From a virus (Duplodnaviria; Caudoviricetes), in the IMG/VR virus record IMGVR_UViG_3300033513_000004, positions 2,053 through 66,052 of that record: a stretch of DNA of 64,000 nt, one strand, 5' to 3'. Shown here piece by piece: positions 1 to 64,000 of the stretch. Both the position numbers and the translations under genes were made by a program. Numbering within the stretch: the first letter of the stretch is position 1; every line of letters begins with the position of its first letter. The notes beneath the pieces are model-generated. The model did not search any database and was not told the DNA's origin. It saw only the letters and a program-made list of their open reading frames with translations.

Positions 1-174
1 GCTCTGGATGAGAAGATCGCAAGACATCTCGCCAAGCACAAGGGTAAGATCCCGCAGGCGAAGGTTGCTGGAAAGTCTGCCCCAACTCCCGGAACTCCTG
101 TATCAAAGGTTCCCAAGGGTAAGGAGCAAGATGCCGCGTTCTGGAGAGAGCGGGCAGCGAGGCTCATGCCCTAG
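1..174 (+). CDS. C-terminal end of probable capsid scaffolding protein (partial)
   Basis: Frame 1 is open from base 1 (ALDEKIARHLAKHKGKIP...DAAFWRERAARLMP*). It has a Pro/Lys linker and a short terminal helix directly upstream of the capsid gene. Confidence 0.5.
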   Translation, partial: ALDEKIARHLAKHKGKIPQAKVAGKSAPTPGTPVSKVPKGKEQDAAFWRERAARLMP

Positions 175-189
175 GGTTAGGGGTTTCAC

Positions 190-1491
190 ATGGCTACAGG
201 TGCGTTTGAAGACATCACAGCAGGGCTGAAGAATGTCTACCCTCAGAAGGCTATCGAGCCGATGGTCAATGAGGAGAGGCCGTTCACCCGAAAGCTCTCG
301 AAGAATATCCCCAGTGGCGCAAGGGTCACTCAGGGCATTCTGAAGTTCGGGGCTAATCTCAATCCTCCGCAGAACGTCGGTCAGCACGTTGACGGGGACA
401 ACCTCCCCGTTCCGAAGGACCGGACCCAGGATCAGTTTACGATGACTCCCACACTGTTCTCTGGGACCTTCCAGATCGGCTGGCTGACTCGCAGGGCTGC
501 CAACAGCAACACCTCGGCATTCAACGGTGGTGAGCTTCGTCGCAGGACGGAGGAAACCATCGCCGACACCGGGAAGTTCATCGAGCAGCACTACTGCGGT
601 ACTCACAACTCCGGGAGGCGGGCAGTTGTTCTCGCCGATGGGGTCAACACCTTCACGGTGGACAAGCCCTGGATGGCACTCCTGCTTCGGGAGAACTTCT
701 ACATCAGCGTCAGGACCACGGATGGTGGGGACACCGTTCGAGACTCCTGCGACTATCGTAAGATCACCGCCATCAACCACACCACTTCCACTGTCACCTA
801 CGACGGTGCGAACCAGGCTCTGGTTGCCGGGGATCACGTTCATGTCGTCACCAAGGCTGCCCAGACCGGGCTGACCTCCACGGGTGCTACCCAGGGAGTC
901 TCGGCTAACGGCCTTCGAGGGTTGGTTGACGATGCGACCTACTCGACCTACATCCATGGCCTGTCCAGGACCACCTATCCCAAGCTCAAGTCCAACGTCA
1001 AGGGCAATGCTGGGACGCTTCGGGACCTGACCGAGCAGATCCTGGTCAACGCCTGCCACGAGAACCGTCACCGCTCCGGCAAGCGAGTCACCGACGCTTG
1101 GTGCAACACGGGCCAGGCTGAGAAGTACATCGAGTTCGTCTCCCCCGACCGTAGATACCTGCAACAGGGTTCTGCGATCACTCCGATGGCTACCGGGTAT
1201 CAGGAGGACTCGCTGGTCCACTTCGCCCCGGGTGCCAAGTTCAACCTCAACATCGCTGTGGACATCATTCCTCGGGAGATCTTCCTGCTGAACTGGTCCA
1301 CTTTCTTCCACTACATTGCTCAGGATCTGGACTGGTGGGATGAGGGTGCCATGCTGAAGCCGGTCCCCACGGATGGTGGATACAAGGCTGCGTACTTCGC
1401 CGCTATGTGTGCCATGGAGAACATCGGTTGCGATATGCCCATCGGGAATACCGTCATCCGGGATCTCAGTGACCCTCTCTGCGGTGACTAG
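190..1491 (+). CDS. major capsid protein (HK97-fold, inferred)
   Basis: 433 aa with strongly biased codons. Position in portal-scaffold-capsid order, sequence character of phage coat proteins, and a hairpin after the stop. Confidence 0.85.
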   Translation: MATGAFEDITAGLKNVYPQKAIEPMVNEERPFTRKLSKNIPSGARVTQGILKFGANLNPPQNVGQHVDGDNLPVPKDRTQDQFTMTPTLFSGTFQIGWLTRRAANSNTSAFNGGELRRRTEETIADTGKFIEQHYCGTHNSGRRAVVLADGVNTFTVDKPWMALLLRENFYISVRTTDGGDTVRDSCDYRKITAINHTTSTVTYDGANQALVAGDHVHVVTKAAQTGLTSTGATQGVSANGLRGLVDDATYSTYIHGLSRTTYPKLKSNVKGNAGTLRDLTEQILVNACHENRHRSGKRVTDAWCNTGQAEKYIEFVSPDRRYLQQGSAITPMATGYQEDSLVHFAPGAKFNLNIAVDIIPREIFLLNWSTFFHYIAQDLDWWDEGAMLKPVPTDGGYKAAYFAAMCAMENIGCDMPIGNTVIRDLSDPLCGD

Positions 1492-1500
1492 TTCGTAATC

Positions 1501-1522
1501 GGGGGGAGGTGATCCTCCCCCC
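1501..1522 (+). terminator. GC hairpin after capsid gene (terminator or mRNA-stabilising stem)
   Basis: ggggggagg-tgat-cctcccccc forms a 9-bp stem. No U-tract follows. Confidence 0.4.
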
Positions 1523-1548
1523 AGTATCCCCAAGAAGGGGGGTTAACT

Positions 1549-2856
1549 ATGATTAAGGGTAGAAACATCGCACTGCCCCTGGATTTCTCTGGTAGACGTC
1601 TTCCAGCGGCAAGTGCAGGGTCGGTTCTGAACTTCGGTACGTCTACGGTTCCACTCGTCTGTGACGATGCCGCAGCGGGGTTCATTGTCGGTTACTTCGA
1701 TTCCGGGGCCACCAGTGGATGGCCCGCAGGCGTGTACTTCAAACTGAATGCCACGGGAGCGGGGGCTAGCTATACAGCCCTTGAGGGAGACCTCACACTC
1801 TCGGCGGCTGCAGTGAATGTGACGGGTATCGAGTGCTTCCTGCAAGTGGCCAGCGGTGGATGCGTTCCGGCTGGAGGTCTGTCTGCTTGTACCGTGACGG
1901 TGGACTTTGCGAACTGTGCTCTCGCTACGGGTGGGGGCTGGTATCGAGGGGCTACCTTCAACATCAAGGGTGAAGGTGGATCAACCGATCCCTCTGGGGC
2001 TCATGTGATCTCGTGTCTGGAGTTGAAGACCGAGGGCACTTGGGGCACGACCTTCGAGTCGTGCGCGGATTCCTTCGCCATCGTGTTCAACGGGTTCACC
2101 AGTGCCGCAGGGACGGGCAAGATCATCTCCAGTTCGGTTCCTGGTGTCCTGTCCGGTCTGGGGGCGGTTCGTGGTGTCAGGGTTGGCGCTAACAACGCAG
2201 CCATCGACACTGCTCCTACGGCGTACTATATCCCACTGATTCCGGCTACCGCATGGACGGCCCTTAGCACCGCGACCCAGATAACCGACAGCACGATCAA
2301 CGGGGTGTTCATCAACCACAGCTTCCTCAGTGCAGCGACATCTGGAGATACGAAGGGTTCGTCTCTTACCCTTGAGGTCACTGGGAGTGGACAGGATTAC
2401 AGCACCTGCAACTACAACTTCCTCTACCTCAACGCTGCCGCCAACGTGGACAACCCCATGGGCGTGGTTGCGGACATGGGATTCGCGACCAACTGCTGGG
2501 TGCAGGGGACCGGAGCTATGTTCGGCTCTTACTGCACTCTGCCCGGGAAGGCCTGCGTAACAGGAACCTGGGGTGGGGTCAACCTGGAATACTACGCTCC
2601 TGCTGGTGGGACGTATGTCTGCGGAGCCCGTCCAACGCTCTTCGGAAGGATTGTTCTGGGCGGTGACGCGACCGCTCTGCATTCCTTGGAAGACAATGCT
2701 GCGTTGCTGAGCCTCGTCGGTGTCACAAATACCACCGGAGGCGAGCTTGTCCACCTGCACGCTCAGGCATACGCCACGGCCAACTACGCTGGGACAATTA
2801 GAATCATAATCAACGGGACTGACTACTTCATCCCGTTCCAGGCTACAGAGGCATAA
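1549..2856 (+). CDS. virion structural protein (head fibre/decoration-like) with two-fold internal repeat
   Basis: 435 aa, G/A/T/S-rich and beta-rich. Both halves end in similar motifs (YYIPLIPAT / YFIPFQAT). Confidence 0.55.
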   Translation: MIKGRNIALPLDFSGRRLPAASAGSVLNFGTSTVPLVCDDAAAGFIVGYFDSGATSGWPAGVYFKLNATGAGASYTALEGDLTLSAAAVNVTGIECFLQVASGGCVPAGGLSACTVTVDFANCALATGGGWYRGATFNIKGEGGSTDPSGAHVISCLELKTEGTWGTTFESCADSFAIVFNGFTSAAGTGKIISSSVPGVLSGLGAVRGVRVGANNAAIDTAPTAYYIPLIPATAWTALSTATQITDSTINGVFINHSFLSAATSGDTKGSSLTLEVTGSGQDYSTCNYNFLYLNAAANVDNPMGVVADMGFATNCWVQGTGAMFGSYCTLPGKACVTGTWGGVNLEYYAPAGGTYVCGARPTLFGRIVLGGDATALHSLEDNAALLSLVGVTNTTGGELVHLHAQAYATANYAGTIRIIINGTDYFIPFQATEA

Positions 2857-2865
2857 GGAGGCTTT

Positions 2866-3159
2866 GTGGAACTAGGAGTTGCTGAGCGGATTATCCTGCT
2901 GAACATCCTGCCGAGAGAGGGGGATCTGACGACTCTGAGAATCGTCAGGGATCTTCAGACCTCCCTCTCGTTTACCGAGGAGGAGCACAAGATCTACAAC
3001 TTCCGGGTGGAGGACAACAAAACCTTCTGGGATAACGACGACAGGAAGGTGGAGATCGGGATCGGCGACAAGGCCATGGGTATCATCAGGGAAGCCATCA
3101 AGCGTGCAACAGCGTTGAGGTACGAATGGCTGCCCCTGTGTGACCGATTCTTGTCGTAG
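2866..3159 (+). CDS. small hypothetical protein, possibly fibre assembly chaperone
   Basis: 97 aa, GTG start with ggagg RBS, directly after a fibre-like gene. Confidence 0.5.
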   Translation: MELGVAERIILLNILPREGDLTTLRIVRDLQTSLSFTEEEHKIYNFRVEDNKTFWDNDDRKVEIGIGDKAMGIIREAIKRATALRYEWLPLCDRFLS

Positions 3160-3174
3160 AGAATAGGTATCCCT

Positions 3175-3888
3175 ATGAGCGACTCGATTCTTCATGGGGC
3201 AATGCCGGAGCCGGACGGGGGTTTATCGACTCCCGTCCGGGACTCTTTCTGGTCTGCCCCCGGTTGGCGAGAGATCGGGATGCAATACTCTTGTGTCCCA
3301 AACGTAGAGACTCCCTGGGACCCAATGGTTCTCAGGGAGATATGGACCTTCGATCCGGGGATCATCCCCATCTGGGTCGATTGGATCTTTCAGTCCCCGG
3401 CGGATGATGCCGGGGGACATCGGTTGGTCAGCTTTGGTCGTCATGCAGTGGGGAGACGGTGCATCGACCCCACCGGGGTAGTGATCCCGGAAGGCATGGT
3501 CAGGATGCCACAGATGCCATGCCAAGGGGTGACATTCGAGACCCCCAACATCCTGATTAGGATCTTCGAGGGGAACAAGGACCCCCAGGATGCCCCCGAC
3601 CTCCCGGGGGAGTTCGTCCCGTTCGACATGAGGATCTACAAGAAGCTCCGAGAGGACTACATCGAGAATATGAGTCTTGGAGACCTCAAGGGGAAGTACA
3701 TCTACGACCCACTTGCCACCAGGGAGAGGCGATCCAAGAAGGTGAAGGAGGAGTGGGACTATCGTATGCGGGACCTAAACGAGTTCGTGACCAAGAAGTT
3801 GGAGAATGTCTCCGACGTGGAGATCAAGGAGCACTTTGGTCGTCTCAAAGAGAGAGCACGAGCAAGAGCGTCTAGGCTTGGCCGATAG
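3175..3888 (+). CDS. hypothetical protein
   Basis: 237-aa ORF with phage-like codon usage in the head gene cluster. Confidence 0.6.
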   Translation: MSDSILHGAMPEPDGGLSTPVRDSFWSAPGWREIGMQYSCVPNVETPWDPMVLREIWTFDPGIIPIWVDWIFQSPADDAGGHRLVSFGRHAVGRRCIDPTGVVIPEGMVRMPQMPCQGVTFETPNILIRIFEGNKDPQDAPDLPGEFVPFDMRIYKKLREDYIENMSLGDLKGKYIYDPLATRERRSKKVKEEWDYRMRDLNEFVTKKLENVSDVEIKEHFGRLKERARARASRLGR

Positions 3889-3940
3889 GCGGTCAATCCG
3901 ACCTGACAAGGAAACTTGTCGAGGATTCGTGAGGTAGATC

Positions 3941-4846
3941 ATGGATAGAGCAGTCAAGGCTACAGGATTGGAGTTCTTCGTTACCCCCAAGGAGTACGTG
4001 TTGCTGAACTCCACCACGGAGGCAGTGAAGCTGGAGGATGCCGGGGAGTGCTTCTGGATTCCACCTCGCAGCAAGATCGTCAGGCAGCATCCCAAGTCCG
4101 CCAGCGATCCACAGTACCGGGAAGTCCCCCACTCCATGATAGGACCCGAGGGTAGGTTGATCCCCGGGACTCTCATCATCAGGGACAAGATTGAGAAGGA
4201 CATCTCTGGGGCTGAGTACGTGAAGTTCAATGCCGCTCTGGCCATCAAGACCAGACTGGGGATCGACCCCGAGACCGGGACCTACACCGGGCCTCTAGCC
4301 ATGCGAGGCATCTCGGTTGTCCCACCGAAGGCCGATCTGGAGACCATCCGCAAGATCGACCGTGAGGGGATCTCCCGGTGGAAGCGGTGGCAGTATCGGG
4401 ATGCCATGGCCATGGTCTGCGCCCACGACTCCAAGAACGCCAAGCGCAAGGCTGCCGGGATGGAGCCACAGCCCAAGGATGACAAGTTGATGAGGGCTGA
4501 GATCCTCCTGAAGCAGTTGGAGGAAGAGGAGAGGGCCAGGCTGGAGAAGGAGTTCACTGAGATATCCCAGGTCCCCGCAGGACTGGAGGATACCGAGTAC
4601 AGCCTGTTCAGCGAGCCGGATTTCCGTGAGAAGGAGGTGGACCTTGCGCCGCCGGTTGAAGAGACCCCGGCTCCTGAGCCGGAGAAGGTTATGGTGGCTA
4701 GTCCTAAGGTGGAGAAGGGCAACCTGATCCCGGAGGAACTCGTCTCCCTGCTGGAGTCCAACCCCAAGGCCATGAAGCTCCTTCGGTCCAAGTACAACAT
4801 CAGGAAGCGCCACTACGATACCAAGAAGGATAGGGTGACTGGATGA
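3941..4846 (+). CDS. hypothetical protein
   Basis: 301 aa, gaggt RBS, ATGA overlap with the next gene. Confidence 0.65.
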   Translation: MDRAVKATGLEFFVTPKEYVLLNSTTEAVKLEDAGECFWIPPRSKIVRQHPKSASDPQYREVPHSMIGPEGRLIPGTLIIRDKIEKDISGAEYVKFNAALAIKTRLGIDPETGTYTGPLAMRGISVVPPKADLETIRKIDREGISRWKRWQYRDAMAMVCAHDSKNAKRKAAGMEPQPKDDKLMRAEILLKQLEEEERARLEKEFTEISQVPAGLEDTEYSLFSEPDFREKEVDLAPPVEETPAPEPEKVMVASPKVEKGNLIPEELVSLLESNPKAMKLLRSKYNIRKRHYDTKKDRVTG

Positions 4847-5535
4847 ATACCAAGAACCTCATCGACAGGCTTCTGCTCTATACAGACAACACCTTGTCAA
4901 CAGACGCCGGGACTACCGTGCGTCGAGTGAAGCACCTGGAGTGGGCTCAGGAAGTGTGGGATGAGGTTTGGCATTACGCCGAGTGGCCCTTTAGCTACAC
5001 TACGACGGGCTCGCCTCTGACAATCCCGGTCAGCCAGGGTTATGTGGCTCTCCCGGCAGGATTCTCCACGTTTGGGGACAGGGGGACCGCATACCTGTCT
5101 ACCGACTATGGGACCCCCATGACAGAGGTGAGCCCCCAACTCATCCAGAGAGCACAGAGATCCACCGGGTCTACGGCTAACCCCACGGAGTTCTGTGTCT
5201 ACATGGCGGACGATGGGCTCCAGCGGTTCCAGGTCCCCACCAACTCCGAAGCCCTCACAGTCTACATCTACTACAAGAAGATACCCCCCACCTTGGTGGA
5301 CATCGACCATGCCACGACTAGCATGCTCCAACACATCCCCGCTGCCTACCATTACTCGGTGCTGCTGGCTGGGTGCAAGGAGAAGGCTGCCAGGTCCAAG
5401 GGGGATGCCAGGGCCTCCAGTGAGTGGGCAGGTGTGTACCAGAGTGCCCTAGCCAAGATGGTCCAGAAGGAACTGTCCAACCGCTACAAGAGCAGCATTC
5501 ATCGCCTGGGACGGGCTACAGTCGGTATGTGGTAA
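4843..5535 (+). CDS. head-tail adaptor protein (P22 gp4-like, inferred)
   Basis: 230 aa with helical ends and a central beta region. Pattern W..V...AEWPF / IP..YH..LL.G is typical of phage adaptors. Position fits. Confidence 0.6.
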   Translation: MNTKNLIDRLLLYTDNTLSTDAGTTVRRVKHLEWAQEVWDEVWHYAEWPFSYTTTGSPLTIPVSQGYVALPAGFSTFGDRGTAYLSTDYGTPMTEVSPQLIQRAQRSTGSTANPTEFCVYMADDGLQRFQVPTNSEALTVYIYYKKIPPTLVDIDHATTSMLQHIPAAYHYSVLLAGCKEKAARSKGDARASSEWAGVYQSALAKMVQKELSNRYKSSIHRLGRATVGMW

Positions 5536-5546
5536 GGAGATAACCC

Positions 5547-6332
5547 ATGAAGAAGGTCTTGATTGGCGCGTTTTTGGCTGGATTGCTCCTAGCCACTCCG
5601 GTTATGGGGCAAGAGAACCCCCAGGCGTACTTTGCCCTGCGGTACGACCTGGACGCTACTGCCATCACCTACTGTAGGTGTGAGGGAGTAGATGGCAACC
5701 CTTTTGGAGCCCCCATGCCCGTGGAGTACCTCGTGGACAATGGAGGCTCGTCTACTGCAGTTACGTCTGCGACCGCTGGGCAGCCTGTGTTCGCAGGTAT
5801 GGCGAGAGGAGACGTGATCTTCATCTCGATTGGAGGGGTCCTCTACCCACGAGGGATCGTTACCTATACCGACTCCGAGAATATCGTGGTGGACGAGGCT
5901 ATCGACCTATCAGCCGCAGACTATCCTATTACCTGGAAGAAGAACAACTGTGGAACCGCCGTCACCTCCGGGTGGATCTCTACTGCCGGGCTAGAGCAGG
6001 CGACTGTGGGGTTCTTCGTCAAGCAGTTTGTGGGGGATACCAATGGGCTGGATGTACGCATTGAGGGTACAGTTGTAACTGCTGATGGTACAACCAACGT
6101 AGTCCAATTGTGGCCCTCCGGGAAGACCGTTGCAGGCGCTGCAACAGTTCAGTCCTTCAGCACTGGAGGAGTGGACCCAACCGCCGGGATCACCTCGAAC
6201 CTCTTTGTCAACATCACCGCAGCAGTGCAGGAAGTCCGGGTTGGGATGTTCCACAACACCGCCGATGATGGCAATGACCTGACTACCAATGCTGAGGAGA
6301 TCACGGTTATCCTGTTTGGGCTGAGGAAGTAA
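5547..6332 (+). CDS. tail-region protein with Sec signal peptide
   Basis: 261 aa. N-terminus MKKVLIGAFLAGLLLATPVMG|QE, followed by a beta-rich mature part. Confidence 0.6.
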   Translation: MKKVLIGAFLAGLLLATPVMGQENPQAYFALRYDLDATAITYCRCEGVDGNPFGAPMPVEYLVDNGGSSTAVTSATAGQPVFAGMARGDVIFISIGGVLYPRGIVTYTDSENIVVDEAIDLSAADYPITWKKNNCGTAVTSGWISTAGLEQATVGFFVKQFVGDTNGLDVRIEGTVVTADGTTNVVQLWPSGKTVAGAATVQSFSTGGVDPTAGITSNLFVNITAAVQEVRVGMFHNTADDGNDLTTNAEEITVILFGLRK

Positions 6333-6333
6333 C

Positions 6334-8595
6334 ATGAAGAGACTAATTGGAGTTCTCATATTCCTGCTCGCTGCCCCTGCCTACGCCCAGTTGGAGTGTG
6401 CCTCGGTAGACGGGGTTGGCTGCGCCGGGGGTGCTGGAAGCACTAATGTCGCTGCCGACTACGATTGGACTGGGCTACATACCTTCCCCGTGGACAAGCT
6501 CAGTTGGGGTGGGGCCATCCAAGCCCTGAACTCCTGCTGGCTGACTACCGGGGGGTTCACCTGTGAGGGAGCCACTGCAAACGACTTCGAGACCAGGATT
6601 GTAGTCACCGATCCCTTTGCAGATACGACCTTCACCATCGGACCTAGCCCAGATGGGAATCCCTGGATTGGGGCCACAGCCGGGGATAGCGCAGCGGCTA
6701 CCGAGGTAGATAATGTCTTCATAGGATCTGCCGCAGGGACAGCCGCGTCCAGTACTTCCACCGATAACACTTGTGTGGGGGATAATGCCTGTCTTGCGGT
6801 GACCACTGGAGATCAGAACACCGCCGTTGGGTCCGGTGCCGGTGGGACCACCACAACCGGGAGTTATAACACCCAGTTCGGTTACAGTGCCCTGACCAAA
6901 GAGGTGGGCACCGCTGGTGGTACAGCCATTGGGAACACCACCATTGTTGGGGATAATGCTGTAGCTGTGGGCTATGGAGCCGAGGCTTACGCTGGGAGTG
7001 TCTCTATCGGTACTGGGGCCGGAGATGCCGCTGCTGCTGTGGATGTCAACAATGTGTTCATCGGGGACCAGGCTGGTGGGGCGGCATCCGGTACCTCTAC
7101 CGACAATACGTGCGTAGGAGATATCGCCTGTACGGGAATGACAACCGGGGACCGCAACATCTGCTTGGGGCAGAACTCTTGCGCCGGTCTCACCACAGGT
7201 GGGAGCAACCTCTTCATCGGAGTGGATTCTACTGCCATTACTACCTCCGCCCAGAACGTGGTGATTGGGGATGGGAACATAGCTTATGGGAATACTGGTG
7301 TGGCTATCGGCTATGGGGCGGATGTCTCGGATGGGGTGGCCATTGGATACCAGGCCGGGGATGCTGTTGCAGCGGTTGATGTGGACAATGTCTTCATCGG
7401 GAACTCTGCTGGAACTGCTGCTAACGGGACATCAACTGACAACACCTGCGTTGGTGACACTGCATGCGACTCCCTCACCACGGGCGATCAGGTCGTAGTG
7501 ATCGGCGCTGATGCAGACTTGGTTGGAGCCGGCGACTCTGCGGTTATAGTCATTGGAGCCGAAGCCAAGGGTGGAAACTCGGGTGGGGTTACGATTGGTA
7601 CAAGCGCTGGGTCGGCACTCGTGGCCGGGGCGGACTACAACACGCTTGTTGGGCATAGGGCAGGGGCGGCGATGAACAACACTGGGGCTGACAACAACAC
7701 CTGCTTCGGCTACCAGGCGTGTGCCTCGGTGACATCTGGCGACAGCATCACAGCCGTAGGTTCCGGTGCTGCATCAACTACGATTACAACCGGAACCGAT
7801 GACGTATTCATTGGTCGCCAGAGCGGCTTGGGTACAGCTACCACTACCTCTAACACAGTGATTATTGGTGCCGGTGCTGGGGCGAACATAGATGGTTCTA
7901 CCAATACATGCGTAGGTTCTGGCGCATGTGACGACGTAACCGCAAACAATTCGTGCCTCGGGTTCAATTGCTTTGGTGCTGATGCCACCAATACGTTCGA
8001 CAACAACACTGGAGTGGGGACGGAGTCTGGAGAGATATTCGCAGACGACAGCGATAGCAACATCTGCGTAGGCTACCAAGCCTGTGGCGTCGGGACCTCT
8101 GCGTCTGTTACCTATGACAACACAACCACCATTGGGTCCATGGACCCAAAGGGTAGCAACTCCATTCTGCTCGGGTTCGGCACGCAGGAGCACTACTTCC
8201 ACCAGGGGACCGCAAAGGCGTTGACCGAGAGCACCGACACCCCCATTGTTCGCATTAGTGTGGCGCAGGGCGCTGCCGGGATGGTGGGAGCGGTCATCGA
8301 GTGGACGGTGGTCGCTTCGGATGGGACCGACCACCAGACCTTGACCGGGATTACACAACTCAACGCCATCAACAAGGCTGGCACGGAGACTTGCACCGCA
8401 GAAACTTTGGGCGGGACTGCCGAGGCTTCCAGTTCCGGTACGCTCGCCATGGAAGACGCACCGGACTGCGTGAGTAGTGTTGCGGACACGGTGGACTTCC
8501 AACTTGACATGGTGTCGAGCCTGACGCAGACCACACTGAATGCCTACTACACGATCCGGGTCATGGGTCCGGCCACGACGATAACTCCTCAGTGA
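6334..8595 (+). CDS. tail fibre/adhesin-like beta-roll repeat protein with Sec signal peptide
   Basis: 753 aa. MKRLIGVLIFLLAAPAYA|Q. Repeated NxxIG/NTxVG..AG units as in trimeric adhesin heads and phage fibres. 22 Cys. Confidence 0.75.
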   Translation: MKRLIGVLIFLLAAPAYAQLECASVDGVGCAGGAGSTNVAADYDWTGLHTFPVDKLSWGGAIQALNSCWLTTGGFTCEGATANDFETRIVVTDPFADTTFTIGPSPDGNPWIGATAGDSAAATEVDNVFIGSAAGTAASSTSTDNTCVGDNACLAVTTGDQNTAVGSGAGGTTTTGSYNTQFGYSALTKEVGTAGGTAIGNTTIVGDNAVAVGYGAEAYAGSVSIGTGAGDAAAAVDVNNVFIGDQAGGAASGTSTDNTCVGDIACTGMTTGDRNICLGQNSCAGLTTGGSNLFIGVDSTAITTSAQNVVIGDGNIAYGNTGVAIGYGADVSDGVAIGYQAGDAVAAVDVDNVFIGNSAGTAANGTSTDNTCVGDTACDSLTTGDQVVVIGADADLVGAGDSAVIVIGAEAKGGNSGGVTIGTSAGSALVAGADYNTLVGHRAGAAMNNTGADNNTCFGYQACASVTSGDSITAVGSGAASTTITTGTDDVFIGRQSGLGTATTTSNTVIIGAGAGANIDGSTNTCVGSGACDDVTANNSCLGFNCFGADATNTFDNNTGVGTESGEIFADDSDSNICVGYQACGVGTSASVTYDNTTTIGSMDPKGSNSILLGFGTQEHYFHQGTAKALTESTDTPIVRISVAQGAAGMVGAVIEWTVVASDGTDHQTLTGITQLNAINKAGTETCTAETLGGTAEASSSGTLAMEDAPDCVSSVADTVDFQLDMVSSLTQTTLNAYYTIRVMGPATTITPQ

Positions 8596-8608
8596 TAAGG
8601 AGAGTCTG

Positions 8609-9040
8609 ATGAAGAAGCTACTGTTTGTATTGCTCGTTCTGGGGCTTGCGACTGCTGCATCCCCTGCTGAAATCTGCATTACCAATACCCCAAACATCTG
8701 CGTGACGACTACGACTGAGGAGAACACCGCAGGTCTCTATTATCAGACCGCCTACGATGACAACCTCTGCACTACAGTGAACCTCCCATCTGGATGCTCT
8801 CTCGCCGAGTACACCGCTGCGGGGGGAACGGAGACCTTCTATGCTCGCACCGCTTCCGGGGCCAAGCAGTTCTTCATGGATATGGTCATCAAGGAGGCAT
8901 TGACAAGGTTCGTCTCCAGCTACAACGTCGAGTTGGACTCCCGAGCTAAGCATATCTGGAATCACGAGTTGACCTCTGAGCAGAAGAGCACCACCTGCGT
9001 CAGTTGGGGCAAGACCTCCGAATGTAAGCCAATCAGCTAG
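8609..9040 (+). CDS. small secreted Cys-paired protein
   Basis: 143 aa. MKKLLFVLLVLGLATAASPA|E. Six Cys in three close pairs. Confidence 0.6.
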   Translation: MKKLLFVLLVLGLATAASPAEICITNTPNICVTTTTEENTAGLYYQTAYDDNLCTTVNLPSGCSLAEYTAAGGTETFYARTASGAKQFFMDMVIKEALTRFVSSYNVELDSRAKHIWNHELTSEQKSTTCVSWGKTSECKPIS

Positions 9041-9047
9041 AACGCAT

Positions 9048-9347
9048 ATGCCCAGCAAAGCCACTACGAAGCGCCTCGGATACTACGTGGGGGTCCTTGC
9101 GCTCCCAGACTACTTGAGTGGGAGATATGCGTTAAGCAAGAACCCCAGAGCGCTGGAGTGGAACCCCCTTCAACAGAACGACGCGACTGCCATTGCCACG
9201 CAGATTGCTACGGCGTTGGCGTGTGCTGGACTTGAAGGGAAGGCTGCGAAGAAGCACCCGAATCTTGCGAAGGGGATCAGGATCGGGGCGACGGGCCTGA
9301 AGGCGCTCGCCATTGCCGTCAACATCCGGAATGCGAACAGAAAATGA
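9048..9347 (+). CDS. hypothetical basic/amphipathic protein
   Basis: 99-aa ORF filling the gap ahead of the lysis genes. Confidence 0.45.
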   Translation: MPSKATTKRLGYYVGVLALPDYLSGRYALSKNPRALEWNPLQQNDATAIATQIATALACAGLEGKAAKKHPNLAKGIRIGATGLKALAIAVNIRNANRK

Positions 9348-9359
9348 CGGGGGGCAAGA

Positions 9360-9725
9360 ATGGACTGGATTGCGCTATTACCGCACGAGGGGGCCGCATA
9401 CATTGCATTGACCTTGGCCTGTGCTCTCTACCTGCTGGGGATTCATTATCACCTGTGGAGAATGCCGGATTTGCTTTCCGAGTGGGCAGAGGAGAAGACC
9501 CAGGATCTGCGGGGCCGACTTAGGAGAGTCGAGGAGGAGATGAAAATGCATGCTGGGCTTGAGCCGCGCATTATCAAGGTGGAAACGCGAGCTGAAGGAC
9601 TAGCGACGCGCTTCGATGAGGCTGTTGGACGCTTGGAGAAGCGGCACGACATGGCGGATCTAAAGCTGAACGATATCTCCGAGACGCTGAATCGGATTGT
9701 TGGGCGTCTAAACGGGAAGGGCTGA
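9360..9725 (+). CDS. membrane protein with coiled coil (holin/antiholin-like)
   Basis: One N-terminal TM segment plus a heptad coiled coil, directly upstream of the endolysin. Confidence 0.45.
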   Translation: MDWIALLPHEGAAYIALTLACALYLLGIHYHLWRMPDLLSEWAEEKTQDLRGRLRRVEEEMKMHAGLEPRIIKVETRAEGLATRFDEAVGRLEKRHDMADLKLNDISETLNRIVGRLNGKG

Positions 9726-9749
9726 TTCTGAAGGCGGAGGTGAAGCGCG

Positions 9750-10349
9750 ATGAACCCAGCAAGTTCGTTCGAAGACGCTTTCCAATGGATTCTTGAAGCC
9801 GAGGGGCCGGACACGAATGACCCGGACGACCCAGGCGGTCTGACGCGGTTCGGCATCGCCCAGAAGCGACATCCTGAGGTGGACGTTGCGACCCTCACCG
9901 AGGAGGACGCCAAGAGGATCTACCGCGAGCAGTATTGGGACCAGATTCACGGTGACGAGCTTCCCCCGGTGCTGGCGCTGGTCGTGTTCGACGGCGCTGT
10001 GGTCCAAGGGGTAGGGCGGTCGATCTTCTGTCTTCAGGAAGCTCTCGGAGTCGAGACGGATGGATTGGTAGGACCGAAGACGGTTGCTGCTGCCTTCGAG
10101 CAGGGGCTAGGGGTGCTGACGAAGTTCCTGAGCCTGAGGGCTCATGCGTACATGGATCTGGTCATTAGAAAGCCCGTTATGCTGAAGTACCTCAAGGGCT
10201 GGATTGGACGCCTGATCCGAGTCCGGCAGAGGGCGCTCCGACTATGGGGCGACTCGCAGACTTCCCACTTCTACCAGGAGGCATGTACCTGTGCTGACAC
10301 CGGAACAGTTGTGGACAGCCAAAATCCTAGCATTGATCCTGATCTCTAG
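9750..10349 (+). CDS. endolysin, glycoside hydrolase family 108 with PG-binding C-terminal domain
   Basis: EGPDTNDPDDPGGLTRFGIAQ matches the GH108 EGGxxxxxxDxGGxTxxGI motif. Also YWDQIHGDELP, VFDGAVVQG and YLKGWIGR. Confidence 0.85.
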   Translation: MNPASSFEDAFQWILEAEGPDTNDPDDPGGLTRFGIAQKRHPEVDVATLTEEDAKRIYREQYWDQIHGDELPPVLALVVFDGAVVQGVGRSIFCLQEALGVETDGLVGPKTVAAAFEQGLGVLTKFLSLRAHAYMDLVIRKPVMLKYLKGWIGRLIRVRQRALRLWGDSQTSHFYQEACTCADTGTVVDSQNPSIDPDL

Positions 10350-10539
10350 CTGGGGAATCGCCTGCGTGGGCCTCTTGTGGCTGGAGTGGAAGACCCTCTC
10401 TGACTCGCACCGGGATAACCACATTACAGCAGTGGTCAAGAGACTTCTCCAGGAGGAGTCGGCCAGGGGACCGATCTTCGGGCTGCTGTTCGCTATCGTC
10501 GGTATGACTGCGTTCATCTTCGGACATCTATTCTGGTGA
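10291..10539 (+). CDS. two-TM membrane protein (lysis-associated?)
   Basis: 82 aa, GTG start, two hydrophobic helices, overlaps the endolysin 3' end. Confidence 0.45.
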   Translation: MLTPEQLWTAKILALILISSWGIACVGLLWLEWKTLSDSHRDNHITAVVKRLLQEESARGPIFGLLFAIVGMTAFIFGHLFW

Positions 10540-10542
10540 TCT

Positions 10543-10842
10543 ATGAGCATAGTAGGGTGGATTAAACTGTGGTGGGCTGCCAGGAAGGCAGTCAATACCT
10601 TGGAGAAGGAGTTACCCGTGTACGACAAGAGAAAGACGATTCTGAAGGGCCTGTGGGGGTTGCTGATCGGAGTGGTTGCTGTGGCGGCTCAGGCCGGGGC
10701 CGGGTGGCTGGCCGACTCCGATACCGTCATGGGGGTTCTTGCGGCTGCCGGACTGGACAAGGATGTCATCTCAGGGGTGACACCCATCGTGGTGGCCCTT
10801 GCCCTGATGCTGAAGAACTGGCTTAGCAATCGAGGGAAGTAA
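10543..10842 (+). CDS. putative holin
   Basis: 99 aa with 2-3 hydrophobic segments and a basic C-terminus, beside the endolysin. Confidence 0.5.
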   Translation: MSIVGWIKLWWAARKAVNTLEKELPVYDKRKTILKGLWGLLIGVVAVAAQAGAGWLADSDTVMGVLAAAGLDKDVISGVTPIVVALALMLKNWLSNRGK

Positions 10843-10847
10843 CCTCG

Positions 10848-11132
10848 ATGAAGCCCCTCGGTGAGGACTACAGGCGCACCTTCATCGTCCCTGGGGTTAC
10901 TGCTCAGGGACGCTGGGGAGGTGTGCGTCTTGACGGTCCCACCACAGCCATCCCAGACGGACAGTTCAGGTGGCTGCAAAACACCAGACGCGAAGGGAAT
11001 GAGGTTGTTGTCCGAGGAGGAGAGAGCAAGGCTACATCCGCCCTCTCCGGGACCGAGATAACCGGGATCTACCAGTCCACAGACGGAGACATCGAAGTCT
11101 CCCCCAAGATCATCTACTTCAGGGAGGTATGA
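10848..11132 (+). CDS. stand-alone N-terminal segment of tail nozzle/hub protein
   Basis: 94 aa. WGGVR...IPDGQF..LQN.R...RGG, paralogous to the first ~90 aa of the next ORF. Confidence 0.6.
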   Translation: MKPLGEDYRRTFIVPGVTAQGRWGGVRLDGPTTAIPDGQFRWLQNTRREGNEVVVRGGESKATSALSGTEITGIYQSTDGDIEVSPKIIYFREV

Positions 11133-12655
11133 TGAAGAAGCCACTGGCCCCAGGGTTCAACCGCAAGGAGTTCTACCCAGGGGTTACTGTCGAGGGGGAT
11201 TGGGGTGGAATGCGTAAAGAGGGGTCCACCTCGGAGATCCCCGATCTACAGTTCAGCCACCTCCAGAATGTCAGGAGAGGGTCTGGAGAGCTTGAGATCA
11301 GAGGGGGACAGAGCAAGGCTAACTCAGTGGCTCTCTCCGGGACTGAAGTGACTGGTATCTATCAGGATACCGAGATGGATGTTGGTGGAGCGAGGGTTTA
11401 TTATATGCAAGAGACCATTACACCAGGGGTTGCTAGCTTTTTCGTCCCCAAGAGGACGGCTGGGGCTAATGGTTGCATAGAGTGGAATGGGGTGACCAAG
11501 ACTCCTAGTATTGTCTTGTCATGGCCTACCCTCCCGACTGTAGCCACCCCAAGCGTGTCTGCAAAGGTTGGGAATACGATTGTGATAGTGACCAATGGCA
11601 GCGACTGGGTAGCTCCAAACTACCGTTGGTACATCATCCATAGGACTGACGCAGGTATGGGAGTCAGCCCATTGACGTTGATGCACACCGAACTTACTGG
11701 GACCAGGAGCAGTTCTGGTTACTCTGCATCCTACCTTTCTTCTGGGAACATAGCAGTTATCGGCAATAACGCTTGGTTCGGACAGCCTGAAAGTGGCACT
11801 GGACAGAGATGGACCAGGGTGTTCAACTGGGATCTAGTTACTGCAACCTTTGAAGAGACCATTGATTGGACTACCTTGGGGTGGGCTAGTGGGAATCAAT
11901 TGGTAACTACCATTGGAACTAAGGGTACTACCCTTATCGCTGCTCACACTAGGTATGACTCTGGGCAACCCATTCCATACCTGATGTCCTTCCGTACCAG
12001 GAGTGCTGGTGGTGTCTGGTCGGCGGTAGCTACTCCAGCTGAGTTAGTAGGGGCAGGTCTTGGATTCCATGCCTTCTGTGCAGTGGAATATGGGGCAGAT
12101 ACCTACATTGGTGGGGCAGCCTACAGGTCTGGAGGACCGTTTGCCTATGCTACCCCGACCATCTACAAGTGGAATGGTACGACCTTGACACTGGCTAGGG
12201 AACTCACTACCGGAGTGCGTAACCCGAACCTGGTATCTGGTAACATCAGGCAGGCAATAACCCAAATGATTTCCTACGGGGGCAAACTCTGGTATTTCTA
12301 CGACAAGAATACTGGGGGCCTTCTGGCTTACGACTACCATCCCTGCATTGGATCATTTGATGGAAGCACTTGGACCGACGTGGCAGTCAACCTCAACACC
12401 AAGGTCTATCATGCCGACCCAGCAGGGACCCTTGACCCAAAGTTCTTCTCCGCCGCATTCATTGGGTATGACAACCTGATGTACGCCCTTCTCAAGGATG
12501 ACCCACGGAGAGTGGTAAATGGGAACTTAATCAGAGCCAGCACTTCTGACCCTACTGGGGCATGGACTGTTGAAAAGTCGGCATGGGATGCCGATGCTTG
12601 GGATGTTACTAGCTTTGAGTACGCTCCTGGGCATGGGATTGAGATATATCCCTGA
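11129..12655 (+). CDS. nozzle N-terminal segment fused to beta-propeller-like domain
   Basis: 508 aa. N-terminus aligns with the preceding ORF. The rest is Trp/Tyr/Gly/Thr-rich blade-like repeats (YGADTYIGG, YGGKLWY, IYKWNGTT). Confidence 0.6.
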   Translation: MMKKPLAPGFNRKEFYPGVTVEGDWGGMRKEGSTSEIPDLQFSHLQNVRRGSGELEIRGGQSKANSVALSGTEVTGIYQDTEMDVGGARVYYMQETITPGVASFFVPKRTAGANGCIEWNGVTKTPSIVLSWPTLPTVATPSVSAKVGNTIVIVTNGSDWVAPNYRWYIIHRTDAGMGVSPLTLMHTELTGTRSSSGYSASYLSSGNIAVIGNNAWFGQPESGTGQRWTRVFNWDLVTATFEETIDWTTLGWASGNQLVTTIGTKGTTLIAAHTRYDSGQPIPYLMSFRTRSAGGVWSAVATPAELVGAGLGFHAFCAVEYGADTYIGGAAYRSGGPFAYATPTIYKWNGTTLTLARELTTGVRNPNLVSGNIRQAITQMISYGGKLWYFYDKNTGGLLAYDYHPCIGSFDGSTWTDVAVNLNTKVYHADPAGTLDPKFFSAAFIGYDNLMYALLKDDPRRVVNGNLIRASTSDPTGAWTVEKSAWDADAWDVTSFEYAPGHGIEIYP

Positions 12656-12664
12656 GGTACTCCA

Positions 12665-13570
12665 ATGGCTTGGTGGCTCTACTACTACGACGACGACAAG
12701 AAGACCAGCGACTTCACTGCCGATCCATTCTTCAGGGAGCCTCACGTCACTGGGGTTGTCCCGACATCAAACTATCTACTCCACACAGATGGGTTGCTCT
12801 ACTCTGGTGGGTACATTGGAACTGCCGCCACTGGATACCTGGTCCAGTGGAGACCCCCAGGATCTCAGTTGGTCCTGTCGGGAGTCACCGCCATAAGGCA
12901 CATTGTCTCGTGGAGTGGCTCTCTCTGGTTCGTATCGTGGGATGGGGCAGCCCAAGGTACGCTCCACAAGTGGGATGGAGTTACTCTTTCCACCAAGGAC
13001 TCCACCGGGATACTCACCCTTCCCAAGTTGATAGCCACCAGGGACTCCATAGTGATGGCATTCGCTGGGACCGGGAATGTCATCAGGAGGTACTCGCTCA
13101 CTGCCGGGACTGCCTCCAACTTGGCAATGCCTGGGACTACCTTTGGAGTCACTAACTACGCCTCCTACGAGCAGTTGGTAGAGTACAAGGGTAAGGTCTA
13201 CATCTTTGGCACCGACTCTACCGGGGCTACGATCTACTCGGTGGATGGGACTACAGTGGCGGTGGCCAGAACGGGTCTGGCAGGGACTGCCCGGACTCTG
13301 GCAGTGTTCAACGGATACCTCTACTACCTAGTAGGGAGCTATCTCGGTAGATACAATGGTGCAGCCTGGGACGATACCCACAGCGATGTCTCGGCTCTCA
13401 CCCCGAAGAGACTGGTCCAGTACAAGGGGAATCTCCTGTTGTTCGACTCTACGGCAGTCCACAAGTCCAGTGGGACCGACACTACGACATGGACCGCTAC
13501 CGCCAGTACATCCACTACCGACGCCCACCCAGGCCAGGCCCCAGGTGATGTCTTCTACGGAGTCTACTGA
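12665..13570 (+). CDS. beta-propeller-like tail protein
   Basis: 301 aa with blade motifs WSGSLWF, YKGKVYI, FNGYLYY, YKGNLLL and HKWDG/RYNG. Confidence 0.6.
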   Translation: MAWWLYYYDDDKKTSDFTADPFFREPHVTGVVPTSNYLLHTDGLLYSGGYIGTAATGYLVQWRPPGSQLVLSGVTAIRHIVSWSGSLWFVSWDGAAQGTLHKWDGVTLSTKDSTGILTLPKLIATRDSIVMAFAGTGNVIRRYSLTAGTASNLAMPGTTFGVTNYASYEQLVEYKGKVYIFGTDSTGATIYSVDGTTVAVARTGLAGTARTLAVFNGYLYYLVGSYLGRYNGAAWDDTHSDVSALTPKRLVQYKGNLLLFDSTAVHKSSGTDTTTWTATASTSTTDAHPGQAPGDVFYGVY

Positions 13571-15318
13571 TGGCGGTATTTGTCACCACTAGGAACTCTG
13601 CTTGGAGCAGTGGCTACACCGGGTATCTCTACAAGAGGTCCCTCAACCGAACCACGAGTGCGTGGAGCATGACTGCCCTGGATCTTCCCTCCAATGTAGC
13701 CACCCTGAACGTAAGGCCCTCCTTCGCTACCTATCGTAGGAGAACCTACATAGCCGGGATGTTCTCGGACATCCTGGTGATCGGGGAAGATCAGAAGGTC
13801 TACAAGGCAGGGCTCCATGCACACCCCGCTGCTCCCACCGTGGTAGGGGCTGCCGGTGGCACCGTCACCGGAGAGGCCCGCTGCTACATCTCCTTCGTCC
13901 ACAAGATCGGTAACTTGGATGTGTCTGAGTCCAACCTAAGCCCGGTTACCGTTGTCACCCTGGCCAGTCAAGCTAGAGCATGGACTCTGCCTACTACCTC
14001 CATGGACCCCCACACCACTCATGTCAGGGGATGGGTTGGCATGTACGGGGCTATCCCGAGGAGAGCCTTTGAGACGACTCTAGGGTCTGCTGCCATTACT
14101 GAGGGAGTCCCTACTGCCGAGCTTCTAGAGATGCCCATGTTCTACAACGATGGGACTCTCTACGTCAATGACAATGGAGTGCCACCGTACTGCAAGTACA
14201 TCAAGGCATACCATGGGAGGATGATCTACGCGGGAGACCCGCAACACCCCTACAGACTGTGGTACTCGGAGTTGGACAGACCCACCGCAGTAGGGGAGAC
14301 CGATGCCAGCTATCTAGACACTACCGATGGGGAGGCCATCACCGGACTGGGACTCCACGGGGAGTCTCTGGTGGTGTTCTGCAACAGGGCCACCTATCTG
14401 GTCAGAGGCTGGACCGATGGCTCCGAGGGGGTGGCCCCGGACCTTGGGATCGACAAGGTTCTCGATGGCATCGGCTGCGTCTCTCATCACTCCATCGTCA
14501 GGATCAACGAGAGGCTCTGGTACGCCGCAGAGGATGGGATCAGGGTCTACGATGGAGGATTCTCTTACCTGATGGAGGATCTCCGTGGCTACTGGAAGGA
14601 CGACTACAAAGCCTACGTTGATGTCTACAAGGACTCGGAGGCCATTGACGACAAGGACTATACCCTCTATCGGTTGCTCATCCCGGACCGTGACGGGTCC
14701 CGCTACTATTGCGCCGACTACTCCGACACGGACCCTACAGTTGGAGGGTCTGGACTTCAACCAGCATGGTCGTTCGATACTCGTGCCCGCAACGACACTG
14801 CCATTGGGACTGTCAGGGATGCAGATGGTCACATCAAGTCTTACACCGGATCAGACGATGGGTATATTCGGCAGGAGAATGTGCTGACCGATGCGGATGA
14901 TGACAATGACACCGACAATAAGGCTTGGGAGATCCTGCTCAAGCACCAGACCTTTGGGGAATTGGCTGGGGATAACGATGAGGGCAAGGAGCTAACTCGG
15001 TTGTTCTTGCAGGCCGAGTCCGAGGATGCCCAATTTACCGTAGCTGTCTATGCCGGTGGGGAAGATGCCCACAATGCCTATACCCCCACATGGTCTCAGG
15101 TAGAGCCTGCTGCCGGACTGACCTACGACCGTGGAGATGGAACAGACGTGATTGCCGTGGCTGAATCCAAGTTCAACTATGTCCCCTCCGGGTGTGCAGG
15201 AGAGGGATTCTTCGTGAAGCTGTCGGGGAGTGCTCAGACCGGGTTCAAATTCCGTGGAGTCGGGTTCGAATATGGACCTGGCCCGTGCAAGAGGCCCTAT
15301 GCAACACTTGCCCCCTAA
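13570..15318 (+). CDS. tail nozzle/hub (P22 gp10 / T7 tube B-like) C-terminal portion
   Basis: 582 aa with GRMIYAGD..RLWYS, DGEAITGL, IGCVSHHSI and a terminal beta domain, typical of podovirus stabilisation proteins. Lacks the usual N-terminal segment. Confidence 0.7.
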   Translation: MAVFVTTRNSAWSSGYTGYLYKRSLNRTTSAWSMTALDLPSNVATLNVRPSFATYRRRTYIAGMFSDILVIGEDQKVYKAGLHAHPAAPTVVGAAGGTVTGEARCYISFVHKIGNLDVSESNLSPVTVVTLASQARAWTLPTTSMDPHTTHVRGWVGMYGAIPRRAFETTLGSAAITEGVPTAELLEMPMFYNDGTLYVNDNGVPPYCKYIKAYHGRMIYAGDPQHPYRLWYSELDRPTAVGETDASYLDTTDGEAITGLGLHGESLVVFCNRATYLVRGWTDGSEGVAPDLGIDKVLDGIGCVSHHSIVRINERLWYAAEDGIRVYDGGFSYLMEDLRGYWKDDYKAYVDVYKDSEAIDDKDYTLYRLLIPDRDGSRYYCADYSDTDPTVGGSGLQPAWSFDTRARNDTAIGTVRDADGHIKSYTGSDDGYIRQENVLTDADDDNDTDNKAWEILLKHQTFGELAGDNDEGKELTRLFLQAESEDAQFTVAVYAGGEDAHNAYTPTWSQVEPAAGLTYDRGDGTDVIAVAESKFNYVPSGCAGEGFFVKLSGSAQTGFKFRGVGFEYGPGPCKRPYATLAP

Positions 15319-15346
15319 ACTGTTGTGTCATAATACCTAACGTAGG

Positions 15347-16141
15347 TTGGAGGCATCCATGGTTTACCAGCTACCAAGCGTACCAATGACATCGTCCCAG
15401 AGACCTATTCCTGGGATGCCTGCGAGCTACCGTCAGGGTGGGGAAGCTTACCAACGGGCGGTTGGAAGGGGAGGACCGTCTACCATCCCTGGTAGTGTTG
15501 GGCAGTATGGGAGTGCTTCTCAGGCCCCCAATGTGAACATCACTGCCCAGAGAGACCCCCAATTGGATGCCCTTCTGGGGCAGCAGCAGCAGTTTGCTGG
15601 GCAGATCGGGTCCCAGTCCGGGGAGATATTCGATGCCGCCAGAGCAGGGATGGATCAGCAGGTGGCTGGTCTGGGGAATGCTGCGGTCCTCAGTGCTCTC
15701 CAGCGTGGTGGGGGTGTGGGTGCCGCTCAGGGCAGAGCGGGAGAGGTTGGGGCTCTGGCCAGATCCCAGGCTGCCAATGCATTGAGAGTCCCGCTGCTGG
15801 GACTGCAACAGCAGGCAATCAACTCCCAACTCCCTACGATCACAGGGCAACTTGGACAGATGCAGGCAGAGAAGGGGATTGGGCTCCAGGCTGCCGGACT
15901 CCAGCAGAATTGGGCGCAGATGAACCAGCAGGCTCAGATGCAACAGGCCCAGTTGGCGGCACAGCAGCAGCAGGCCCTTCTTTCTGCCACTGCCAACATG
16001 CCCCAGAACGTGGCATCGAATTACAGACCTGCTGCTGCAACGAGACCAACCTCAGCTTCAAGCAGGTATGGTGCTGCACCATCCGGTAGAACTCGACCAT
16101 CCAGTTCTAGAAGGGGTGGTCCTAGCAGTGGTCTTGCATAG
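15347..16141 (+). CDS. DNA ejection (pilot) protein
   Basis: 264 aa, Q/A/G-rich helical low complexity, located after the tail genes. Confidence 0.6.
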   Translation: MEASMVYQLPSVPMTSSQRPIPGMPASYRQGGEAYQRAVGRGGPSTIPGSVGQYGSASQAPNVNITAQRDPQLDALLGQQQQFAGQIGSQSGEIFDAARAGMDQQVAGLGNAAVLSALQRGGGVGAAQGRAGEVGALARSQAANALRVPLLGLQQQAINSQLPTITGQLGQMQAEKGIGLQAAGLQQNWAQMNQQAQMQQAQLAAQQQQALLSATANMPQNVASNYRPAAATRPTSASSRYGAAPSGRTRPSSSRRGGPSSGLA

Positions 16142-16150
16142 GAGGCTATC

Positions 16151-16741
16151 ATGCCTATTGATCCTTACAACCTAAGTGGAGCACCGGGGATTACCAATGT
16201 TAGCGGTCCCGGTCTGGCTGGGGTATCTCTCCCCTATGAGCAGGACATGAACAGCATCATTGCCGCCTATCGCAGGGCTTCCAAGTTGAAGGCTCAGCAG
16301 AGTGCGTTCCCTACCCAGGGGGTGGTACGTGGGGGTAATTCTGGCGGAGGGACCGCTGGACCCCCACCGATCCGTGGACTCAGCCAGGCCAGGGATCAAG
16401 GTAGCGACATGGTGCCAGTGACCGTGTGGCGGTCTGTGGCTATGGGAGGTCCGAACAGAACTGGTGGGAACATGGGTACTTACTATGGCTTGCAGCGAGG
16501 ACCCAACGATGTCCCCGCTGGAACTGTCATGGTCCCGCGAGATCAGGCTGCACAGTACCAGTTGTCTATGCCGCAGGGTGGGTTGATTGAGCAACCTGGT
16601 CCTAGTGCTGCTGGACTAGGTAGAGTCGAAACAGCCACACCAGGGAGCAATGAACCTTGGATCAACCCCGGTGCTCTGGCCAACCAAGCAGCGGTTGATG
16701 CTTATAATGCAACCTACTACCCACAGAGTAATAGGGGGTGA
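16151..16741 (+). CDS. putative ejection/internal virion protein
   Basis: 196 aa, G/P/A-rich, ggagg RBS, within the ejection cluster. Confidence 0.5.
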   Translation: MPIDPYNLSGAPGITNVSGPGLAGVSLPYEQDMNSIIAAYRRASKLKAQQSAFPTQGVVRGGNSGGGTAGPPPIRGLSQARDQGSDMVPVTVWRSVAMGGPNRTGGNMGTYYGLQRGPNDVPAGTVMVPRDQAAQYQLSMPQGGLIEQPGPSAAGLGRVETATPGSNEPWINPGALANQAAVDAYNATYYPQSNRG

Positions 16742-16744
16742 GAA

Positions 16745-17677
16745 ATGGCTATTGATTGGTCTTCCGACTTGCCTAACCGGCTGCTTAATAGACCCACATA
16801 CCGCAGTCCTAACCAAGAAGAACTCCGTCGTTACAAGGAGGCCATCAATTCGGCTAAAGGGGCTCTTTGGAATGCTGCCTCTACTGCCACTCCGATTGGG
16901 GAGGAGGTTGGTAGGATGATTGGGGGAGAAGTTGATGTTAGTGGGCTTATGACTTCTCCAGAACCCCCAGTCGATCTACGCTCCAGTCGTGCAGAAGTCT
17001 CCAGGCCCCCCCAGTCTGGGTGGACCCCAGAAGAGAGGGCTCAGTTGCTGGCTGAGGAGTTGTCTGGAGAGGCGGATAATCCGCAGATGGCTCTTGACCG
17101 AGCACAGGAATACGATACCGATAGGGAACTCAGGACTCTCAGGAGATTGGCCTATGGGGTCAGGGAAGTCACCCCAAGTGGGGGGACCCTGAGCCAGACT
17201 GGCATGGCCAAGACGGGTTGGGTTCCAGAATCGGTTGACGAGGATCTGAGACGTCAGTACACACGGGCCAAGAGACTCTCTGAGATGTACGCAGGAGAGG
17301 TCCCAGAGGGTGGAGGGGGACTAACCCGAGAGCAGATAGCTGAGCGTGACATCAACCTTGAGTTGATGAAGGCTAGATATGCTCCAGAGAACAGGGGTAG
17401 AACCGTTGCTGAGGGGAGAATAGGTGCTGCAAGGATGGTCATTGACCAGCTAAACGAGACCCTCGGGATGAAGTACCCCCAAGCGATAGTCGTTGACCCA
17501 GAGACCGGGGAAGCTGTGGGGATTGATTATAGCCTCCTCTCCCAAGAGGGTAGAGAAGAGTACGATCTCGCCATGAAGAGGGCCAGTGAACTCATGGCTG
17601 GAGTCTACCGGCAGAACCCGATGGACGTGTTCCCACAGAATCTAGGGACTACCAATCCAGTTACCCCTACCAAGTAG
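16745..17677 (+). CDS. putative ejection/internal virion protein
   Basis: 310 aa, helical and charged, directly before the giant ORF. Confidence 0.5.
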   Translation: MAIDWSSDLPNRLLNRPTYRSPNQEELRRYKEAINSAKGALWNAASTATPIGEEVGRMIGGEVDVSGLMTSPEPPVDLRSSRAEVSRPPQSGWTPEERAQLLAEELSGEADNPQMALDRAQEYDTDRELRTLRRLAYGVREVTPSGGTLSQTGMAKTGWVPESVDEDLRRQYTRAKRLSEMYAGEVPEGGGGLTREQIAERDINLELMKARYAPENRGRTVAEGRIGAARMVIDQLNETLGMKYPQAIVVDPETGEAVGIDYSLLSQEGREEYDLAMKRASELMAGVYRQNPMDVFPQNLGTTNPVTPTK

Positions 17678-17686
17678 GGAGGTTCA

Positions 17687-20600
17687 ATGTCCTTCCAAGA
17701 TATCGTAGGAAAGGGACTGGACTACTACAATGCCATCCTTGGTAGGATTACAGCCAGTCGAGAGGCTGCAAAGTCCCAGTTCCCTACACTATATAAGTAT
17801 CTAGGGTGGCTTGACCCCTACGAGCAGGCCAAGTTTGGGTTTGACATTCAGAATGCTCCGCTCCAGGGTTGGGGGGCATTGAGTGAAGCTGCTAGGACTG
17901 CACTAACCCCAGAGATACCCACCAGTTGGAAGTTGTCTCCCGAGGGCCAGAAAGCATACTTGAAGCACAGGTTGGCTAGAGAGAGGGGGGAACTTGATGT
18001 CAAGCCTGGACTAGCCGGTGTTCCTGACTTGGCTAAGCAAGTTGTCTCCGATATAGCAGGACAGTCTGGTATCCTCCGACAAGCAGAGACCAAGAGTGGT
18101 GAAGAAGTAGCCATGGAGGGACTAGAGGCTCTTGCCAGGAGTGCCCTTCCGGGGGAGGTTGACAGGTACAGTCCTAATCTTGATCCAATGTCCCCAGAAG
18201 TAAAGCGGATCTGGGGGAAGAGTAACGTAAATGCAGCAGTGGCCGAAACTGTTGGGAGAGGACTTGCCTCCTTTGGTCTACAGATCCCGTTTGAGCCTGA
18301 AGTCCTTGGCTATGAGGTAGGGAAGGCTGCTCTTAGGACCACCAGGAGAATGGCTGGGGAAGTCAGCAAACTAGCAAGGTACAAGCGTATCGCTGCTGGG
18401 ATGGCCACAGACGAGGCCACTAGGTTGAAGCTCCTCAATGAAGCCAGAGAGATTGAGCGTCCTGTAATGGAGGCTGCCAAGTCCACTGCCAGCAAGTTCT
18501 TGGGAGCCAGGGCCGCCGACATTTCTTTGGGGGTTGCGGCGCTACCTGGGATGCTGGAGCAATCGGCTATTGGAGCTAAGGCTGCTGCTGAGGCATATAG
18601 GAGAAGTGGCAAGTTTTGGGACCCTGATGTGATAGGTCCCCTCGTCCAAGCTACGCTGTCTACAGGAATGACTATTGGCATCGGTAAGGATCTCCATGGA
18701 GTCTACACCGAGACCAAGGCAGACATTGCTGCCAAGCGGGACAAGGGGACCGATCTGAAGACCCTCCCAGAGACCACTCCCCCTACTGGGACTCCAAAGT
18801 TGAAGCTAGCAGACCAGATCAGGGAGCAGCGGAGGCAGGCTGCCGAGATTCCTCCTGTGACCATGGAGCAGCAGATTGGGTTTACCGAGGATGACAGGTT
18901 GAAGGGGGCTCGGGCTCTGATCCAGGAGCAGGTCAGGTCTGGCAGACCTACTCCAGTCCAGTACATACTGAAGAGAGTTAACTGGCTGAAGTCAAGTGCA
19001 AAGCAGAATCTAGACGCAGTTCAGTTCATCCGCAACCAACCCCTAGCAGACAAGCAACGTACCGATGCTGCCGGGTATTTGGAGCAGGCCAGAGTTCTGG
19101 AAGGAAAGCTTCAGGGTCTGATGACTCTAGCTGCTGCTGGAAAGGACATCAGGCTGGATTCTACCCTCACTCAACTTGAGGCTGCTGGGTTCAGTGCTGG
19201 GAGACAGCATGTAGAGGATGTGCTAACCACCCACGGGATCAACCTTCCAAAGGAGGGGGCTAGACCGCTTGGAGAGGGGGCATATCACGCTGCTTGGGAT
19301 CTGGGTAAGGCTACCAAGGGAGCATGGAGGGGGCAGGATCTTGTCCTGAGAGTAGGTAGGAAGGAAGGTCCAATTGTCCAAGGGAAGCCTTGGATGATAC
19401 CTGTAGTGTCTACAGTTACCATCCCGGCTACTCCAGGGTATGTCAGGTTGGATGATACTTCTGCTCCTCCAGCAGTGGTCCTTACTGGAATGACGGAGGA
19501 CCCTGGGATCAGTCAGGTAGAGGTCTATGACGTACTGCCCAAGCTGATGTCACCCAAGGAGGCAGGTAAGACCCCACAGCAGTATCTGGAAGACCGTGAC
19601 AGTCTGGTTATGGAGATCGCCGACGACCCCGACTTCAGAACTTGGCTTGAGGATGCAATTACCAGAGGACTGCGACCAGTCCGAGATGCGGATATTCCTG
19701 CCTTGACTACTGTAGCCTATTCCAGGACAGAGGAAGTGGGGATCGTAGACCACAACCTCGGTAACTCCATGTACTACAGTGACCCTGGGGGACTGATCCT
19801 GTATGACCCAAAGAATAATCGGATCATTGCCAGAGCCGACACTGAAAGTGAATTGAGGGACAAGCAACTCTCCCTTGGGGAGGAGGGGAGGAAGCTAGAG
19901 ATCCAGAGGAGAGAGCCGCGTACCGTGCTAGTCATCTCGGATCTTGGTGGGGTTGTTCCTCCTGGTGGGTCCGTTATGAGGCAGGAACTCAGAGCCCCAG
20001 GTTTCGTTGAGATGGGAGCCCCTGCCATGGAGCCGGGGGAGGGAGCACCGATTCCTCCGATTACCCTAGCAGAAGCAGCCAAGCGAGGGGAAGCAATCTT
20101 GGCCCGTAAGCAAGGGAAGAAGCCTCCGACTGCTCCACTAGAGAGGGTCTTTCGGGAGATGGAGGCGGTGGCAGCCAAGGGGATAGAGCAGGGGGTCAGA
20201 ACCCCAGTATCCCCCCGTACAGGGAAGGAGATCGCACAGGGGGCCATCAATACGTTCAAGAAGAGGGGATTCCTGAGTCTGGTGGATCAGGAGATCGACA
20301 CCAAGGACCCCATTGCATCCATCGCATTCCTGACCCGGTTCCTGCGGAGGCCCTACGAGGTCTCCATGATCCTGGGGTTCAGGGGGGATGGCAAGGTGGT
20401 GGTACACAAGGCCGTCACGTCCGCCAAGTCTACCAAGTCCTCCAGGAGATCCCCGGAGTGGGCTGAGGCTCTAACCCAAGCAGCCAACTCCAAGGATATC
20501 GACTTCTTCTACACCATCCACAACCACACAGGTGGAGATCCAATTGCCAGTACCACCGACAGTAAGGCTGTCAAGGCACAGTTCAGGGCACTGGGGGAGA

Positions 20601-23600
20601 AGTATCGTGGTGAGGTCATCACCGACCACAAGCACTACGCCTATATCACCAAGGGACTCAAGGGAGACCTACTGAGGGGCAAGGGCAAGCTTGACATCAT
20701 GGTAGGCAAGGAGAAGTTCGGGGCGGATATCCTTGGCAGGCTGGAGAAGGAGAGCACCCTCGACCCCATGTACGCCGGACCTGCCCGGTACATTGAGCGT
20801 CCCGACAGCATAGCTAGACTCCACATTGCTCATGGGGATAGCGATAGAAGTGTGACCATCGTCTACATCACTCCCAATCCCACCGAGAAGCAAGTCTATG
20901 AGAAGCCAGAAGGCAGGGGTAGATTTGTGATGGGCAAGATGGTCAGAGCTAAGTCTCTGGGATTGGTACGAGCCATGCAGATGGTTGACCTGGACTCCCT
21001 TGCCAACCCCGAGTTCTCTGGGGAGTTCTTCCGTGTAGCGGCAGCCATGTACGGGACTCCTGTCGTGACCTTGGCATTCACCCCCAAGAACGATGCCGAT
21101 GTCACTACATATGCAAAGGTCTCCAGGGCTCTCGCAGAAGCAGGGATGATCCAGGATGCTATTGCAATGTCTGCTACCCCAGAGCGGGCTTTCTCTATCT
21201 TCGGAGAGGCTCCCTATAGGGTTACTGAGACTCCTGGACCCGAGGCAGTCATCCCTCTCCAGAAGGAGATTGCTGCTGCCAAGACTGAGGAGAGGGTTAC
21301 TCCAGAAGCACCCCCAGAGAGAGTTGTAACTCCTGTCGAGGAGAAGGCTGCCCCAGAGACTCCTCCAGTGAAGGAAGCTGCCCCCGAAGTCAAACCTGTC
21401 GAGGTTCCTACTGAGATCCCCCCAGCACGTCCTGAGGCTCCCCCTGTTAAGGTGGCTCCTCGTGGTTTGGCGGAGATAGCAAAGGAGCAGGCAGAGCAGG
21501 CTCCTGCTACCCCTACCAAGATGCCCGAGCCTGATGAGGCACTGAGGGCCATCTTCGCTCCTAAGAAAGCAGCAGGCCCCGATCTGGAGGCCATGAAGCG
21601 GGATGCAGCCAGACTTGCTGAGGGGATCTCCATGGAGCAAGAACTCCGTAGAGCCCCCGTCTACTACTCCCGCCTCTCCCGTTCGGTAGACGCCATGCCC
21701 ATTGAGAAGGGATCTGGTGAGCAGATCGCTGCTTGGCTGAACAAGCAGGCTGGGGCTAGGACCAAGGAAGGTAAGTTGGAGGAGATGAAATGGACTGGCT
21801 TGGATGATTTCTTGAAGGACAAGAAGAAGGTCACCAAGCAGGAGGTAAGGGAGTTCTTGGATGAACACCGGGTTGAGGTGAAGGATGTTGAGTATTCAGA
21901 TGTGGACCATGAGGCATATGAGAAGGCCACTAAGTTCGGCAGACCGGAGTTGGTCCTCCCCGGCGGAGAGAACTACAGGGAACTGCTGCTCACCCTACCA
22001 GTAAGGCCCACCCCAGAGGATTCCCCAGCAGCCCAGCGCGTCCATATCGATGAAGTTACGAATTTCGGCGAAACGGCGTTCCAAGTGGCAGAGTATGGCC
22101 CTAGTGGAGACTTCAGAGGCTACGTCTCTGATATCTACCGAACCAGAGAGGCAGCCGATCAGGCCCGCCAGCGATACCTGGCGAAGTATTTCCCCGGACT
22201 CAAGGCACCCTATCCGGCTTTTACCAGAAGCCACTGGAGCGAACCAAACGTCCTCTCCCACGTTCGCTTCAACGAACGCAAGGGGCCGAACGGGGAGCGT
22301 GTACTGTTCATAGAGGAGTCCCAGAGCGATTGGCATCAGAAGGCGAGGGATGTCTATAGGGGGGAGATCAAACGAGTAGCCAAGGAGAGGGGTATCTCCA
22401 AGGAGGAGTCTAGCAAGATTGTTCCTGCTGATTTTGGGTATGGAGAGGGAGTCCCTCCTGCCCCCTTCGCCAAAACTTGGCATGAGTTGGTCACGCGTAG
22501 AATGGTTCGCTACGCTGCTGACAATGGGTTCGACCGGGTTGCTTGGATCAATGGGGAAGAGACTGCCAAGAGATATGATCTGAGCAAGCACTTCTCCGAG
22601 ATTACCTGGAAGGCTGGCCCAGACAAGGGGTCACCAGTTCTGTTGCAGGGCTATGCCAAAGATGGAGGTAGGATACTTAGTGAAAGTGTGGCTCAGGTCT
22701 CCATAGACGAGTATGTTGGCAAGGACTTGTCTGCCAAGATCGAAGCAGAGCTTGCCTCTGGAAGCACCGAGGGCTCCTACTCGGGTCTTGATCTCAAGGT
22801 CGGGGCTGAGTGGGCCGAGGCTCTCTACGATAGAGCTATCCCAAGGTACATGGATGACTTCGGTAAGAAATGGGGAGCAAGGGTTGAATCGGTCAGACTG
22901 GAACCAGGAGAGTTCCAATCCCTTCCCATCACCCCAGCCATGAAGTCCTCAGTCTTGGCTGAGGGAATCCACATGTTCCAAGAGATGCTCAAGGGCAAGG
23001 CTCCCATTGACTCTGTTGAGGTTATTCTCCAGCGGACTATGGATCTCCTGTCCGGTAGGGCTCCAGAGACCAGGGTTCCTATGTTAATCCCCTCTGCCAA
23101 GACCACCAAGGAGTCCGAGAAGTGGTTGAAGGGATTCCCAGCAGGTAAGCCCGTAACCCCGACCAAGCCGACTACTGCCCCGCAAGCTGTTACCCCAAGG
23201 ACTAGGACTGCCGCTCCTGAGATCCCCAAGGTTACGGTCCCAGAGACCCATCTCTCAGAGGCAGAGATGACTGAGTTGAAGCAAGCTCGGGCTAAGTGGT
23301 CCAAGCGTCCAGACATCAGGGATGTCAGACCAAGGGCTGACAAGGAGGAGTACCGTCTCCCCCTGAATGCCGGGGTTCTCCTCTCCCATCTCCCCATGGA
23401 GGAGGTTGTATTCCAGGTAGCCCTGGCGGAGGTGTTGGAGAATCGTAAGAAGGCCAACCCCCAACTCAGAAGACTGGATTATACCCAGGAGGGAATGTCC
23501 CTTCTGCGGACGCACGATCCACAGGTAGCTATCAGAAGGGCAATAGAGCTTGGCTACGCCGAGGAGGGGGCTCCTCTCACTAAGTTGGGGTTCGAGGTAG

Positions 23601-25912
23601 CTCGTCTGGCTTGGAGCATGAAGAGCCAGGCCAGAGAGGCTGCTGAGACTGCCTACACCGAAGCCTTGGCTGCTGGGAGAGACCAACTCGTGGTGGATGA
23701 ACTGAAGTACAACATGGAGTTGGCTACCAACGATGCGGCTGCCTATCAGAGTTACCTGACTGGAGCCAAGAGTCTGGCTGGTAGACTCCTCCGGTTCCAG
23801 CGTGATGTCAGGACTGCCGAGATGACCCTCACCACCTATGGGAAGGTGAGTCAGGCATTGAAGAAGCAGGGTATCCCGGAGGACATCCAGAAGCAGTTGC
23901 TCGATGCCTTCAAGACCAAGCCCGACCAGTTCCCCCAGATGCTTCGCAATGTCTTCAAGCACTATGGGAAGAAGGACCCCTGGTGGAAGTTCCTGCTGTG
24001 GGCCAGAAATGCCGGGCTCGTTACCGGACCCGCTACGCAGGCGGTGAACATCACCAGCAACGCCACCATGAATGCCCTCTCGGTACTGGGGGAGAAGATG
24101 ATCCTCGCCCCGATCATCGAGGCGGCAGCAGCGCCACTGCAAGGCAGGGAAAGGGAGAAGTTCTTCGGTACTGCTGTGGCTATCATGGAGGGGTACAAGT
24201 TCGCCTTCTCCAGGGACAATGGCCTGGCTGCCTTCGATACCTTGGCCAGACAACTCACAGATGTAGTCAAGTTCAGAGAGATGCGGTGGAGCAGGTCTCC
24301 TCTGATCCCCGCTGGGGCCAAGATGGAGGATTACCGTTCTCTGCCTACTCCTGCGTGGGTGCCAGAGTGGATCGTGCAGCTTCTGGCATCCGGGTACAAG
24401 ACCCTCAATGCCTTTGACGACTTCTTCAAGGCCATCTTTGCAGGACCCGAACTCTACGCTAGGCGGTATGAGGCTGCCAGGAAGGCTGGGAGATCTCATG
24501 CCGACTCTCTGGTCCAGATGAGATCGGATGTGGTGGATATCGTCAATGTCTTGAATGGGACTACTACCAATGAGAAGTCTCTGGAATACTTCAAGAATAA
24601 CTATGCGGTAGACTCCAAGGCAGCCGTAGATGCCGCTCTCAGAGGGACATTCCAGAGGAGGTTGGATAGCCAGTTCAGCAAGGGAATCCAGAAGATCGCA
24701 CAGAATAACCCCCTTGGGATGTTGCTCATCCCCTTCTATCGTACCCCCGTCAACATCTTCAAGGAGGGTGCCTACCGACTTCCCCTTGTCAGTGTCCCCT
24801 ATACCATGTTCTCCAAGCGGGTACAGGCCATGAGCCGAGGGGAGCGGGCTGAGGAATACGCCAAGGCTCTCGCGGGGACCATCCTTGGAGCATTGGTAGT
24901 CGCTGGGATGCTGGAGTACGCCGACGATGACGAGGATGAGTCGATCAAGGAGAGAGTCCACATTACTGGTGGTCCTCCCAGCGATCCCAAGTTGAAGGCT
25001 AACTGGGAGAGGATGGGGAAGCAGGCATACTCCGTGTGGTTCCCCAGCATGGGAGCATACGTAGACTACAGTCGTATCGAGCCCATCGCTACGATCTTCG
25101 GGTTCGCTGCGGACTTGGCCAAGATCATGCACGCCAACAAGAAAGGGGACATCAAGGATGCCAAAGCCCTGACCAACATGGTTGCCCACTCGGTAGCCGA
25201 GGTCTTGTTCAACAAGACCTTTGTCTACGGGCTGGCAGGGGCCTTCGGGGCTCTCCAGGATGAGTCTAGGCTCAAGTCCTACCTCTCCAACATGGAGGCA
25301 TCCTTCATCCCCATGTCAGGAGCGGTCAGGGCCATGACCAGGACCATAGATCCTGTCTACCGGGAGTCCGATCCTTGGGACCTGACAGCGATTGCAGCCA
25401 ACCTTCCAGTCGCATCTTGGTCTCGCCCTGAGCAACTCACCGCCACTGGGGAGCCCAGGATGAGAACCACAAGTGGGGCAGCCAACCTGTTCCCCGCTCG
25501 CATCACCAAGGGACGCCCCGCTGCGGAGACTGTAGCTGAGAGGGAGTTTAATCGCTTGCAGTACGTCCCCCCTCGTCCCCGGGCTAAGATGGAGTTCGGG
25601 GGAGAGTTGATCCGGTTTACCACGGAGCAGCGGCAGAAGATCGCCGAGAGACGCCAGCAGACCATCAAGCTGCTGGGGACCCGCGTATTCCCCACGGTCC
25701 AGTACCAGATGCTCCCGGATGACAGCAAGGAGAACGAGCAGTATCAGCGGTTGGTGGCTGCCGGAGTCCCCGAGAGGGACATCCTCACCAAGCGGAAGTT
25801 GATCGGGCAGATCATCGACAAGTACGAGGGACCCCTCATCAAGAATATCCAACGCATAAACAAGGGGCAGAAGGCCCAGGAGTGGAGGGAGCGTTATGGC
25901 CTTGGGACGTAG
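17687..25912 (+). CDS. giant ejected polyvalent protein: kinase-like domain, JAB/MPN domains, IEExQSDWHQ domain, T7 gp16-like helical C-terminus
   Basis: 2741 aa. Kinase-like motifs LGEGAYHAAW / DHNLGN / DLG. JAB motif E...HNHTGGDPIASTTD. LPGGENYRELLL...IEESQSDWHQ. C-terminal FYRTPVNIFKEG and DYSRIEP. Confidence 0.8.
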   Translation: MSFQDIVGKGLDYYNAILGRITASREAAKSQFPTLYKYLGWLDPYEQAKFGFDIQNAPLQGWGALSEAARTALTPEIPTSWKLSPEGQKAYLKHRLARERGELDVKPGLAGVPDLAKQVVSDIAGQSGILRQAETKSGEEVAMEGLEALARSALPGEVDRYSPNLDPMSPEVKRIWGKSNVNAAVAETVGRGLASFGLQIPFEPEVLGYEVGKAALRTTRRMAGEVSKLARYKRIAAGMATDEATRLKLLNEAREIERPVMEAAKSTASKFLGARAADISLGVAALPGMLEQSAIGAKAAAEAYRRSGKFWDPDVIGPLVQATLSTGMTIGIGKDLHGVYTETKADIAAKRDKGTDLKTLPETTPPTGTPKLKLADQIREQRRQAAEIPPVTMEQQIGFTEDDRLKGARALIQEQVRSGRPTPVQYILKRVNWLKSSAKQNLDAVQFIRNQPLADKQRTDAAGYLEQARVLEGKLQGLMTLAAAGKDIRLDSTLTQLEAAGFSAGRQHVEDVLTTHGINLPKEGARPLGEGAYHAAWDLGKATKGAWRGQDLVLRVGRKEGPIVQGKPWMIPVVSTVTIPATPGYVRLDDTSAPPAVVLTGMTEDPGISQVEVYDVLPKLMSPKEAGKTPQQYLEDRDSLVMEIADDPDFRTWLEDAITRGLRPVRDADIPALTTVAYSRTEEVGIVDHNLGNSMYYSDPGGLILYDPKNNRIIARADTESELRDKQLSLGEEGRKLEIQRREPRTVLVISDLGGVVPPGGSVMRQELRAPGFVEMGAPAMEPGEGAPIPPITLAEAAKRGEAILARKQGKKPPTAPLERVFREMEAVAAKGIEQGVRTPVSPRTGKEIAQGAINTFKKRGFLSLVDQEIDTKDPIASIAFLTRFLRRPYEVSMILGFRGDGKVVVHKAVTSAKSTKSSRRSPEWAEALTQAANSKDIDFFYTIHNHTGGDPIASTTDSKAVKAQFRALGEKYRGEVITDHKHYAYITKGLKGDLLRGKGKLDIMVGKEKFGADILGRLEKESTLDPMYAGPARYIERPDSIARLHIAHGDSDRSVTIVYITPNPTEKQVYEKPEGRGRFVMGKMVRAKSLGLVRAMQMVDLDSLANPEFSGEFFRVAAAMYGTPVVTLAFTPKNDADVTTYAKVSRALAEAGMIQDAIAMSATPERAFSIFGEAPYRVTETPGPEAVIPLQKEIAAAKTEERVTPEAPPERVVTPVEEKAAPETPPVKEAAPEVKPVEVPTEIPPARPEAPPVKVAPRGLAEIAKEQAEQAPATPTKMPEPDEALRAIFAPKKAAGPDLEAMKRDAARLAEGISMEQELRRAPVYYSRLSRSVDAMPIEKGSGEQIAAWLNKQAGARTKEGKLEEMKWTGLDDFLKDKKKVTKQEVREFLDEHRVEVKDVEYSDVDHEAYEKATKFGRPELVLPGGENYRELLLTLPVRPTPEDSPAAQRVHIDEVTNFGETAFQVAEYGPSGDFRGYVSDIYRTREAADQARQRYLAKYFPGLKAPYPAFTRSHWSEPNVLSHVRFNERKGPNGERVLFIEESQSDWHQKARDVYRGEIKRVAKERGISKEESSKIVPADFGYGEGVPPAPFAKTWHELVTRRMVRYAADNGFDRVAWINGEETAKRYDLSKHFSEITWKAGPDKGSPVLLQGYAKDGGRILSESVAQVSIDEYVGKDLSAKIEAELASGSTEGSYSGLDLKVGAEWAEALYDRAIPRYMDDFGKKWGARVESVRLEPGEFQSLPITPAMKSSVLAEGIHMFQEMLKGKAPIDSVEVILQRTMDLLSGRAPETRVPMLIPSAKTTKESEKWLKGFPAGKPVTPTKPTTAPQAVTPRTRTAAPEIPKVTVPETHLSEAEMTELKQARAKWSKRPDIRDVRPRADKEEYRLPLNAGVLLSHLPMEEVVFQVALAEVLENRKKANPQLRRLDYTQEGMSLLRTHDPQVAIRRAIELGYAEEGAPLTKLGFEVARLAWSMKSQAREAAETAYTEALAAGRDQLVVDELKYNMELATNDAAAYQSYLTGAKSLAGRLLRFQRDVRTAEMTLTTYGKVSQALKKQGIPEDIQKQLLDAFKTKPDQFPQMLRNVFKHYGKKDPWWKFLLWARNAGLVTGPATQAVNITSNATMNALSVLGEKMILAPIIEAAAAPLQGREREKFFGTAVAIMEGYKFAFSRDNGLAAFDTLARQLTDVVKFREMRWSRSPLIPAGAKMEDYRSLPTPAWVPEWIVQLLASGYKTLNAFDDFFKAIFAGPELYARRYEAARKAGRSHADSLVQMRSDVVDIVNVLNGTTTNEKSLEYFKNNYAVDSKAAVDAALRGTFQRRLDSQFSKGIQKIAQNNPLGMLLIPFYRTPVNIFKEGAYRLPLVSVPYTMFSKRVQAMSRGERAEEYAKALAGTILGALVVAGMLEYADDDEDESIKERVHITGGPPSDPKLKANWERMGKQAYSVWFPSMGAYVDYSRIEPIATIFGFAADLAKIMHANKKGDIKDAKALTNMVAHSVAEVLFNKTFVYGLAGAFGALQDESRLKSYLSNMEASFIPMSGAVRAMTRTIDPVYRESDPWDLTAIAANLPVASWSRPEQLTATGEPRMRTTSGAANLFPARITKGRPAAETVAEREFNRLQYVPPRPRAKMEFGGELIRFTTEQRQKIAERRQQTIKLLGTRVFPTVQYQMLPDDSKENEQYQRLVAAGVPERDILTKRKLIGQIIDKYEGPLIKNIQRINKGQKAQEWRERYGLGT

Positions 25913-26159
25913 GAGACCCCCTCCAGTACCCCCCATCAAGCAGATCCTGGGGAGATCCAAGGACCCCGATCTGCGTCGGGCTGGGGCCAAGTTGGAGGAG
26001 TTCCTCAAGTATTCCGGTAGGGCACAATATCTGGGGTTGCCCCCGGACCACACCCACTCCAGTAGTGGTAGTGGTGGTACAATCCCTGTGACGGCGTATG
26101 AGCAGGCAGAGTTGATCGGGTGGATGGCTTGGATGAAGGCGGATGAGGCAGGACTATGA
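25896..26159 (+). CDS. small tail-associated protein (inferred)
   Basis: 87 aa with a DHTH motif, in the late operon. Confidence 0.4.
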   Translation: MALGRRRPPPVPPIKQILGRSKDPDLRRAGAKLEEFLKYSGRAQYLGLPPDHTHSSSGSGGTIPVTAYEQAELIGWMAWMKADEAGL

Positions 26160-26461
26160 CCTTGACCCTTAAGTCCTTCACTGGTGGGCAGTTACCAGGT
26201 TCCAAGGGGACCCTCTACACGGTGCCCGCTGGGTCCACGGTCTCCCTTCGAGTCTCCCTAGTCAACACCTCCACTTCCGATGTCAAGGTGAACCTCTACG
26301 CCAGTGGAGGTTATCGGTTCATCCCCAAGGACATGGTCCTCTCCGCAGGGGATGCCCACTATACCGACTCCTACGAGATGGAGGATGGAGACAACCTGGA
26401 GGGGGATGCCACCATGTCAGGAGTGGTAGACTACCTCGTCAGGGGGTTGGTTAGGACATGA
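26156..26461 (+). CDS. small beta-sandwich structural protein (inferred)
   Basis: 101 aa, LYTVPAG...V.L.N pattern, ATGA overlaps on both sides. Confidence 0.5.
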   Translation: MTLTLKSFTGGQLPGSKGTLYTVPAGSTVSLRVSLVNTSTSDVKVNLYASGGYRFIPKDMVLSAGDAHYTDSYEMEDGDNLEGDATMSGVVDYLVRGLVRT

Positions 26462-26637
26462 GCAAGACGGTCAACAAGGATGGGGAGATCAAGGTAACCA
26501 AGACAGACGTGTCGGAACTTGAGACCACGACTCGTAGTACCGAGGAACTCCTCGAACTTCTCCTCCAGGAGGCGTACAAGATCAATCTCCAACTGTCGGA
26601 GATTACGGGAGAAGTGTTCGATGATGAAGACGTATAA
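26458..26637 (+). CDS. small acidic hypothetical protein (not in ORF track)
   Basis: 59 aa, MSKTVNKDGEIK...EITGEVFDDEDV*, ATGA overlap. Confidence 0.55.
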   Translation: MSKTVNKDGEIKVTKTDVSELETTTRSTEELLELLLQEAYKINLQLSEITGEVFDDEDV

Positions 26638-26652
26638 CAGGAGGTTCATGCC

Positions 26653-27288
26653 ATGAGAATTACTGGTGTAGTGGGGGCTCCAAGCAAGGCCCTCGGGACG
26701 GGGACCGAGGAGAACCTCCGACTTGTCCCTGTTGGTGGGTTGGCGATATCGACCGTATCGAGCAAGTATTCAGAGTCGGTCCGGCTGGGCAGGGTCTGGA
26801 GCGCGCAGACCGCCGTCACGGGGGTTGCTCCTGGGACCGCCATCGGGACCACCGCAGCATTTACGCTCTACAACCCGAAGAACAGTGGAGTCCATCTTGC
26901 GATTCTGCGTACAACTATGGGATACGTCAGCGGGACCCTCGGGGCTGGGACCATCTTCTACGTAGCAAACGTCGATTCTGCGGCTGCGGCGGTCACCGGG
27001 ACTGCTATTGTCCCCGTGAACCGCCTCCTCGGGAATGGTGCGTCGGCTACCGGCAAGGCATTCACGACCGCAACCCTTCCCGCCACTCCAACAATTGTCG
27101 GTACACTATGGTCTTTGCAGGCATCGCTGGCCACGACTGCGGTAGCTCCATGGATGGCCGCTCACGATGTTGAGGGGGCTATCCTCATCTCGGCAGGGTG
27201 TGCCCTCTCCCTTGAGGCAGTTGCCGCAGCGGGGACTACTCCATTGGTCGTCTATGGGATGGTCTGGGAAGAGGTCCCAGCCGAATAG
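26653..27288 (+). CDS. structural protein (A/T/G-rich beta domain)
   Basis: 211 aa, ggagg RBS, fibre/tip-like composition. Confidence 0.5.
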   Translation: MRITGVVGAPSKALGTGTEENLRLVPVGGLAISTVSSKYSESVRLGRVWSAQTAVTGVAPGTAIGTTAAFTLYNPKNSGVHLAILRTTMGYVSGTLGAGTIFYVANVDSAAAAVTGTAIVPVNRLLGNGASATGKAFTTATLPATPTIVGTLWSLQASLATTAVAPWMAAHDVEGAILISAGCALSLEAVAAAGTTPLVVYGMVWEEVPAE

Positions 27289-27340
27289 CCCAGTCCATGT
27301 CTTCCACAGAGACTGAGTCTACTCAGTACAAGGAGGATTA

Positions 27341-28150
27341 ATGCCACAAGCAGTGGCTGTTCGTCTACCTTACGCATCCAAGGTATCTCTGGTTCCAGCC
27401 GGTTGTTTCCATTGGCCCCACACCGACGAGGAGATCCTGGCAGCGTGGATCTCCCGAGTGAAGGAGCCAAACACCTATACCTTCCTGCTGGGGGATACCT
27501 TTGACTTTGCACGAGGCAAGCTTCGTAAGCACATCCATGCGTACGCAGGAGACACCAACTCCCTACAGTCCATTGATGAGATGGTCAAGTCCGATATCGG
27601 GAGGTTGGCAGTCCGCTTGGAGCCCATCAAGGATCGCATCTTGGGGGTCGTGGAGGGCAACCACAAGTGGCTGTTCCAGGATGGCATCACCAGCGAGCAG
27701 TACCTGTGCCAACGGTTGAAGTTGCCTTACCTTGGGGACATGGGAATACTCAGACTGGGATTCGCGGATGGCCCCAAGTCTGGGGTACGCTGCGTCATAG
27801 TCTATCTCCATCACAGTGGAGGTACTAGTGGTGGCAGGACTCATGGAGGGGACTTGAACGCCCTCGTCAGGCAACAGGATGTCCTGGACGCAGATGTCTA
27901 TATCCTGGCCCACACCCATGATACCTACGCCAAGGTTGTCCCACGGTGGAGAGTTACCAAGGTCGGAGAACCCAAGGTGCTGGAGAGAGATAGGGCCTTC
28001 ATCCGTGCGGGGTGTTTCGCCAAGGAACTACCCTACGCCATAGAGAAGGCATACCCCCCTCGCAAACATGGATGGGTGGACACCGAGATTCACTTTCATA
28101 GAGATAGTAGGGGGGATACTAGGGATCTCAGACTCTCTGTGAGGTTCTGA
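27341..28150 (+). CDS. calcineurin-like metallophosphoesterase
   Basis: Motifs GCFH (normally GDxH), LGDTFD, EGNH, LHH and AHTH in the correct order. Confidence 0.75.
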   Translation: MPQAVAVRLPYASKVSLVPAGCFHWPHTDEEILAAWISRVKEPNTYTFLLGDTFDFARGKLRKHIHAYAGDTNSLQSIDEMVKSDIGRLAVRLEPIKDRILGVVEGNHKWLFQDGITSEQYLCQRLKLPYLGDMGILRLGFADGPKSGVRCVIVYLHHSGGTSGGRTHGGDLNALVRQQDVLDADVYILAHTHDTYAKVVPRWRVTKVGEPKVLERDRAFIRAGCFAKELPYAIEKAYPPRKHGWVDTEIHFHRDSRGDTRDLRLSVRF

Positions 28151-28497
28151 TGAAGAGATTACCTCCACTCCCCAATAAGATCACCTTCCGATTCAGCAGG
28201 AGGGTGTATAGTACCAACATTCTAGTAGTTCCAAGGAATGAAGTCTATGCAGCCGTGGGAGGATTGCCAACTCCCTGTGACCACTGTGGGAAGCTTCAAG
28301 CTCCAGACCCTGATGCAGTTGGGAAAGGAAGGGAACTTGGAGGTTGTTTCACCATGATTGATGGGCAACAGACCATTTTGATCTCTGCTAGTCTTAGTCA
28401 CGCTGCCCAGTGGGATATCATGGAGCACGAGTTGGATCATGCTTGGAACGATGCCAAGCTAGATTTCAGGTACGACTCTGGGATGGGGAGGATCTAA
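28150..28497 (+). CDS. small HExxH zinc metallopeptidase-like protein
   Basis: IMEHELDHAW motif preceded by ILISASLS. Also a CDHC motif. Confidence 0.55.
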   Translation: MKRLPPLPNKITFRFSRRVYSTNILVVPRNEVYAAVGGLPTPCDHCGKLQAPDPDAVGKGRELGGCFTMIDGQQTILISASLSHAAQWDIMEHELDHAWNDAKLDFRYDSGMGRI

Positions 28498-28860
28498 TTC
28501 CTCCCTACATTCCTCATCCAGCCACATCTCCGCTAACTCCAGGAACATCCACTTGGGGACATCCACCGTTCCTGCCTCTCCCAACCCATGGGTGTAGCGG
28601 ATGTAGGAGATGAGTTCAGCCAGATCCATCAGGCCCAGTCCGACGGTAGGGACGATGTACATCTGGCTCTTTGCATCATCCTCTGGTAGTAATCGGTGGA
28701 TCTTAGTCTAACTGTCCTTGGGGAGTGAGGGAATAACTCATCGTGGTTGTACTGCCAAGATAGGCCCACCATGAGTCTCATGGCCTCGCTGGCCATGTAG
28801 GGAGAGTTGCCTGTATAGGTATCTACAAGCAGGTGTCCCCTACCCTCATCATCCTCCTCG

Positions 28861-29064
28861 TCATCCATGAAGGGCTTCCTTGACCTTCTCGATGACCTCT
28901 TCAGTGCTCCACCAACCAGCGGAGTGGAGGAGGGCTAGGAGGATCTCATCGTCCAGCAGTGAGCAAAGGTTTGGTACAAAGGACGCCTCATGCTGGTGGG
29001 AACTGGCTGCCAATGAGACAATTGCATCCCTTACTCGGTCTAGCTTGACTGGGTTGTAGCTCAT
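28861..29064 (-). CDS. hypothetical protein
   Basis: 67 aa, gagga RBS. Confidence 0.45.
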   Translation of the reverse strand: MSYNPVKLDRVRDAIVSLAASSHQHEASFVPNLCSLLDDEILLALLHSAGWWSTEEVIEKVKEALHG

Positions 29065-29089
29065 CTAGCATATCCTCAATTTAACGACG

Positions 29090-29287
29090 TTATTCCAACA
29101 GCCGCAGCGCTGGGATCGCAAAGATAGCCCACGCAAGCACAATGGCCACCAATCCTACGGGAACGGGCATGTGCATGTCATTCATGGTATATCCAGCCTC
29201 AAGGCCCGCTACCAACGACATAGCAGCAAGGAACAACGCCAGTACCAGCTTCGCCATCTCTTTCATGTCCCCTCCATCCCAACTCAT
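29090..29287 (-). CDS. small two-TM membrane protein
   Basis: Two hydrophobic helices. Confidence 0.5.
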   Translation of the reverse strand: MSWDGGDMKEMAKLVLALFLAAMSLVAGLEAGYTMNDMHMPVPVGLVAIVLAWAIFAIPALRLLE

Positions 29288-29288
29288 T

Positions 29289-29363
29289 TGGTTCCCCCTA
29301 CAGGACTCGAACCTGTCCCCCAGCTTTATAAGAACTGGATGCTAGCCCCTACACTTAGGGGGC
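29289..29363 (-). tRNA. tRNA-Ile (anticodon UAU)
   Basis: Cloverleaf with CCCCCT/AGGGGG acceptor (G1:A72 mismatch), anticodon stem CAGTT/AGCTG with loop CT-TAT-AA, T arm ACAGG-TTCGAGT-CCTGT, and encoded CCA. Confidence 0.8.
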
Positions 29364-29365
29364 AT

Positions 29366-29722
29366 CTAGTAGTTCCTCGGCTGCATAGATCCCCTAACCC
29401 ATATCTTGAGTCTAGCAGCGGTATCGAATACCGGGATTCCCAGATCCCCAGCCCTGGCGATCTCTGCCCTAGCTCCGGGGGAGGATTGCCAAGTTGGGAC
29501 AGTCAGCACAGCGTCGCATCTGCGTAGGATCTCCAAGTATCCATTCAGCCATTCCTCGCTTCTGAGTACCCCATGGAAGTGCCTGGTATTGGTGTGTGGG
29601 CAGATTGCTGCTGCTCCCATCTCCCATACCTGGAGGGACAGTTCCTCAGCCTTGCGGATGTTCTTTTCCACTTCCCACGCATTACCCCCATTGAAGGGGC
29701 CTGCGATGTAGATTACTTTCAT
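29366..29722 (-). CDS. DUF4406 / nucleoside 2-deoxyribosyltransferase-like protein
   Basis: MKVIYIAGPF...CPH...RCDAVL...WQSSPGARAEI. Start placed at MKVIY rather than the longer track ORF. Confidence 0.7.
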   Translation of the reverse strand: MKVIYIAGPFNGGNAWEVEKNIRKAEELSLQVWEMGAAAICPHTNTRHFHGVLRSEEWLNGYLEILRRCDAVLTVPTWQSSPGARAEIARAGDLGIPVFDTAARLKIWVRGSMQPRNY

Positions 29723-29760
29723 CCCCCATACCTCCAAGGGTCTCTCATCTGTCTGCGTTC

Positions 29761-29853
29761 CTAGGTTACTGCCATGACCAGTGTGTAACCGGAGAGGATG
29801 AGAAGGGTATAGCCGAGGATTATAAGGAACCAGTTGGTCCCGCAATGTCTCAT
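29761..29853 (-). CDS. 30-aa single-TM peptide (not in ORF track)
   Basis: MRHCGTNWFLIILGYTLLILSGYTLVMAVT*, aggag RBS. Confidence 0.45.
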   Translation of the reverse strand: MRHCGTNWFLIILGYTLLILSGYTLVMAVT

Positions 29854-29870
29854 GTACAATCTCCTAAAGG

Positions 29871-29943
29871 TGGTAGCGGGAGAAGGAATCGAACCTTCCT
29901 CGCACCGGGTATGGGCCGGTCGTCAACACCAGTTGGTCCCGCA
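29871..29943 (-). tRNA. atypical tRNA with CAU anticodon (Met/fMet/Ile2)
   Basis: Acceptor GCGGGA/TCCCGC, anticodon stem ACCGG/CCGGT with loop CC-CAT-AC, canonical T arm, and CCA. Deviations: 4-nt D loop, C8, C33, U1:U72. Confidence 0.65.
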
Positions 29944-29945
29944 AT

Positions 29946-29998
29946 TGGTGCCAAGCGATGGGAAGTACCATTCTTACCAACCCCTCGGTAGACTTGGC
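29946..29998 (-). ncRNA. 53-nt anticodon-less tRNA-like element ending in ACCA
   Basis: 7-bp acceptor GCCAAGT/GCTTGGC plus ACCA encloses two hairpins. It ends 2 nt upstream of the CAU tRNA. Confidence 0.45.
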
Positions 29999-30066
29999 GT
30001 AGTTCCCCATGGCCTATCCCCTTGAGCCAGCCTGCCATGGGGATCAGTGGCTGGTGTAGGGTACTA

Positions 30067-30651
30067 TCAGGATACATCAACCTGCCCCTTCGGTTGCTCA
30101 TCATTGAAGATCGTTTTCTTGAACAGGTATCCAGATGCCTTGTGGAAGATGACCACCCCTTCTGGGTTATGATAGCCGGGAGCGGCGAAGGAGCCCTCTA
30201 GCTGGAGTTTCTCAAGTGTGCCGTTGATAGCATCCATGAGGAAGGGTCCTTGGTATAGGACTGGGACCACCTCACAGCAGGTGGGTCTATCGGGGTTATC
30301 CGCCCACTTGGTTACATTGAACAGGGAGAACCGCTTCTCCTTCAGCCCGTATCCCCGGTTGATCTTCTGCCCCCACCATTCCCCGAAGTGGTGTCCCTTC
30401 CCGAGTTTCAGGAGTTCGCCTGCGTTGCAGTAGGCCCACGCAGCGAATCCATGGTTATCGTTCTCGGGGAAGATCCATCTAGTTCTAGACCCCACCAGGA
30501 ATGGCACCACCTTACCCGACTCCAAGGTAATGGGTGATAGATCCTCGGAGATATAGATACACCCGTTCGTACCGTCGATCTTCTCGGTAACGACGATATC
30601 CCTGGATAGCCTGGGGATCTTTCTGAACTCGACAAACTCAATCATAGCCAC
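30067..30651 (-). CDS. ATP-dependent RNA ligase (Rnl2-type nucleotidyltransferase domain)
   Basis: Motif I TEKIDGTN, FGEWWG, FSLFN, motif IV PEGVVI, and LFKK. Start may be the ATG at 30645. Confidence 0.8.
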   Translation of the reverse strand: MAMIEFVEFRKIPRLSRDIVVTEKIDGTNGCIYISEDLSPITLESGKVVPFLVGSRTRWIFPENDNHGFAAWAYCNAGELLKLGKGHHFGEWWGQKINRGYGLKEKRFSLFNVTKWADNPDRPTCCEVVPVLYQGPFLMDAINGTLEKLQLEGSFAAPGYHNPEGVVIFHKASGYLFKKTIFNDEQPKGQVDVS

Positions 30652-30655
30652 TCCG

Positions 30656-30684
30656 AATCTAGGTTCCTAGTCTGGATTTGTCAA
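30656..30684 (-). promoter_or_regulatory. sigma70-type promoter TTGACA-N17-TAGATT
   Basis: One of six promoters with identical hexamers. Lies directly upstream of the RNA ligase. Confidence 0.75.
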
Positions 30685-31313
30685 CTCCTATCCGCCATGG
30701 ACCCCTTGGTCTTTGCCCGGAAGAAGGTAGTGGTGGAAGACCCCCGACTCCTGGCGTAGTCTGCGATCCCCGCCGACATGATGATCCCCCCCTCTCGGGT
30801 CCCCTTGGCGTCGGAGTGGTAGGCCAGAACGTTCTGCGGGGGGATCTTCAGATCGTGGGAGATGTCCTCAAGATTCTGGTTGGCACCCATATATACGAAG
30901 GTCCACCTTCCCGTGGTCTTGAGACGCTGGATACGCTCTACCACATCTCCCTTGCTGGACACGGACATGTTCTCGTAGCCATCGGTTATGATGACCACCA
31001 GGACCGGGGTATCGGTGACTTCCTTGGACAGGGAGTCCAGATGGGTGCAGATGGAGTCGTAGAGGGCGGTTGTCCCTGTAGGTACGTAGTCCTCGGCAGT
31101 AAGAGGTTTGATCTCGGAGACCGGCTTCCTCCATAGTACGATCTTGTCGTCTCCTGGGTTATTGAACAGCACTAGCGAGATCCTCGCGTCCTGGTCCTTG
31201 GACTCCTTCTCGATGACCTGGACCTGCTCGTTGAAGTTACCGATGGTCTGGTCCTTGATAGCCAACATAGAGCCACTGGTGTCAAGGATGATTAGATAGT
31301 CGGTCTGGGTCAC
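30681..31313 (-). CDS. von Willebrand factor A domain protein
   Basis: MIDAS residues DTSGS...T(ALYD)...TDGYEN. Confidence 0.85.
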   Translation of the reverse strand: MTQTDYLIILDTSGSMLAIKDQTIGNFNEQVQVIEKESKDQDARISLVLFNNPGDDKIVLWRKPVSEIKPLTAEDYVPTGTTALYDSICTHLDSLSKEVTDTPVLVVIITDGYENMSVSSKGDVVERIQRLKTTGRWTFVYMGANQNLEDISHDLKIPPQNVLAYHSDAKGTREGGIIMSAGIADYARSRGSSTTTFFRAKTKGSMADRS

Positions 31314-31723
31314 TTGTTACCTCCCTTCCTCGAATGCAACATTGGCTTCGACTTGTCCTTGAGATGTGCGATCAGTGCCTTGACTGCGGCGACCTTCGGG
31401 TCTGCATCGTGATGCACCTTCCCATCCGGGGCCATGGAGCAGACACCATTGGGCAGGAAGTAGCGCCACCCTCCCCCTGACCACAGCAGGTCGATGTGGT
31501 ACTTCTCAATCAGGGGGCCAATGGCGGACCACCACTTGCTGAATAAGGGGATTCGCAAATGCTCCTCCTCCTCCACTACTTCATAGCCGAATTCTTCAGA
31601 GTATCCCGTCATGACCACATCGCTAGGAGGAATCCCCCAGTAACGAGTACGCGAGCCAGGATAGCGCGCGATGTCTCTCCACCCCAGCAGTTCCGCAAGC
31701 TGCACGTCGAGGGGGCGGGTCAT
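31310..31723 (-). CDS. phage ABA-sandwich-like domain protein
   Basis: LAELLGW...PLFSKWWSAIGPLIEK...AAVKALI. Start placed at the ATGA overlap. Confidence 0.5.
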   Translation of the reverse strand: MTRPLDVQLAELLGWRDIARYPGSRTRYWGIPPSDVVMTGYSEEFGYEVVEEEEHLRIPLFSKWWSAIGPLIEKYHIDLLWSGGGWRYFLPNGVCSMAPDGKVHHDADPKVAAVKALIAHLKDKSKPMLHSRKGGNK

Positions 31724-32127
31724 TTCGATGCCTCCACCCCACCGTGTTCCCTCTCGATGTAGATGTTGCCCTCGTTTCGTAGTTCCAACCACTCATGCCA
31801 ATGGCAATCCGATCCGAGGCAGGTGTTGTTCCTTGCCTCCTCGAATCGGTCCAGCACAGCCTTGATGTCCTCGTCGGTTGGAGTCTCCCTCCCGTGGGAC
31901 CTAGCCTCGTTGAGCGCCAGTAGCAGGACGAGTGTCTCATGTCGGTCTGTACCTGGGGTGAGGGCCTCCGTGATGTTCTTGGCGAGGTCGTCCTCCTTGT
32001 TTATGCAGTCCAACTTCACCTCCTTCCTTGTGCGGTGGAGTAGGAACTGGTGGAACAAACCGAACAAACCCATTTCTACCAACAAGATGGCGCAGATGAG
32101 CAGAATCCAATTACTTAGTCGGTCCAT
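31720..32127 (-). CDS. membrane-anchored hypothetical protein
   Basis: N-terminal TM helix (MDRLSNWILLICAILL...). Confidence 0.5.
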   Translation of the reverse strand: MDRLSNWILLICAILLVEMGLFGLFHQFLLHRTRKEVKLDCINKEDDLAKNITEALTPGTDRHETLVLLLALNEARSHGRETPTDEDIKAVLDRFEEARNNTCLGSDCHWHEWLELRNEGNIYIEREHGGVEASK

Positions 32128-32287
32128 GCATCCCCCCATCGAATCCACCAGGACCATTGGTCTTGTCCCAGTACGCCTTGGACCGCCCCCACTTCCAGAA
32201 AGCGAGTGCTGCTGAGGCGACAGTCCAAGCTCTACTCAACAGTTCAACCCACTCACCTTGCGTCTTCGGTAACTTGACCTTGGCCAT
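32111..32287 (-). CDS. small hypothetical protein (not in ORF track)
   Basis: MAKVKLPKTQGEWVELLSRAW..., aaggag RBS. Confidence 0.45.
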   Translation of the reverse strand: MAKVKLPKTQGEWVELLSRAWTVASAALAFWKWGRSKAYWDKTNGPGGFDGGMHGPTK

Positions 32288-32540
32288 GTCATATCTCCTT
32301 GCTATGATTCAACTTCTAGATCCAAGCCCAACCGTCTACGTACACGCTCGTATAACTGCTTCGGTACGCGGGATCGCTCCCGGGTCGTATGCTCACACAG
32401 GGAGATCCCAAGGGCACGTCTGTTAGCCCGATCAATGGCTCTCCCATGGTGCTCCTCGCGGGCTTGCAGTCGAGTGAGCACTACAGTCAGATCCCCCTCG
32501 GGATTGCGTGGGATGGGAAAGAGCCAACGCCAGAGGTGGA

Positions 32541-32999
32541 TCATCTCGCGATGTCCTCAGCCTTATGGATTGTCTCCCCCTTCGTCTCCGCGTCCAGGCA
32601 GTCGGCTTCCCACCTGAAACCACATAGGCAACGCATGTCGAGGTGTTCGTCGGTGCGATCATGGACCCTTCCCTCCTTACCACCACCACTAGGAATGTAG
32701 CAGACGCCGTTGGACTCCTGCCCGCACTTCGGACAGCGACGGTCAACCTGGCGTGGGACCCACTGGGTTGGGATGCTCCACGGGTACGAGGGAGGACCGT
32801 AGGCTCGTTGCTGTGCTGCCAGCAACTCCACCCTGTTCCACACACCGCGACTCTCCGGTTCTGGTGCTTCGTCCTCGCATTGGGATCCACGCGTATTCGG
32901 ACCATACTCGGTGAAGCACTCCGGGCATAGGTACTCGCACTCAACGGACACCCTTCCGCACCGGGCGCAGTGGTTCGGGGCTGCTGTGGTCTCGCTCAT
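32541..32999 (-). CDS. multi zinc-finger hypothetical protein
   Basis: CARC, CPEC, CPKC and H..CLC motifs. Confidence 0.55.
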   Translation of the reverse strand: MSETTAAPNHCARCGRVSVECEYLCPECFTEYGPNTRGSQCEDEAPEPESRGVWNRVELLAAQQRAYGPPSYPWSIPTQWVPRQVDRRCPKCGQESNGVCYIPSGGGKEGRVHDRTDEHLDMRCLCGFRWEADCLDAETKGETIHKAEDIAR

Positions 33000-33037
33000 T
33001 TCAGGGCCTCCTTCGTCTCGTCCACCGCACAGCGCAG
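32996..33037. repeat. 42-bp dispersed repeat, copy 1 (copy 2 at 48699-48740)
   Basis: 39 of 42 bases identical. Encodes LRCAVDE(T/M)KEALK* at a gene end. Confidence 0.8.
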
Positions 33038-33960
33038 ACTCCACACGTCCCGCACGATGTCAAACGACTGCATGAAGTCGCTTGGCTCCTGGCCGTCGAG
33101 GGCCTGCTTGCATGCATCTACCTGTGCCAACAGTGCACACAGGTAGCGTTCGCGGTCAGCTCGTTCCTTCACTTTAGAGCCTCCTCGATCTCGCGAGTCA
33201 ACTTACACGAGGCACACCAACAATCGCCACCTCCGGCAGGGATGCAAGCCTTCTTCAGGTCCAGTACCCGCCGCAGTAGCCCCTCCAGCTTGGCGATGCG
33301 CTCACGAAGTTGGCTCGAAGAATCCCTGGAGAGTAGTTCCCAGCTACTTGCCTTCTCAGTCACGACCTCACCTCCGCCCACCCTCCGCAGCATTTCTCCA
33401 AGACCTCCTCCATCTCGACGTCGTCGAGGTGTACACCGGCCCGGTACACCTCGTCTAAGTGGGTGCGTGCCGCTGTAAGCGATTCTTTGATGCGCGCGTG
33501 TTCTCGCTCTAAGTACAGCAGGTTCGAGACCGCGATCCGCAAGTCGAGGTAGGATCTCAGTGCTCGGTCAACCTTGGACTGCTTCATCCCTTCACCTCCG
33601 CGTCGATGCACTCGGGGAGGCGCACCATGCCGGTGATGAGGCTCCCGAAGAGTTTGCAGTAATGCCCGTCTTCGCCGTGCCCGCGGATGAACGTGCAGAA
33701 CGCCCCGCAGCGTGTCTCTGTAGCCCACACCGCGACGGGCGCCTTGAGGGTGCGTGTCGAGAAGTCGGATTCCTTAGTCACTTCTCCCCCCTCCGCGCGT
33801 AGATCCGCAGGCGGAACTTACTTCCCAGATACTGACTCCTGCACGTCCTCAGCTTCACCCGGATCTCCCATCTGGTAAAGCCGGTGCTTGCGGTGGGCCT
33901 CCACACCCCGTCCCAGCACTTCATCTCGACCACCCACAGGTACGGCTTGGTCTTCTTCAT

Positions 33961-34601
33961 TTCGCCTCCTTGCATCGTGTTCCCCCGCTCTACCCAAACT
34001 TGACCACCTCATTGGCGGCGGCGGCTCTCGCCAGCCCGTCTCTAAACCGTTTACAGGCAGGAAGGAAACCATCGTAGTCCGCCCGCGCGCTTCCACCGCG
34101 CATGGTACCTGGATCGGGCTTGCCCTCATACCCCTTGATGATCTCGTCCAGCCTCGCTGCTATCAGCGCTGCATCTACTGGAGAGATGTCCCCGTCGCAG
34201 TCGGAGTGCCTCAGCAGTTTGTGGATGGGGTCTGGGCGGAGCACCTCCCACTTCGTCCCGTAACCTTTACGGGGGTTGCCTTGTTCTTCAAAGCCCTCCA
34301 TGGTCTCAAGGTTGATTCCGAGGATGCGCGCTAACGTACATCTCCAGCGGTGGAAGGCGGAGTATGGTCCTCTCCAGCAATCGTGGCTAACGTAGAGTCC
34401 CATCACGACCTCCCATAGTTCATGGCTTCGCCTCCTTGCACGTCTTGGCATGCCTGCGTGCCCCACGAAGCATCGAATCGTCGCAGGTGTACTTCTTGGT
34501 CCATCCACAAGGGCAACTCGTGGTCCACGGCTGCTGCACATCGAACCCAACTCGGAACGAGAACTTCACTCGGGTCTTTGGTTTCACTTCGCCTCCTTGC
34601 A
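33961..34601. repeat. three copies of 14-bp gene-boundary repeat ttcgcctccttgca
   Basis: Exact copies at 33961-33974, 34427-34440 and 34588-34601. Confidence 0.8.
33990..34403 (-). CDS. phage hypothetical protein (HSDCDG motif)
   Basis: MGLYVSHDCWRGPYSAFHRWR...HSDCDGDI, ggagg RBS. Confidence 0.55.
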   Translation of the reverse strand: MGLYVSHDCWRGPYSAFHRWRCTLARILGINLETMEGFEEQGNPRKGYGTKWEVLRPDPIHKLLRHSDCDGDISPVDAALIAARLDEIIKGYEGKPDPGTMRGGSARADYDGFLPACKRFRDGLARAAAANEVVKFG

Positions 34602-35792
34602 GGCCCAGTTGGAGTCGCAGGTCCACTCCCGCCTCGTGCAGTGGTTGGTAAGCAGCTTCAGCACGTCGCCAGCACGGCTCACGTTGCCCGGGGCGAGACA
34701 CGCAGTCACCCAGAAGTCGGGAGACGATGGCTCGACGCGAATCGTGAATGCATTCCCCTCCTCCTGCCCAACCACGGTGCCAGGGCTCGCCGTGAAGGTA
34801 AGCCGCAGCGCGTCAGGCCCCGTGTCTGGCGACTCGCACCAACGACCCAAGCAGTTGACTTGGTAGTTGGTCCTGGTCCTGTCTTGCACGTTCGGCCCCG
34901 AGTCGCAGGGGTAGCCGTGGGCGGTGCCAAATCCCTGGGTCGAGTCCACACGGCACACCACCTTGCCGTTACGCCCTACATGGCAGGAGATGCCGGCAGC
35001 CAGCCGGATACGCGCGGCCGGGCATGTCTCAGGCGTCGGGCTTGGGATGGGCGTGGCACTCGGCGCTGGGGTCGCGGCTGGCATCGGAGTCGGCTGGGGC
35101 TCCGCGCACGGAACAGCCCACTGCGGAGGGCACCAACCGTGCCAGGACCACCCTAGGGGACCAGAGATCAGGGTCCCGCCGCGCACCCGGCGCCCGTAGG
35201 CATCGGAGCACCACTGCTCGGCCTGGGGGTCGTCGTACTCGCAGAGCAGGCCCTTGCGCAGGGAGAAACCCCGCCCGAGCCTCTCCGGCCAGTGCCAGCA
35301 GGAGGTGTCGTCGATGGGAGTGCCCAGGTCCTCGGCGTCGCAGCGCATGTTCGGGCGCAGGCTCGGCCCAGGACGCCCACTCCGCCAGCCGCAGGCCGAG
35401 GCTGCCACGCACACAGGCACGTCCCCGACCGTCACGGGGACGAATCCCAAGGGACAGGGAGGGGCTTTGACCGGCACGGGCTCGGCCGGCATCTGCCTCC
35501 CGCAGACGGTCTCGGGCGTCGGGGCGGGGACTGCCGGAGTCGGAGTTGGACTCGCTGACGGCGTGGCCTCCGGCTCCGGTGTCCCCATTGGGGTCGGCGT
35601 GGGAGTAGCCTCGGGCGTCGGCTCGGGGCTGGGGGATGGACTGGGCGTCGGAGATGGTTCTGGGGTCGGCTCCGGCGTGGGCTCAGCACGGCAGATCACT
35701 TGGCCATCTGGGCTGATTTCTGGGTACATACCATCTGGGCAGCAGCCACGAAGGCCCAGAATCAGGACGGATGACAGGATCAGGACTCGCAT
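34584..35792 (-). CDS. exported Pro/Thr-linker, Cys-rich protein, possible lipoprotein
   Basis: 402 aa. MRVLILSSVLILGLRG|C, two (EP/TP)n linkers, and Cys-rich domains. Confidence 0.65.
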   Translation of the reverse strand: MRVLILSSVLILGLRGCCPDGMYPEISPDGQVICRAEPTPEPTPEPSPTPSPSPSPEPTPEATPTPTPMGTPEPEATPSASPTPTPAVPAPTPETVCGRQMPAEPVPVKAPPCPLGFVPVTVGDVPVCVAASACGWRSGRPGPSLRPNMRCDAEDLGTPIDDTSCWHWPERLGRGFSLRKGLLCEYDDPQAEQWCSDAYGRRVRGGTLISGPLGWSWHGWCPPQWAVPCAEPQPTPMPAATPAPSATPIPSPTPETCPAARIRLAAGISCHVGRNGKVVCRVDSTQGFGTAHGYPCDSGPNVQDRTRTNYQVNCLGRWCESPDTGPDALRLTFTASPGTVVGQEEGNAFTIRVEPSSPDFWVTACLAPGNVSRAGDVLKLLTNHCTRREWTCDSNWACKEAK

Positions 35793-36059
35793 GATTCCTC
35801 CTCCTCAACGGGCTCGTACGTCCGATAGAAGTCGTCCGACTCTACTTTCGCTAGCCCCCCCGTCATCCTCCAGGACAATCCAGTCACCAAGTTCGGCGCA
35901 GACGCAGCCGTGGTGTCCCTTTGCGTTGAAGAAAGCACAACGCCCCTTGGGGTCATAGACTACACCTGGGAGGTGTAGCTCGCTGGGGTGAGAGGCATCA
36001 AGCACCACGCTGGTCAACTGCACCGCCTCTACCACGACCGGCTTCTTGCGGAACTTCAT
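35780..36059 (-). pseudogene. KFRKKPVVVEA-family phage protein with +1 frameshift in a G7 tract
   Basis: N-terminus MKFRKKPVVVEAVQ...GDWIV. The family-like C-terminus DDFYRTYEPVEE lies in another frame after the G7 run at 35855-35861. Confidence 0.55.
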
Positions 36060-36246
36060 GATTCCTCCTCAAACTCCAGTTCAACATCAACCTCCATGGG
36101 AATCAGCCCCCACAGGTCCAAGTTCTTGGTCTGGTACTTCCGGTCCAGCTTCTCTCGGTATGCTTCCCCGCGCTCTTGTGAGGAGAACGCCCCAAGCGGA
36201 AGACCTACGTTGTCGCAGACTAGGTAGACGGTGGTCATAGTCTACC

Positions 36247-36465
36247 TCACCAATCCTTCACCGCCATCGGAGCAAAGGAAACGTGGAACTGCGTATCGCA
36301 CATCCCACATCTGAAGGGTGCGTGGCGGTTCACGTCCAGAAGCACCTCGAATGGCGCGTCTGCCAAGGCGTACTCCGCCAACTCACACGGACCGCTCTTG
36401 GTCTGCGCCGGGTAATTCTCTCCGCAGGCTGGGCACGGGACTAACACGGTGTCGTAGAGCCCCAT
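36247..36465 (-). CDS. zinc-ribbon protein
   Basis: MGLYDTVLVPCPACG...QTKSGPC...CGMC. Confidence 0.6.
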   Translation of the reverse strand: MGLYDTVLVPCPACGENYPAQTKSGPCELAEYALADAPFEVLLDVNRHAPFRCGMCDTQFHVSFAPMAVKDW

Positions 36466-36468
36466 ATT

Positions 36469-36825
36469 CTACCTTTCCTCCTCTTTCTGCCAGTGGCCGT
36501 TAATCTGCACCTCGATACGAAGATTCTCTGGGGCCATTGCTTTGTCTGTATGCTCCTCGGCCAGGGCAACTCGCCCAAGGGTCCGGGCGGTCTCCATCTT
36601 GTGCCAGCGCTTCCACTCGGGAGTTTCCAGAAGGCGGCGGAAGGCGTTCACCTTGTTCTGCGCCTGGTCCCTGGAGTCTCTGGCTTCTCCTCGCGCCCCG
36701 CTGGGCTCGTGGATGAGGCGGACCCCGGACGAGACCTTGTTCTGGTTCTGTCCACCCTTTCCGCCGGAGCGGAAGGTCTGGATGGTGAAGTCCTTTTTGG
36801 TAACGCTGAAGAGAAGCTTCTTCAC
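36469..36825 (-). CDS. stand-alone GGQ peptidyl-tRNA hydrolase / release-factor catalytic domain (ArfB/PrfH-like)
   Basis: FRSGGKGGQNQNKVSSGVRLIHEPSG...SRDQAQNKVNAFRRL is the RF domain-3 signature. Confidence 0.85.
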   Translation of the reverse strand: MKKLLFSVTKKDFTIQTFRSGGKGGQNQNKVSSGVRLIHEPSGARGEARDSRDQAQNKVNAFRRLLETPEWKRWHKMETARTLGRVALAEEHTDKAMAPENLRIEVQINGHWQKEEER

Positions 36826-37029
36826 CTCACCACCTCCTTTACCGCGTCTTCCTGAGCTGGGCCAGCACCCTGGTCAAGTCCATGCTGGCACGACGGCAGG
36901 CCGAAGTCTGCGCTGTCCCGGTAATAGGCCCTGTCTCCTTCTTGCACTTCAGGGTGGCCAGAACGATTCTCGCCGCGTACTTGAACCTGTCGGCCTCGGT
37001 GATGGCCAACTCAAGCATCGTCGTATTCA

Positions 37030-37182
37030 TCATGAGTACCACCTCGGGACGTTCTCGAATGCTTCCCGAATCTCCTCGTCGCCGATGTAATCCAGCAATG
37101 CCGTGTCCGCTTCCCTGTGCCCCGTCACCGGGTCTTCATCCGAAAGCCGACGAAGGATCTCTAGCAACTCCTGTTTTGTCAT
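37030..37182 (-). CDS. small phage protein (paralog of 39105-39296)
   Basis: H.EAD.ALL.YI.D.EI.EAF..V..WY pattern. Confidence 0.55.
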   Translation of the reverse strand: MTKQELLEILRRLSDEDPVTGHREADTALLDYIGDEEIREAFENVPRWYS

Positions 37183-38546
37183 CCCTTCCTCCCGATCTCC
37201 CGAGCCCGGCGCTCGCACCAGCGGGCGAGCCAGATGTAGGCATCTACTCTAGCCCCGATGGCGACCGACGCCGTCAGCGTACGTGCTGAGGCCAAGGGCA
37301 TCTTGGCCGCTGTCTGCCGCGCCATCCTTCTCGCCCTCCGCGCCGCCGCCCACAGGCCGCAGCGCTTGCCTCGCTGGAATCCAAGCAGCATCAAGCCGGA
37401 CAACGGCCCACCATTTGGCTCCTGATCGGGTTCGCTGCTTGGCAGGACGATCCGCTTGCCTCGGGCGTAGGGGGTCATAGAGAAGGGTCTCCACCCAGGA
37501 TGGCCACGTCTCGTGCGTTGAATGGCTCGGAGCGCTTGAACTTGAAGTTCCTGGAGTTGTACTTCTTCAGACACCGGATAGAGCATACAGCCATGTTCCC
37601 GTCGGAGACCGACAGCCCGATTTCGATGCGCTTCCGCAAGCGCTCACCGCACACGCGGCAGTAGGGATCGTTCTTCACTTCTCTACCTCCACGACGTCTA
37701 CCTCTACCAGCCTCCAGTACCTGCGCTGTGCCCGCTTGATAAGCGCCCTGGTACTTACTCCCTGCCATTCGGAAGCCCAGGGCTCGCGGCACGAGTCCAA
37801 CGCCACCAGCCACGCGCCGACCGGTCTACGCCCGACCGAGTGCTTGATGAGTCCGGCTGGCGTCTTGATCGCGTAGAGCTTCATCCCCGTCCCTCCTCCT
37901 CCACTGCTTTCTTGTACACGTAGTACGCAGTACGAAGATCCTCTTCTGCCTCGTTCTGGCTTCTGCGGGCCTGGTCGTACACACGCTGAGCGTTGAGCAG
38001 TGTGGATACCGCGCAAGCCAGTCCTCGGAAGGCGTCAGCCTTGGCTACAGTCATCCGCGTCCCTCCAGCTTCTCCGGTCGTAGCGGTGGACCCTTCTTGA
38101 TGAGCAGCGTGGCCTTGAACACGGATGTGGCACCTCGTCCATAGTCACTGGCGGCTCGCTCTGCAACATCCTCTGCGCGTTCCATAGCAGAAGCTAGTTC
38201 TGTGTTGAATTCCAGGATTGCATCACGGTCTCGGGTGTGCCGGACGACGACGAACCCCTCGTGTTTGCGTGCGAACGGAAGATCAGGATAGGGTCCCTTG
38301 ACTGTGTAGAACGTAACGCGCTGCTTCATCTCCCTGTCCCCTCCAGCTTCTCGCGGAGATGCTTGAGTGCTGATAGGCTGGCATTCTGCTCTGTGTCCAA
38401 CACCGAGAGCACCTCCCGCGCCGCCTGGATCGTCTCCAGCGCCCAGGCGATGTCCTCCAGCATGGGACCCCGCCACAGGTAGTCTCTGGTTTTAGCCACG
38501 GGCGTGTTCTCGCCCACAGCTTCGAGCAGACGTTCCTCGGGGGTCA

Positions 38547-38753
38547 TCATCGGTACCTCTTCATCAGAATCCCAAAGGTCTCAACGCGGTACTGGGGGTT
38601 CCCGCGAGCGAGCTTGTCGGCGGCATCCTCGGGATCTTCGTGGTCCCAGGGAGCAAAGGTCTCGACTACAAGTCCGATGTCATTGTAGACTGCATAGACG
38701 TTGATAGTCGGTTTCTCCAGCATGTACAATTTCCCCACGGCTTCCTTCTTCAC
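38547..38753 (-). CDS. hypothetical protein (tandem paralog of 38750-38980)
   Basis: Shared YA....G..V.TF.PWD..DP..AA...V.TF.IL pattern. Confidence 0.55.
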   Translation of the reverse strand: MKKEAVGKLYMLEKPTINVYAVYNDIGLVVETFAPWDHEDPEDAADKLARGNPQYRVETFGILMKRYR

Positions 38754-38980
38754 GGATTCACCTCTTTCAGCAGAATCTCAAAGGTTTTGACCTGCCACTC
38801 CTTGACCCGACACTTTTTATAGCCATACTCATATGCTGCATACATTGGGTCCTTGTAGTCCCAGGGGGTGAACGTCTTAACCGGGAATCCGCTAGCGTCG
38901 CAGATTGCATAGATCAAAAGCCCAAGGTACTGCATAGCTTTCTTCTTTGGTGGTGTTGGTAAACCCTTATTCCCTCTCAA
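38750..38980 (-). CDS. hypothetical protein (tandem paralog of 38547-38753)
   Basis: Shared pattern with the neighbouring gene, GTGA-type overlap. Confidence 0.55.
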   Translation of the reverse strand: MRGNKGLPTPPKKKAMQYLGLLIYAICDASGFPVKTFTPWDYKDPMYAAYEYGYKKCRVKEWQVKTFEILLKEVNP

Positions 38981-39104
38981 CCCTGTCCTCCTTCTCCCTC
39001 TTCTTCCGCTTCTGCTCCTCTTCCCGTTGCTGCTTCTTCTGCATCCTCTCCTCCCATGCGGAGAGTTTCTCGTTCAGGGTCTTGTCTTCTGACATGATCT
39101 ACTC

Positions 39105-39296
39105 CTACCACATTTTGATCTTGTTGAATGCTTCCTCTATTTCGGGGTCATCCAGGTAAGTAAGCAAGGAAGCAATTGCATCCGAAGTATTACTCTCAGG
39201 ATCGTAAGAAGTCTTTGCTAACTTACGGAGGGTAGATAGTAGTTTCCCCCTACGGTCTTCCTTATGTTTTGCCCTAGCTAACCTGTCCACCACCAT
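39105..39296 (-). CDS. small phage protein (paralog of 37030-37182)
   Basis: DAIASLLTYLDDPEIEEAFNKIKMW. Confidence 0.5.
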   Translation of the reverse strand: MVVDRLARAKHKEDRRGKLLSTLRKLAKTSYDPESNTSDAIASLLTYLDDPEIEEAFNKIKMW

Positions 39297-39337
39297 CCCC
39301 TCCCTTCATCTTCTCTTCTCCAACAATCTATAAGTGG

Positions 39338-39366
39338 AATCTACGGTCCACCCCCTGGGTTGTCAA
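39338..39366 (-). promoter_or_regulatory. promoter TTGACA-N17-TAGATT
   Basis: Exact hexamers, overlapping the 3' end of polA. Confidence 0.7.
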
Positions 39367-42004
39367 GGTATTTCTCCATCTTGTCCCAACTATTTCCAAC
39401 CTTGGTCTCCACGTTGATAACGAGACCATCAAGTTGGGGCACCGGAGACTCCATGATCCTGGTAGCCTTGGCTACCAGGGCCGGGACCACTGCCTCTGGG
39501 GCCTCGAACAACACGGAGTCATGGATCAAGGCCCTGATCGGAGTACGTCCCTCATCCATGTCTCCCAGATAGTCGCCATCTCCCCGGTCCATCATCCTGA
39601 GACAAGCCTCGGCCAAGACCCCAAAGGCGGCAGACTGGGCTGGGAACGCCACGCACCTCTTGGCATCGTCTCCCCAGATGAGCCTCCCATTAATGTCGGT
39701 CCGGGAAACCTCCCAGAAGTAGTGCTTAAATTTGAATGGATGGTTGTCTCCCCCAATATATCCGCTGGCAGCGGCGGTGTCTCGTAACTCCCGATGCCAC
39801 CCGTGGATCTTGGGGCAGAGATCGAAGTATCCCTGCTGGACCTTGGTGGCAGCGTTGACGGACTTGAAGGTATCTGGGTAGTTGGCATGCATCCCGAAGG
39901 GGGACATCCCATAGTTTGAGCCATGCACGCAACGTTTGGACATGTCGTACTCGAGGGGATGAGCTGCTTTGATCTTCTTCAGATAGGCCCTGAGGGTCTC
40001 GTCGTCCCAGGATAGGTCCGCTGGCTTACCCACTAGAGAGGCGGTCAGGAATGCATGGACTCCGATCTTGGCCAACCTGATATAGTCGGGGTCCTTCATA
40101 AACCAACCCACCAGGACAGCCTCGATACCTGAGTAATCCACCTCTACCAGCAGTTTCCCCGGGGCAGCCACCACGCAACGTCTGAACCCAGCAGCGAAGG
40201 AGTCTTCCCCATTCTTGTCCGCCACGACGTTCTGTAGATTGGGGTTGACGCAGGATAGTCGCATCGTGGAGGGCTTGTGCAGGAAACTGGGGTGGACCCT
40301 CCCATCCCTGAGTCTAGCCCTCGTCCCATCCACATAGGTCCCCTTGATCTTATCCACCGCACGGTAATCGAGGATGTCCCCGAAGATGGGATCTACCCGG
40401 ACCAGCTTCTCCAGGGTCTTCTTGTCGGTGGAGGGCTTGGAGGTTTTCTTCTTCTTCCCACCCTTGCCACCCTTCACCCCAATGTGGCTCATGTAGGCCA
40501 GGATCTGGTCGGAAGAGGATGGGTTGAACTCCTCTTCTAGGACCCAACGCTTCACCATAACCTCTGCCTTGGAGACATTGGGAGTCTTGGTCTTGTCCTT
40601 GCATCGGTGCTTAACTGATACATCTATAGCGGAGCAGGATAGACATACCTTGGTGGTGTCCTTGATCTCCCTCTGCTCCGCCCCCGCTGGGATTACCTTT
40701 GGCTTCTTCTTCCAGACCTTGGTGTTGAGGACGGATCTGGGGACCTTGGCTCTGATGTCATCCAGCTTGGCGGTGTACTTCTGCTCCAACTCCTTTCCAA
40801 ACTCCTCCAGAGCTACTACGTCGATCCCTAGACCTACTCTCTCTGCTGGGTTGAGCACGATCTCATCCAGCATGTGGCAGTAGCGATAGTAGACATCCCA
40901 CCTACCCTCATCTTGGAGATCCCTTGCTACTCCTTGTGCCACTCTCAGGGTCTGAACCGCGTCCAGTGCCGCGTAGAGTCCAGGCTTGCTGCTTGATAGG
41001 TGCTTCCATGCCCCATACGATGAGTACATGGGGGCCACGAAGCCGAGACTTCTAGGGAGATCGCTCTGGAGCACATGCCACATGTCCATGGCGTCCAAGG
41101 CAGGGGAGCGGACCGGGACTCCCGCTGCCTCCAAGTGGGTCATGTCGAACCGGCGGTTCCAGAGGATCTTGACTCCATTGCCTTGGAGTAAAGTCTGTAT
41201 GTAGGGAATATAGGGGGGAGTCCATGGAACCGTAACCCCCTCATCGGTCCTGTAACTGAAGTTTATCCTGGTGATACTGGCTAGAGACCCATCCCAGTCC
41301 TCCTCGTCTGCGGAACTCCTCGGAGTCTCGATATCGACTGCCAGCCAAACGTCCCGGTTCCCTGAGACCCCCATGTACCCATCAACCCACCCTCCAAATA
41401 GCTCTGGAGATGGGTCGATCAAGCACCTGGCGTAGGTCTCGTAGGGGGGAGCCCCTGTCTCCATGAACGATCTTGCTACCGAGAGATCATGGAGGAACAC
41501 TTGGGCCAGCTTCATGTTCCCATGTAGTAGGTAGGCCGGATGATAGGTATAGACGAATGCCCTATCTCCCTCCATAGTATGGGTCCCATGCCAGTAGTCG
41601 GCGGAATACTCCTTGGGCTCGACTCCACCGATGACCCTGGCAGCGGTGGCTCCCAACAGAAGGACTACCGAATGTCCCTCCCCTAGAGTACCCTTCCAGT
41701 TACGGGTGCAGTGATAGATGGCCGATCTCTCCCAAGGAGCCCCAACGAGCCAATCCTTGGGAGGCTGGCATCGGATGCAGTTGTCTACCCTGACATCCTC
41801 CCGCTTGATCCCCAGTTCCCGCAGGGATCTATCAAGGAGATGCCCGGCAGGGCCGACGAAGGGCTTTCCCTCCAACGCTTCGGCCCTGCCAAGGGCCTCC
41901 CCGAAGATGACCAACTTGGAGTCTACCGGCCCACTGGCCGGGGCATAGCCAGTCCCCTTCTCCCACAAGGGACATCCCGAGCAGGAGTCGGGCTTGGGGA
42001 GCAT
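39341..42004 (-). CDS. polA: family A DNA polymerase with N-terminal family-4 uracil-DNA-glycosylase-like domain and 3'-5' exonuclease
   Basis: UDG: CSGC, GEALG, PFVGPAG, CQPP, YHPAY. Exo: DIET, NRRFD, YAALD. Pol: DYSGIE, KRCVHGSNYG, IHDS. Start at MLPKP (TAATG overlap). Confidence 0.9.
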   Translation of the reverse strand: MLPKPDSCSGCPLWEKGTGYAPASGPVDSKLVIFGEALGRAEALEGKPFVGPAGHLLDRSLRELGIKREDVRVDNCIRCQPPKDWLVGAPWERSAIYHCTRNWKGTLGEGHSVVLLLGATAARVIGGVEPKEYSADYWHGTHTMEGDRAFVYTYHPAYLLHGNMKLAQVFLHDLSVARSFMETGAPPYETYARCLIDPSPELFGGWVDGYMGVSGNRDVWLAVDIETPRSSADEEDWDGSLASITRINFSYRTDEGVTVPWTPPYIPYIQTLLQGNGVKILWNRRFDMTHLEAAGVPVRSPALDAMDMWHVLQSDLPRSLGFVAPMYSSYGAWKHLSSSKPGLYAALDAVQTLRVAQGVARDLQDEGRWDVYYRYCHMLDEIVLNPAERVGLGIDVVALEEFGKELEQKYTAKLDDIRAKVPRSVLNTKVWKKKPKVIPAGAEQREIKDTTKVCLSCSAIDVSVKHRCKDKTKTPNVSKAEVMVKRWVLEEEFNPSSSDQILAYMSHIGVKGGKGGKKKKTSKPSTDKKTLEKLVRVDPIFGDILDYRAVDKIKGTYVDGTRARLRDGRVHPSFLHKPSTMRLSCVNPNLQNVVADKNGEDSFAAGFRRCVVAAPGKLLVEVDYSGIEAVLVGWFMKDPDYIRLAKIGVHAFLTASLVGKPADLSWDDETLRAYLKKIKAAHPLEYDMSKRCVHGSNYGMSPFGMHANYPDTFKSVNAATKVQQGYFDLCPKIHGWHRELRDTAAASGYIGGDNHPFKFKHYFWEVSRTDINGRLIWGDDAKRCVAFPAQSAAFGVLAEACLRMMDRGDGDYLGDMDEGRTPIRALIHDSVLFEAPEAVVPALVAKATRIMESPVPQLDGLVINVETKVGNSWDKMEKYLDNPGGGP

Positions 42005-42651
42005 TACGCCTTTCGGAAGTTGTCGAACTGGGAGAATGCTCTCAGGACCGCTCCACACTTGCAGGAGAACCGCTCTGCGAATTTGCCCTCAACCTGGGGG
42101 ATCGGGAACACTTCCGTCCCGTCCCGCTTCTTGTAGCCACGGTCCGCGTAGCGACGCCCGCAACCGTGCTTCCCGGAGATCTGCTCCCCGTTCTCGTCGT
42201 AGATGTTAGCATTGGAGTTGCAGTTGGCGGTCCAGCCATGACGAGCCCGGAACTTGCTGCCTGCGTGGGACATGACTGCCTGGTACAGGGATGCAGCCGT
42301 GGGGATGGGTGCCGTGTGACCAAAGCCCCCCACCAGCAGGAAGTGCAAATCGCTTGCGGTCTTCCCCGCGACGGTCCGGGGAAGGGCCGAGAATCGAGCC
42401 CTGACCCGAGTGCCATCCAGGGTGGTCAGTCTTGCATCGTCAGCCAGCACCAGCAGTGGATAGACTTCCCCACTGGAGGACATGACCTTGTCCCATGCTC
42501 CCTCCATGACCTCATAGCTGGGGAGTACGAGGATCAGATCGTCGCTGGGCTGGGGGAGGGGTGCGAACCCTGCCCCAGGCTGATCCGGTAGGTTCTTGGT
42601 GTCAATGGGGAGTTGTGTGTCAGTGAATCCGAGTTCTTGCCACTTTGCCAT
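42004..42651 (-). CDS. putative ssDNA-binding protein with Zn-binding insertion
   Basis: 215 aa just upstream of polA. OB-like alternation, with C...C...CKC residues. Confidence 0.4.
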   Translation of the reverse strand: MAKWQELGFTDTQLPIDTKNLPDQPGAGFAPLPQPSDDLILVLPSYEVMEGAWDKVMSSSGEVYPLLVLADDARLTTLDGTRVRARFSALPRTVAGKTASDLHFLLVGGFGHTAPIPTAASLYQAVMSHAGSKFRARHGWTANCNSNANIYDENGEQISGKHGCGRRYADRGYKKRDGTEVFPIPQVEGKFAERFSCKCGAVLRAFSQFDNFRKA

Positions 42652-42665
42652 CTACTATTCTCCTT

Positions 42666-42986
42666 TTAGTTAGAGATAAGCCACTTGAAAGCGAACGCCT
42701 GTGGGTACAACAGAAACTGCGCCCCTGCTCCGAAGCATATGAAGGATAGGAATACCCCCATTACGAGGGAAACCCTCCCACCGAGGACATCGTCCTTCAT
42801 CTGGCGCCAACCTAGCAATCCTAGAGTTAGCAGCACAAGTCCAAGCCCAAGAAACATGTACCCATTCAATCTAGCCGAACCGACGGCCTGTTGCCAAAGT
42901 TCACTGCGACCGATCTTCTCAAGCACCGCCTCTAGTTCTTGTGCAGTCATACGACTATCCTCCTCCCTCCTCCCATGGACCCCCAC
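42666..42986 (-). CDS. two-TM membrane protein
   Basis: Two hydrophobic helices. Start probably at MTAQEL. Confidence 0.5.
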   Translation of the reverse strand: MGVHGRREEDSRMTAQELEAVLEKIGRSELWQQAVGSARLNGYMFLGLGLVLLTLGLLGWRQMKDDVLGGRVSLVMGVFLSFICFGAGAQFLLYPQAFAFKWLISN

Positions 42987-43157
42987 ACCACTTCACCAAG
43001 TCCTCCAACAGCTCCTCGATACGTCCCAAGCGCCTAGCCATCAACACCAGCATCGTCTCCTTGGGGCAGACGCCGTCGCTGAAGTTGAGATCCTCCAAGC
43101 CATCGAGGAAGATGTCCTCCGATGCTCGGGCAGTTTTGGGGTCTGCCATGCTACCCC

Positions 43158-43859
43158 CTATGCTCTTGGAAGCTTCCCCACTGGCGGAGGTGCCGCAGGA
43201 GGTAGCTTGGTTGTCCCCGGTATGGGGGTTGCGGTTGTATTCACGATGACTGCCTCTACTGGTGGAGGATCTACGTGTCTAGGGATGTCCGGCAGAGTTG
43301 GCCTGACCGAGGGAGGGGTGATCCTCCGAGGACCCTCCTGGGATGGGGCTTGTGCGGTTGAAATCTGGGCGATCTCCGTCTCATCGAGCATGCCCAGCCC
43401 CACGATGGAGTAGGTGACTCTCCGCTTGGCCTGGGTGACGGCCTTCTTGAAGCCATTGGCGAGGGCATCCCCAACATACCCATCTATCGGGACAGCCCCA
43501 ATGTCCTCATCGTAACGTCCGTCAGGGAGAGTCGCACGGACCTGCGCCACGTAGACCCCATCCATGATCTTTTGCTCGGTGATCTGGAGGGAGATGTTGT
43601 GGATTCTGTGGAGTTGGTCCGCGCAGGACTTCTTGGCGTAGGGGGTGAGTTTCCCATTGAGTATGATCCACTGAAAGGGCTGGAGCCTCATGTCCACCCC
43701 CAGATCCTCGCAGAGGTTCTTCATGTAGTAGAGGCGCTGCTCCTGGGTCAGGGCAGAGAAGTCCCCATACATGACGCACTTCTCGATTGCATCTACGTCT
43801 GCCTTGGAGAGGGCTGCCTTCTCCGGGACGACTGCTACTTCGGTATGCTCATCAGTCAC
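43158..43859 (-). CDS. single-strand annealing protein (RecT/Red-beta-like)
   Basis: L..EQRL.Y...LC..LG...QPF, ANGFKKAVTQAKRRVTYSIVGLGMLDETE, followed by a Pro-rich tail. Confidence 0.65.
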   Translation of the reverse strand: MTDEHTEVAVVPEKAALSKADVDAIEKCVMYGDFSALTQEQRLYYMKNLCEDLGVDMRLQPFQWIILNGKLTPYAKKSCADQLHRIHNISLQITEQKIMDGVYVAQVRATLPDGRYDEDIGAVPIDGYVGDALANGFKKAVTQAKRRVTYSIVGLGMLDETEIAQISTAQAPSQEGPRRITPPSVRPTLPDIPRHVDPPPVEAVIVNTTATPIPGTTKLPPAAPPPVGKLPRA

Positions 43860-44508
43860 AGTGGTTCTCCTTCTGACATTCCTCGCGCCAATCCTTTATG
43901 TCGAATGGTTCCCCATCCCCTTTGTGCAGTGGCTCAATTTTATGGATAGTATCATCGTCGTGGGTTACCCAACAAGACTTACCAGCCAAGGCTGAGAAGC
44001 GGAATACCCCAACAGCTCGGAGCAGTCTTCGCAAAAAGTCTGCCCCATCTCTACCGAGGATCATGGGTAACCCCTGTACTCCGAAGTCCTCGTAGTCAAA
44101 GTCGATTAGTGGGATCATGAAACCATGACCTTCGATTACCAGATCAATGTTCTTCCCAATCTTGGCCAAATGTCTTTCCATTACCTATCCTCCAAATACC
44201 TGAATTAGGGCAACAACCACAAGTACCAGCATGACAGCAGTGAGTACACCCCACCCGAGCAGTGCGAGAAGGAATGCGATGCCATCTAACTTGTCGTTTA
44301 TTCGTTTAAAGGAGTTCATCCTTCTCTGACTCGGCATGGTACAAGACCCCCCTTTTCAGGGCATCTACTAGGTAAGAGAATGGCTGTCCCTGTAGCCATT
44401 CGGCAGCCACCGATGAATTTAGATCCTCATTCCACACTCGGTAGCCTCCGGTCAAACACCAGGCAAGCGTATGAAGCTCATTAATCCGTCTCCACCCCAC
44501 CATAGCCA

Positions 44509-45777
44509 TCATTCCTCCTCCCACGGCTGTAGAGGGAGATCAATCCCCCTGGACTTGGCCTGCTCCGCCTCCGGGGTGTGGTGGGGGAGCCTCTGTTCAT
44601 AGAGCCCGCTCCCGATGGGGTCCCTCCACCCAGTACGGTAGAAGCAGATGTCATTGAACTCACAGGTGCTGCTATAACTAGTACATTTGTAGGATCGGGG
44701 GAAGATCCTGTCCAAGGTGGACTCAACGTCTTCCTTTGACTCCTTGGCCCCATAGACAGTCCAGAGGTTCCTCACCCATCGTTCCTCCTCTGCAACCATC
44801 TCCCGACAGAATGTCTCTACCATGCTGCGGTCCCGCTCGTAGGGACCCACCAGGATGAAGCAGTCGTCCAACTGCTCCTTGGCCAAGCACTCCATGACCC
44901 AGAACTCGGGGATGGACATCTCGGGGGGCTTCTGTACGAAGTCTGCCCTCCACAGGGGTAGCTTGTCCGCCCAGTAACCGGCGGTGCTCCAGGTTGTCCC
45001 CCGCTTGGCAGGGGGGGATGGGGGGGTTATCTTGGCGTAGCACAGATGTGAATATTGCCTTTTGTATGGGAGGTTTTCCCCTCCCTTCTTAAAGAATCCA
45101 CGAGATCCCTTTAACAAGCCATGCATGTAGAAGTGGTTGATGTCCTCCCCAAGCCGAAGTTCGGCTCCCACGCTTCCCACCAACATCTGAATGGAGGTTC
45201 TCCACTCCTCGATCCAGGCATCGGAGACACTGCTCGCGGTCTTGAAGTCGTGGGTCCCAAGCCTACCATCCTCCTTGCGTCTCAGGATGCAGTCGGGGCG
45301 GGACATCTCCATGATCCCAGAGCATGCCTCCAAGTGGCCACTCGGGTGAATCCCCCGACCACAGGAGCACCCTGCCACGAACTGCTCCTCCTGCTCGATG
45401 GCCACGATCTCGAACTCCTTCTGGATGATGGGATACATCACCCGATACCACGCCCAGATCATCCCCTGGATCAGGACCGACTGCTCCTGAGCTATGAACT
45501 CCTGTTCCTGGGGGTCGTACCCATTGAGGGGCCTGGACTCCACCAACTTGGCATAGTTCCCAGCTTGGGTGGAGATTATCTCACGCACCCCTGCCCTATC
45601 GGGTCCCTTCCTGAGGATCTGCTCTAGTCCTGCGTGGACAAAGGTTCCGGTTGCGAGGGGAACGTAGGTTCGCTTTCTGGAGATCCCGTAGCCTGAGTCC
45701 CCTGAATGGTACTTGAGGTATCTACGACGAGGGCACTCAAACCCAGTGACGTATCTTGATCTGTCTGTGAGCCACAC
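44509..45777 (-). CDS. PD-(D/E)XK exonuclease, Cas4/RecB-like with Fe-S cysteines
   Basis: CPRRRY at the N-terminus, RPD...HDFKT catalytic motif, C....C....C at the C-terminus. Near the SSAP. Confidence 0.8.
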   Translation of the reverse strand: MWLTDRSRYVTGFECPRRRYLKYHSGDSGYGISRKRTYVPLATGTFVHAGLEQILRKGPDRAGVREIISTQAGNYAKLVESRPLNGYDPQEQEFIAQEQSVLIQGMIWAWYRVMYPIIQKEFEIVAIEQEEQFVAGCSCGRGIHPSGHLEACSGIMEMSRPDCILRRKEDGRLGTHDFKTASSVSDAWIEEWRTSIQMLVGSVGAELRLGEDINHFYMHGLLKGSRGFFKKGGENLPYKRQYSHLCYAKITPPSPPAKRGTTWSTAGYWADKLPLWRADFVQKPPEMSIPEFWVMECLAKEQLDDCFILVGPYERDRSMVETFCREMVAEEERWVRNLWTVYGAKESKEDVESTLDRIFPRSYKCTSYSSTCEFNDICFYRTGWRDPIGSGLYEQRLPHHTPEAEQAKSRGIDLPLQPWEEE

Positions 45778-46096
45778 CGCTTCAACTCCTCCTGGGCCAT
45801 AGAGATAGCCCTGGTTCTATCCACTTTCCCCCACCGGGATCTAACCCAAGCACCCTGGAGGTAGCCTTCCAACATGGAGCGTCTCCCCCGCATCCTGGCC
45901 AAGACCAGTCCGTCCGAGCAGGGAGGGATCGGGTTAGATCCAATCTCTTGGATAAACCCCAGTTCATCCCTGGTAGTCCATGTGTACTTGGGACCGGGAC
46001 CACTCACCCTTCCCTCCTTTTGGTCACTTTCATGGTTCTCTGCCCTCCCTGGATGAAGTGTGGGCTTGGGCCTTCTCTGCTTAGGGTGTGTTACCC

Positions 46097-46462
46097 CTAC
46101 CCCACCAAGTCATGAGCCGCTTTCTTGATATTTTCCAAGGTACCGGGACCGTGGCTGTCATTCTGGGAGGGGGTCTCATCCTCCTCCTGGTAGGGTCTGT
46201 CCTTCCACAGAGGGCACCCTCGGACGGGGCAGGAGGCTACTTCGACCCTCTGCCAACTGGAGCACTCAAGGCACTTGGCCCTAAGTCGTTGACGCATACC
46301 GAGATGCCCGGTTACTGACTTGATGTAGAGCGTCTGGTAGGTGGATGGGACCCCATCTGCCAACTTCCTGAGCAGTGGATCTTGGGGTAGTCTGGGCTTG
46401 GAAGCCCTCGCAGAACGGGCCTTATCCAACTGCTCCTTCGTGAACACCCTTCCTTTCCTCAT
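46097..46462 (-). CDS. zinc-finger protein
   Basis: RAKCLECS...EVASCPVRGCPLW. Confidence 0.6.
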   Translation of the reverse strand: MRKGRVFTKEQLDKARSARASKPRLPQDPLLRKLADGVPSTYQTLYIKSVTGHLGMRQRLRAKCLECSSWQRVEVASCPVRGCPLWKDRPYQEEDETPSQNDSHGPGTLENIKKAAHDLVG

Positions 46463-46700
46463 CTCACACGGGAAGTTCTTGGACGGCGTCCACATACTTT
46501 CGGGCTGAATACCTTCCCTCTCCCAGAATCCGCTCTCGGTTTGCTCTCCTAGCATATTCCCTGGCCTGTTCCCTAGAATGGCGCATAACGACCGGGACAG
46601 CCGATTGGGTGATCTGCCGGTAGACGACAACCCAAATGGGATCATACAATCCCGAGGCTTTCATCTTTCGGTATATCTCCATGTTTCTCCTCCTGCCCCC

Positions 46701-46729
46701 AATCTAGGCAGCATACAGGCTCCTGTCAA
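46701..46729 (-). promoter_or_regulatory. promoter TTGACA-N17-TAGATT
   Basis: Exact hexamers, followed by an aggagg RBS. Confidence 0.75.
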
Positions 46730-47037
46730 CAGGTATTTTTAGCCACCTAATGCAGGGTCTCCTTGGGAGCAGACCCCTCCAGGTAGGACACCCCAATCTG
46801 ATCCCCAGTCATGTCATTCCAGGTGGCAACGACCCCCTGAGCCAAGATGGGGAGGGTAACCCCCCCGGCCAGAGCTGCCGCCGTCGTAGACATGAGCAGG
46901 AGCAACAGAACCTTAGGGAGGTACTTCTCCCCCGTGGTCTCCTCTACATGGCAGAACGCCACCTTGAGGATCTTGGTAACCCCATCCCGGATCTGGTCTT
47001 GGGTGAGGGTGGGTCTAGACTCCATGATTACCTCCAT

Positions 47038-47267
47038 TGGCCAACTGCGGAATGACCATGCTGGCCAGCGATATCCCTAGTATGGGGGTATTGGCCACTG
47101 GAAAGTTGGCCATTTATACTACCCAGATTCTAAAGGACTTAGCCTGTGGATACGTGGATACAGCCGATTTGGCCAGGTTTGGCCAGCCGATTTCCCCTCC
47201 CGTAAGTTGTTGATTCTAAAGGACCGCATTTTTCAAATCCTCTAAACCCCGTGGCCAGCGTTGGCCA
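47038..47267. repeat. putative replication origin: 8 TGGCCA palindromes, DnaA-like box, IHF consensus
   Basis: TGGCCA at 47038, 47062, 47092, 47107, 47170, 47180, 47252, 47262. gattctaaaggac twice. tgtggatac at 47145. WATCAANNNNTTR on the - strand at 47203-47215. Confidence 0.6.
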
Positions 47268-47285
47268 GCCGCAAGTCTCTCAGTC

Positions 47286-48209
47286 CTATGGGGTTATTGG
47301 TTCCTCCATCTCCAGCCGTCTCCTCCTGGCTGTCCTATCGGACACCCCGAGGATGCTTGCGGCCCACTTATCCCGCTCCTTGGTACAGAGCCCAGGCCAG
47401 TGCTTGTCTACGAACTCGTAGGCTTCCCGGACGGACTTCTTGGTGGCCTCCTCGTGGAGGATGGGATTTAAACCTCCCTCCACCCTGACGATTAGTGGGG
47501 TTGCCCGCTCCCCAGCATGAGTCTTGGTATGCCTGACCCCGATCAAGTAGTTGTCTCGGTCTTTATGCACGATCCTGACTCCTACGTTAGCATGATTGCC
47601 CCAAGCCTGGGAGCCTGCGAATGCCTCATCCCCCATCTCCTCAGTATCGTCGGCCCGCTGTTTGCGGTCATGGTGGATAACGACAATAGCTGTGTCTGGG
47701 AAGATGCCTTGGAGGGCTCCATAGACTCTATGGGGAGTCTCGCTATCCTTGTCCGGCATTGTATGGATACAGCGTAGACAGTCTACGAATACACACTTGT
47801 AGTGGTACTCCTTGTGGTCACGTTTGAGGAATTCCCACAACCGGACATCCTGCTCGGTCCCCGTGGGGTTCAGGATATTCGAGGACTTCGGCCCGAACCG
47901 GATCTTGAGTTTGCCCTTGCAGTCTGGGAGTTTCATCTGTTGGATACGCTGGGCAAACAGCCTCATGGGCGTATCCAACTGTACGTACAGGACTGGTTCA
48001 ACTTGTTGGACTTGGAGCCCCCATAGCTCGGTCCCCGAGGCGATGGCTGCTGCCATGCAGGTGGTGATGGTTGTCTTGTAGGTCCCGAACTTCCCATGTA
48101 GCAGGATGATCCCCTCTACTGGGATATAGGGATCTAGAAGGAATCTCACCGGGGGCAGGTCTAGGCTCAGCAACTCCCCGATGTCCCAAGTCTTGTCACT
48201 GTCGGTCAT
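47286..48209 (-). CDS. RepA/AAA_25-type replicative helicase with C-terminal HTH
   Basis: Walker A GKFGTYKT, LYVQLD, Walker B VFVD, IHHDRK, AGSQAW, and C-terminal ASILGVSDRTARR. Confidence 0.75.
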   Translation of the reverse strand: MTDSDKTWDIGELLSLDLPPVRFLLDPYIPVEGIILLHGKFGTYKTTITTCMAAAIASGTELWGLQVQQVEPVLYVQLDTPMRLFAQRIQQMKLPDCKGKLKIRFGPKSSNILNPTGTEQDVRLWEFLKRDHKEYHYKCVFVDCLRCIHTMPDKDSETPHRVYGALQGIFPDTAIVVIHHDRKQRADDTEEMGDEAFAGSQAWGNHANVGVRIVHKDRDNYLIGVRHTKTHAGERATPLIVRVEGGLNPILHEEATKKSVREAYEFVDKHWPGLCTKERDKWAASILGVSDRTARRRRLEMEEPITP

Positions 48210-48798
48210 GGCTTGGCATCAGGACTGCGATGATGATTAGGAGGAGATTACCCCCGTAGATTATGAGGTAGACCCAGTGCTCAATTTCCATTGAGTCTAC
48301 CCACATTCAGAATTCCAAGGACTGAGGACTTAGCTGCCTTGAAGCAGGGACCCAATCCTATGTCCTCATACCCCTGCCTCCTGAGTACCCATTGCTCATC
48401 CTCCTCCGCTACGAGCTTGAGGATTAGTGCATCTGGGTACAGGGATTGGATTCTCCGGGTGAGATAGCCGTCTACGTGCTCTCTCATGTAGCATTCACGC
48501 CTGGCTCCAGGGCCTCCCTGATACGTCGAACCAACTGACACTGACAATACGCGCACGTGTAGTTGTTGTCGATACTATCGTGTAGATCGGACACCTCTAA
48601 AAGTAGAAACCTTAATTTCAGGTTCTCGGCCTTCAAGGCTTCAGCGCGTGCGGTTTGTCTCCCGGCTATCCCAAGTAACGTCTGACTGCTGGTCTTCATC
48701 ATTTCAGGGCCTCCTTCATTTCATCCACCGCACAGCGCAGGTCCCACATCCAACGCTTCTTCCCAGCCGGTGCGCAAGAGATCATGTCTCCTCCCCCC

Positions 48799-49143
48799 TC
48801 AACTCGGTGGAGATAAAGCCCGGTAGGCGTAGCACTCGAAGGTACACGTCTCCTCACCTACATGGACCATCTTGCTCCCAGGATCGACCGTGATCGTCGG
48901 GTGGTTCAGGTCCGGGACGGTCTCGTAGGGCGCGATCCCGAAGCCCGTCTCCTCCATTTCGTACCCCTTGACCATCTCGCAGAAGATGATTCTGGCAAGG
49001 TAGGACGGATCATCCCACCTCTTGCGTCCCCGGTCGAGCGCTCGGGCCACCATCTGCGAAAGTTCCGTCCCTCCCCAGTGCGTGTACAGGTATACGCTAT
49101 TCCCGTCGTCGTACTTGATCCGAACGTTTCCTCTGTCTCCCAT
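48799..49143 (-). CDS. phage hypothetical protein
   Basis: MGDRGNV...VYLYTHWGG...RWDDPSYLARIIFCEM. Confidence 0.6.
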   Translation of the reverse strand: MGDRGNVRIKYDDGNSVYLYTHWGGTELSQMVARALDRGRKRWDDPSYLARIIFCEMVKGYEMEETGFGIAPYETVPDLNHPTITVDPGSKMVHVGEETCTFECYAYRALSPPS

Positions 49144-49151
49144 AATCTACC

Positions 49152-49304
49152 TCAGCCTCTAACCTCCCTCCCACAAACCGTGCATCTGAGGACCCCCTCT
49201 TTGGACTTCCCAGCTCACAAGTTGAATACCCTCTTGGACTTACCGTACAGGTGATCCTGCCCCTCGTGGGGGCAGGTGCAGAACATGATTACAGTCTTGC
49301 TCAT
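49152..49304 (-). CDS. 50-aa zinc-finger protein interrupted by an in-frame TGA (49215-49217)
   Basis: MSKTVIMFCTCPHEGQDHLYGKSKRVFNL*AGKSKEGVLRCTVCGREVRG*. The CxCxH and CTVC halves are in the same frame. Confidence 0.6.
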
Positions 49305-49645
49305 TTGATATCCTCATGGTCGGGGCAGGGTTGCTCGTTGGGGAGTGGGGGATATCCTCTCCAGAATGGAGAGATAGGCCACTCCCAGGAATCCAACGGA
49401 CCGTTGTGAATCCAATAGCCCCCACAGCCTGGGCAATGGTGTCGATGGACTGATTCGGGGTAGTCAGGATCGGGCATTTCATCTCCATTTCAAGTGGCTG
49501 GATGCCCCCCATATAACTCTCGGCTCCAGCCCACCAGGCGCTTTAGGTACGCCTGGCCCCCGTTTAACCACCCAGTCTGGACGCTGAGGGGCGTCTCCCC
49601 TGGGGTAAAGTCCAAGGATTGGTACCATCCCAAGGACCCACTACC

Positions 49646-49674
49646 AATCTAGGCTCCCTACTTCTGGGTGTCAA
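49646..49674 (-). promoter_or_regulatory. promoter TTGACA-N17-TAGATT
   Basis: Exact hexamers. Confidence 0.7.
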
Positions 49675-50026
49675 GGGCTTTCCTCTGCTCTCGGAAGTAT
49701 GCAACGATGATCTTGGCTGCTTTCTTGTATTCTCCTGGTTGGAGCAACATCCTCGCCTCATGGATAGCATCCGTGACGGGTTGACAGGGAGTCCCTCCGC
49801 CATATCCACCTACATTGGTTCCTGGATAGATTACGATGTGATCCGATGTTCGATTCTCTGAGAATGTTACTCCCTCCCTGTCTGGAGGAAGCAACAAGTC
49901 AATCACCGTCCATCCCCTTTCCCTCCCATTGAAGTAAGGGATGGCATAGAACCGCCCCTTGATCCTAGCCTTAACCAACTCTGCTAGAATCCTGTCTGCA
50001 ACCTCTATGCTCATCTCGATTTTCAT
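49658..50026 (-). CDS. hypothetical protein
   Basis: MKIEMSIEVAD..., aaagga RBS. Confidence 0.55.
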   Translation of the reverse strand: MKIEMSIEVADRILAELVKARIKGRFYAIPYFNGRERGWTVIDLLLPPDREGVTFSENRTSDHIVIYPGTNVGGYGGGTPCQPVTDAIHEARMLLQPGEYKKAAKIIVAYFREQRKALDTQK

Positions 50027-50039
50027 GTTATCCTTTCGT

Positions 50040-50498
50040 ATGCCTAGACCCAAGACCGCCTATTGGAGCCTCAGCCCTAGACGAAGACATTTCGTGGATG
50101 CCTACATCGCATCTAACTTCAACGCCAGGATCGCCGCTCAGCGAGCCGGGTTTGGATCGCCGGAAGTCAAGGGCAATTACCTTGCTCGGGAAGTCCCCCA
50201 GATTCAAGATGCTATCGATGAACGCCTGCGGGAGTTGAGGAATACCCTCAGGATGGAAGCGGAGGAAGTTCTGGAGATCACGACGAAAGTCGCCCGTGAC
50301 TTCAAACACCCCGGTCAGATGCGAGCCCTTGAGATCCTGGGTAAGGTCCATGGCCTATTCTCCGATACACTCCCCTTCGAACTGGATAGGTCCAAGCTGC
50401 TCAGAGCTATTCATGCCGAGCTAGACCGTATCTCAGGGGGAGTCATAGATGCAGAGGCTAAGCTGATACCCGAGAACGTTGAAGGGAAGCCTAATTAG
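50040..50498 (+). CDS. terS: terminase small subunit
   Basis: RRHFVDAYIASNFNARIAAQRAGF HTH motif, then EAEEVL...RALEILGKVHGLF. Confidence 0.75.
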   Translation: MPRPKTAYWSLSPRRRHFVDAYIASNFNARIAAQRAGFGSPEVKGNYLAREVPQIQDAIDERLRELRNTLRMEAEEVLEITTKVARDFKHPGQMRALEILGKVHGLFSDTLPFELDRSKLLRAIHAELDRISGGVIDAEAKLIPENVEGKPN

Positions 50499-50712
50499 AC
50501 TCACCTAGACAGTCTCCGGTTTCGCTCCTCGAAGTTCACAATATCCCCAGACGGGATCATCCTGAAGGTCCCATCCCCCACGGGATCGCATCCGTAGTCT
50601 CCCCTACACTGCGTCGGAAGGTGCTCACGGATGATTCCTCCACTGGAGTCTAAGTGGTAGCCTCCAAGCACTACCAAGGGTTCTTTCGTGTCCTTGGCAA
50701 TAAACCTTCCCA

Positions 50713-50997
50713 TTAGTCCTCCTCCGGCATATCCGCTACCTCAGCATCATCCTCGGACGCGGACTCAGCATCCTCGCGGCAGTCGGGGCAGATAGCCTCA
50801 TCGTCGGGATCGTCGTCCCAGTATCCCCTGCCACATTCGTCGCAGGTAGGCTTAAAGTCGGACATCCCTCTCTCATATCTCCGTGGGTCCTCCCGTTTCA
50901 ACAGTTCCCAGAACTCATAGTGAGAGAATATCTCCATCTTCTCATCATCGCTCCAATCTTCCAACTCCTCATGATACTGATCTCGTGGGGTTGACAT
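50713..50997 (-). CDS. highly acidic early protein with Zn ribbon
   Basis: 94 aa, 35 D/E, CDEC and CPDC motifs. Confidence 0.6.
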   Translation of the reverse strand: MSTPRDQYHEELEDWSDDEKMEIFSHYEFWELLKREDPRRYERGMSDFKPTCDECGRGYWDDDPDDEAICPDCREDAESASEDDAEVADMPEED

Positions 50998-51013
50998 TAC
51001 TGATTCTCCTTTC

Positions 51014-51436
51014 TCAATCAACGTCGGGATAAGGCAGGAATACTCGGGATACGATTACGGGGGCTTCAAATTGCTCTCCTGTCGCTATTACCTGCTCGGC
51101 ACGACCGCGAATTACGCAGTATTGCCGAGGATATCGACCATGCTCCACGCGGTAGAGTTTGACACTTTCTAGGTATTTGTAGGCATCCTCCCGATTAGGG
51201 AATGAGTGAAAGGCTGTAGGGTATACCCCTTTATCCGTCTGAATCCAGTCATACCACTCCAACCCGACTTCCAACGACATTGAGCGGATTCCTGGTAGGA
51301 ATGGGTCTGGAATAGGTTGGCAGCGGTAGAAAACAGGGTACATCTCCCCATCTTTCCTCTTCTCTACAACCTTCCACACGTCTACTGCCTCAGGAAGTGG
51401 GGGATCGAATACTCCAATTACTTTGTCTAGGCACAT
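51014..51436 (-). CDS. hypothetical early protein
   Basis: 140 aa, YPTAFHSF..REDA. Confidence 0.55.
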   Translation of the reverse strand: MCLDKVIGVFDPPLPEAVDVWKVVEKRKDGEMYPVFYRCQPIPDPFLPGIRSMSLEVGLEWYDWIQTDKGVYPTAFHSFPNREDAYKYLESVKLYRVEHGRYPRQYCVIRGRAEQVIATGEQFEAPVIVSRVFLPYPDVD

Positions 51437-51699
51437 TACTGTTGCCTCACTAGTGTTGCTCCTCGCCTCGCCGCGTCGCGCGCAGCATCAAACCCGATAG
51501 GATAGAAGCCGCCTTGCTTCAACCAGTTGAGCAGGTCGTCGAACTTGTCCTCGGCTTCATTCCACTCACCGTCTGCCAATGCTTCCATGATCTTTTCCCA
51601 GCACGCGTCGGGATTCATGTGGAATCTCACTTCTTCCCCCTCTCATCAGGTTGCCGCGCCCGTGGGGAGGTGCTCTGCGGGCGCGGCACGGTTTTACCT

Positions 51700-51972
51700 T
51701 CACACCCACTCGAAGCCGAGCACCTGGAGCACGCAGCTTGCCCAGTCCCCAGCTTCGTCAGCAGCGGTGAAGTCTCCGCCGCACTCGTCGTCTCCGACGT
51801 TCCACTCCGCCACGGCTTTCTCCAGCTCGGCGTACAGCTCGCGCCGTGTGGCATCCCAGTCTCCTACGCGCTTGCAGTTGCGGATGTGGAACACCCTCCC
51901 TACCCCTGCATCTTCCCAGGCGTCCTCGAACGCCTCGAAACTGGGAAGCGTGCCATATGTCAGGCTCTTCAT
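51700..51972 (-). CDS. hypothetical early protein
   Basis: 90 aa ending AGDWASCVLQVLGFEWV. Confidence 0.6.
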   Translation of the reverse strand: MKSLTYGTLPSFEAFEDAWEDAGVGRVFHIRNCKRVGDWDATRRELYAELEKAVAEWNVGDDECGGDFTAADEAGDWASCVLQVLGFEWV

Positions 51973-51983
51973 GTCTTTGGCTC

Positions 51984-52229
51984 CTAGCTCAATTCCTCAA
52001 TCCTGTCCAGCGCCGACTTCTCGGAGTAGAACAGCCCACTCCTCGTCGGGGTGAAGTCTTCCCCGTCACCCCGTCGCACGGTTACGCCCCAGATAGGCCC
52101 CCCCAAGATACCCCTACCTGTGGACAACTCGGCGTATCCCTCTCGGAGTTTGTAGTGTCCGAGAATTGTTGGCGTCATGAAGTTACTACCCCGAAAGACG
52201 CCCCTAAGGGCGACCTTGATCTCTTTCAT
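51984..52229 (-). CDS. hypothetical early protein
   Basis: 81 aa, FMTPTILG...ELSTGRG...GVTV. Confidence 0.55.
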   Translation of the reverse strand: MKEIKVALRGVFRGSNFMTPTILGHYKLREGYAELSTGRGILGGPIWGVTVRRGDGEDFTPTRSGLFYSEKSALDRIEELS

Positions 52230-52251
52230 GTTTCTTCCCTCTGCCTAACAC

Positions 52252-53094
52252 TCAGGCAGCCAACCCAAATTGGCGCAGCATGTACCGGTTGAGGGACTTT
52301 CTCAGTTGATCGCAGCCTACGCCCCACGTTCTGCGCGTTGTCTCTCGGAGTTCTTGGCTTGCTTGGGTATCCCAGAAGCTTCCCAGATACCATAGAGCCG
52401 CCTTGGACACAGGGAATACTTCGGTGGCCCGAGAAAGCAGGGACGGCACGTAGTAGGATTCTTCCATGTGGTTAATGAGGTGCGAGGTGTCCTTGGTGTG
52501 CTCGCCCAGTGGAATGTGCGTGCTAACTTCTCGCATCCTGCAGAAGAAACAGTCCCCGTTGTCAGGAGGCGGGACTTCACCCTTCAATAGAGCCTCCATG
52601 TAGCGCGTCGTGTAGCGCCTGATACGGTTCTTTAGCTTGGTTTGGGCCTTAGGGTCCGGCCCCTCTCCCGTCACCTTGCCGTCTGGGTGAATCGTCATTC
52701 CGTCGCCGAATGGGTGACTCTCCCGCTCCGGGTCGCTCCAGTATCCCTTGTCTAGATACCAAACCCGGTTCTCCTGGTTAACCCGCCACCCGATCTGCTT
52801 TAGGTATCGGTTCAACCTCTCTTTCGTTGTGGGTGTTCTCCACCCACCCGAGTCGAGCCACACCGACCCGTCCGGCTTGGCCTTCAAGATGACAGTCGAG
52901 TGAAGGCGCACACCCAGCGTCCCATCGCCTACTACTTCTAGATACGTGTTGTTTGCCAACTTCCGGCCTCGGCCTCTGGCTACTTCTGCTAGGCGTTCGT
53001 ATACCGAAGTTCCCACGCTAACCCTCCCTGAGATGCCGCATGTAGACAACATCTCTCTCGACTGACTACCATTTCCAAGCCTTAACCCCGACAA
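52252..53094 (-). CDS. phage hypothetical protein
   Basis: VRLHSTVI...DSGGWRTPTTKERLN motif. True start is probably downstream of the track start. Confidence 0.6.
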   Translation of the reverse strand: MSGLRLGNGSQSREMLSTCGISGRVSVGTSVYERLAEVARGRGRKLANNTYLEVVGDGTLGVRLHSTVILKAKPDGSVWLDSGGWRTPTTKERLNRYLKQIGWRVNQENRVWYLDKGYWSDPERESHPFGDGMTIHPDGKVTGEGPDPKAQTKLKNRIRRYTTRYMEALLKGEVPPPDNGDCFFCRMREVSTHIPLGEHTKDTSHLINHMEESYYVPSLLSRATEVFPVSKAALWYLGSFWDTQASQELRETTRRTWGVGCDQLRKSLNRYMLRQFGLAA

Positions 53095-53127
53095 TCGAGG
53101 TAAGGCAGACCCAGATTAACAGTGCGG

Positions 53128-53766
53128 TTAGCATCCTAGAATCCTACGTACCTCGTCCTCTTGAAAGGCTTCCTCGTGAATAGCACCAAGCCAACGTTCA
53201 CGCTTGGTAACTTCCCGAGCCTCATGCTCGTCCTTCATTATCTGGTAGGATTCAAGGTGCTTCAGGTACTCGTTCCGCATTATCTCCGTAGCTTGGTCCT
53301 TCTTTACAAGCCACATGGCCTTAGCATGCTTGCTGTTTACCCGGTTGCCTGGGTATGCTCTTTTGTACTCGGTTCGGAAGAAAGAGAGCACATCCTTTTC
53401 AGTCGGTTCCGCTGGTTCACGCTGCCACCAGCTAGACCGACTCGGAGGATGTTCCCGTAACTCCCCAGTGTTCCAATCCCTGAGGTAGGATCGGAGCACG
53501 TTCAAGGCTGTCTCATAGTACCCATCGGGAGTCTTGATCCCCGAGTAGGTAGTGTAACAAGCTACACCATGTAGCAGGCTTCTGTAATATCCTGTCTCCC
53601 AGTCCCATCCCCAGGCGGCACGCAGACCACACGAGACGCGGTAGAATGGGACATTCTCGGGGTTATCGTCGGGACTGGGTACAAAGGCGTCAAATGCGGC
53701 AGAGAAGTAGTCAAGTCGGATAGCATGCGCCCGCGCGCTGGCTTTGTTCACTGCTTTACCTTTCAC
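53128..53766 (-). CDS. hypothetical early protein
   Basis: 212 aa directly downstream of a promoter. Confidence 0.55.
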   Translation of the reverse strand: MKGKAVNKASARAHAIRLDYFSAAFDAFVPSPDDNPENVPFYRVSCGLRAAWGWDWETGYYRSLLHGVACYTTYSGIKTPDGYYETALNVLRSYLRDWNTGELREHPPSRSSWWQREPAEPTEKDVLSFFRTEYKRAYPGNRVNSKHAKAMWLVKKDQATEIMRNEYLKHLESYQIMKDEHEAREVTKRERWLGAIHEEAFQEDEVRRILGC

Positions 53767-53770
53767 CTAG

Positions 53771-53798
53771 AATCTAGGCCAATCCCGGGGTTTGTCAA
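53771..53798 (-). promoter_or_regulatory. promoter TTGACA-N16-TAGATT
   Basis: Exact hexamers with a 16-bp spacer. Confidence 0.65.
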
Positions 53799-53937
53799 TG
53801 GGAGATTTTGCCCTATCCCTTCTCCCCCTACCACGAAAACAGCATCTTTCTTGTGGCAAGCTTAGCAGCCTGTCTAGGTCTGACCGGCTTTTTCCCGGTT
53901 CGAACCTTCCAGAACGTGGGCTTAGGTTGTCGTGGGA

Positions 53938-54207
53938 TTAGACGCATTCCTTACTCCCCTCAATCCAGTCGCCAAGCTTCAAGTAGATATAGTATGCAAC
54001 ACTCCCCCAAGCTGGCCCGCTGCTGAGACCGGGATGGTATGGTGACGTAGAAAGGGCGGAGTAGAGATTAGTCCACTGTCCACCGTGGTAGACATTGGCA
54101 ATCCAGTAGCACGCCTCCTCTACGTCAAACTCTGTAGCCTCTTCCCCGTAAGGTGCGGCAAACTCACGCGCCTTCTCTAGCAATTCTCCTCTGGTGGGGT
54201 CTTTCAT
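53938..54207 (-). CDS. phage hypothetical protein
   Basis: EEACYWIANVYHGGQWTNLYSAL. Start at MKDPT. Confidence 0.55.
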   Translation of the reverse strand: MKDPTRGELLEKAREFAAPYGEEATEFDVEEACYWIANVYHGGQWTNLYSALSTSPYHPGLSSGPAWGSVAYYIYLKLGDWIEGSKECV

Positions 54208-54226
54208 TTCTCTTTCTCTTACCTCT

Positions 54227-54254
54227 AATCTAGTGATTAGGGACGGCTTGTCAA
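54227..54254 (-). promoter_or_regulatory. promoter TTGACA-N16-TAGATT
   Basis: Exact hexamers with a 16-bp spacer. Confidence 0.65.
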
Positions 54255-54260
54255 GGCTTT

Positions 54261-54461
54261 TTACTTGGCCTTCTCGGTAAAGTCGTCCACCAGCTCGGAG
54301 TCGGAGAACTCGAATTGGTAGGCGATCACCTTGCCCTTGCACTCCTGGGCGTCGGCTTTCGCCGCTTCGTAGGCTGCGACCTGCGAGGGATAGCCATACG
54401 GCCCGTAGGCGTCACCTTCGTTCCCCTCGGCGTCCTCGACAACGTAGACTTCAATTTCCAT
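54261..54461 (-). CDS. small acidic early protein (paralog of 54789-55010)
   Basis: I.VY.VED..G......PY...S...AY.AA...A......VI...F.F pattern. Confidence 0.55.
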   Translation of the reverse strand: MEIEVYVVEDAEGNEGDAYGPYGYPSQVAAYEAAKADAQECKGKVIAYQFEFSDSELVDDFTEKAK

Positions 54462-54788
54462 GTGACTCCTCCGTACTACCCACAGTGGATAGCCACAGCG
54501 TATGGCTGTTCGGATGATGCTGTGCTAACTAAAGGTTGGCGTTGCGCTAGGAGAACATCAACGATACGAAACTCGGCGATGTTTGATACCTGCATTGGTG
54601 CTCTCTTTAGCAGCCAGCGTCCCTCTAGAGTCGCCTCAGCGGCGGACTGTACGTCAGGCCACGGCCCCGGGATGGTCCTTATGATGTCCAGTGGATCGGC
54701 CTTCAGGTCCGCCACTACTACTACGGCTTCTATTGGGTATTCCATCGTGACACCTCCGATGAAGGGGCGTTACCGCCTCCTCTAGGTT

Positions 54789-55010
54789 TCACCCTCCGTC
54801 CACGTAGCCTTCGACGATCAGGGGACTGTCCGGGTCCTTGATCCCATCGAACCGGAAAACCCAAACAATCACCCGAGCACGAGTCCGCTTGGCCTTTTCC
54901 TGTGCAGCCTTGTATGCGGCCTCCGGGCTGGCATGCTGGTATGGGTCAAGGATGGCCGTTACTTGGCCGTCCTCGTCCTCGACACCGTATACGTCAATGC
55001 TGTCTAGCAT
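54789..55010 (-). CDS. small early protein (paralog of 54261-54461)
   Basis: Shared pattern. Start at MLDSIDVYGVED. Confidence 0.55.
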   Translation of the reverse strand: MLDSIDVYGVEDEDGQVTAILDPYQHASPEAAYKAAQEKAKRTRARVIVWVFRFDGIKDPDSPLIVEGYVDGG

Positions 55011-55704
55011 CTCTTTACCTCTCAGTGACTTATTGGATATTCCACTACTTCGCGCCCCCTCGCTGCAGGGGTCAGCATGGGTTATTCGTAGTAGACCCCG
55101 CCAAGACTGCCCTTTACGCGAACCATCCCAAGGTCCCGGTAGGCGAGTCGGATTGCCCGTGCCTTCGCGTTGGCCTTGATAGTCTTGACTCGTCGCAAGC
55201 AAACCGGGCAAGTCTCGACGTTATGGGGGAATGGAACTTCGGCCATGTGACGGGACCATTCAGCCTTGGACACTTCCTTACCTCAATCGTCGGTCGGCGC
55301 GTCGGGCATAGTGCGCCGCACTAACGGCATGTTCAACAGCCAATTCCTCAAACGAGTACTGGAGGTTCTCCAAGTAATAGATAGCCCATGCTCCATGGAC
55401 GTCTCTCTTTTGTGCGTCCGTCATGGTGCCTGGTTTGGGCAATCCAAGCCAGTCTACGTAGTTAGGGGGTTTTCTCCGTGACATCTTCTTACCTCTCAGT
55501 CCCTTGGAGCGGTGTTGCAACTTTGTACCATTCTGAGCCTTCTACACTTCCCACAATGAGCGCCTCCCATTGCGGGAAGGGAAGAACGATCAGGATGAAT
55601 TTACAGCAACTGTCCCGACTCGGCCCACACTCCAAGATGCGCCAAGATCCGCAGGATGCGTACTCGGCAGGAGTTAGGGGTTTCATCTCTCACTCTCTAC
55701 AGGG

Positions 55705-55733
55705 AATATCGTCCTCCGCCCCCGATCTGTCAA
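55705..55733 (-). promoter_or_regulatory. leftward promoter TTGACA-N17-GATATT
   Basis: Upstream of the first leftward gene. Same hexamers as the promoter at 57185. Confidence 0.6.
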
Positions 55734-55829
55734 GCGAAACCTTTACGCCCAGCATGCTATCTTTACGCGCAATCCTTGCGCCCTGGACCTGGGTGTGTCA
55801 CTGTTGCCACACTGGAACCAGGCTGGCAT

Positions 55830-55952
55830 GTTACCATTACGTAACACGCAAACTATGCGACGTTACCTAACTCCCACGCAATCATTACGTTGCGCGCGTA
55901 ACGTCACATTGGCGTAACATCGCATGATCACATCACGTTACGAGATCGTAAC
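55830..55952. repeat. GTTAC/GTAAC cluster with two GTTAC-N6-GTAAC palindromes
   Basis: Seven pentamers in 123 bp. Palindromes at 55830-55845 and 55937-55952. Confidence 0.6.
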
Positions 55953-56104
55953 CCCCTCCCCCCACCCTTGGACTGGGCTGGAATGGCGATACGTTATACC
56001 TACCCCACACAAAAATATCCAATATTTTCAATGACTTACACCATTCTTTCGCCAACAACGATCCTGCAATGTTCATAGATCCTGCCCAGCGGGGTATTGA
56101 GTAT

Positions 56105-56158
56105 GTACTGTATATTCCGTGAAATCTCCTGTGACACAATCTACGAAATATACAGTAC
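56105..56158. repeat. 12-bp perfect inverted repeat
   Basis: gtactgtatatt at 56105-56116 and aatatacagtac at 56147-56158. Confidence 0.7.
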
Positions 56159-56300
56159 CTATTTTTCTGAGACTCCCTCGATCCATGTCGATGGGTCCCA
56201 TTTCCGGGAATATCGCAGAAATCGCAGAAAGTAGTTGCGTCTGGAGAGGCTGGGACCTATATTCCCAGTGGGAGATGGCTCCGATTGAGAGGGAAGGCGC

Positions 56301-56627
56301 ATGACAGAGAAGGAACGTGAAACCATGATGGGCGTGGTGATCCTAGCGTTCGACACCTTTGACAATCTGGCTGAGCGGGCGGAAGAGATGGTTCGCAACT
56401 ACCACAACAACTGCGATCCATCCAACCCCTGCTGGGATGATTGCAGTAGTAACTGGCGGGATGAGTGGCGCGAGATCCTTTGGCCAGTCTGGGCCGCTGC
56501 GTTTCATGAGGGTGCCAAGGCAGCGTCCACCTCCTGTGGAATGGCTCCCGACGAGGTACTCAGGGGGTTGGAGACCGAGTTTCGGGGCCTTGGTTACATC
56601 GGGAGGAGTGATGATAAATCTGGATGA
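56301..56627 (+). CDS. hypothetical protein
   Basis: 108 aa, gaggga RBS, first rightward gene after the non-coding junction. Confidence 0.55.
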   Translation: MTEKERETMMGVVILAFDTFDNLAERAEEMVRNYHNNCDPSNPCWDDCSSNWRDEWREILWPVWAAAFHEGAKAASTSCGMAPDEVLRGLETEFRGLGYIGRSDDKSG

Positions 56628-56850
56628 ACTGAACTGCATCTCTACGGTTGAATGGTTCTCAGACGGGATCTGGATTGATGGGGTAAAGGTGACAGACCCA
56701 GAGAAGGAGCGTCTGCTCTGGGAGGCCATCAGCCCATTTGGCCCGGACGACGGCCAGCCACACGGTAAGCCCGAAGTAGCCTGCACTCAGCGGATTACAG
56801 GCATCGACTACGAGAACCGGGTGGTTACCTATGAAGGAGGTCGGAGATGA
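56611..56850 (+). CDS. hypothetical protein
   Basis: MINLDELN..., ggagga RBS. Confidence 0.5.
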   Translation: MINLDELNCISTVEWFSDGIWIDGVKVTDPEKERLLWEAISPFGPDDGQPHGKPEVACTQRITGIDYENRVVTYEGGRR

Positions 56851-57068
56851 ATAAGCGGGAGGGGTATTCCCTTTCCGAGCAGTTGGAGTCTGGGGACTGG
56901 CGAATCAAGGTACGGCTGATGCTGGGTGGAGTCTGGCACGTCTGGGTTATGTTCAACGCAGACCGTGCGGACCGGGTGGTACTCGATGCATCCTGCGAGT
57001 CCCTGCATGACTTGCTCTCTGTGTGCGCCGACTACTTCCTTTCGGCCACCAAGGATCGACGTGGATGA
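56847..57068 (+). CDS. hypothetical protein
   Basis: 73 aa, ATGA overlap. Confidence 0.45.
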   Translation: MNKREGYSLSEQLESGDWRIKVRLMLGGVWHVWVMFNADRADRVVLDASCESLHDLLSVCADYFLSATKDRRG

Positions 57069-57184
57069 GCTTGGAGGATCTACGTGGACTCGAATAAGGA
57101 AATGACCCCAACTCCCCAAGTGGATAACTCCTAGACATCACTGTAGTTACCCAGGAAATGACTCTGGAAATGAGATAATCTCCC

Positions 57185-57213
57185 TTGACAAACTGGGTAC
57201 TGGACACGATATT
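57185..57213 (+). promoter_or_regulatory. promoter TTGACA-N17-GATATT
   Basis: Upstream of the structured RNA region and tRNA-Pro. Confidence 0.6.
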
Positions 57214-57321
57214 AGGGGTGCTTAGGTTCCCTGGGGGTGGGTGCAAAGCCCGCCCCGTTCCGCCGCTGGCCACGGGGAGACAGGTCGGGGAGAGTAAGAA
57301 TCTCCCCGTGGCCTTCGTTTT
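57214..57321 (+). ncRNA. candidate structured small RNA / leader
   Basis: Hairpin GGGGTGGG-TGCAAAG-CCCGCCCC, then a 13-bp stem (57268-80 / 57301-13) followed by TTCGTTTT. Confidence 0.4.
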
Positions 57322-57369
57322 GGGTCCCATATTCGAACACTTAGCGCAAGGTTTTGTGCCAGCTTTTGT

Positions 57370-57444
57370 GGGATCGTAGGGTAATGGTAACCCACCTGCT
57401 TTGGGAGCAGGCTCTTGGGGGTTCAAGTCCTCCCGATCCCACCA
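57370..57444 (+). tRNA. tRNA-Pro (anticodon UGG)
   Basis: Perfect cloverleaf: GGGATCG/CGATCCC, GGGT/ACCC, CCTGC-TTTGGGA-GCAGG, TTCAAGT loop, and CCA. Confidence 0.9.
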
Positions 57445-57533
57445 TACCTAGCATTGAGTTGCTCCCCGGTGCAGCAATGGGGTAATATTTCCCCCTTACC
57501 CCCACCAATCGCCAACAACAAATGGCACATATA

Positions 57534-57560
57534 GTAGGCACCACCCCCGGATGTGCCTAC
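57534..57560. terminator. hairpin between convergent transcription units
   Basis: gtaggcac / gtgcctac 8-bp stem. Confidence 0.45.
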
Positions 57561-57568
57561 AAATTGAT

Positions 57569-58222
57569 TCAATCTCTAGGCCATCCCCCCACAAGATCAA
57601 CCGCGTAAACTGTTGACTTGTATAGGGCTCTCTTGTGGACAGCGTCGATTATCTCCAAGACGGACATGCTCTCGTCCAGCAGGGATGCCCAGTTGGCTAC
57701 CCCCGAGATGATTCCAACCAACTCCCCCCGAGAGTTGAGCACCCCAGACCCCGAGCACCCAGGGTGAGCCCAGCCATCTATCTGGAGATCCCCCTCGTTG
57801 TCATAGCCTAGAACCCTCCCCACGATCACAGCAGGGGAGGGTCCAGGGAGTGTCCCCAGGTAGAAGACCTCCTCCCCAGGAATCGGCTTGGTCTTGGCAT
57901 ACCCAAGAGTCACCTGGAACTTCTTCCCCCAGTCCTGAATCGGGGAGTTGGTCATCCATTCATCCCCCGAGATAGCCGGTCTCATCATCAGGAGATCCTT
58001 GGATGGGTGTCGGTAGAGTTGGACCACAACCCCCATGCCCCCGGCTCTGTCCTCCCAGACCGCGAATGGCCCATCCGAAGCATGACTCACGGTGAGCAGC
58101 CGGTCGGTGGAAACGGGGTTGGCAAAGGCCCCAGACGCCTTTCCTCCCACGAATGCCCTAAGTTGCAGTATCTTATTGATCTCTGGAGGGATAGCGATAA
58201 GGACAAGCAGTAAGGCTAGCAT
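57569..58222 (-). CDS. trypsin-like serine protease with N-terminal signal/anchor
   Basis: Triad motifs LTVSH, DLL and PGCSGSGVLNSRGELVGI. Hydrophobic N-terminus. Confidence 0.8.
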   Translation of the reverse strand: MLALLLVLIAIPPEINKILQLRAFVGGKASGAFANPVSTDRLLTVSHASDGPFAVWEDRAGGMGVVVQLYRHPSKDLLMMRPAISGDEWMTNSPIQDWGKKFQVTLGYAKTKPIPGEEVFYLGTLPGPSPAVIVGRVLGYDNEGDLQIDGWAHPGCSGSGVLNSRGELVGIISGVANWASLLDESMSVLEIIDAVHKRALYKSTVYAVDLVGGWPRD

Positions 58223-58337
58223 AGCCCACCCCCATGGACCCCGTCCCTATTCTACCAGTCTGTATATCTGAAGTCGTGTATAATCTGTATACCTGGCTGC
58301 GGGGGAGTTATGACCCCCCAATTACGAAAGGAGAGAC

Positions 58338-58703
58338 ATGGTTCACCTGCTCGACCCTCCCATCAAGGTGACCCTGCTCCCAACTGGGGGCTGCTTCATT
58401 AACTCTCTGCTCTACCTAGCAGACGACCCAATCTCCATCCTGGTCAGATCGGTCTTTTATCCCATCGTAGTGGAGGCTTCTCGGGAGAAGGGCAAGGATC
58501 TCCCAGACGCCCCAGTCCATGGATGGAAGATATCCAGTATCGACACCAGTTCCATGGTGGTAACATTCGAGTCGGTGGCTCCTGGAGACATCCCCAGCCT
58601 GGAGGCCCTACAGGACCGGGAAGCCGCAAGAGACCTGTTCAACGGAGAGAAGGGGAATGGACGTTCGATCCCTGATGGAGTTGCTCAGGACGATCCCGAG
58701 TGA
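58338..58703 (+). CDS. hypothetical protein
   Basis: 121 aa, aaggag RBS. Confidence 0.5.
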   Translation: MVHLLDPPIKVTLLPTGGCFINSLLYLADDPISILVRSVFYPIVVEASREKGKDLPDAPVHGWKISSIDTSSMVVTFESVAPGDIPSLEALQDREAARDLFNGEKGNGRSIPDGVAQDDPE

Positions 58704-58830
58704 CTACGATGTCTACGTGAGATCCTCCGAGAGCACGGAGACGATACCTCTGATAGGGGTACGAATCTTGGAGTCCGACTCCAATGGACAGATCGCCATT
58801 GTGCTGGAAGGGTCGGAGGATGATGTCTAG
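58657..58830 (+). CDS. small hypothetical protein (not in ORF track)
   Basis: 57 aa, MDVRSLMELLRTIPSDYDVYV..., aagggg RBS, ends 3 bp before terL. Confidence 0.45.
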   Translation: MDVRSLMELLRTIPSDYDVYVRSSESTETIPLIGVRILESDSNGQIAIVLEGSEDDV

Positions 58831-58833
58831 CCC

Positions 58834-60927
58834 ATGAATCTCTCTTCCTTACTACAGGATCTATCTCAGTTAGAGAAACTCCCACCTCTACAGTTAGCCA
58901 AGCTCTACCAACAGTTGAAGCAGATGCCTTCCGTCACTGGGAAGGCTGTGCAGAAGTGGGACTCACCTGCTGCAATGGCTGAGGAACTGTCTAAAGGCAC
59001 AAGAGAGCCTTGGGTTAGTTCAAACCACCTGAAGTATCTATCGGATACACTGGTGGAACTGACACACCTAGCAGAAGAGGGCAGAGAGGAAAACCTTCTC
59101 GTCTCGATGCCTCCTCAGCACGGTAAGTTATTGAGCCACAACACTTTAGTCCCGACCGCTGGGGGACTGAAGACACATGGAGAGTTGCAGGTTGGAGATT
59201 TGGTCTTCGGTAGGGATGGGAAGCAATACCCCATAGTTGCTATTGGAGAGGATGACTTAGCCGATGTTCGCGTTACTTTCTCGGATGGTGCTAGTGTCGT
59301 CTGCCACGAGAATCACGAGTGGATTGTCTATGATCGTTCTCATGGGGAGGAACGGGTAGTTGAGACCACCGAGTTATTGGCTTCAAAGCATGATATGGAT
59401 GTAGCTTCTATGCCAAGGAAGGTACATGGGGTTCTTGGGGTTCGTCGTAGGAAGGCCATTGTAAAGGTAGAACGGGTTGCTCCAGAACCAGGAAGATGCA
59501 TTCAGACGGCTGCTCCTGATGGGGTATATCTAGTAACCGACAACTTCATCCCGACGCACAACTCGTATTTGTGTTCATACTGGTTCCCATTGTGGTTGTT
59601 CCACAGAGACCCAGCAGCTTACATCATCCTCTGCTCCTACTCCGACGATTATGCTAGGCGATGGGGCAGGAAGATCCGAGACTTCATCATCGACTGTGGT
59701 GGGGAGTTGGGACTCAAACTCAAGTCGGGCACCACTGCTGCCGATGAGTGGGAGTTGGAGTCCGGTGGTGGGATGAAGGCTGCTGGGACCAAAGGGAGCG
59801 TCACTGGGCGTGGAACCAGTACAGCCCTAATCATTGACGATGCTGTCAAGGATGACGAGGAAGCCGGGTCTGAGATAGTAAGGGACCGCATCTGGGACTT
59901 CTGGATGGCCACTGCCAACACCCGAATGAACCCAGGGTCATTTGCAGTGGTCGTGGGTACTCGCTGGGACATGGACGATCTCATTGGCAGGTTGGAGAGA
60001 GACTCCCTCTCTGGTGAGGGGTCCAAGTTCAGGATCATCAAGTTCGCTGCCGAGGCCCTGCCGGAAGATCCCCTCGGGAGGAATGTCGGAGAGGTACTCT
60101 GGCCCGAGAAGCGACCGCATGAGTGGCTCATGCGTAAGAAGAAGGGGATCTCTCCTTACTGGTGGAACTCCCTCTACCAGCAGACTCCTACGCCTCTGGA
60201 GGGAGGAACCATCAAGAGGGACTGGTGGAAGTTCTACGAGATCCCCCCAGCCAAGTTCGACGAGGTAATCATGTCCTGGGACCTTGCATTCAAGGATCTC
60301 AAGAAGTCCGACTACACTGTCGGATCGGTCTGGGGGAGAAAGGGAGCGGAGTTCTACCTCCTGGATCTCATCAAGGATAGGATGGATGCCCCCAACACCA
60401 TGATTGCCTTCAGGGACCTCTGCTACAAGTGGCCCCAAGCCTCTATGAAGCTGATAGAAGATGCAGCCAATGGCCCCGCAGTAGCCCAGATGCTCCGCCA
60501 CGAGATATCCGGTATCGTCCTGTGGCCCCCTAAGGGACAGAAGCGGTCCTCCAAGGACGAGAGAATCAGCGCAGTATCTCCATTCATCCAAGCAGGGAAC
60601 GTCTACATCCCTAGAAGTGCCCCCTGGGTAGCCGATTTCATCGAGGAATTGGCTGCATTCCCCAGCGGTCTCAACGACGACTGCGTAGATGTGACCTCCC
60701 AGGCCCTCGGATACCTCCGTTCTGGAGCCAAAGCAGCCCTCAATCGGGACTGGACAGAGGCCACAGTTGGTCAAGGAGCTCCAAAGACCACCCATGAGGT
60801 GGTAGCGAGACAGTTTAACTACTTCAAAGATGCTGCCCTGAAGCGTCACGAGAAGCGATTCAATGAGTCTCTGAAGATAAACCCCCAGGTTTTGGGGAGA
60901 GTCCCCCGCAGAATCAGGGCGTGGTAA
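58834..60927 (+). CDS. terL: terminase large subunit containing an intein
   Basis: Walker A SMPPQHGK|S, Walker B LIIDDAVKD, GTRW, nuclease WDLAFKD and DDCVD. Confidence 0.92.
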   Translation: MNLSSLLQDLSQLEKLPPLQLAKLYQQLKQMPSVTGKAVQKWDSPAAMAEELSKGTREPWVSSNHLKYLSDTLVELTHLAEEGREENLLVSMPPQHGKLLSHNTLVPTAGGLKTHGELQVGDLVFGRDGKQYPIVAIGEDDLADVRVTFSDGASVVCHENHEWIVYDRSHGEERVVETTELLASKHDMDVASMPRKVHGVLGVRRRKAIVKVERVAPEPGRCIQTAAPDGVYLVTDNFIPTHNSYLCSYWFPLWLFHRDPAAYIILCSYSDDYARRWGRKIRDFIIDCGGELGLKLKSGTTAADEWELESGGGMKAAGTKGSVTGRGTSTALIIDDAVKDDEEAGSEIVRDRIWDFWMATANTRMNPGSFAVVVGTRWDMDDLIGRLERDSLSGEGSKFRIIKFAAEALPEDPLGRNVGEVLWPEKRPHEWLMRKKKGISPYWWNSLYQQTPTPLEGGTIKRDWWKFYEIPPAKFDEVIMSWDLAFKDLKKSDYTVGSVWGRKGAEFYLLDLIKDRMDAPNTMIAFRDLCYKWPQASMKLIEDAANGPAVAQMLRHEISGIVLWPPKGQKRSSKDERISAVSPFIQAGNVYIPRSAPWVADFIEELAAFPSGLNDDCVDVTSQALGYLRSGAKAALNRDWTEATVGQGAPKTTHEVVARQFNYFKDAALKRHEKRFNESLKINPQVLGRVPRRIRAW
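59128..59562 (+). mobile_element. 145-aa class-3-type mini-intein in TerL P-loop
   Basis: Starts LLSHNTLVPT, block B HEW, block F RCIQ, ends PTHN|S. No LAGLIDADG motifs. Confidence 0.85.
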
Positions 60928-60940
60928 ACTCTTAGAGCCT

Positions 60941-61399
60941 ATGGAGATGTGTATGAGCCTCTTCGACTCCCATTCCACTTGCCTAGATCGGGAAACCAAT
61001 CTTCTCAGACGAATCAGAGACCTGGAACAGGATATTCGGGATCTCCAGAAAGCCTTCTCGGACGAGCGGGAGAAGCTCGTGGACAAGATTTTGGCCATGG
61101 CGAACCCTGCAGCGGTCCGAGAGTACCGGAGAATCCCCTTGGAGAACATGAATATCCTCGTAGATCGGGCCAAATCGGAGACCGAGGCCCTACAGAAGCT
61201 CCGAGGCACTCCACAACGCATGAACTGGCCTGGCTACCGCGTAGATGACAGACCCAACACCCGTCCAGACATGGATAAGTCTGTCCCAGTAGCCGCAGCC
61301 AAGCCTGCATACCCAAATATCACCGACCCAGCAGCCTACAGACTGGCAGTAGCGGCAGAGAAGGGGGTCGGTTCATCTGGTGAGGTTGCAGATGGCTAG
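60941..61399 (+). CDS. hypothetical coiled-coil protein
   Basis: 152 aa between terL and the portal. Confidence 0.55.
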   Translation: MEMCMSLFDSHSTCLDRETNLLRRIRDLEQDIRDLQKAFSDEREKLVDKILAMANPAAVREYRRIPLENMNILVDRAKSETEALQKLRGTPQRMNWPGYRVDDRPNTRPDMDKSVPVAAAKPAYPNITDPAAYRLAVAAEKGVGSSGEVADG

Positions 61400-64000
61400 A
61401 GACAATCGGTACAGTTACGCCGCGAGCACGGGTTCCCCGTTGATTTTCCCCCCAGCTGGGTCCGACGAGCCCCTCATCGTTGATTACAAGAATCGACACT
61501 TCAACTACACCTCCCTCTACCGTGACAGAGTGATGGAGAGGATCTCCACTAACCTCTATTATGTAGGTGGGAGACAGTGGATTGAGTTGGACACCGAGGT
61601 CATCATGGACTCTCGGGGCTACATCCTCAAGAATCAGAAGCAGACCGGGGAGGCGGAACTCCCAAGACCCGTCTCCAACTACATAGCCCCCGCCGTAGAG
61701 GTCGAGATGGCCGCTCTCGGGCGTCGAGAATTGATGCCCAAGGTGGTCGCAGGCTCCCAAGACCCCGCTATCCAGGCCGCAGTACGCCGAGCCAACGACA
61801 TCATGGCCTACAAGCTCGACAAATTGGACTGGGGAAGACTCCGGGACCTGTTCACCTACCTCACCATCGTCACTGGGACGGGGATCATCTGCTCCAGGTG
61901 GGACGAACCATGGACTAACCTCGATAGAGTCCCCACACCCAATGCCATGGGCTGTCCGAGGTGTGGTTTGCGGGTTGCAAGCCCCGAAATACCCTCCAAA
62001 GACCTGCCCGGAGTGGCTTTTCCCGAGTCTGCGAAGATCAATGGGGACTCTGCAACCCTCGAATTGTGCCCTAGATGCGAGAATCCGACCCAATTGGTCC
62101 CGATCAACCCCACCCAGGAGGAAGTTATGGGTGGAGAGGACCGTTTGGGGCGTCCATTTGGGATCGACATCCCGCATGGAGACGTGAGCATAGAGGTTGT
62201 AGACGCTTTCAGCTATTTCCCCGAGAATGGGGGCATCGGAGTGGATGTAAACAACCTCAGAATCCATGGACAAGCCTCCGTGAGGTCCATGGACTACGTT
62301 TACGAGAGATACCCCGAGCTAGAAGGGGAACTGACCCCCGAGGACCCCTACGAACTGATGAGATGGCACCCAACCATGGGGGAATGGGCCATTTTGGGCC
62401 GCTACGACCGTGCCTTGGACTCCGGGATCTACGAGAACCACATCCGGGAGTTCACCCTGACCTGTGGTAAGACCATGGATTACCCCCAGGGGAGGAAGAT
62501 CATCCTCTACGGGGATAAAGTAGCAGAAGACACCACCCTGTACGAGGAGGCGGACATCGGTGGGCAGCCAGTCATGGTCCCCAAGATCGCCTACTACAGT
62601 GCCCGATACAAGCCCCGCCACGGAGAGTTCTGGGGTAAGGGCTTGGTTGACGACCTTATCTCCCCCCAGAACCGGGTCAACGGGCTGGATGCCCAAGCCA
62701 TCGACTGTATCGAGAGGTTGGGATCACCGAACATCCTGGTCACAGAGGGAATGAACCTCCAGGGACCCTCCTGGTTCGATGACTACGGGAGTGGGAAGAT
62801 CATGGTCTGGAGTCTGGACCCGGTCAACCCATCGGCCAAGCCGGAAATATTCGGTGGACTTGAGGTCCCGGCATCCTTCTCCAGGATGCGGGAGCAGGCC
62901 GTTGCCGACATGAAGCAGATAGCAGGACCCCAGGATATCGAGATCGGTGAGGCCCCCAGGAACATCACAACCACCTCCGGTCTGCAACTCCTTGGAGAGT
63001 CCGCTGAGCAGAAGAGAGCCCCCAGGGAGCGGGAGATATTCGCTGCTTTCAAGCAGGTTTGGGAGCACATGCTCAGGCTACTGAATGTCTACCGGGATGA
63101 GTCCGAGGTCTACCGGGCCAAGACCCAGGAGGGAGGCTGGGAGGATCGGGAGTTCAACAAGACCGACCTGCTGGGACTATGTGATGTAGAGGTTGAGAAG
63201 CAGGGCTATATCTCCAGGAGCCTGTTCCAGAAAGAGGCTGCCAGAGAGGCCATGATGGATCAACTCTACACAATAGACTCCCCCCTAGCCAAGAAGAGGC
63301 TCCTCGAGCTCCGGGGTCTCCCCACCGATGTCAACGAGAACTGGTCCCTCCAGGTGGACCGAGCCCGCCAGCAGTGGATCGACTTTGTTGACAGTGGGAT
63401 CATGCCCTACATCGACTATACCTTGGATGACTTTGCAGTCCGGTTCGAGACCCTTGGGGATCTCCTTCTGGGGGACAAGGGAAAGAAGCTGGAGTTACTG
63501 TCCAACTGGCCCGCCATCGCTGAACTAATTGCTGGTTGGGAGCAGGAGTTGGATGCTGCCGAGGCCAAGGATGCAGCCGCCCGCGCCTTCTATGGGGGTC
63601 CTCTACCCCCAGACCAGGCTCAGATGGCCTACGACCAAGCCATGGGCAACTACCAGATGCAGATGCAGCAGTTCCAGCAGTCCCAGCAGGAGCAGGTCAG
63701 GCTTGCCAAGGATGCTGGCTCCGAGGACACGGGTAGATCCAACCAAGCCAGCATGCAGATATCCCAACTCCAAGGGATGGCCCCTCCTCAGCCCCCTCCA
63801 GCCCCGTTCTTCCTCCCCAACTCCATGGTGGAGAAGATCCTGATAATCTGGAGACAGATGATCCAGATGCAGACCGGGATGCCGAACCTGCCTCCCCCGG
63901 TGGTGACATCCGACCCCAACACCGATCCATCTGGGGCAGTCGAGCAGCAGGAACTGTTCCTCCGCTTTAGGGCTACCATCGACGCCTACAAGCGTCTGGC
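61392..64000 (+). CDS. portal protein (P22-like), partial; runs off the window
   Basis: Read by hand as open from ATG 61392 to the window end (>860 aa). Motifs YVGGRQW, PVSNYIAPAV, FWGKGLVDDLISPQNRVN, TTTSGLQLLGE, and a Q/P-rich tail. Confidence 0.85.
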   Translation, partial: MARDNRYSYAASTGSPLIFPPAGSDEPLIVDYKNRHFNYTSLYRDRVMERISTNLYYVGGRQWIELDTEVIMDSRGYILKNQKQTGEAELPRPVSNYIAPAVEVEMAALGRRELMPKVVAGSQDPAIQAAVRRANDIMAYKLDKLDWGRLRDLFTYLTIVTGTGIICSRWDEPWTNLDRVPTPNAMGCPRCGLRVASPEIPSKDLPGVAFPESAKINGDSATLELCPRCENPTQLVPINPTQEEVMGGEDRLGRPFGIDIPHGDVSIEVVDAFSYFPENGGIGVDVNNLRIHGQASVRSMDYVYERYPELEGELTPEDPYELMRWHPTMGEWAILGRYDRALDSGIYENHIREFTLTCGKTMDYPQGRKIILYGDKVAEDTTLYEEADIGGQPVMVPKIAYYSARYKPRHGEFWGKGLVDDLISPQNRVNGLDAQAIDCIERLGSPNILVTEGMNLQGPSWFDDYGSGKIMVWSLDPVNPSAKPEIFGGLEVPASFSRMREQAVADMKQIAGPQDIEIGEAPRNITTTSGLQLLGESAEQKRAPREREIFAAFKQVWEHMLRLLNVYRDESEVYRAKTQEGGWEDREFNKTDLLGLCDVEVEKQGYISRSLFQKEAAREAMMDQLYTIDSPLAKKRLLELRGLPTDVNENWSLQVDRARQQWIDFVDSGIMPYIDYTLDDFAVRFETLGDLLLGDKGKKLELLSNWPAIAELIAGWEQELDAAEAKDAAARAFYGGPLPPDQAQMAYDQAMGNYQMQMQQFQQSQQEQVRLAKDAGSEDTGRSNQASMQISQLQGMAPPQPPPAPFFLPNSMVEKILIIWRQMIQMQTGMPNLPPPVVTSDPNTDPSGAVEQQELFLRFRATIDAYKRL

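What the first reader, a model, noticed from the sequence alone, without database searches (positions are those of the whole stretch)
5547..9040. Three consecutive tail-module genes encode classical Sec signal peptides
Directly after the head-tail adaptor, the 261-, 753- and 143-aa proteins each start with MK(K/R), a hydrophobic core and a small-residue cleavage site (PVMG|Q, AYA|Q, SPA|E). Tailed-phage virions assemble in the cytoplasm, so fibre-like proteins normally lack signal peptides. Inference: these are exported, fold in the periplasm and join the particle at or after lysis, or they decorate the host envelope. Either would be an unusual extracytoplasmic assembly route.
Basis: partly seen in the sequence, partly recalled or inferred. 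Interest (0 to 1): 0.82.

Follow-up and report, generated by a model that had tools for sequence, protein, structure and literature searches.

The report
Phage tail fibres carrying export signals
In an uncultured 66-kb short-tailed phage, the three genes that sit where its relatives keep their long tail fibres all start with conserved bacterial export signals and carry paired cysteines, so this fibre-like gear very probably folds outside the cytoplasm in which the rest of the particle is built; whether it then joins the particle is untested.

Summary
ORFs 5547-6332 (A, 261 aa), 6334-8595 (B, 753 aa) and 8609-9040 (C, 143 aa) follow an SU10-type adaptor. Each has a strong ribosome-binding site and a short Sec/signal-peptidase-I-type leader.

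- **Leader conservation:** the leader is kept in all 25 A homologues, with the -1 and -3 rule met in 25 of 25. It is also kept in all 7 full-length close B homologues and all 13 C homologues.
- **Cysteines:** they come in pairs that are present or absent together.
- **Natural control:** two related phages encode an A orthologue that starts exactly at the predicted mature end. It has no leader and no cysteines.
- **Gene order:** it matches phage SU10 (adaptor, long tail fibres, lysis genes, nozzle, ejection proteins), so the block fills the long-tail-fibre slot.

Export is well supported, at about 0.85. The destination is open. My odds are about 0.4 that these are fibres added to particles when lysis merges the compartments, about 0.38 that they are exported non-virion proteins, and about 0.12 that there is no effective export.

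I found no paper describing this route. This scan has noted the same pattern on more than 300 other genomes, and later checks there priced the bold reading at about 10%. I verified that cultured Cellulophaga phage phi10:1 carries leader-bearing proteins annotated as MS/MS-detected structural proteins.

The parts
4843..5535 (+). Head-tail adaptor (230 aa), SU10 type. It is the upstream neighbour and the presumed fibre dock.
   Evidence: Pfam PF24175 SU10_adaptor, E 1.9e-14, covering profile positions 1-185 of 194. The same gene precedes the leader block in L001-L004 and L007.
5547..6332 (+). Protein A (261 aa). Residues 1-21 (nt 5547-5609) are the leader, with predicted cleavage at VMG|Q. The mature part is a jelly-roll beta-sandwich (residues 22-54 and 133-261) with an inserted beta domain (55-132). 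C43 and C135 are a conserved pair.
   Evidence: 25 homologues all carry a leader. AlphaFold2 model has pLDDT 83. C43/C135 are both present in 23, both absent in 2 and singly present in 0. Leaderless, Cys-free orthologues occur in L006 and L008 (hhalign probability 98.9%).
6334..8595 (+). Protein B (753 aa). Residues 1-18 (nt 6334-6387) are the leader, with cleavage at AYA|Q. A G/A/T/N-rich repeat body carries 22 Cys in 11 short-range pairs, mostly C-x5-C. A conserved C-terminal domain spans residues 627-753 (nt 8212-8592).
   Evidence: PHROG tail spike E 6e-14 and virion structural protein E 1.5e-13, on the repeats only. Cys map. The C-terminal domain is shared by 9 position-2 proteins of 430-825 aa. 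Leader-bearing relatives have C-x5-C pairs; 95 leaderless relatives have a median of 0.
8609..9040 (+). Protein C (143 aa). Residues 1-20 (nt 8609-8668) are the leader, with cleavage at SPA|E. The mature part is a beta hairpin plus long helices, with 6 Cys in three C-x7/8-C pairs.
   Evidence: 13 homologues all carry a leader. Model has pLDDT 85 with no fold match at Z 5 or above. Pair 23/31 is both present in 8, absent in 6, singly present in 0; 54/63 are invariant. There is no lipobox.
9048..9725 (+). Two small ORFs between the block and the endolysin: 99 aa of unknown function (9048-9347) and 121 aa with one N-terminal membrane helix plus a coiled-coil tail (9360-9725; holin-associated or i-spanin-like).
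   Evidence: Sequence inspection. No family hit. Analogous TM plus coiled-coil ORFs follow the leader block in L001-L004, L006 and L008.
9750..10349 (+). Endolysin (GH108 plus PG_binding_3) with no leader of its own.
   Evidence: Pfam E 1.1e-21 and 1.7e-8. PHROG endolysin E 1.9e-43.
10291..10842 (+). Two small multi-TM ORFs (82 and 99 aa), candidate holins.
   Evidence: Hydrophobic segments seen in the translations. Position is as for SU10 gp14 holin. No family hit.

Best explanation
A, B and C are the long-tail-fibre module of an SU10-like podophage that has been moved to the periplasm.

1. They are made late, from the same operon as the capsid and tail genes.
2. Short Sec leaders take them across the inner membrane, and signal peptidase I cuts them after VMG, AYA and SPA.
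3. They fold there with disulfide bonds: one pair in A, eleven in B, three in C.
4. Heads with adaptor and nozzle are completed, without fibres, in the cytoplasm.
5. When the holin opens the inner membrane and the endolysin removes the wall, the two compartments merge. The pre-folded fibres then dock on the adaptor as the last assembly step.

Shown here: the leaders, their conservation, the cysteine pairing pattern, and the fibre-slot synteny.
Inferred: export itself (odds about 0.85), disulfide formation, and above all the docking at lysis.

The polarity of B (variable front and middle, constant C-terminal domain) suggests that its C-terminus is the end that engages the constant partner, which could be A, C or the adaptor.
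For: - **Slot.** SU10 runs adaptor gp11, long tail fibre gp12 and gp13, holin, lysis protein, short fibre, nozzle, needle, ejection proteins. The window runs adaptor, A, B, C, small TM ORFs, endolysin, holin-like ORFs, nozzle pieces, ejection proteins. So the lysis genes next door are the ancestral layout and not evidence of a lysis role.
- **Fibre kinship of B.** B hits PHROG tail spike and virion structural families. Distant relatives carry the S74 fibre chaperone domain.
- **Variability pattern.** The position-2 protein varies among relatives: 147-1137 aa, some with Laminin_G_3 domains. A is as conserved as the adaptor: 38/39/66/37% identity against 34/35/63/30%.
- **Operon context.** No promoter or terminator excess in the region, and gaps of 1-13 nt, so the block is part of the late operon and not a separately transcribed insert.
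- **No alternative fibre.** No other late ORF matched a fibre family.
- **Sister clade.** A leaderless, Cys-free A orthologue sits right after the adaptor, while B and C keep their leaders.
- **Same pattern elsewhere.** Three leader-bearing proteins follow the adaptor in another SU10-like lineage, L007.
- **Cultured example.** Cellulophaga phage phi10:1 gp091-gp094 have such leaders and are annotated 'structural protein, experimental MS/MS proteomics'.
- **From established knowledge.** Fibres and tailspikes are the last parts added to podophages and can be added in vitro (P22, T4, T7 complementation).
Against: - No tailed phage is known to assemble any virion part outside the cytoplasm, so the prior is low.
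- Neither A nor B shows sequence similarity to SU10 gp12 or gp13, or a recognisable N-terminal virion anchor.
- A is globular, not fibrous.
- B has the opposite polarity to classical fibres.
- The MS/MS annotation in phi10:1 says nothing about processing, and envelope contaminants cannot be excluded.
- Later checks of sister findings in this scan priced the virion-joining reading at about 10%.
- There is no experiment and no host for this phage.
Confidence: 0.4

Rival explanations
1. The three proteins are exported but never become part of the virion. They are late accessory proteins that act in the periplasm or envelope, or are released at lysis. Possible roles are receptor masking or decoy adhesins that keep progeny from sticking to debris, envelope or outer-membrane weakening that assists lysis, or surface remodelling. 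The true receptor-binding parts would then be the nozzle-associated propeller proteins.
For: - The leaders and paired cysteines place them in a different compartment from assembling particles.
- PBSX XepA is a phage late protein encoded next to holin and lysin that is exported and absent from particles (PMC6834076). XepA and YomS are the top structural matches of A's jelly-roll: Z 8.4 with rmsd 3.2 over 99 residues, and Z 8.2.
- From my own knowledge, lambda Lom and T5 Llp are leader-bearing non-virion proteins encoded among tail-fibre genes.
- Matrishin et al. read leader-bearing phage genes as host-surface modifiers (PMC10367356).
- Nozzle-linked propeller ORFs (508 and 301 aa) could serve as receptor binders (note e1-5911767).
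Against: - The XepA match stands less than 1 Z unit above dozens of unrelated jelly rolls.
- The block occupies the fibre slot of a conserved tail module, is co-transcribed, and takes 3.5 kb. A is as conserved as the adaptor.
- No outer-membrane anchor, T9SS C-terminal domain, lipobox or enzyme domain was found that would give an envelope function.
- The phage would be left without any recognisable fibre although its adaptor is of the fibre-docking type.
Confidence: 0.38
2. The N-terminal hydrophobic segments are not used for export, or only part of the pool is exported. The fibres assemble in the cytoplasm as usual, and the segment serves as a transient membrane tether, a folding or trimerisation aid, or is removed by a phage protease.
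For: - Matrishin et al. suggest that predicted leaders on phage capsid proteins are removed by the prohead protease.
- A has an internal Met at residue 20 that could start a leaderless form.
- No trained predictor or experiment was available.
Against: - The -3/-1 rule holds in 25 of 25 A homologues, with Gln at +1 in 16. n-h-c anatomy is kept in three unrelated families while the leader sequence drifts.
- Cysteine pairs are present or absent together, and both leader and cysteines are lost together in L006 and L008.
- Leaderless fibre relatives lack the C-x5-C pairs.
- B and C have no internal start near the cleavage site.
Confidence: 0.12
3. Chance or annotation artefact: wrong start codons or spurious ORFs give leader-like N-termini.
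For: None found.
Against: - There are strong ribosome-binding sites before each ATG.
- Homologues have the same starts.
- Models are confident.
- Only one other leader-like ORF occurs in the genome.
Confidence: 0.01

Closest known systems
Long tail fibre of Escherichia phage SU10 (Kuravirus): gp12 proximal and gp13 distal proteins docking on adaptor gp11 (PMC9509320; KM044272)
   Same: Same gene slot in the same module order: adaptor, fibre genes, holin and lysis genes, short fibre and nozzle, ejection proteins. The adaptor is of the same Pfam family.
   Different: gp12 and gp13 have no leader and only 2-3 Cys in more than 700 aa. They show no detectable sequence similarity to A, B or C. A is a small globular protein, not a 786-aa fibre.
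Leader-bearing 'structural proteins' gp091-gp094 of cultured Cellulophaga phage phi10:1 (KC821618)
   Same: A run of consecutive late proteins at the distal end of the tail module. Each has a K/R-rich start, a hydrophobic core and an A|Q or G|Q site, and the run is followed by lysis genes including a GH108 enzyme. The record annotates them as detected by MS/MS proteomics.
   Different: It is a siphovirus of a Bacteroidota host, with no sequence relation to this phage and few cysteines. The record does not say whether the leaders are removed or where on the particle the proteins sit.
Bdellovibrio bacteriovorus mosaic adhesive trimer (MAT) fibres (PMC10769870)
   Same: These are phage-tail-fibre-type trimeric fibres made with a signal peptide and working outside the cytoplasm. 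They come in subfamilies with and without the S74 chaperone. This shows that such fibres can fold after Sec export.
   Different: They are cellular proteins of a predator, displayed on its own surface and not encoded in a virion operon. In MATs the constant domain directly follows the leader; in B the constant domain is C-terminal.
PBSX XepA and SPbeta YomS (PMC6834076)
   Same: XepA is a late-operon protein next to holin and lysin that is exported and absent from particles. Its beta-sandwich is the best structural match of A's jelly-roll (Z 8.4 and 8.2).
   Different: The host is Gram-positive and the assembly is pentameric. The match is not clearly above unrelated jelly rolls. XepA is listed among proteins secreted without a classical signal peptide (title and context of PMC1266369; not read in detail).
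Classical tail fibres with a C-terminal S74 intramolecular chaperone (PF13884)
   Same: They share the G/A/T/N-rich repeat body with B (E 1e-12 to 1e-38).
   Different: They have leaderless N-terminal virion anchors, an S74 domain that B lacks, and almost no C-x5-C pairs.
Known leader-bearing phage proteins: T4 antiholin RI (PMC8385771), secretory endolysins, o-spanins, lambda Lom, T5 Llp (the last four from my own knowledge)
   Same: These are phage-encoded, Sec-dependent proteins, and some are encoded among tail or lysis genes.
   Different: All are small regulators, enzymes, lipoproteins or outer-membrane proteins. None is fibre-like or occupies a fibre slot. C has no lipobox, so it is not an o-spanin or Llp-type lipoprotein.

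Membership tests
Sec / signal peptidase I (type I) signal peptide | Positively charged n-region | tested here: met
   There are 2 K/R in residues 2-3 of A, B and C. At least 1 K/R is present in all 47 family members examined.
Sec / signal peptidase I (type I) signal peptide | Hydrophobic h-region of about 7-15 residues, shorter than a membrane anchor | tested here: met
   The uncharged run after the last N-terminal K/R is 15-18 residues in A, B and C, including the c-region (family medians 16-17). The maximum 9-residue hydropathy is 2.4 or more in all 25 A homologues.
Sec / signal peptidase I (type I) signal peptide | Small uncharged residues at -3 and -1 of the cleavage site | tested here: met
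   In the A family, -1 is A/G in 25 of 25 and -3 is V/A/C in 25 of 25. B has AYA|Q and C has SPA|E.
Sec / signal peptidase I (type I) signal peptide | Positive call by a trained predictor (SignalP or similar) | not testable with these tools
   No such predictor was offered.
Sec / signal peptidase I (type I) signal peptide | Experimental cleavage and periplasmic location | not testable with these tools
   The phage is uncultured and has no relatives in the phage, IMG/VR or GTDB collections.
Lipoprotein (signal peptidase II) leader, such as o-spanin or Llp-type | Lipobox L-[ASTVI]-[GAS]-C with Cys at +1 | tested here: not met
   The first Cys of C lies at +3 after A-E-I. The residues before Cys in homologues are E/D followed by I/V/L, and six homologues lack that Cys altogether.
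SU10-type long tail fibre (gp12/gp13) | Genes directly downstream of an SU10-type adaptor and upstream of the lysis and nozzle genes | tested here: met
SU10-type long tail fibre (gp12/gp13) | Sequence or profile similarity to gp12 or gp13 | tested here: not met
   BLASTP gave no hit better than E 0.8. There were no PDB sequence hits for A or B.
SU10-type long tail fibre (gp12/gp13) | Physical docking on the adaptor | not testable with these tools
Trimeric autotransporter adhesin (YadA type) | YadA_head or stalk repeats recognised by Pfam | tested here: not met
   Pfam gave no family for B even at E up to 10. The resemblance rests on the eye and on an Atlas cluster only.
Trimeric autotransporter adhesin (YadA type) | C-terminal YadA_anchor beta-barrel | tested here: not met
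   No Pfam or NCBIfam hit. The C-terminal domain of B matches viral protein clusters in the Atlas instead.
S74-chaperone tail fibre or tailspike (PF13884) | C-terminal Peptidase_S74 domain | tested here: not met
   It is absent from B and from its close leader-bearing relatives, but present in many distant leaderless relatives.
T9SS cargo | C-terminal Por_Secre_tail or type B sorting domain | tested here: not met
   No Pfam or NCBIfam hit in A, B or C.
XepA/YomS lytic-cassette proteins | Shared C2-like beta-sandwich fold standing clearly above other folds | tested here: inconclusive
   Z 8.4 (rmsd 3.2, 99 residues aligned) and Z 8.2 were the top two scores, but many unrelated jelly rolls scored Z 7-7.8.

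The most novel reading that the evidence does not exclude
The last step of tailed-phage assembly is extracytoplasmic in this lineage. The long tail fibres are Sec-exported, trimmed by signal peptidase I, disulfide-stapled in the periplasm, and snapped onto finished cytoplasmic particles only in the seconds when holin and endolysin merge the two compartments. The junction between the cytoplasmic and periplasmic parts shifts between sister clades: A is inside the cell in L006 and L008, and outside in this phage.
Probability: 0.35. Interest if true: 0.85.

Novelty: new variant of a known kind. Interest (0 to 1): 0.62.

Why it matters
Textbook tailed-phage assembly is wholly cytoplasmic. If receptor-binding fibres can mature in the periplasm, several things follow:
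- Fibres can use disulfide bonds and other periplasmic modifications.
- Fibre attachment becomes coupled to lysis.
- Host-range engineering and heterologous production of such fibres would need export.
- Genome annotation that discards leader-bearing late genes as inserted non-virion or envelope genes would miss the receptor-binding proteins of many uncultured phages.

Even on the rival reading, a conserved 3.5-kb set of exported fibre-like proteins in the middle of a virion operon would be an undescribed class of late accessory proteins.

This instance adds a clean natural control (leader and cysteine pair lost together in orthologues) and an anchor to a structurally solved tail, that of SU10.

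Tried and rejected
- So there is no binding test, no sample type and no expression data.
- **No cultured or catalogued relatives.** megablast and tblastn against 50,697 phage records found nothing; the capsid gave one weak hit. IMG/VR scans found nothing. GTDB genome scans found nothing, so there is no prophage copy and no host.
- **Fused forms of A.** None was found. This is weak evidence.
- **Fold searches.** Foldseek of A against the PDB gave only weak hits, TM 0.3 or lower. C had no fold match at Z 5 or above. PDB sequence searches for B, the 508-aa and 582-aa proteins and the adaptor found nothing useful.
- **B's C-terminal domain against A.** No similarity (hhalign probability 0.1%).
- **C as o-spanin or Llp-type lipoprotein.** Rejected, because it has no lipobox.
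- **B as a trimeric autotransporter or T9SS cargo.** No family hit.
- **Separately transcribed insert.** No promoter or terminator excess, and gaps of 1-13 nt.
- **Bacteroidota host.** Gln at +1 in 16 of 25 A leaders resembles the Q-rule (PMC10653852). But 19 of 27 late genes have Shine-Dalgarno motifs, and the -33/-7 Bacteroidota promoter pattern has 0 matches. The host phylum is left open.
- **O-glycosylation sequons.** D[ST][AILVMT] sequons are not enriched in A or C, and are modest in B at 8.
- **Atlas look-alikes.** These gave only unnamed viral clusters.


Full report
**What the window is.** The window is 64 kb of a single-contig 66,052-bp phage genome. Its + strand late operon encodes, in order:
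- a major capsid protein (190-1491, PHROG 14242);
- several unassigned proteins;
- an SU10-type head-tail adaptor (4843-5535, Pfam E 1.9e-14);
- the three ORFs of the finding, A, B and C;
- two small ORFs;
- a GH108/PG_binding_3 endolysin (9750-10349);
- two holin-like ORFs;
- a split nozzle set (94, 508, 301 and 582 aa);
- putative ejection proteins, including one of 2741 aa.

**Observation.**
- A (5547-6332), B (6334-8595) and C (8609-9040) are real ORFs with GGAG-type ribosome-binding sites. The gaps to their neighbours are 1-13 nt.
- Each begins M-K-K/R, followed by an uncharged stretch of 15-18 residues and a site with small residues at -3 and -1. None has a lipobox.
- In a crude ORF scan of the whole genome, only one other ORF has such an N-terminus.
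- There is no promoter or terminator excess in 1-16500, so the block is not a separately transcribed insert.

**Are the leaders real?** I had no trained predictor, so I used conservation.
- All 25 homologues of A, down to 27% identity, keep a leader. In the alignment column before the predicted cut, every sequence has A or G. Two columns earlier every sequence has V, A or C. The next column is Gln in 16 of 25.
- Leader identity is no higher than mature identity (0.41 against 0.42), while hydropathy stays high in all 25.
- All 7 full-length close homologues of B and all 13 homologues of C have leaders too.

**Cysteines.**
- B has 22 Cys, all in short-range pairs, eight of them C-x5-C inside the repeats. 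C has three C-x7/8-C pairs.
- The 2741-aa ejection protein and eight other late proteins have no cysteine at all.
- In the A family, C43 and C135 are both present in 23 sequences, both absent in 2, and never present singly. In the C family, pair 23/31 is present in 8, absent in 6, and never present singly.
- Among relatives of B, the 16 with a leader have a median of 1.5 C-x5-C pairs. The 95 without a leader, many of them S74-type tail fibres, have a median of 0.

**A natural control.**
- Two related phages (L006, L008) encode, directly after their adaptor-like gene, a 201/205-aa protein homologous to A (hhalign probability 98.9%, E 1.5e-17).
- Its alignment starts at residue 4 of that protein and residue 25-26 of A, three to four residues past the predicted cleavage site after residue 21.
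- It has no leader and no cysteine. Both C43 and C135 are replaced.
- The next two genes in those phages, which are B-like and C-like, keep leaders and 10-20 and 6 Cys respectively.
- Leader and disulfide pair are therefore gained or lost together. This is what is expected if the leader works. I put export at about 0.85.

**What the proteins are.**
- *A:* the model has pLDDT 83. It is a jelly-roll beta-sandwich with an inserted beta domain. The best structural matches are XepA (Z 8.4, rmsd 3.2, 99 residues) and YomS (Z 8.2), but many unrelated jelly rolls follow at Z 7-7.8.
- *B:* its repeat body hits PHROG tail spike and virion structural families and many S74-type fibres. Pfam sees no YadA head, anchor or any other family, even at E 10.
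- *B's C-terminal domain:* residues 627-753 are conserved in nine position-2 proteins of 430-825 aa whose middles differ. The Atlas finds the same fold in several viral clusters (TM 0.68-0.73, a lead only).
- *C:* the model has pLDDT 85. It is a hairpin plus long helices, with no fold match at Z 5 or above.

**Context decides the slot.**
- In SU10, whose tail is solved, the adaptor gp11 offers six docks for long tail fibres made of gp12 and gp13. The genes run gp11, gp12, gp13, holin, lysis protein, short fibre, nozzle, needle, ejection proteins.
- The window has the same order, with A, B and C in the place of gp12 and gp13. The neighbouring lysis genes are therefore ancestral layout, not evidence that the block serves lysis.
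- SU10 gp12 and gp13 have no leader and 2-3 Cys, and no sequence similarity to A, B or C.
- In relatives L001-L004 the adaptor is followed by the A orthologue and then one to three more leader-bearing proteins of very different size, some with Laminin_G_3 domains. TM ORFs, an endolysin and the nozzle come next.
- In L003 the leader-encoding start of the second gene lies one frameshift away from the 1137-aa ORF.
- A more distant SU10-like phage (L007, with SU10_portal and SU10_adaptor) has three leader-bearing proteins after its adaptor.
- A is as conserved as the adaptor.

**Mechanism and odds.**
- *Fibre reading, 0.40.* I favour this narrowly. The block is the long-tail-fibre module, matured in the periplasm and added to finished particles when lysis merges the compartments. 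Fibre or tailspike addition is the last step in podophage assembly and works in vitro (established knowledge), which makes a late, post-membrane step feasible.
- *Non-virion reading, 0.38.* The proteins are exported but stay off the particle. This rests on the compartment logic, on XepA (exported, not in particles; PMC6834076) and on Lom/Llp-type precedents.
- *No effective export, 0.12.*

**Known and new.**
- I found no paper describing leader-bearing tail fibres of tailed phages.
- Matrishin et al. noted leaders on capsid, spanin and unknown genes of Porphyromonas phages.
- Caulton et al. showed that fibre-type proteins with leaders work on the Bdellovibrio surface.
- This scan has noted the same pattern before, in more than 350 notes on at least 322 other genomes. 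Later checks there kept the observation but priced the virion-joining reading at about 10%.
- Following a lead from those notes, I verified that cultured Cellulophaga phage phi10:1 gp091-gp094 have such leaders and are annotated as structural proteins from MS/MS proteomics. This is suggestive. It says nothing about processing or contamination.

**Host.** The host is unresolved. Gln at +1 resembles the Bacteroidota Q-rule. But Shine-Dalgarno motifs precede 19 of 27 late genes, and the Bacteroidota promoter pattern is absent.

Noticed in passing
window 57569-58222 (-): A 217-aa Trypsin_2 peptidase (Pfam E 1e-8) has an uncharged hydrophobic N-terminus resembling a signal-anchor-release (SAR) domain. 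In relatives (L001, L002 and an NCBI contig) the equivalent gene sits inside the lysis cassette after the leader block. Here it lies 48 kb away on the other strand.
   Followed up: partly
window 34584-35792 (-): This 402-aa ORF is the only other leader-like N-terminus in the genome (MRVLILSSVLILGLRGC..., possibly a lipoprotein), with a Pro/Glu-rich repeat (weak Trypan_PARP hit). A 405-aa Trypan_PARP-hit ORF precedes the Trypsin_2 gene in a related contig.
   Followed up: partly
L003 10756-11036: In a related phage, the second gene's leader-encoding start (MKKALAALLLLTGVVWA...) overlaps the stop of the A orthologue. It is in a different frame from the 1137-aa Laminin_G_3 ORF that follows. This is either a sequencing frameshift or a real one.
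   Followed up: partly
L007 5553-6023: In another SU10-like phage, the 156-aa gene directly after the major capsid protein (the slot of SU10's Ig-like gp10) also has a Sec-type leader and 6 Cys. Leaders there may extend to a head-decoration-like protein.
   Followed up: no
L016 6539-7636 (and L017): A 365-aa leader-bearing protein has a C-terminal half homologous to A. It sits between a 1072-aa ejection-type protein and a holin-like ORF plus an M15-type endolysin, in a differently organised phage.
   Followed up: partly
window 10848-12655: The 94-aa ORF repeats the N-terminal segment of the following 508-aa nozzle-like protein (shared motif G.WGG.R..G....IPD.QF..LQN.RR). The same N-terminal motif opens the 413-462-aa nozzle-like proteins of relatives.
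   Followed up: no
window 5547-9040 and homologues: Gln is the first mature residue in 16 of 25 A leaders and 5 of 8 B leaders, as in the Bacteroidota Q-rule. Yet the genome uses Shine-Dalgarno sites heavily (19 of 27 late genes) and lacks Bacteroidota-type promoters. The preference for Gln at +1 is unexplained.
   Followed up: partly
window 1549-2856 (+): The 435-aa protein after the capsid gene has 12 Cys (2.8%) but no leader, and no family hit. This cytoplasmic late protein is as Cys-rich as B, so Cys content alone is not diagnostic.
   Followed up: no
window 9360-9725 (+): This 121-aa ORF has one N-terminal membrane helix and a long coiled-coil tail, like an i-spanin or holin partner. No lipoprotein partner (o-spanin) was seen nearby.
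   Followed up: no

Follow-up and report, generated by a model that had tools for sequence, protein, structure and literature searches.

Gene organization of the nozzle locus

The stretch of DNA analysed here (the window, 64,000 nucleotides) belongs to an uncultured short-tailed phage and contains four tightly coupled plus-strand open reading frames (ORFs) encoding proteins of 94, 508, 301, and 582 aa, the positions and lengths of which agree with the initial annotation. These ORFs, their predicted domains, and the neighbouring virion genes are:

4843..5535, + strand: head-tail adaptor of the SU10_adaptor family (Pfam PF24175, E 1.9e-14; bit score 55, cut-off 27)
6334..8595, + strand: 753-aa trimeric fibre/spike-like protein (PHROG tail spike family, E 6e-14)
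10848..11132, + strand: P0001, 94 aa, free N-module, a homologue of the podovirus nozzle N-terminal platform segment
11129-12655, + strand: P0002, 508 aa (the likelier start at 11132 gives 507 aa)
11129..11428, + strand: fused N-module, P0002 residues 1-100 (match to the 94-aa protein, HMM, AF2)
11432..11566, + strand: P0002 linker, residues 102-146, predicted to be disordered (AF2 pLDDT <50)
11576..12598, + strand: P0002 six-bladed Kelch-like beta-propeller, residues ~150-490 (Foldseek against the PDB)
12665..13570, + strand: P0003, 301 aa, predicted propeller without N-module, by homology a paralogue of the bodies of N-module-plus-propeller proteins
13570..15318, + strand: P0004, 582 aa, nozzle body without the N-terminal platform segment (Foldseek, VIA, hhalign)
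15347..25912, + strand: ejection/internal virion proteins of 264, 196, 310, and 2741 aa, directly 3' of the nozzle body

A GAGG Shine-Dalgarno sequence lies 8 nt upstream of the 94-aa ORF, the stop codon of which overlaps the start of the 508-aa ORF (ATGATGA), and a TGATG overlap joins the 301- and 582-aa ORFs. These overlapping stop and start codons imply co-expression of all four proteins. In the window, the 508- and 301-aa ORFs share a frame and are 9 nt apart, but read-through of the separating TGA was rejected, as the related loci L001 and L003 have the two ORFs in different frames.

The wider neighbourhood resembles that of known podophage nozzles, with P0004 located upstream of ejection proteins and an SU10-type adaptor encoded in the genome. 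The 2741-aa ORF matches the internal virion protein family phrog_6651 (E 1.7e-22), and the order of the ejection genes after the nozzle body is the same in relatives. The 753-aa ORF was considered as the real (or a second) nozzle and rejected, as it is fibre-like, its Atlas structure neighbours at TM 0.65-0.70 being fibre clusters (Peptidase_S74 and PTL_trimer), and gives no match to the nozzle HMM.

A nozzle body without its N-terminal segment

Structure and sequence comparisons support P0004 as a podovirus nozzle body that lacks the N-terminal platform segment. The top 24 Foldseek matches of its model are all podovirus nozzles (E 4e-9 to 1e-4), and the highest VIA Z score was obtained with SU10 gp17 (19.2, rmsd 3.2 over 251 residues), compared to 17.2 for P22 gp10 and 13.8 for T7 gp12. 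The central beta-propeller core has the nozzle fold, with seven blades shared with SU10 gp17 (7z47/7z4b), P22 gp10 (8u10), Sf6 gp8 (7sg7), VP1 gp16 (8zkk), and T7 gp12 (7boy/9jyz) at VIA Z scores of 13-19.

Aligned with more than 20 solved nozzles, the P0004 model sets in at residue 68-90 of their chains, so that roughly the first 70 nozzle residues are missing. The same part is missing by sequence: when the P0004 family is aligned with single-gene nozzles, the match covers columns 103-633 (hhalign 99.7%, E 1.5e-25) and columns 1-102 are absent. Only seven open codons precede the P0004 ATG, so a longer N-terminus is impossible. In the five nozzles named above, a single chain holds both the propeller and the N-terminal platform strands, whereas here these strands are absent from the body and encoded twice elsewhere. 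The initial annotation had described the 582-aa ORF as carrying only the conserved C-terminal part of a nozzle, and it does lack the N-terminal part; modelled on its own, the protein does not yield a complete nozzle. The cut between module and body is not clean, since ~28 residues (one hairpin) apparently occur twice, terminating the N-module and again opening P0004 (hhalign). Residues 383-582, expected to make up the remainder of the platform, are poorly modelled (AF2 pLDDT ~30-40), and the sequence homology of P0004 reaches column 633 of the single-gene nozzles.

These single-gene nozzles of 627-668 aa (P0011, P0012, and others; alignment A7) combine an N-module and a P0004-type body in one chain and are thus true homologues, but unsplit. 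In distant metagenomic relatives (loci L004-L006), the single-gene nozzle directly follows an SU10_adaptor gene. By sequence, single-gene nozzles match the GP4 nozzle with an E-value of 3e-4, and the family phrog_3287 spans both parts, its positions 6-132 covering the N-module and 152-338 covering P0004. No sequence similarity to the T7 and P22 nozzles was detectable for the proteins encoded here, and PDB searches by sequence with P0002, P0003, P0004, and the N-module profile returned chance matches only. Pfam gave no match at E <= 0.1 for P0001, P0002, or P0004, including the families Phage_nozzle (PF25675) and crAss_MUZ (PF25731), and neither Pfam nor PHROG yielded a family for the 94-, 508-, and 301-aa proteins. 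In the Atlas, a feature-based score of 0.94 to an 83-aa Phage_nozzle cluster and structural similarity to crAss_MUZ clusters (TM ~0.5) serve as leads only.

A repeated N-terminal module in free and fused form

The initial annotation had noted that a nozzle-type N-terminal segment occurs twice, once alone and once fused to a propeller. This duplication is evident: over residues 4-95 of P0002, the 94-aa protein shows 52% identity (E 7e-27), both contain the motif GG.R...IPD.QF..LQN.R...RGG, and an N-module HMM finds exactly two copies in the window, the 94-aa ORF and the N-terminus of the 508-aa ORF. The fused copy is modelled by AF2 with a pLDDT of 56-88 and has its main strands at residues 48-51, 54-57, and 90-95.

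Profile comparisons support homology of this ~95-aa module with the nozzle N-terminal platform segment. An N-module family built without nozzle sequences aligns to 12 single-gene nozzles at columns 23-80 (hhalign 94.3%, E 1e-7), and the N-module HMM detects the nozzles of L004-L006 with E-values of 2e-7 and 2e-6. The suggested kinship with the start of gp10/tube-B-type nozzles is borne out for the single-gene nozzles, but not by sequence for T7 gp12 and P22 gp10 themselves, as the N-module profile matched neither of these nor any other nozzle in the PDB. A supposed likeness to the N-terminal motif of T7 gp12 was likewise not borne out by any sequence search and is kept as a lead only.

A profile search (E <= 1e-3) identified 302 representative proteins with an N-module, which is found free, propeller-fused, or nozzle-fused, and in the Atlas, viral proteins of 83-93 aa form clusters with 127-256 members. 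Among the 150 best N-module representatives, about 30 are free-standing, and a free module followed by a fused one occurs in tandem in six loci.

The 94-aa ORF is short and without cargo, and the free and fused copies of the window are each other's closest relatives, which could reflect a recent duplication; it might thus be a decaying, unused remnant of such an event. We consider this very unlikely, as the protein retains all nine invariant residues of the family, the ORF has its own Shine-Dalgarno sequence and is coupled to the next gene, and six or more loci, only 30-80% identical, keep an intact free copy. Together with the dN/dS of 0.19 (at a dS of 0.76) between the orthologous free ORFs of L001 and L003, which indicates purifying selection, this conservation argues that the free N-module is not a remnant. 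In the window, L008 (97/96), and L011 (82/85), the free copy groups with the fused copy of its own genome, which is the expected pattern if both must fit one partner.

Propeller domains encoded at the locus

P0002 consists of an N-module, a ~45-residue disordered linker, and a six-bladed Kelch-like propeller (AF2 model, pLDDT 72.5). Residues ~150-490 match the Kelch domains of KLHL2/3/12 and Keap1 (Foldseek E 2e-7, TM by target 0.60-0.64), and this match to the Kelch-type six-bladed fold spans the whole propeller, in agreement with the propeller-like domain proposed earlier. There was no match to Pfam Kelch families in P0002, and searches found no close homologue of its propeller sequence, which is hypervariable. 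Its matches in BFVD include phage short-tail-fibre, structural, and sialidase-type propellers, and the domain is probably a distal binding domain. Nozzles are absent from the top 50 PDB structures retrieved by Foldseek for the P0002 propeller, and P0002 was therefore rejected as a second nozzle. Interchangeable tail-tip propellers are not supported, as the propellers are Kelch-like side domains and not of the nozzle type.

Homology also supports P0003 as a propeller of the same kind as that of P0002, minus the N-module, as the initial annotation had supposed. With its family HMM, 38 representatives composed of an N-module and a propeller were matched over their propeller (best E 2.5e-27), and P0092 was covered over its full length; the match of P0003 to Pfam DUF6242 is weak (E 0.01). 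Orthologues with 45-58% identity are encoded in L001, L003, and L007.

Distribution of N-less nozzle bodies and natural fusions

Modules and nozzles show a complementary distribution. Among the loci examined, every nozzle body lacking the N-terminal segment (the window, L001, L002, L003, L007, L008, and the P0032 locus) is immediately preceded by an N-module gene, whereas no extra N-module and no Kelch propeller gene accompany a complete nozzle within 20 kb. The number of modules varies, with two N-modules for one nozzle body in the window, a single one in L002, and a free module lacking a 301-type partner in L008, and this stoichiometry counts against the split assembly proposed below. Searches of GenBank phages with DNA and protein sequences yielded nothing useful, scans of viral contigs found no relatives, and a scan of metagenome contigs returned only L007.

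In two proteins, P0104 (985 aa) and P0165 (984 aa), a single ORF joins N-module, propeller, and nozzle body. They come from different samples and share 53% identity, making them independent proteins. These natural fusions support the 508- and 582-aa proteins as a unit and, together with their perfect co-occurrence, uphold the pairing suggested in the initial annotation. The companion proposal, an assembly of the 94-, 301-, and 582-aa proteins, is supported only in part: P0003 does resemble a typical propeller body stripped of the N-module, and the 301-type gene of L007 immediately follows the free module, but L008 has a free module and no 301-type gene.

In its strong form, the reading of the initial annotation makes the 508 + 582 and 94 + 301 + 582 combinations mutually exclusive assemblies that act as a host-range switch. 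If the platform offers only six sites, the two modules must compete for them. The adjacency in L007 and the summed length of the 94- and 301-aa proteins, which equals the size of a typical N-module-plus-propeller protein (~400 aa), fit this reading. Nevertheless, we find such a switch improbable. No promoter, terminator, or invertase signal was found in the block, and neither Pfam nor PHROG detected a recombinase in it. The longest inverted repeats between positions 10500 and 15400 are imperfect and 14-19 nt long, so that inverted repeats flanking the cassettes together with a recombinase, as expected of a DNA-level switch, are not present. Furthermore, the overlapping codons imply fixed co-production, and the free module of L008 occurs without any 301-type gene.

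Possible assembly of the nozzle

We consider it moderately likely that this SU10-adaptor-type podophage builds its nozzle from several chains as a split assembly, in which copies of the N-module complete the 582-aa platform in trans and tether appendages to it. The N-terminal segment would have become detached from the nozzle body and persisted as a portable anchor of ~95 aa. The 508-aa protein may insert its copy in trans into the hexameric platform formed by the 582-aa protein and complete it, and its linker would then hold, at the junction of adaptor and nozzle, a propeller that probably binds a receptor or glycan; short tail fibres have this position in SU10 and T7. For the 94-aa copy, a site of the same kind is most likely, which it would fill as an empty plug or as the piece attaching the 301-aa propeller. 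Since one translationally coupled block yields all four proteins jointly, virions probably bear appendages of both kinds, and no switch would be involved.

Alternatively, the 582-aa nozzle may be self-sufficient, with the N-module serving as a nozzle-derived anchor that docks side proteins elsewhere, such as on the dodecameric adaptor or a fibre-dock loop, without completing the platform. Twelve adaptors facing six nozzle subunits could leave room for two types of module, which would explain the tandem of free and fused copies, and the hairpin apparently shared by the module end and the start of P0004 suggests that the body has retained blade-1 strands of its own. The gene preceding the SU10 nozzle gene codes for a short fibre with its docking site on a loop of the nozzle (PMC9509320). 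However, the single-gene relatives and the 984- and 985-aa fusions place the module in the chain of the body, at the canonical N-terminal position, and no N-less nozzle without an upstream module gene was seen in the loci examined. In T7, moreover, the N-terminal strands are integral to the platform barrel: the 45-residue N-terminus of gp12 supplies three of its strands, and the platform binds two adaptors (PMC6702177). The SU10 gp17 platform is described as being as in T7 gp12 (PMC9509320). We thus regard a self-sufficient nozzle as rather unlikely.

Returning to the split nozzle, a more far-reaching version is only tentatively put forward. Both N-module proteins could dock on one nozzle, either competing for the six platform sites or taking turns in a collar of 12 members that fits the 12 adaptors, and each virion would then carry a mix of the Kelch-propeller appendage, the plug without cargo, and/or the propeller of 301 aa. 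In that case, the detached N-terminus might represent a general plug-and-socket system of podophages (~300 protein clusters) for swapping or multiplying host-binding modules while leaving the DNA channel untouched.

Comparison with known tail systems

Nozzles are regarded as single-chain hubs, and a published two-chain nozzle, that of Pseudomonas phage A1002, is cut elsewhere. There, the canonical nozzle is rebuilt from two chains, the nozzle-rope gp39 and the nozzle-base gp42 (PMC13730344, November 2026). As proposed for the locus described here, the detached piece of A1002 also carries docking sites or cargo for host-binding appendages. It comprises the platform's C-terminal portion and two blades, with a 300-Å rope for fibre dimers. 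In contrast, the detached segment here is the ~95-aa N-terminal one, which exists as a free and a fused copy and has a Kelch-like propeller as cargo. The nozzle N-terminal platform strands appear to have become a small, duplicated, and transferable anchor, a piece that probably works as a plug clipping extra host-binding parts onto the tail. If this anchor completes the platform in trans, it would provide a simple structural rule for the attachment of receptor-binding domains in uncultured podophages, account for many orphan “hypothetical” virion genes of 85-100 aa, and offer a compact handle on the exchange of phage host-binding parts.

Compared by their published descriptions, T7 gp17, at the gp11/gp12 interface, and SU10 gp16, on the nozzle dock loop, use a short conserved N-terminal module to tether variable distal domains at the junction of adaptor and nozzle, as proposed here, and the gene position corresponds to that of gp16 in SU10, immediately ahead of the nozzle (PMC9509320). 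The anchor differs from those of fibres and spikes in being derived from the nozzle's own N-terminus, which the nozzle has lost, and in bearing a monomer-type propeller instead of a trimeric fibre.

A tightly coupled four-gene block

The window, which takes in 64 kb of a contig of 66,066 bp, looks like the complete genome of a podovirus-type phage and has no DNA-level similarity to GenBank phages. It includes the following features:

190, major head protein
4843-5535, SU10-type adaptor (PF24175, E 1.9e-14)
6334-8595, fibre-like protein, 753 aa
9750, endolysin
10848-11132, + strand, free N-terminal module, 94 aa
11129-12655, + strand, module plus propeller, 508 aa
12665-13570, + strand, propeller lacking the module, 301 aa
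13570-15318, + strand, nozzle body, 582 aa
after these four ORFs, ejection proteins of 264, 196, 310 and 2741 aa
58834, large terminase
61380, portal

All four ORFs of the initial annotation are present at these positions and are tightly coupled: the 94-aa stop overlaps the 508-aa start (ATGATGA), the 301-aa ORF begins 9 nt past the 508-aa stop with its own GAGG site, and its stop overlaps the 582-aa start (TGATG). No promoter-like or terminator-like sites above chance and no long inverted repeats were found in the block. Because the genes are coupled and no regulatory or invertible element was detected among them, the proposed host-range switch finds no support. The 508-aa and 301-aa ORFs share a reading frame, with TGA and 9 nt between them (12653-12667), and read-through would yield a product of 812 aa. 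This is probably coincidence, since the frames differ in two related loci (L001 and L003).

The 582-aa nozzle body

The AF2 model of the 582-aa protein, built with nine homologues, is usable for residues 20-380 (pLDDT 75-90) and poor in the C-terminal third (residues 383-582). In a Foldseek search of the PDB, the best 24 matches were all podophage nozzles (E 4e-9 to 1e-4), including Pan3, GP4, SU10, Pa223, P22 gp10, Pam1, Sf6 gp8, VP1, HRP29, Carin-1, LME-1, T7 gp12, and others. VIA-align gave Z scores of 19.2 for SU10 gp17 (rmsd 3.2, 251 residues), 17.2 for P22 gp10, and 13.8 for T7 gp12, and the first residue of the model pairs with chain residue 68-90 in every nozzle compared. From these matches and their offset, the protein is identified as a nozzle body missing the N-terminal ~70-80 residues found in canonical nozzles, in agreement with the earlier proposal that it carries only the later part and is not a complete nozzle by itself. 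An N-terminus extending further can be excluded, because the frame 5' of the ATG is open for just 7 codons.

The module is a homologue of the nozzle N-terminal segment

The initial annotation has the nozzle-start segment occurring twice, and a module HMM indeed hits the window at two places and no more; the 94-aa protein and residues 4-95 of the 508-aa protein are 52% identical (E 7e-27). Two distant relatives of the 582-aa protein (P0011 and P0012, 632 and 634 aa) are encoded directly 3' of an SU10_adaptor gene, where a nozzle gene canonically lies, and have an N-terminal motif resembling that of the module. When an alignment of eight modules free of nozzle sequence (A1) was compared by hhalign with one of twelve single-gene nozzles (A7), module columns 25-82 matched A7 columns 23-80 (probability 94.3%, E 1e-7), and the family alignment of nozzles lacking the module (A6) matched A7 columns 103-633 (99.7%, E 1.5e-25). 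The A1 HMM alone matches nozzle N-termini in loci L004-L006 (E 2e-7 and 2e-6), A7 matches the solved GP4 nozzle in sequence (E 3e-4), and phrog_3287 spans both parts, aligning to the module through its positions 6-132 and to the 582-aa protein through positions 152-338. Taken together, the profile matches of A1, A6, A7, and phrog_3287 indicate that a single-gene nozzle corresponds to a module plus a 582-type body. The nearest named Atlas clusters of the 94-aa protein, Phage_nozzle and crAss_MUZ fragments, serve as a lead only.

The nozzle platform of the T7 tail, which binds two subunits of the adaptor, has a barrel in which three strands are contributed by the 45-residue N-terminus (PMC6702177); SU10 gp17 has been described in the same terms (PMC9509320). 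Because the module is the N-terminus of single-gene nozzles, these descriptions identify it as a homologue of the nozzle N-terminal platform segment.

The propeller proteins

The AF2 model of the 508-aa protein (92 homologues, pLDDT 72.5) comprises the module (1-100), a disordered stretch (102-146), and a compact propeller (about 150-490). In the PDB, this propeller is matched best by six-bladed Kelch domains (E 2e-7, TM by target 0.6), and the top 50 contain no nozzle; among its viral structure matches are short-fibre, structural, and sialidase-type propellers of phages. Its sequence is hypervariable (25-33% identity across relatives), and the search returned no near homologue. Conservation is good in the 301-aa family (45-58% identity). 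The HMM of this family aligns with the propeller region of 38 module+propeller proteins, in one case along the entire protein, which suggests that the 301-aa protein is a typical body of this class without module and linker.

In locus L001, the 492-aa gene looks out-of-frame towards its 3' end (5511-5700), and the full-length 301-type ORF begins 5' of where its start was called (stop-to-stop 5511-6461); at 5511-5700, either the calls overlap or a frameshift is hidden.

Distribution, selection and relationship of the module copies

When 1.84 billion representatives were searched with the profile (E <= 1e-3), 302 proteins with the module were retrieved, and it is N-terminal in all. The best 150 of these include free-standing modules (about 30, about 70-135 aa), module+propeller proteins (91, about 400-520 aa), single-gene nozzles (10, about 630-670 aa), and two proteins of roughly 950-985 aa.

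Gene order in the window and related loci
Window, L001, L003: free module, fused module, 301-type, nozzle body
L007: propeller gene, free module, 301-type, nozzle body
L008: free module, fused module, nozzle body (301-type absent)
L010, L011: free module, then fused module (contigs stop there)
L002, P0032 locus: fused module, nozzle body (free copy absent)

Between L001 and L003, dN/dS is 0.19 for the free module (dS 0.76) and 0.13 for the nozzle body. Given this purifying signal and the retention of all the family's invariant positions in the 94-aa protein, the alternative that this ORF is a remnant is very unlikely.

A maximum-likelihood tree of 15 modules, built on a short alignment and with most deeper forks unresolved, groups the free copy with the fused one of the same genome in the window (10848-11428), L008 (3269-3790; 97/96), and L011 (3493-4034; 82/85); in L001 and L003 the copies pair by type. 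Pairing by genome would fit gene conversion or co-adaptation to a common partner, suggesting that one or the other may have acted repeatedly between the tandem copies; it also weakly supports the use of the same socket by both.

Natural fusions and a proposed assembly in trans

Two proteins from different assemblies, P0104 (985 aa, L012:228-3185) and P0165 (984 aa), each encode module, propeller region, and nozzle body in one uninterrupted ORF (module E 4e-17 and 2e-15; body from residue about 430, E about 1e-119 to 1e-137). Their nozzle parts share 53% identity, and in their nearest relatives the body is a separate protein of 564-566 aa, so fusion or fission took place inside a narrow clade. 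The fusions mark the nozzle body and the module+propeller gene as a single functional unit, and suggest that a Kelch propeller was in effect inserted between the platform strands and blade 1, with the gene cut after the propeller.

Of the two pairings envisaged initially, 508+582 thus gains support as a unit. That of 94+301 is plausible, given the adjacency of the two genes in L007 and a summed length of 395 aa, typical of module+propeller proteins, but not general, as L008 has a free module and no 301-type gene.

We consider it rather probable that the 508-aa module completes the 582-aa platform in trans and tethers its Kelch-like domain, with the 94-aa protein using the same kind of site. 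The 508-aa module would fill out the platform of each 582-aa subunit and so hold a Kelch-like binding domain where adaptor and nozzle meet, and the 94-aa protein would sit bare or contact the 301-aa propeller; two module types would share six sites, and the propellers may bind receptors. Across the approximately ten gene contexts read, a module gene lies directly 5' of every nozzle lacking the segment, and no extra module is found at loci with complete nozzles. The main rival, in which the 582-aa protein is sufficient by itself and the module docks elsewhere, e.g. on the ring of adaptors, appears unlikely to us.

For the proposed complementation in trans, the closest published case is phage A1002, in which two proteins, nozzle-base gp42 and nozzle-rope gp39, jointly make up the nozzle. 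The piece split off in A1002 comprises the C-terminal platform with two blades and bears a rope for fibre dimers (PMC13730344), whereas in the window it is the N-terminal segment, duplicated and fused to a propeller. Our literature search found no published description of a nozzle N-terminal segment that is detached, duplicated, and propeller-fused.

Neighbouring genes

The 753-aa protein, whose gene follows that of the adaptor, is similar to trimeric fibres whose ends are of the Peptidase_S74 or PTL_trimer type (Atlas structure TM 0.65-0.70). Directly 5' of the free module, a 99-aa membrane-protein-like ORF (10543-10842) is possibly holin or spanin-like; similar small membrane ORFs precede the nozzle block in L001, L003, and L012, so that lysis genes stand between the adaptor/fibre genes and the block. 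In the 2741-aa ejection protein (17687-25912), residues 2234-2563 are the only part matching a known internal-virion-protein family (phrog_6651).

What the first reader, a model, noticed from the sequence alone, without database searches (positions are those of the whole stretch)
29946..29998. Anticodon-less 53-nt tRNA mimic ending in ACCA
On the - strand, GCCAAGT pairs with GCTTGGC followed by ACCA. Inside are a 6-bp hairpin (TACCGA-GGGG-TTGGTA) and a T-arm-like hairpin (ATGG-TACTTC-CCAT) stacked on the acceptor, with no anticodon arm. It ends 2 nt before the next tRNA, like a member of a tRNA operon. Possible roles are a decoy for tRNA-acting toxins or sensors, a synthetase or RNase P substrate, or a partner of the adjacent ligase. 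I cannot place it in a known RNA family.
Basis: seen in the sequence. Interest (0 to 1): 0.7.

Follow-up and report, generated by a model that had tools for sequence, protein, structure and literature searches.

The report
Anticodon-less tRNA remnant in phage
A 53-base stretch behind a phage RNA-ligase gene really carries a tRNA's acceptor stem, D-loop marks and CCA tail but no anticodon arm or T-loop, and it is most likely a broken-down tRNA gene copy, because no relative or RNA data show that it is kept for a job of its own.

Summary
The sequence is exactly as described. On the minus strand, 29998-29946 has a 7-bp closing stem (6 Watson-Crick pairs plus one G-U), then A and CCA, and it ends 2 nt before a tRNA-shaped gene.

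Two features are more than chance. Such a stem plus NCCA ending within 5 nt of a tRNA start has p of about 0.003. The textbook D-loop signature (A14, R15, GG, A21) sits at the right offset, as in about 1% of random 35-mers and 42% of real tRNAs.

The two inner hairpins are not above chance: 63% of shuffled interiors fold as well. The "T-arm-like" hairpin has no T-loop consensus. No Rfam family matches.

No homologue turned up in IMG/VR, JGI metagenomes, 86 ligase loci or a covariance-model search, so covariation cannot be tested. No RNA data were available.

The "next tRNA" is itself aberrant. It is an initiator-type tRNA(CAU) with a U1xU72 mismatch, a 4-nt D-loop and C33, and an 18-nt repeat of its 5' end lies 99 nt downstream.

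Best reading (0.5): a degenerate tRNA gene copy, co-transcribed with the ligase and probably clipped out by tRNA-processing enzymes. A selected decoy or substrate role (0.25) is not excluded.

This scan has noted comparable CCA-ended mini-tRNAs in other phages; those notes are unchecked here.

The parts
29946..29998 (-). The 53-nt element. Acceptor-like stem 29998-29992 / 29956-29950, hairpin 1 at 29990-29975, hairpin 2 at 29971-29958, A73 plus CCA at 29949-29946.
   Evidence: sequence, unique in the window; fold; statistics.
29871..29943 (-). Aberrant initiator-type tRNA(CAU), 73 nt. It has a U1xU72 mismatch, an A11:U24 pair, a 4-nt D-loop, a single base between acceptor and D stem, C33, a canonical T arm and an encoded A73-CCA.
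   Evidence: ARAGORN -ps80; only tRNA-Sec, 23.9 bits. Its 20-nt T-arm/acceptor string is identical to many phage and metagenome initiator-type tRNA-Met genes.
30005..30042 (-). Perfect 9-bp hairpin with a 20-nt loop in the 68-nt spacer after the ligase stop codon. It ends 6 nt before the element.
   Evidence: The only difference in the spacer in a second metagenome (30038, A to G on the minus strand) turns an A-U pair into G-U.
30067..30651 (-). RNA ligase, 194 aa, nucleotidyltransferase domain only, with a KIDGTN motif.
   Evidence: PF09414; phrog_548; weak match to the DRB0094-type ligase, profile positions 159-316 of 341.
30656..30684 (-). Sigma-70-like promoter match just upstream of the ligase. 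The scan found no other promoter-like site and no terminator-like site between it and the element.
   Evidence: 10 of 12 matches; the number of such sites is not above shuffles.
29928..29945 (-). Copy 1 of an 18-nt direct repeat. It starts at the base right after the element's CCA and covers the 5' end of the tRNA(CAU).
29829..29846 (-). Copy 2 of the 18-nt repeat, 99 nt downstream, inside the first codons of a small hydrophobic ORF.
29289..29363 (-). tRNA-Ile(UAU) at the end of the same gene string, with a G1xA72 mismatch and an encoded A73-CCA.

Best explanation
The 53-nt element is a degenerate copy of a tRNA gene (a pseudo-tRNA) left in a small, unstable tRNA cluster behind the phage's RNA-ligase gene.

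It keeps the two acceptor strands, discriminator A73, the encoded CCA and the D-loop signature. It has lost the anticodon arm, the variable loop and the T-loop.

Inferred, not shown:
- It has no promoter of its own, so it is transcribed with the ligase.
- It keeps the features that bacterial RNase P reads (an acceptor helix with a G1-C72 pair and an RCCA tail). RNase P cuts at its 5' end and at the 5' end of the following tRNA, plus 3' trimming back to CCA, would release it as a by-product.
- Those cuts would leave the ligase mRNA ending just after a 9-bp hairpin.
- It does not decode, and nothing shows that it is charged.
For: tRNA origin:
- The acceptor stem plus ACCA lies exactly 2 nt before a tRNA start, p of about 0.003 from the window's own rate.
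- The A14-R15...GG.A signature is at the right offset, as in 1% of random 35-mers and 42% of real tRNAs.
- The same A73-CCA ending is encoded by the phage's other three tRNA genes.
- The acceptor sequence plus A73 is that of real bacterial tRNAs: 97 Phe, 13 Leu, 8 Tyr and 2 Met among 120 hits.

Decay rather than design:
- There is no T-loop and no Rfam or ARAGORN hit.
- The interior fold is at chance level.
- The neighbouring tRNA(CAU) is also damaged: a 4-nt D-loop, C33 and U1xU72.
- An 18-nt copy of that tRNA's 5' end lies 99 nt downstream, a sign of local duplication and deletion.
- Locus L018 shows the same kind of event: only a 5' stump of a tRNA-Met gene remains behind its ligase and tRNA-Leu.

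Co-transcription:
- The only promoter-like site upstream of the element lies before the ligase, and there is no terminator-like site.
- RNase P cleaves acceptor/T-stem hairpin substrates (PMC11143913).
Against: - All 7 acceptor pairs are intact although the T-loop is gone. Uniform neutral decay would not predict that; it fits either one recent internal deletion or selection on the helix.
- A second metagenome's contig shows no change across the element plus tRNA (127 nt) against 20 changes in 813 laid bases, so about 3 were expected and P(0) is about 0.04. For the 53 nt alone P(0) is about 0.27.
- No parent tRNA with this exact acceptor, including the U7-G66 pair, was found in 185,579 species genomes or in IMG/VR.
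- No RNA ends were observed.
Confidence: 0.5

Rival explanations
1. It is a selected, functional CCA-ended tRNA-like small RNA, cut out of the ligase-tRNA transcript. It would act through its acceptor end, for example as a sponge for defence enzymes that attack tRNA 3' ends, as a substrate of the CCA-adding enzyme or the ligase, or as a processing signal that sets the ligase mRNA's 3' end.
For: - The acceptor helix and ACCA are intact although the rest has diverged.
- It is placed exactly beside a tRNA and after a 9-bp hairpin that could cap the mRNA.
- The only spacer change in a second metagenome keeps that hairpin paired, and there is no change in the element.
- RNase P accepts acceptor/T-stem hairpins.
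- Plant mitochondrial t-elements set mRNA ends in this way (PMC1920247).
- This scan's unchecked notes describe similar CCA-ended mini-tRNAs in other phages.
Against: - No homologue exists, so there is no covariation.
- The inner hairpins are no better than shuffles.
- There is no T-loop to build a tRNA elbow, and a one-base bulge lies between the acceptor and hairpin 2.
- Zero changes in 53 nt at about 2.5% divergence is not significant.
- The closest ligase relatives (67-68% identity) have no tRNA or tRNA-like element behind them.
Confidence: 0.25
2. The true unit is a 91-nt degenerate long-variable-arm (class II) tRNA gene, 30036-29946. In this reading hairpin 1 is the variable arm, hairpin 2 is the T arm, and the reader's 5' strand is part of a ruined anticodon stem.
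For: - ARAGORN at 60% thresholds draws this cloverleaf, with U8, a 3-bp D stem and GG in the D loop.
- Loci L017 and L018 carry a class II tRNA-Leu(UAA) right after their ligase genes.
Against: - Its acceptor has a G.G mismatch and a G-U pair, its anticodon stem has 3 of 5 pairs, and there is no U33.
- The cloverleaf scores -19.0 kcal/mol against an MFE of -28.5.
- There is no Rfam tRNA hit at E up to 10.
- A tRNA-Leu sequence profile aligns nothing there.
- L017 and L018 share only the ligase with this window, and their second tRNA is not initiator-type.
Confidence: 0.1
3. It is a chance set of hairpins in an intergenic spacer with no tRNA ancestry.
For: - Fold z = -1.4 and an interior at chance level.
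- 81 comparable stem-plus-NCCA sites occur in the window.
Against: - It is one of only three such sites in non-coding gaps, and the only one of these beside a tRNA.
- Positional p is about 0.003, and the D-loop signature has a likelihood ratio of about 40.
- A73-CCA matches all the phage's tRNAs.
Confidence: 0.08

Closest known systems
Pseudo-tRNAs / decayed tRNA gene copies in phage and bacterial tRNA clusters (e.g. Bacillus cereus tRNA-Other, PMC3399842)
   Same: It is tRNA-derived, is rejected by tRNA finders, cannot decode, and sits among working tRNA genes.
   Different: Here the whole anticodon arm and the T-loop are gone while the acceptor helix and CCA are intact. No phenotype or expression is known.
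Synthetic acceptor/T-stem minihelix and hairpin substrates of RNase P, the CCA-adding enzyme and some synthetases (PMC11143913)
   Same: An acceptor helix with a G1-C72 pair, a discriminator purine and a CCA tail, with a second short helix placed to stack on it.
   Different: A third hairpin is present, one base bulges between the helices, and the stem has 4 bp rather than 5 and no T-loop. No cleavage or charging has been tested.
Plant mitochondrial t-elements (PMC1920247)
   Same: A tRNA-like fold next to a protein gene that could direct RNase P/Z cuts and so define mRNA ends.
   Different: A different kingdom, no sequence relation, and processing here is only inferred.
Phage T4 stable RNAs C and D (species 1 and 2) in its tRNA cluster
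   Same: A non-tRNA small RNA gene placed among phage tRNA genes and processed with them (from my own knowledge of the older T4 literature; no paper was retrieved here).
   Different: The T4 RNAs are about 120-140 nt. No sequence comparison was made here.
tmRNA-like tRNA domains without a coding part, seen here 6 nt upstream of initiator-type tRNAs in marine phage loci (L272, L282)
   Same: An anticodon-less tRNA-like element directly upstream of an initiator-type phage tRNA.
   Different: Those have G3:U70, a canonical T arm and 33-38 bits against Rfam tmRNA. The present element has C3-G70, no T-loop and no tmRNA match.

Membership tests
Canonical tRNA (Rfam RF00005) | Cloverleaf with a 5-bp anticodon stem and a 7-nt loop | tested here: not met
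   No RF00005 hit at E up to 10. ARAGORN finds nothing at default or at -ps80.
Canonical tRNA (Rfam RF00005) | T arm of 5 bp with a 7-nt T-loop consensus | tested here: not met
   Hairpin 2 has 4 bp and a 6-nt loop without the consensus.
Canonical tRNA (Rfam RF00005) | 7-bp acceptor stem, discriminator base and a 3' CCA | tested here: met
   A73-CCA is also encoded by the phage's other tRNA genes.
Canonical tRNA (Rfam RF00005) | D-loop signature A14, R15, G18-G19, A21 | tested here: met
   Present at the right offset, as in 1% of random 35-mers and 131 of 311 real tRNAs. The D stem itself is not preserved.
tmRNA tRNA-like domain / coding-less tmRNA | G3:U70 alanine identity pair, a canonical T arm and a match to RF00023 | tested here: not met
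   The pair is C3-G70, there is no T-loop and no RF00023 hit at E up to 10. Elements of that kind in L272 and L282 score 33-38 bits.
Bacterial Y RNA (YrlA-type tRNA mimic in Ro60 / RNA-ligase operons) | A Ro60 (TROVE) gene nearby and a match to a Y RNA model | tested here: not met
   The upstream protein has only a weak vWA match and no TROVE domain. No Rfam hit of any Y RNA family.
RNase P minihelix-type substrate / t-element | Acceptor helix with an RCCA tail, coaxial with a second helix | tested here: inconclusive
   7 bp plus 4 bp with a one-base bulge and an extra hairpin.
RNase P minihelix-type substrate / t-element | Actual cleavage at the 5' end and a discrete RNA product | not testable with these tools
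   No RNA run holds the locus.

The most novel reading that the evidence does not exclude
The element is a maintained, CCA-ended, anticodon-less mini-tRNA. The host's tRNA-processing enzymes excise it from a ligase-tRNA operon, and it works through its acceptor end. It could soak up defence enzymes that modify or cut tRNA 3' ends, or it could set the 3' end of the ligase mRNA. It would then be one more case of a largely undescribed class of phage 'tRNA top-half' RNAs that this scan has flagged in other phages.
Probability: 0.2. Interest if true: 0.65.

Novelty: new member of a known kind. Interest (0 to 1): 0.3.

Why it matters
If it is only a broken tRNA gene, it is an ordinary by-product of the fast turnover of phage tRNA clusters. 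Its main use is then as a caution: acceptor-plus-CCA look-alikes need conservation evidence before they are called mimics.

If it were shown to be excised and kept, it would add a case to the open question of why phages carry anticodon-less tRNA-like RNAs next to tRNA-repair genes. It would also give a simple substrate for testing decoy or mRNA-punctuation models.

The better-supported side result is the neighbouring initiator-type tRNA. It has a remodelled D arm and anticodon loop, and it lies in a phage that also carries an RNA ligase and a stand-alone GGQ peptidyl-tRNA hydrolase domain.

Tried and rejected
- **Rfam.** Gathering and E-value modes on the locus and on the whole window gave no family for the element.
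- **ARAGORN.** Default, -ps and -ps80 find nothing for the element, and the metazoan mitochondrial (-mt) mode reports only the neighbouring tRNA(CAU). At -ps60 only the poor 91-nt class II drawing appears.
- **Homologue searches.**
  - blastn and nhmmer of the 311-nt region against 80 ligase loci found nothing.
  - IMG/VR pattern scans for the acceptor pair with 25-50 and 55-80 nt between gave only chance matches and no tRNA.
  - The tRNA(CAU) 3' 25-mer has no match in IMG/VR.
  - Covariance model R1 over 84 sources returned only the element itself and one GC-rich coding match in L052.
  - 'phages' blastn matched only the ligase of Caulobacter phages.
  - The DNA polymerase as a kin anchor found nothing in IMG/VR.
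- **Closest ligase proteins.** The best are 67-68% identical, and their contigs have protein genes, not tRNAs, right behind the ligase.
- **'Remnant of tRNA-Leu'.** I raised this from L017 and L018 (ligase, tRNA-Leu, tRNA-Met, small ORF) and dropped it as a specific claim. Those loci share only the ligase with this window. Their second tRNA is not initiator-type. Leu and Phe sequence profiles align only the acceptor end.
- **Exact parent tRNA.** None with the U7-G66 pair was found in species genomes.
- **Sequencing runs.** No RNA holder is listed. The two metatranscriptome runs of the source study laid nothing, and the source DNA run laid only an unrelated 87-nt piece. Parts of the stretch without cover in run X2 are not used as evidence.
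- **CCA-specific excess of acceptor-like stems.** The apparent excess (81 against 37 in shuffles) comes from CCA being 1.5 times more frequent than in shuffles. The stems-per-triplet rate is the same for control triplets.
- **Protein-coding reading.** The 84-aa ORF 29850-30104 is rejected by inspection. It starts inside the ligase gene without a ribosome-binding site and runs through a tRNA gene.
- **attP-type copy of a host tRNA 3' end.** Rejected, because the stretch before the acceptor strand has no T arm.

Full report
**Setting.** The window is nearly all of a 66,052-bp IMG/VR virus record with direct terminal repeats. Sequencing-run holders are a wetland and a freshwater metagenome.

On the minus strand the gene order is:
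- a weak vWA-domain protein, 31313-30681;
- a sigma-70-like promoter match, 30684-30656;
- a 194-aa RNA ligase, 30651-30067 (PF09414, phrog_548, a weak match to the DRB0094-type nucleotidyltransferase domain);
- a 68-nt spacer holding a perfect 9-bp hairpin, 30042-30005;
- the 53-nt element, 29998-29946;
- two bases;
- a 73-nt tRNA-shaped gene with anticodon CAU, 29943-29871;
- a small hydrophobic ORF with a good AGGAG ribosome-binding site;
- a DUF4406 / nucleoside 2-deoxyribosyltransferase-like gene;
- tRNA-Ile(UAU), 29363-29289.

The stretch 29846-30066 is one of 25 gaps not covered by any ORF of 90 aa or more.

**The observation.** Its fold scores -17.3 kcal/mol, essentially equal to the MFE of -17.4.

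That is not special. The element's z-score is -1.4. When the closing stem is enforced, 63% of 1000 dinucleotide shuffles of the 35-nt interior fold at least as well. The two inner hairpins therefore carry no statistical weight. Hairpin 2 is T-arm-like only by position: 4 bp, a 6-nt loop and no T-loop consensus.

**What is above chance.** Seven-pair stems with at most one G-U, followed by NCCA and spanning 40-95 nt, occur 81 times on the two strands of the window. The rate per triplet is the same for control triplets, so there is no CCA-specific excess. At about 6e-4 per base, one ending within 5 nt of a given tRNA start has p of about 0.003.

The textbook D-loop signature (A14, R15, two to five bases, GG, N, A) sits at the correct distance from the acceptor strand.

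The discriminator A plus an encoded CCA is also how the phage's tRNA(CAU), tRNA-Ile and tRNA-Pro genes end. The first six acceptor pairs plus A73 are those of real bacterial tRNAs, mainly tRNA-Phe (97 of 120 hits, the rest Leu, Tyr and Met).

I conclude that the element descends from a tRNA gene. It keeps both acceptor strands, traces of the D loop and the 3' tail. Its length (53 against 76) is close to that of a tRNA without its anticodon arm and variable loop.

**No family and no relatives.**
- Rfam gives nothing at E up to 10 on the locus and nothing on the whole window. That includes tRNA, tmRNA and Y RNA models.
- The ligase has thousands of relatives. The closest are only 67-68% identical, and their contigs carry protein genes directly behind the ligase.
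- Of 86 ligase loci, only L017 and L018 have tRNAs right after the ligase. No other ORF of the neighbourhood is shared.

A second, independent metagenome (run X2) holds a 317-nt contig covering 29872-30188. It has no change in the element or the tRNA(CAU), one change in the spacer hairpin that converts A-U to G-U, and three in the ligase. At the overall 2.5% divergence of the laid pieces, zero changes in 127 nt has P of about 0.04, and in the 53 nt alone about 0.27. That is a hint, not evidence.

**The neighbourhood looks unstable.** The 'next tRNA' is found by ARAGORN only at 80% thresholds, and in Rfam only as a 23.9-bit tRNA-Sec match. Its T arm plus acceptor 20-mer is identical to dozens of initiator-type tRNA-Met genes in phages and metagenomes. 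It has the initiator marks: a 1:72 mismatch (here UxU) and an A11:U24 pair. But its D loop has only 4 nt, one base is missing between the acceptor and D stems, and position 33 is C.

An 18-nt direct repeat begins at the base right after the element's CCA, covers this tRNA's 5' end, and recurs 99 nt downstream inside the small ORF. In L018 a tRNA-Met gene behind the ligase and tRNA-Leu survives only as a 5' stump cut at the same place in the D loop. These are signs of duplication and deletion in such clusters, which is how an internally deleted tRNA copy would arise.

**Alternative unit.** ARAGORN at 60% thresholds draws a 91-nt class II cloverleaf (30036-29946) that uses the same 3' end, with hairpin 1 as the variable arm. 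It has a mismatched acceptor and a ruined anticodon stem. It scores -19.0 kcal/mol against an MFE of -28.5, whereas the 53-nt closing stem persists in the MFE of the 53-, 120- and 121-nt contexts. I keep it as a minor rival.

**Mechanism.**
- Shown: the anatomy and the tRNA ancestry.
- Inferred:
  - The only promoter-like site upstream of the element lies before the ligase, and there is no terminator-like site, so the element is transcribed with the ligase and the tRNA(CAU).
  - It keeps what bacterial RNase P reads: an acceptor helix with G1-C72 and an RCCA tail. RNase P cleaves hairpin substrates made of acceptor stem, T stem and T loop (PMC11143913).
  - Cuts at 29998 and 29943, plus 3' trimming, would release a 53-nt RNA. 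The ligase mRNA would then end 6 nt after a 9-bp hairpin.
  - This resembles plant mitochondrial t-elements (PMC1920247).
- Open: whether this is exploited or incidental. A decoy role for enzymes that act on tRNA 3' ends is possible but has no support here.

**Other notes of this scan.** Notes on other phages describe CCA-ended mini-tRNAs beside tRNA genes, one decayed tRNA-Thr, and tmRNA-like domains next to tRNAs. They are unchecked leads.

I did see the tmRNA-like kind myself, 6 nt upstream of initiator-type tRNAs in marine phage loci. The present element fails that family's defining features: G3:U70, a canonical T arm and an RF00023 match.

**Verdict.** The feature is real and tRNA-derived. 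The claim that it is a functional mimic is unproven. The most likely reading is an ordinary degenerate tRNA gene copy.

Noticed in passing
window 29871-29943 (-): The 'next tRNA' is an initiator-type tRNA(CAU) with a U1xU72 mismatch, an A11:U24 pair, a 4-nt D loop, a missing base between the acceptor and D stems, and C33. Standard finders miss it. Its T arm/acceptor 20-mer is shared with many phage initiator-type tRNAs. It may be a nuclease-resistant initiator (compare PMC10264068) or another decaying gene.
   Followed up: partly
window 29928-29945 and 29829-29846: A perfect 18-nt direct repeat, 99 nt apart. Copy 1 is the 5' end of the tRNA(CAU) and starts right after the element's CCA. Copy 2 encodes residues 3-8 of a 30-aa hydrophobic ORF with a strong ribosome-binding site.
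   Followed up: partly
window 30005-30042 (-): A perfect 9-bp, GC-rich hairpin with a 20-nt loop between the ligase stop codon and the element. The one difference in a second metagenome (30038) keeps it paired as G-U. There is no U tract, so it is not an intrinsic terminator.
   Followed up: partly
window 29289-29363 (-): tRNA-Ile(UAU) has a G1xA72 mismatch and an encoded CCA, so two of the phage's tRNAs carry 1:72 mismatches.
   Followed up: no
window 36469-36825 (-): A 118-aa protein that matches only the GGQ peptidyl-tRNA hydrolase domain of release factors, PrfH and ArfB (E 6.5e-15 to 4.7e-08). With the ligase and tRNAs it suggests a translation-rescue toolkit.
   Followed up: partly
L272 2093-2246; L282 1152-1321; also L349, L383, L396: In marine phage contigs a tmRNA-like tRNA domain (33-38 bits against RF00023 in L272 and L282, below gathering) and then a 71-nt ACCA-ended element lie just upstream of an initiator-type tRNA-Met. 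In other loci (L391, L395, L397, L409, L411, L425, L427) the tmRNA-like element sits 6 nt before the tRNA.
   Followed up: partly
L018 3640-3662: Only the first ~20 nt (acceptor strand and D arm up to GG) of the tRNA-Met gene seen intact in L017 remain behind tRNA-Leu(UAA). It is a truncated tRNA stump in the same slot relative to the ligase.
   Followed up: no
window 47078-47125 (+) and 50553-50642 (+): The only other acceptor-like stems followed by NCCA that lie in non-coding gaps. Neither is next to a tRNA. The first contains a TGGCCA palindrome hairpin.
   Followed up: no
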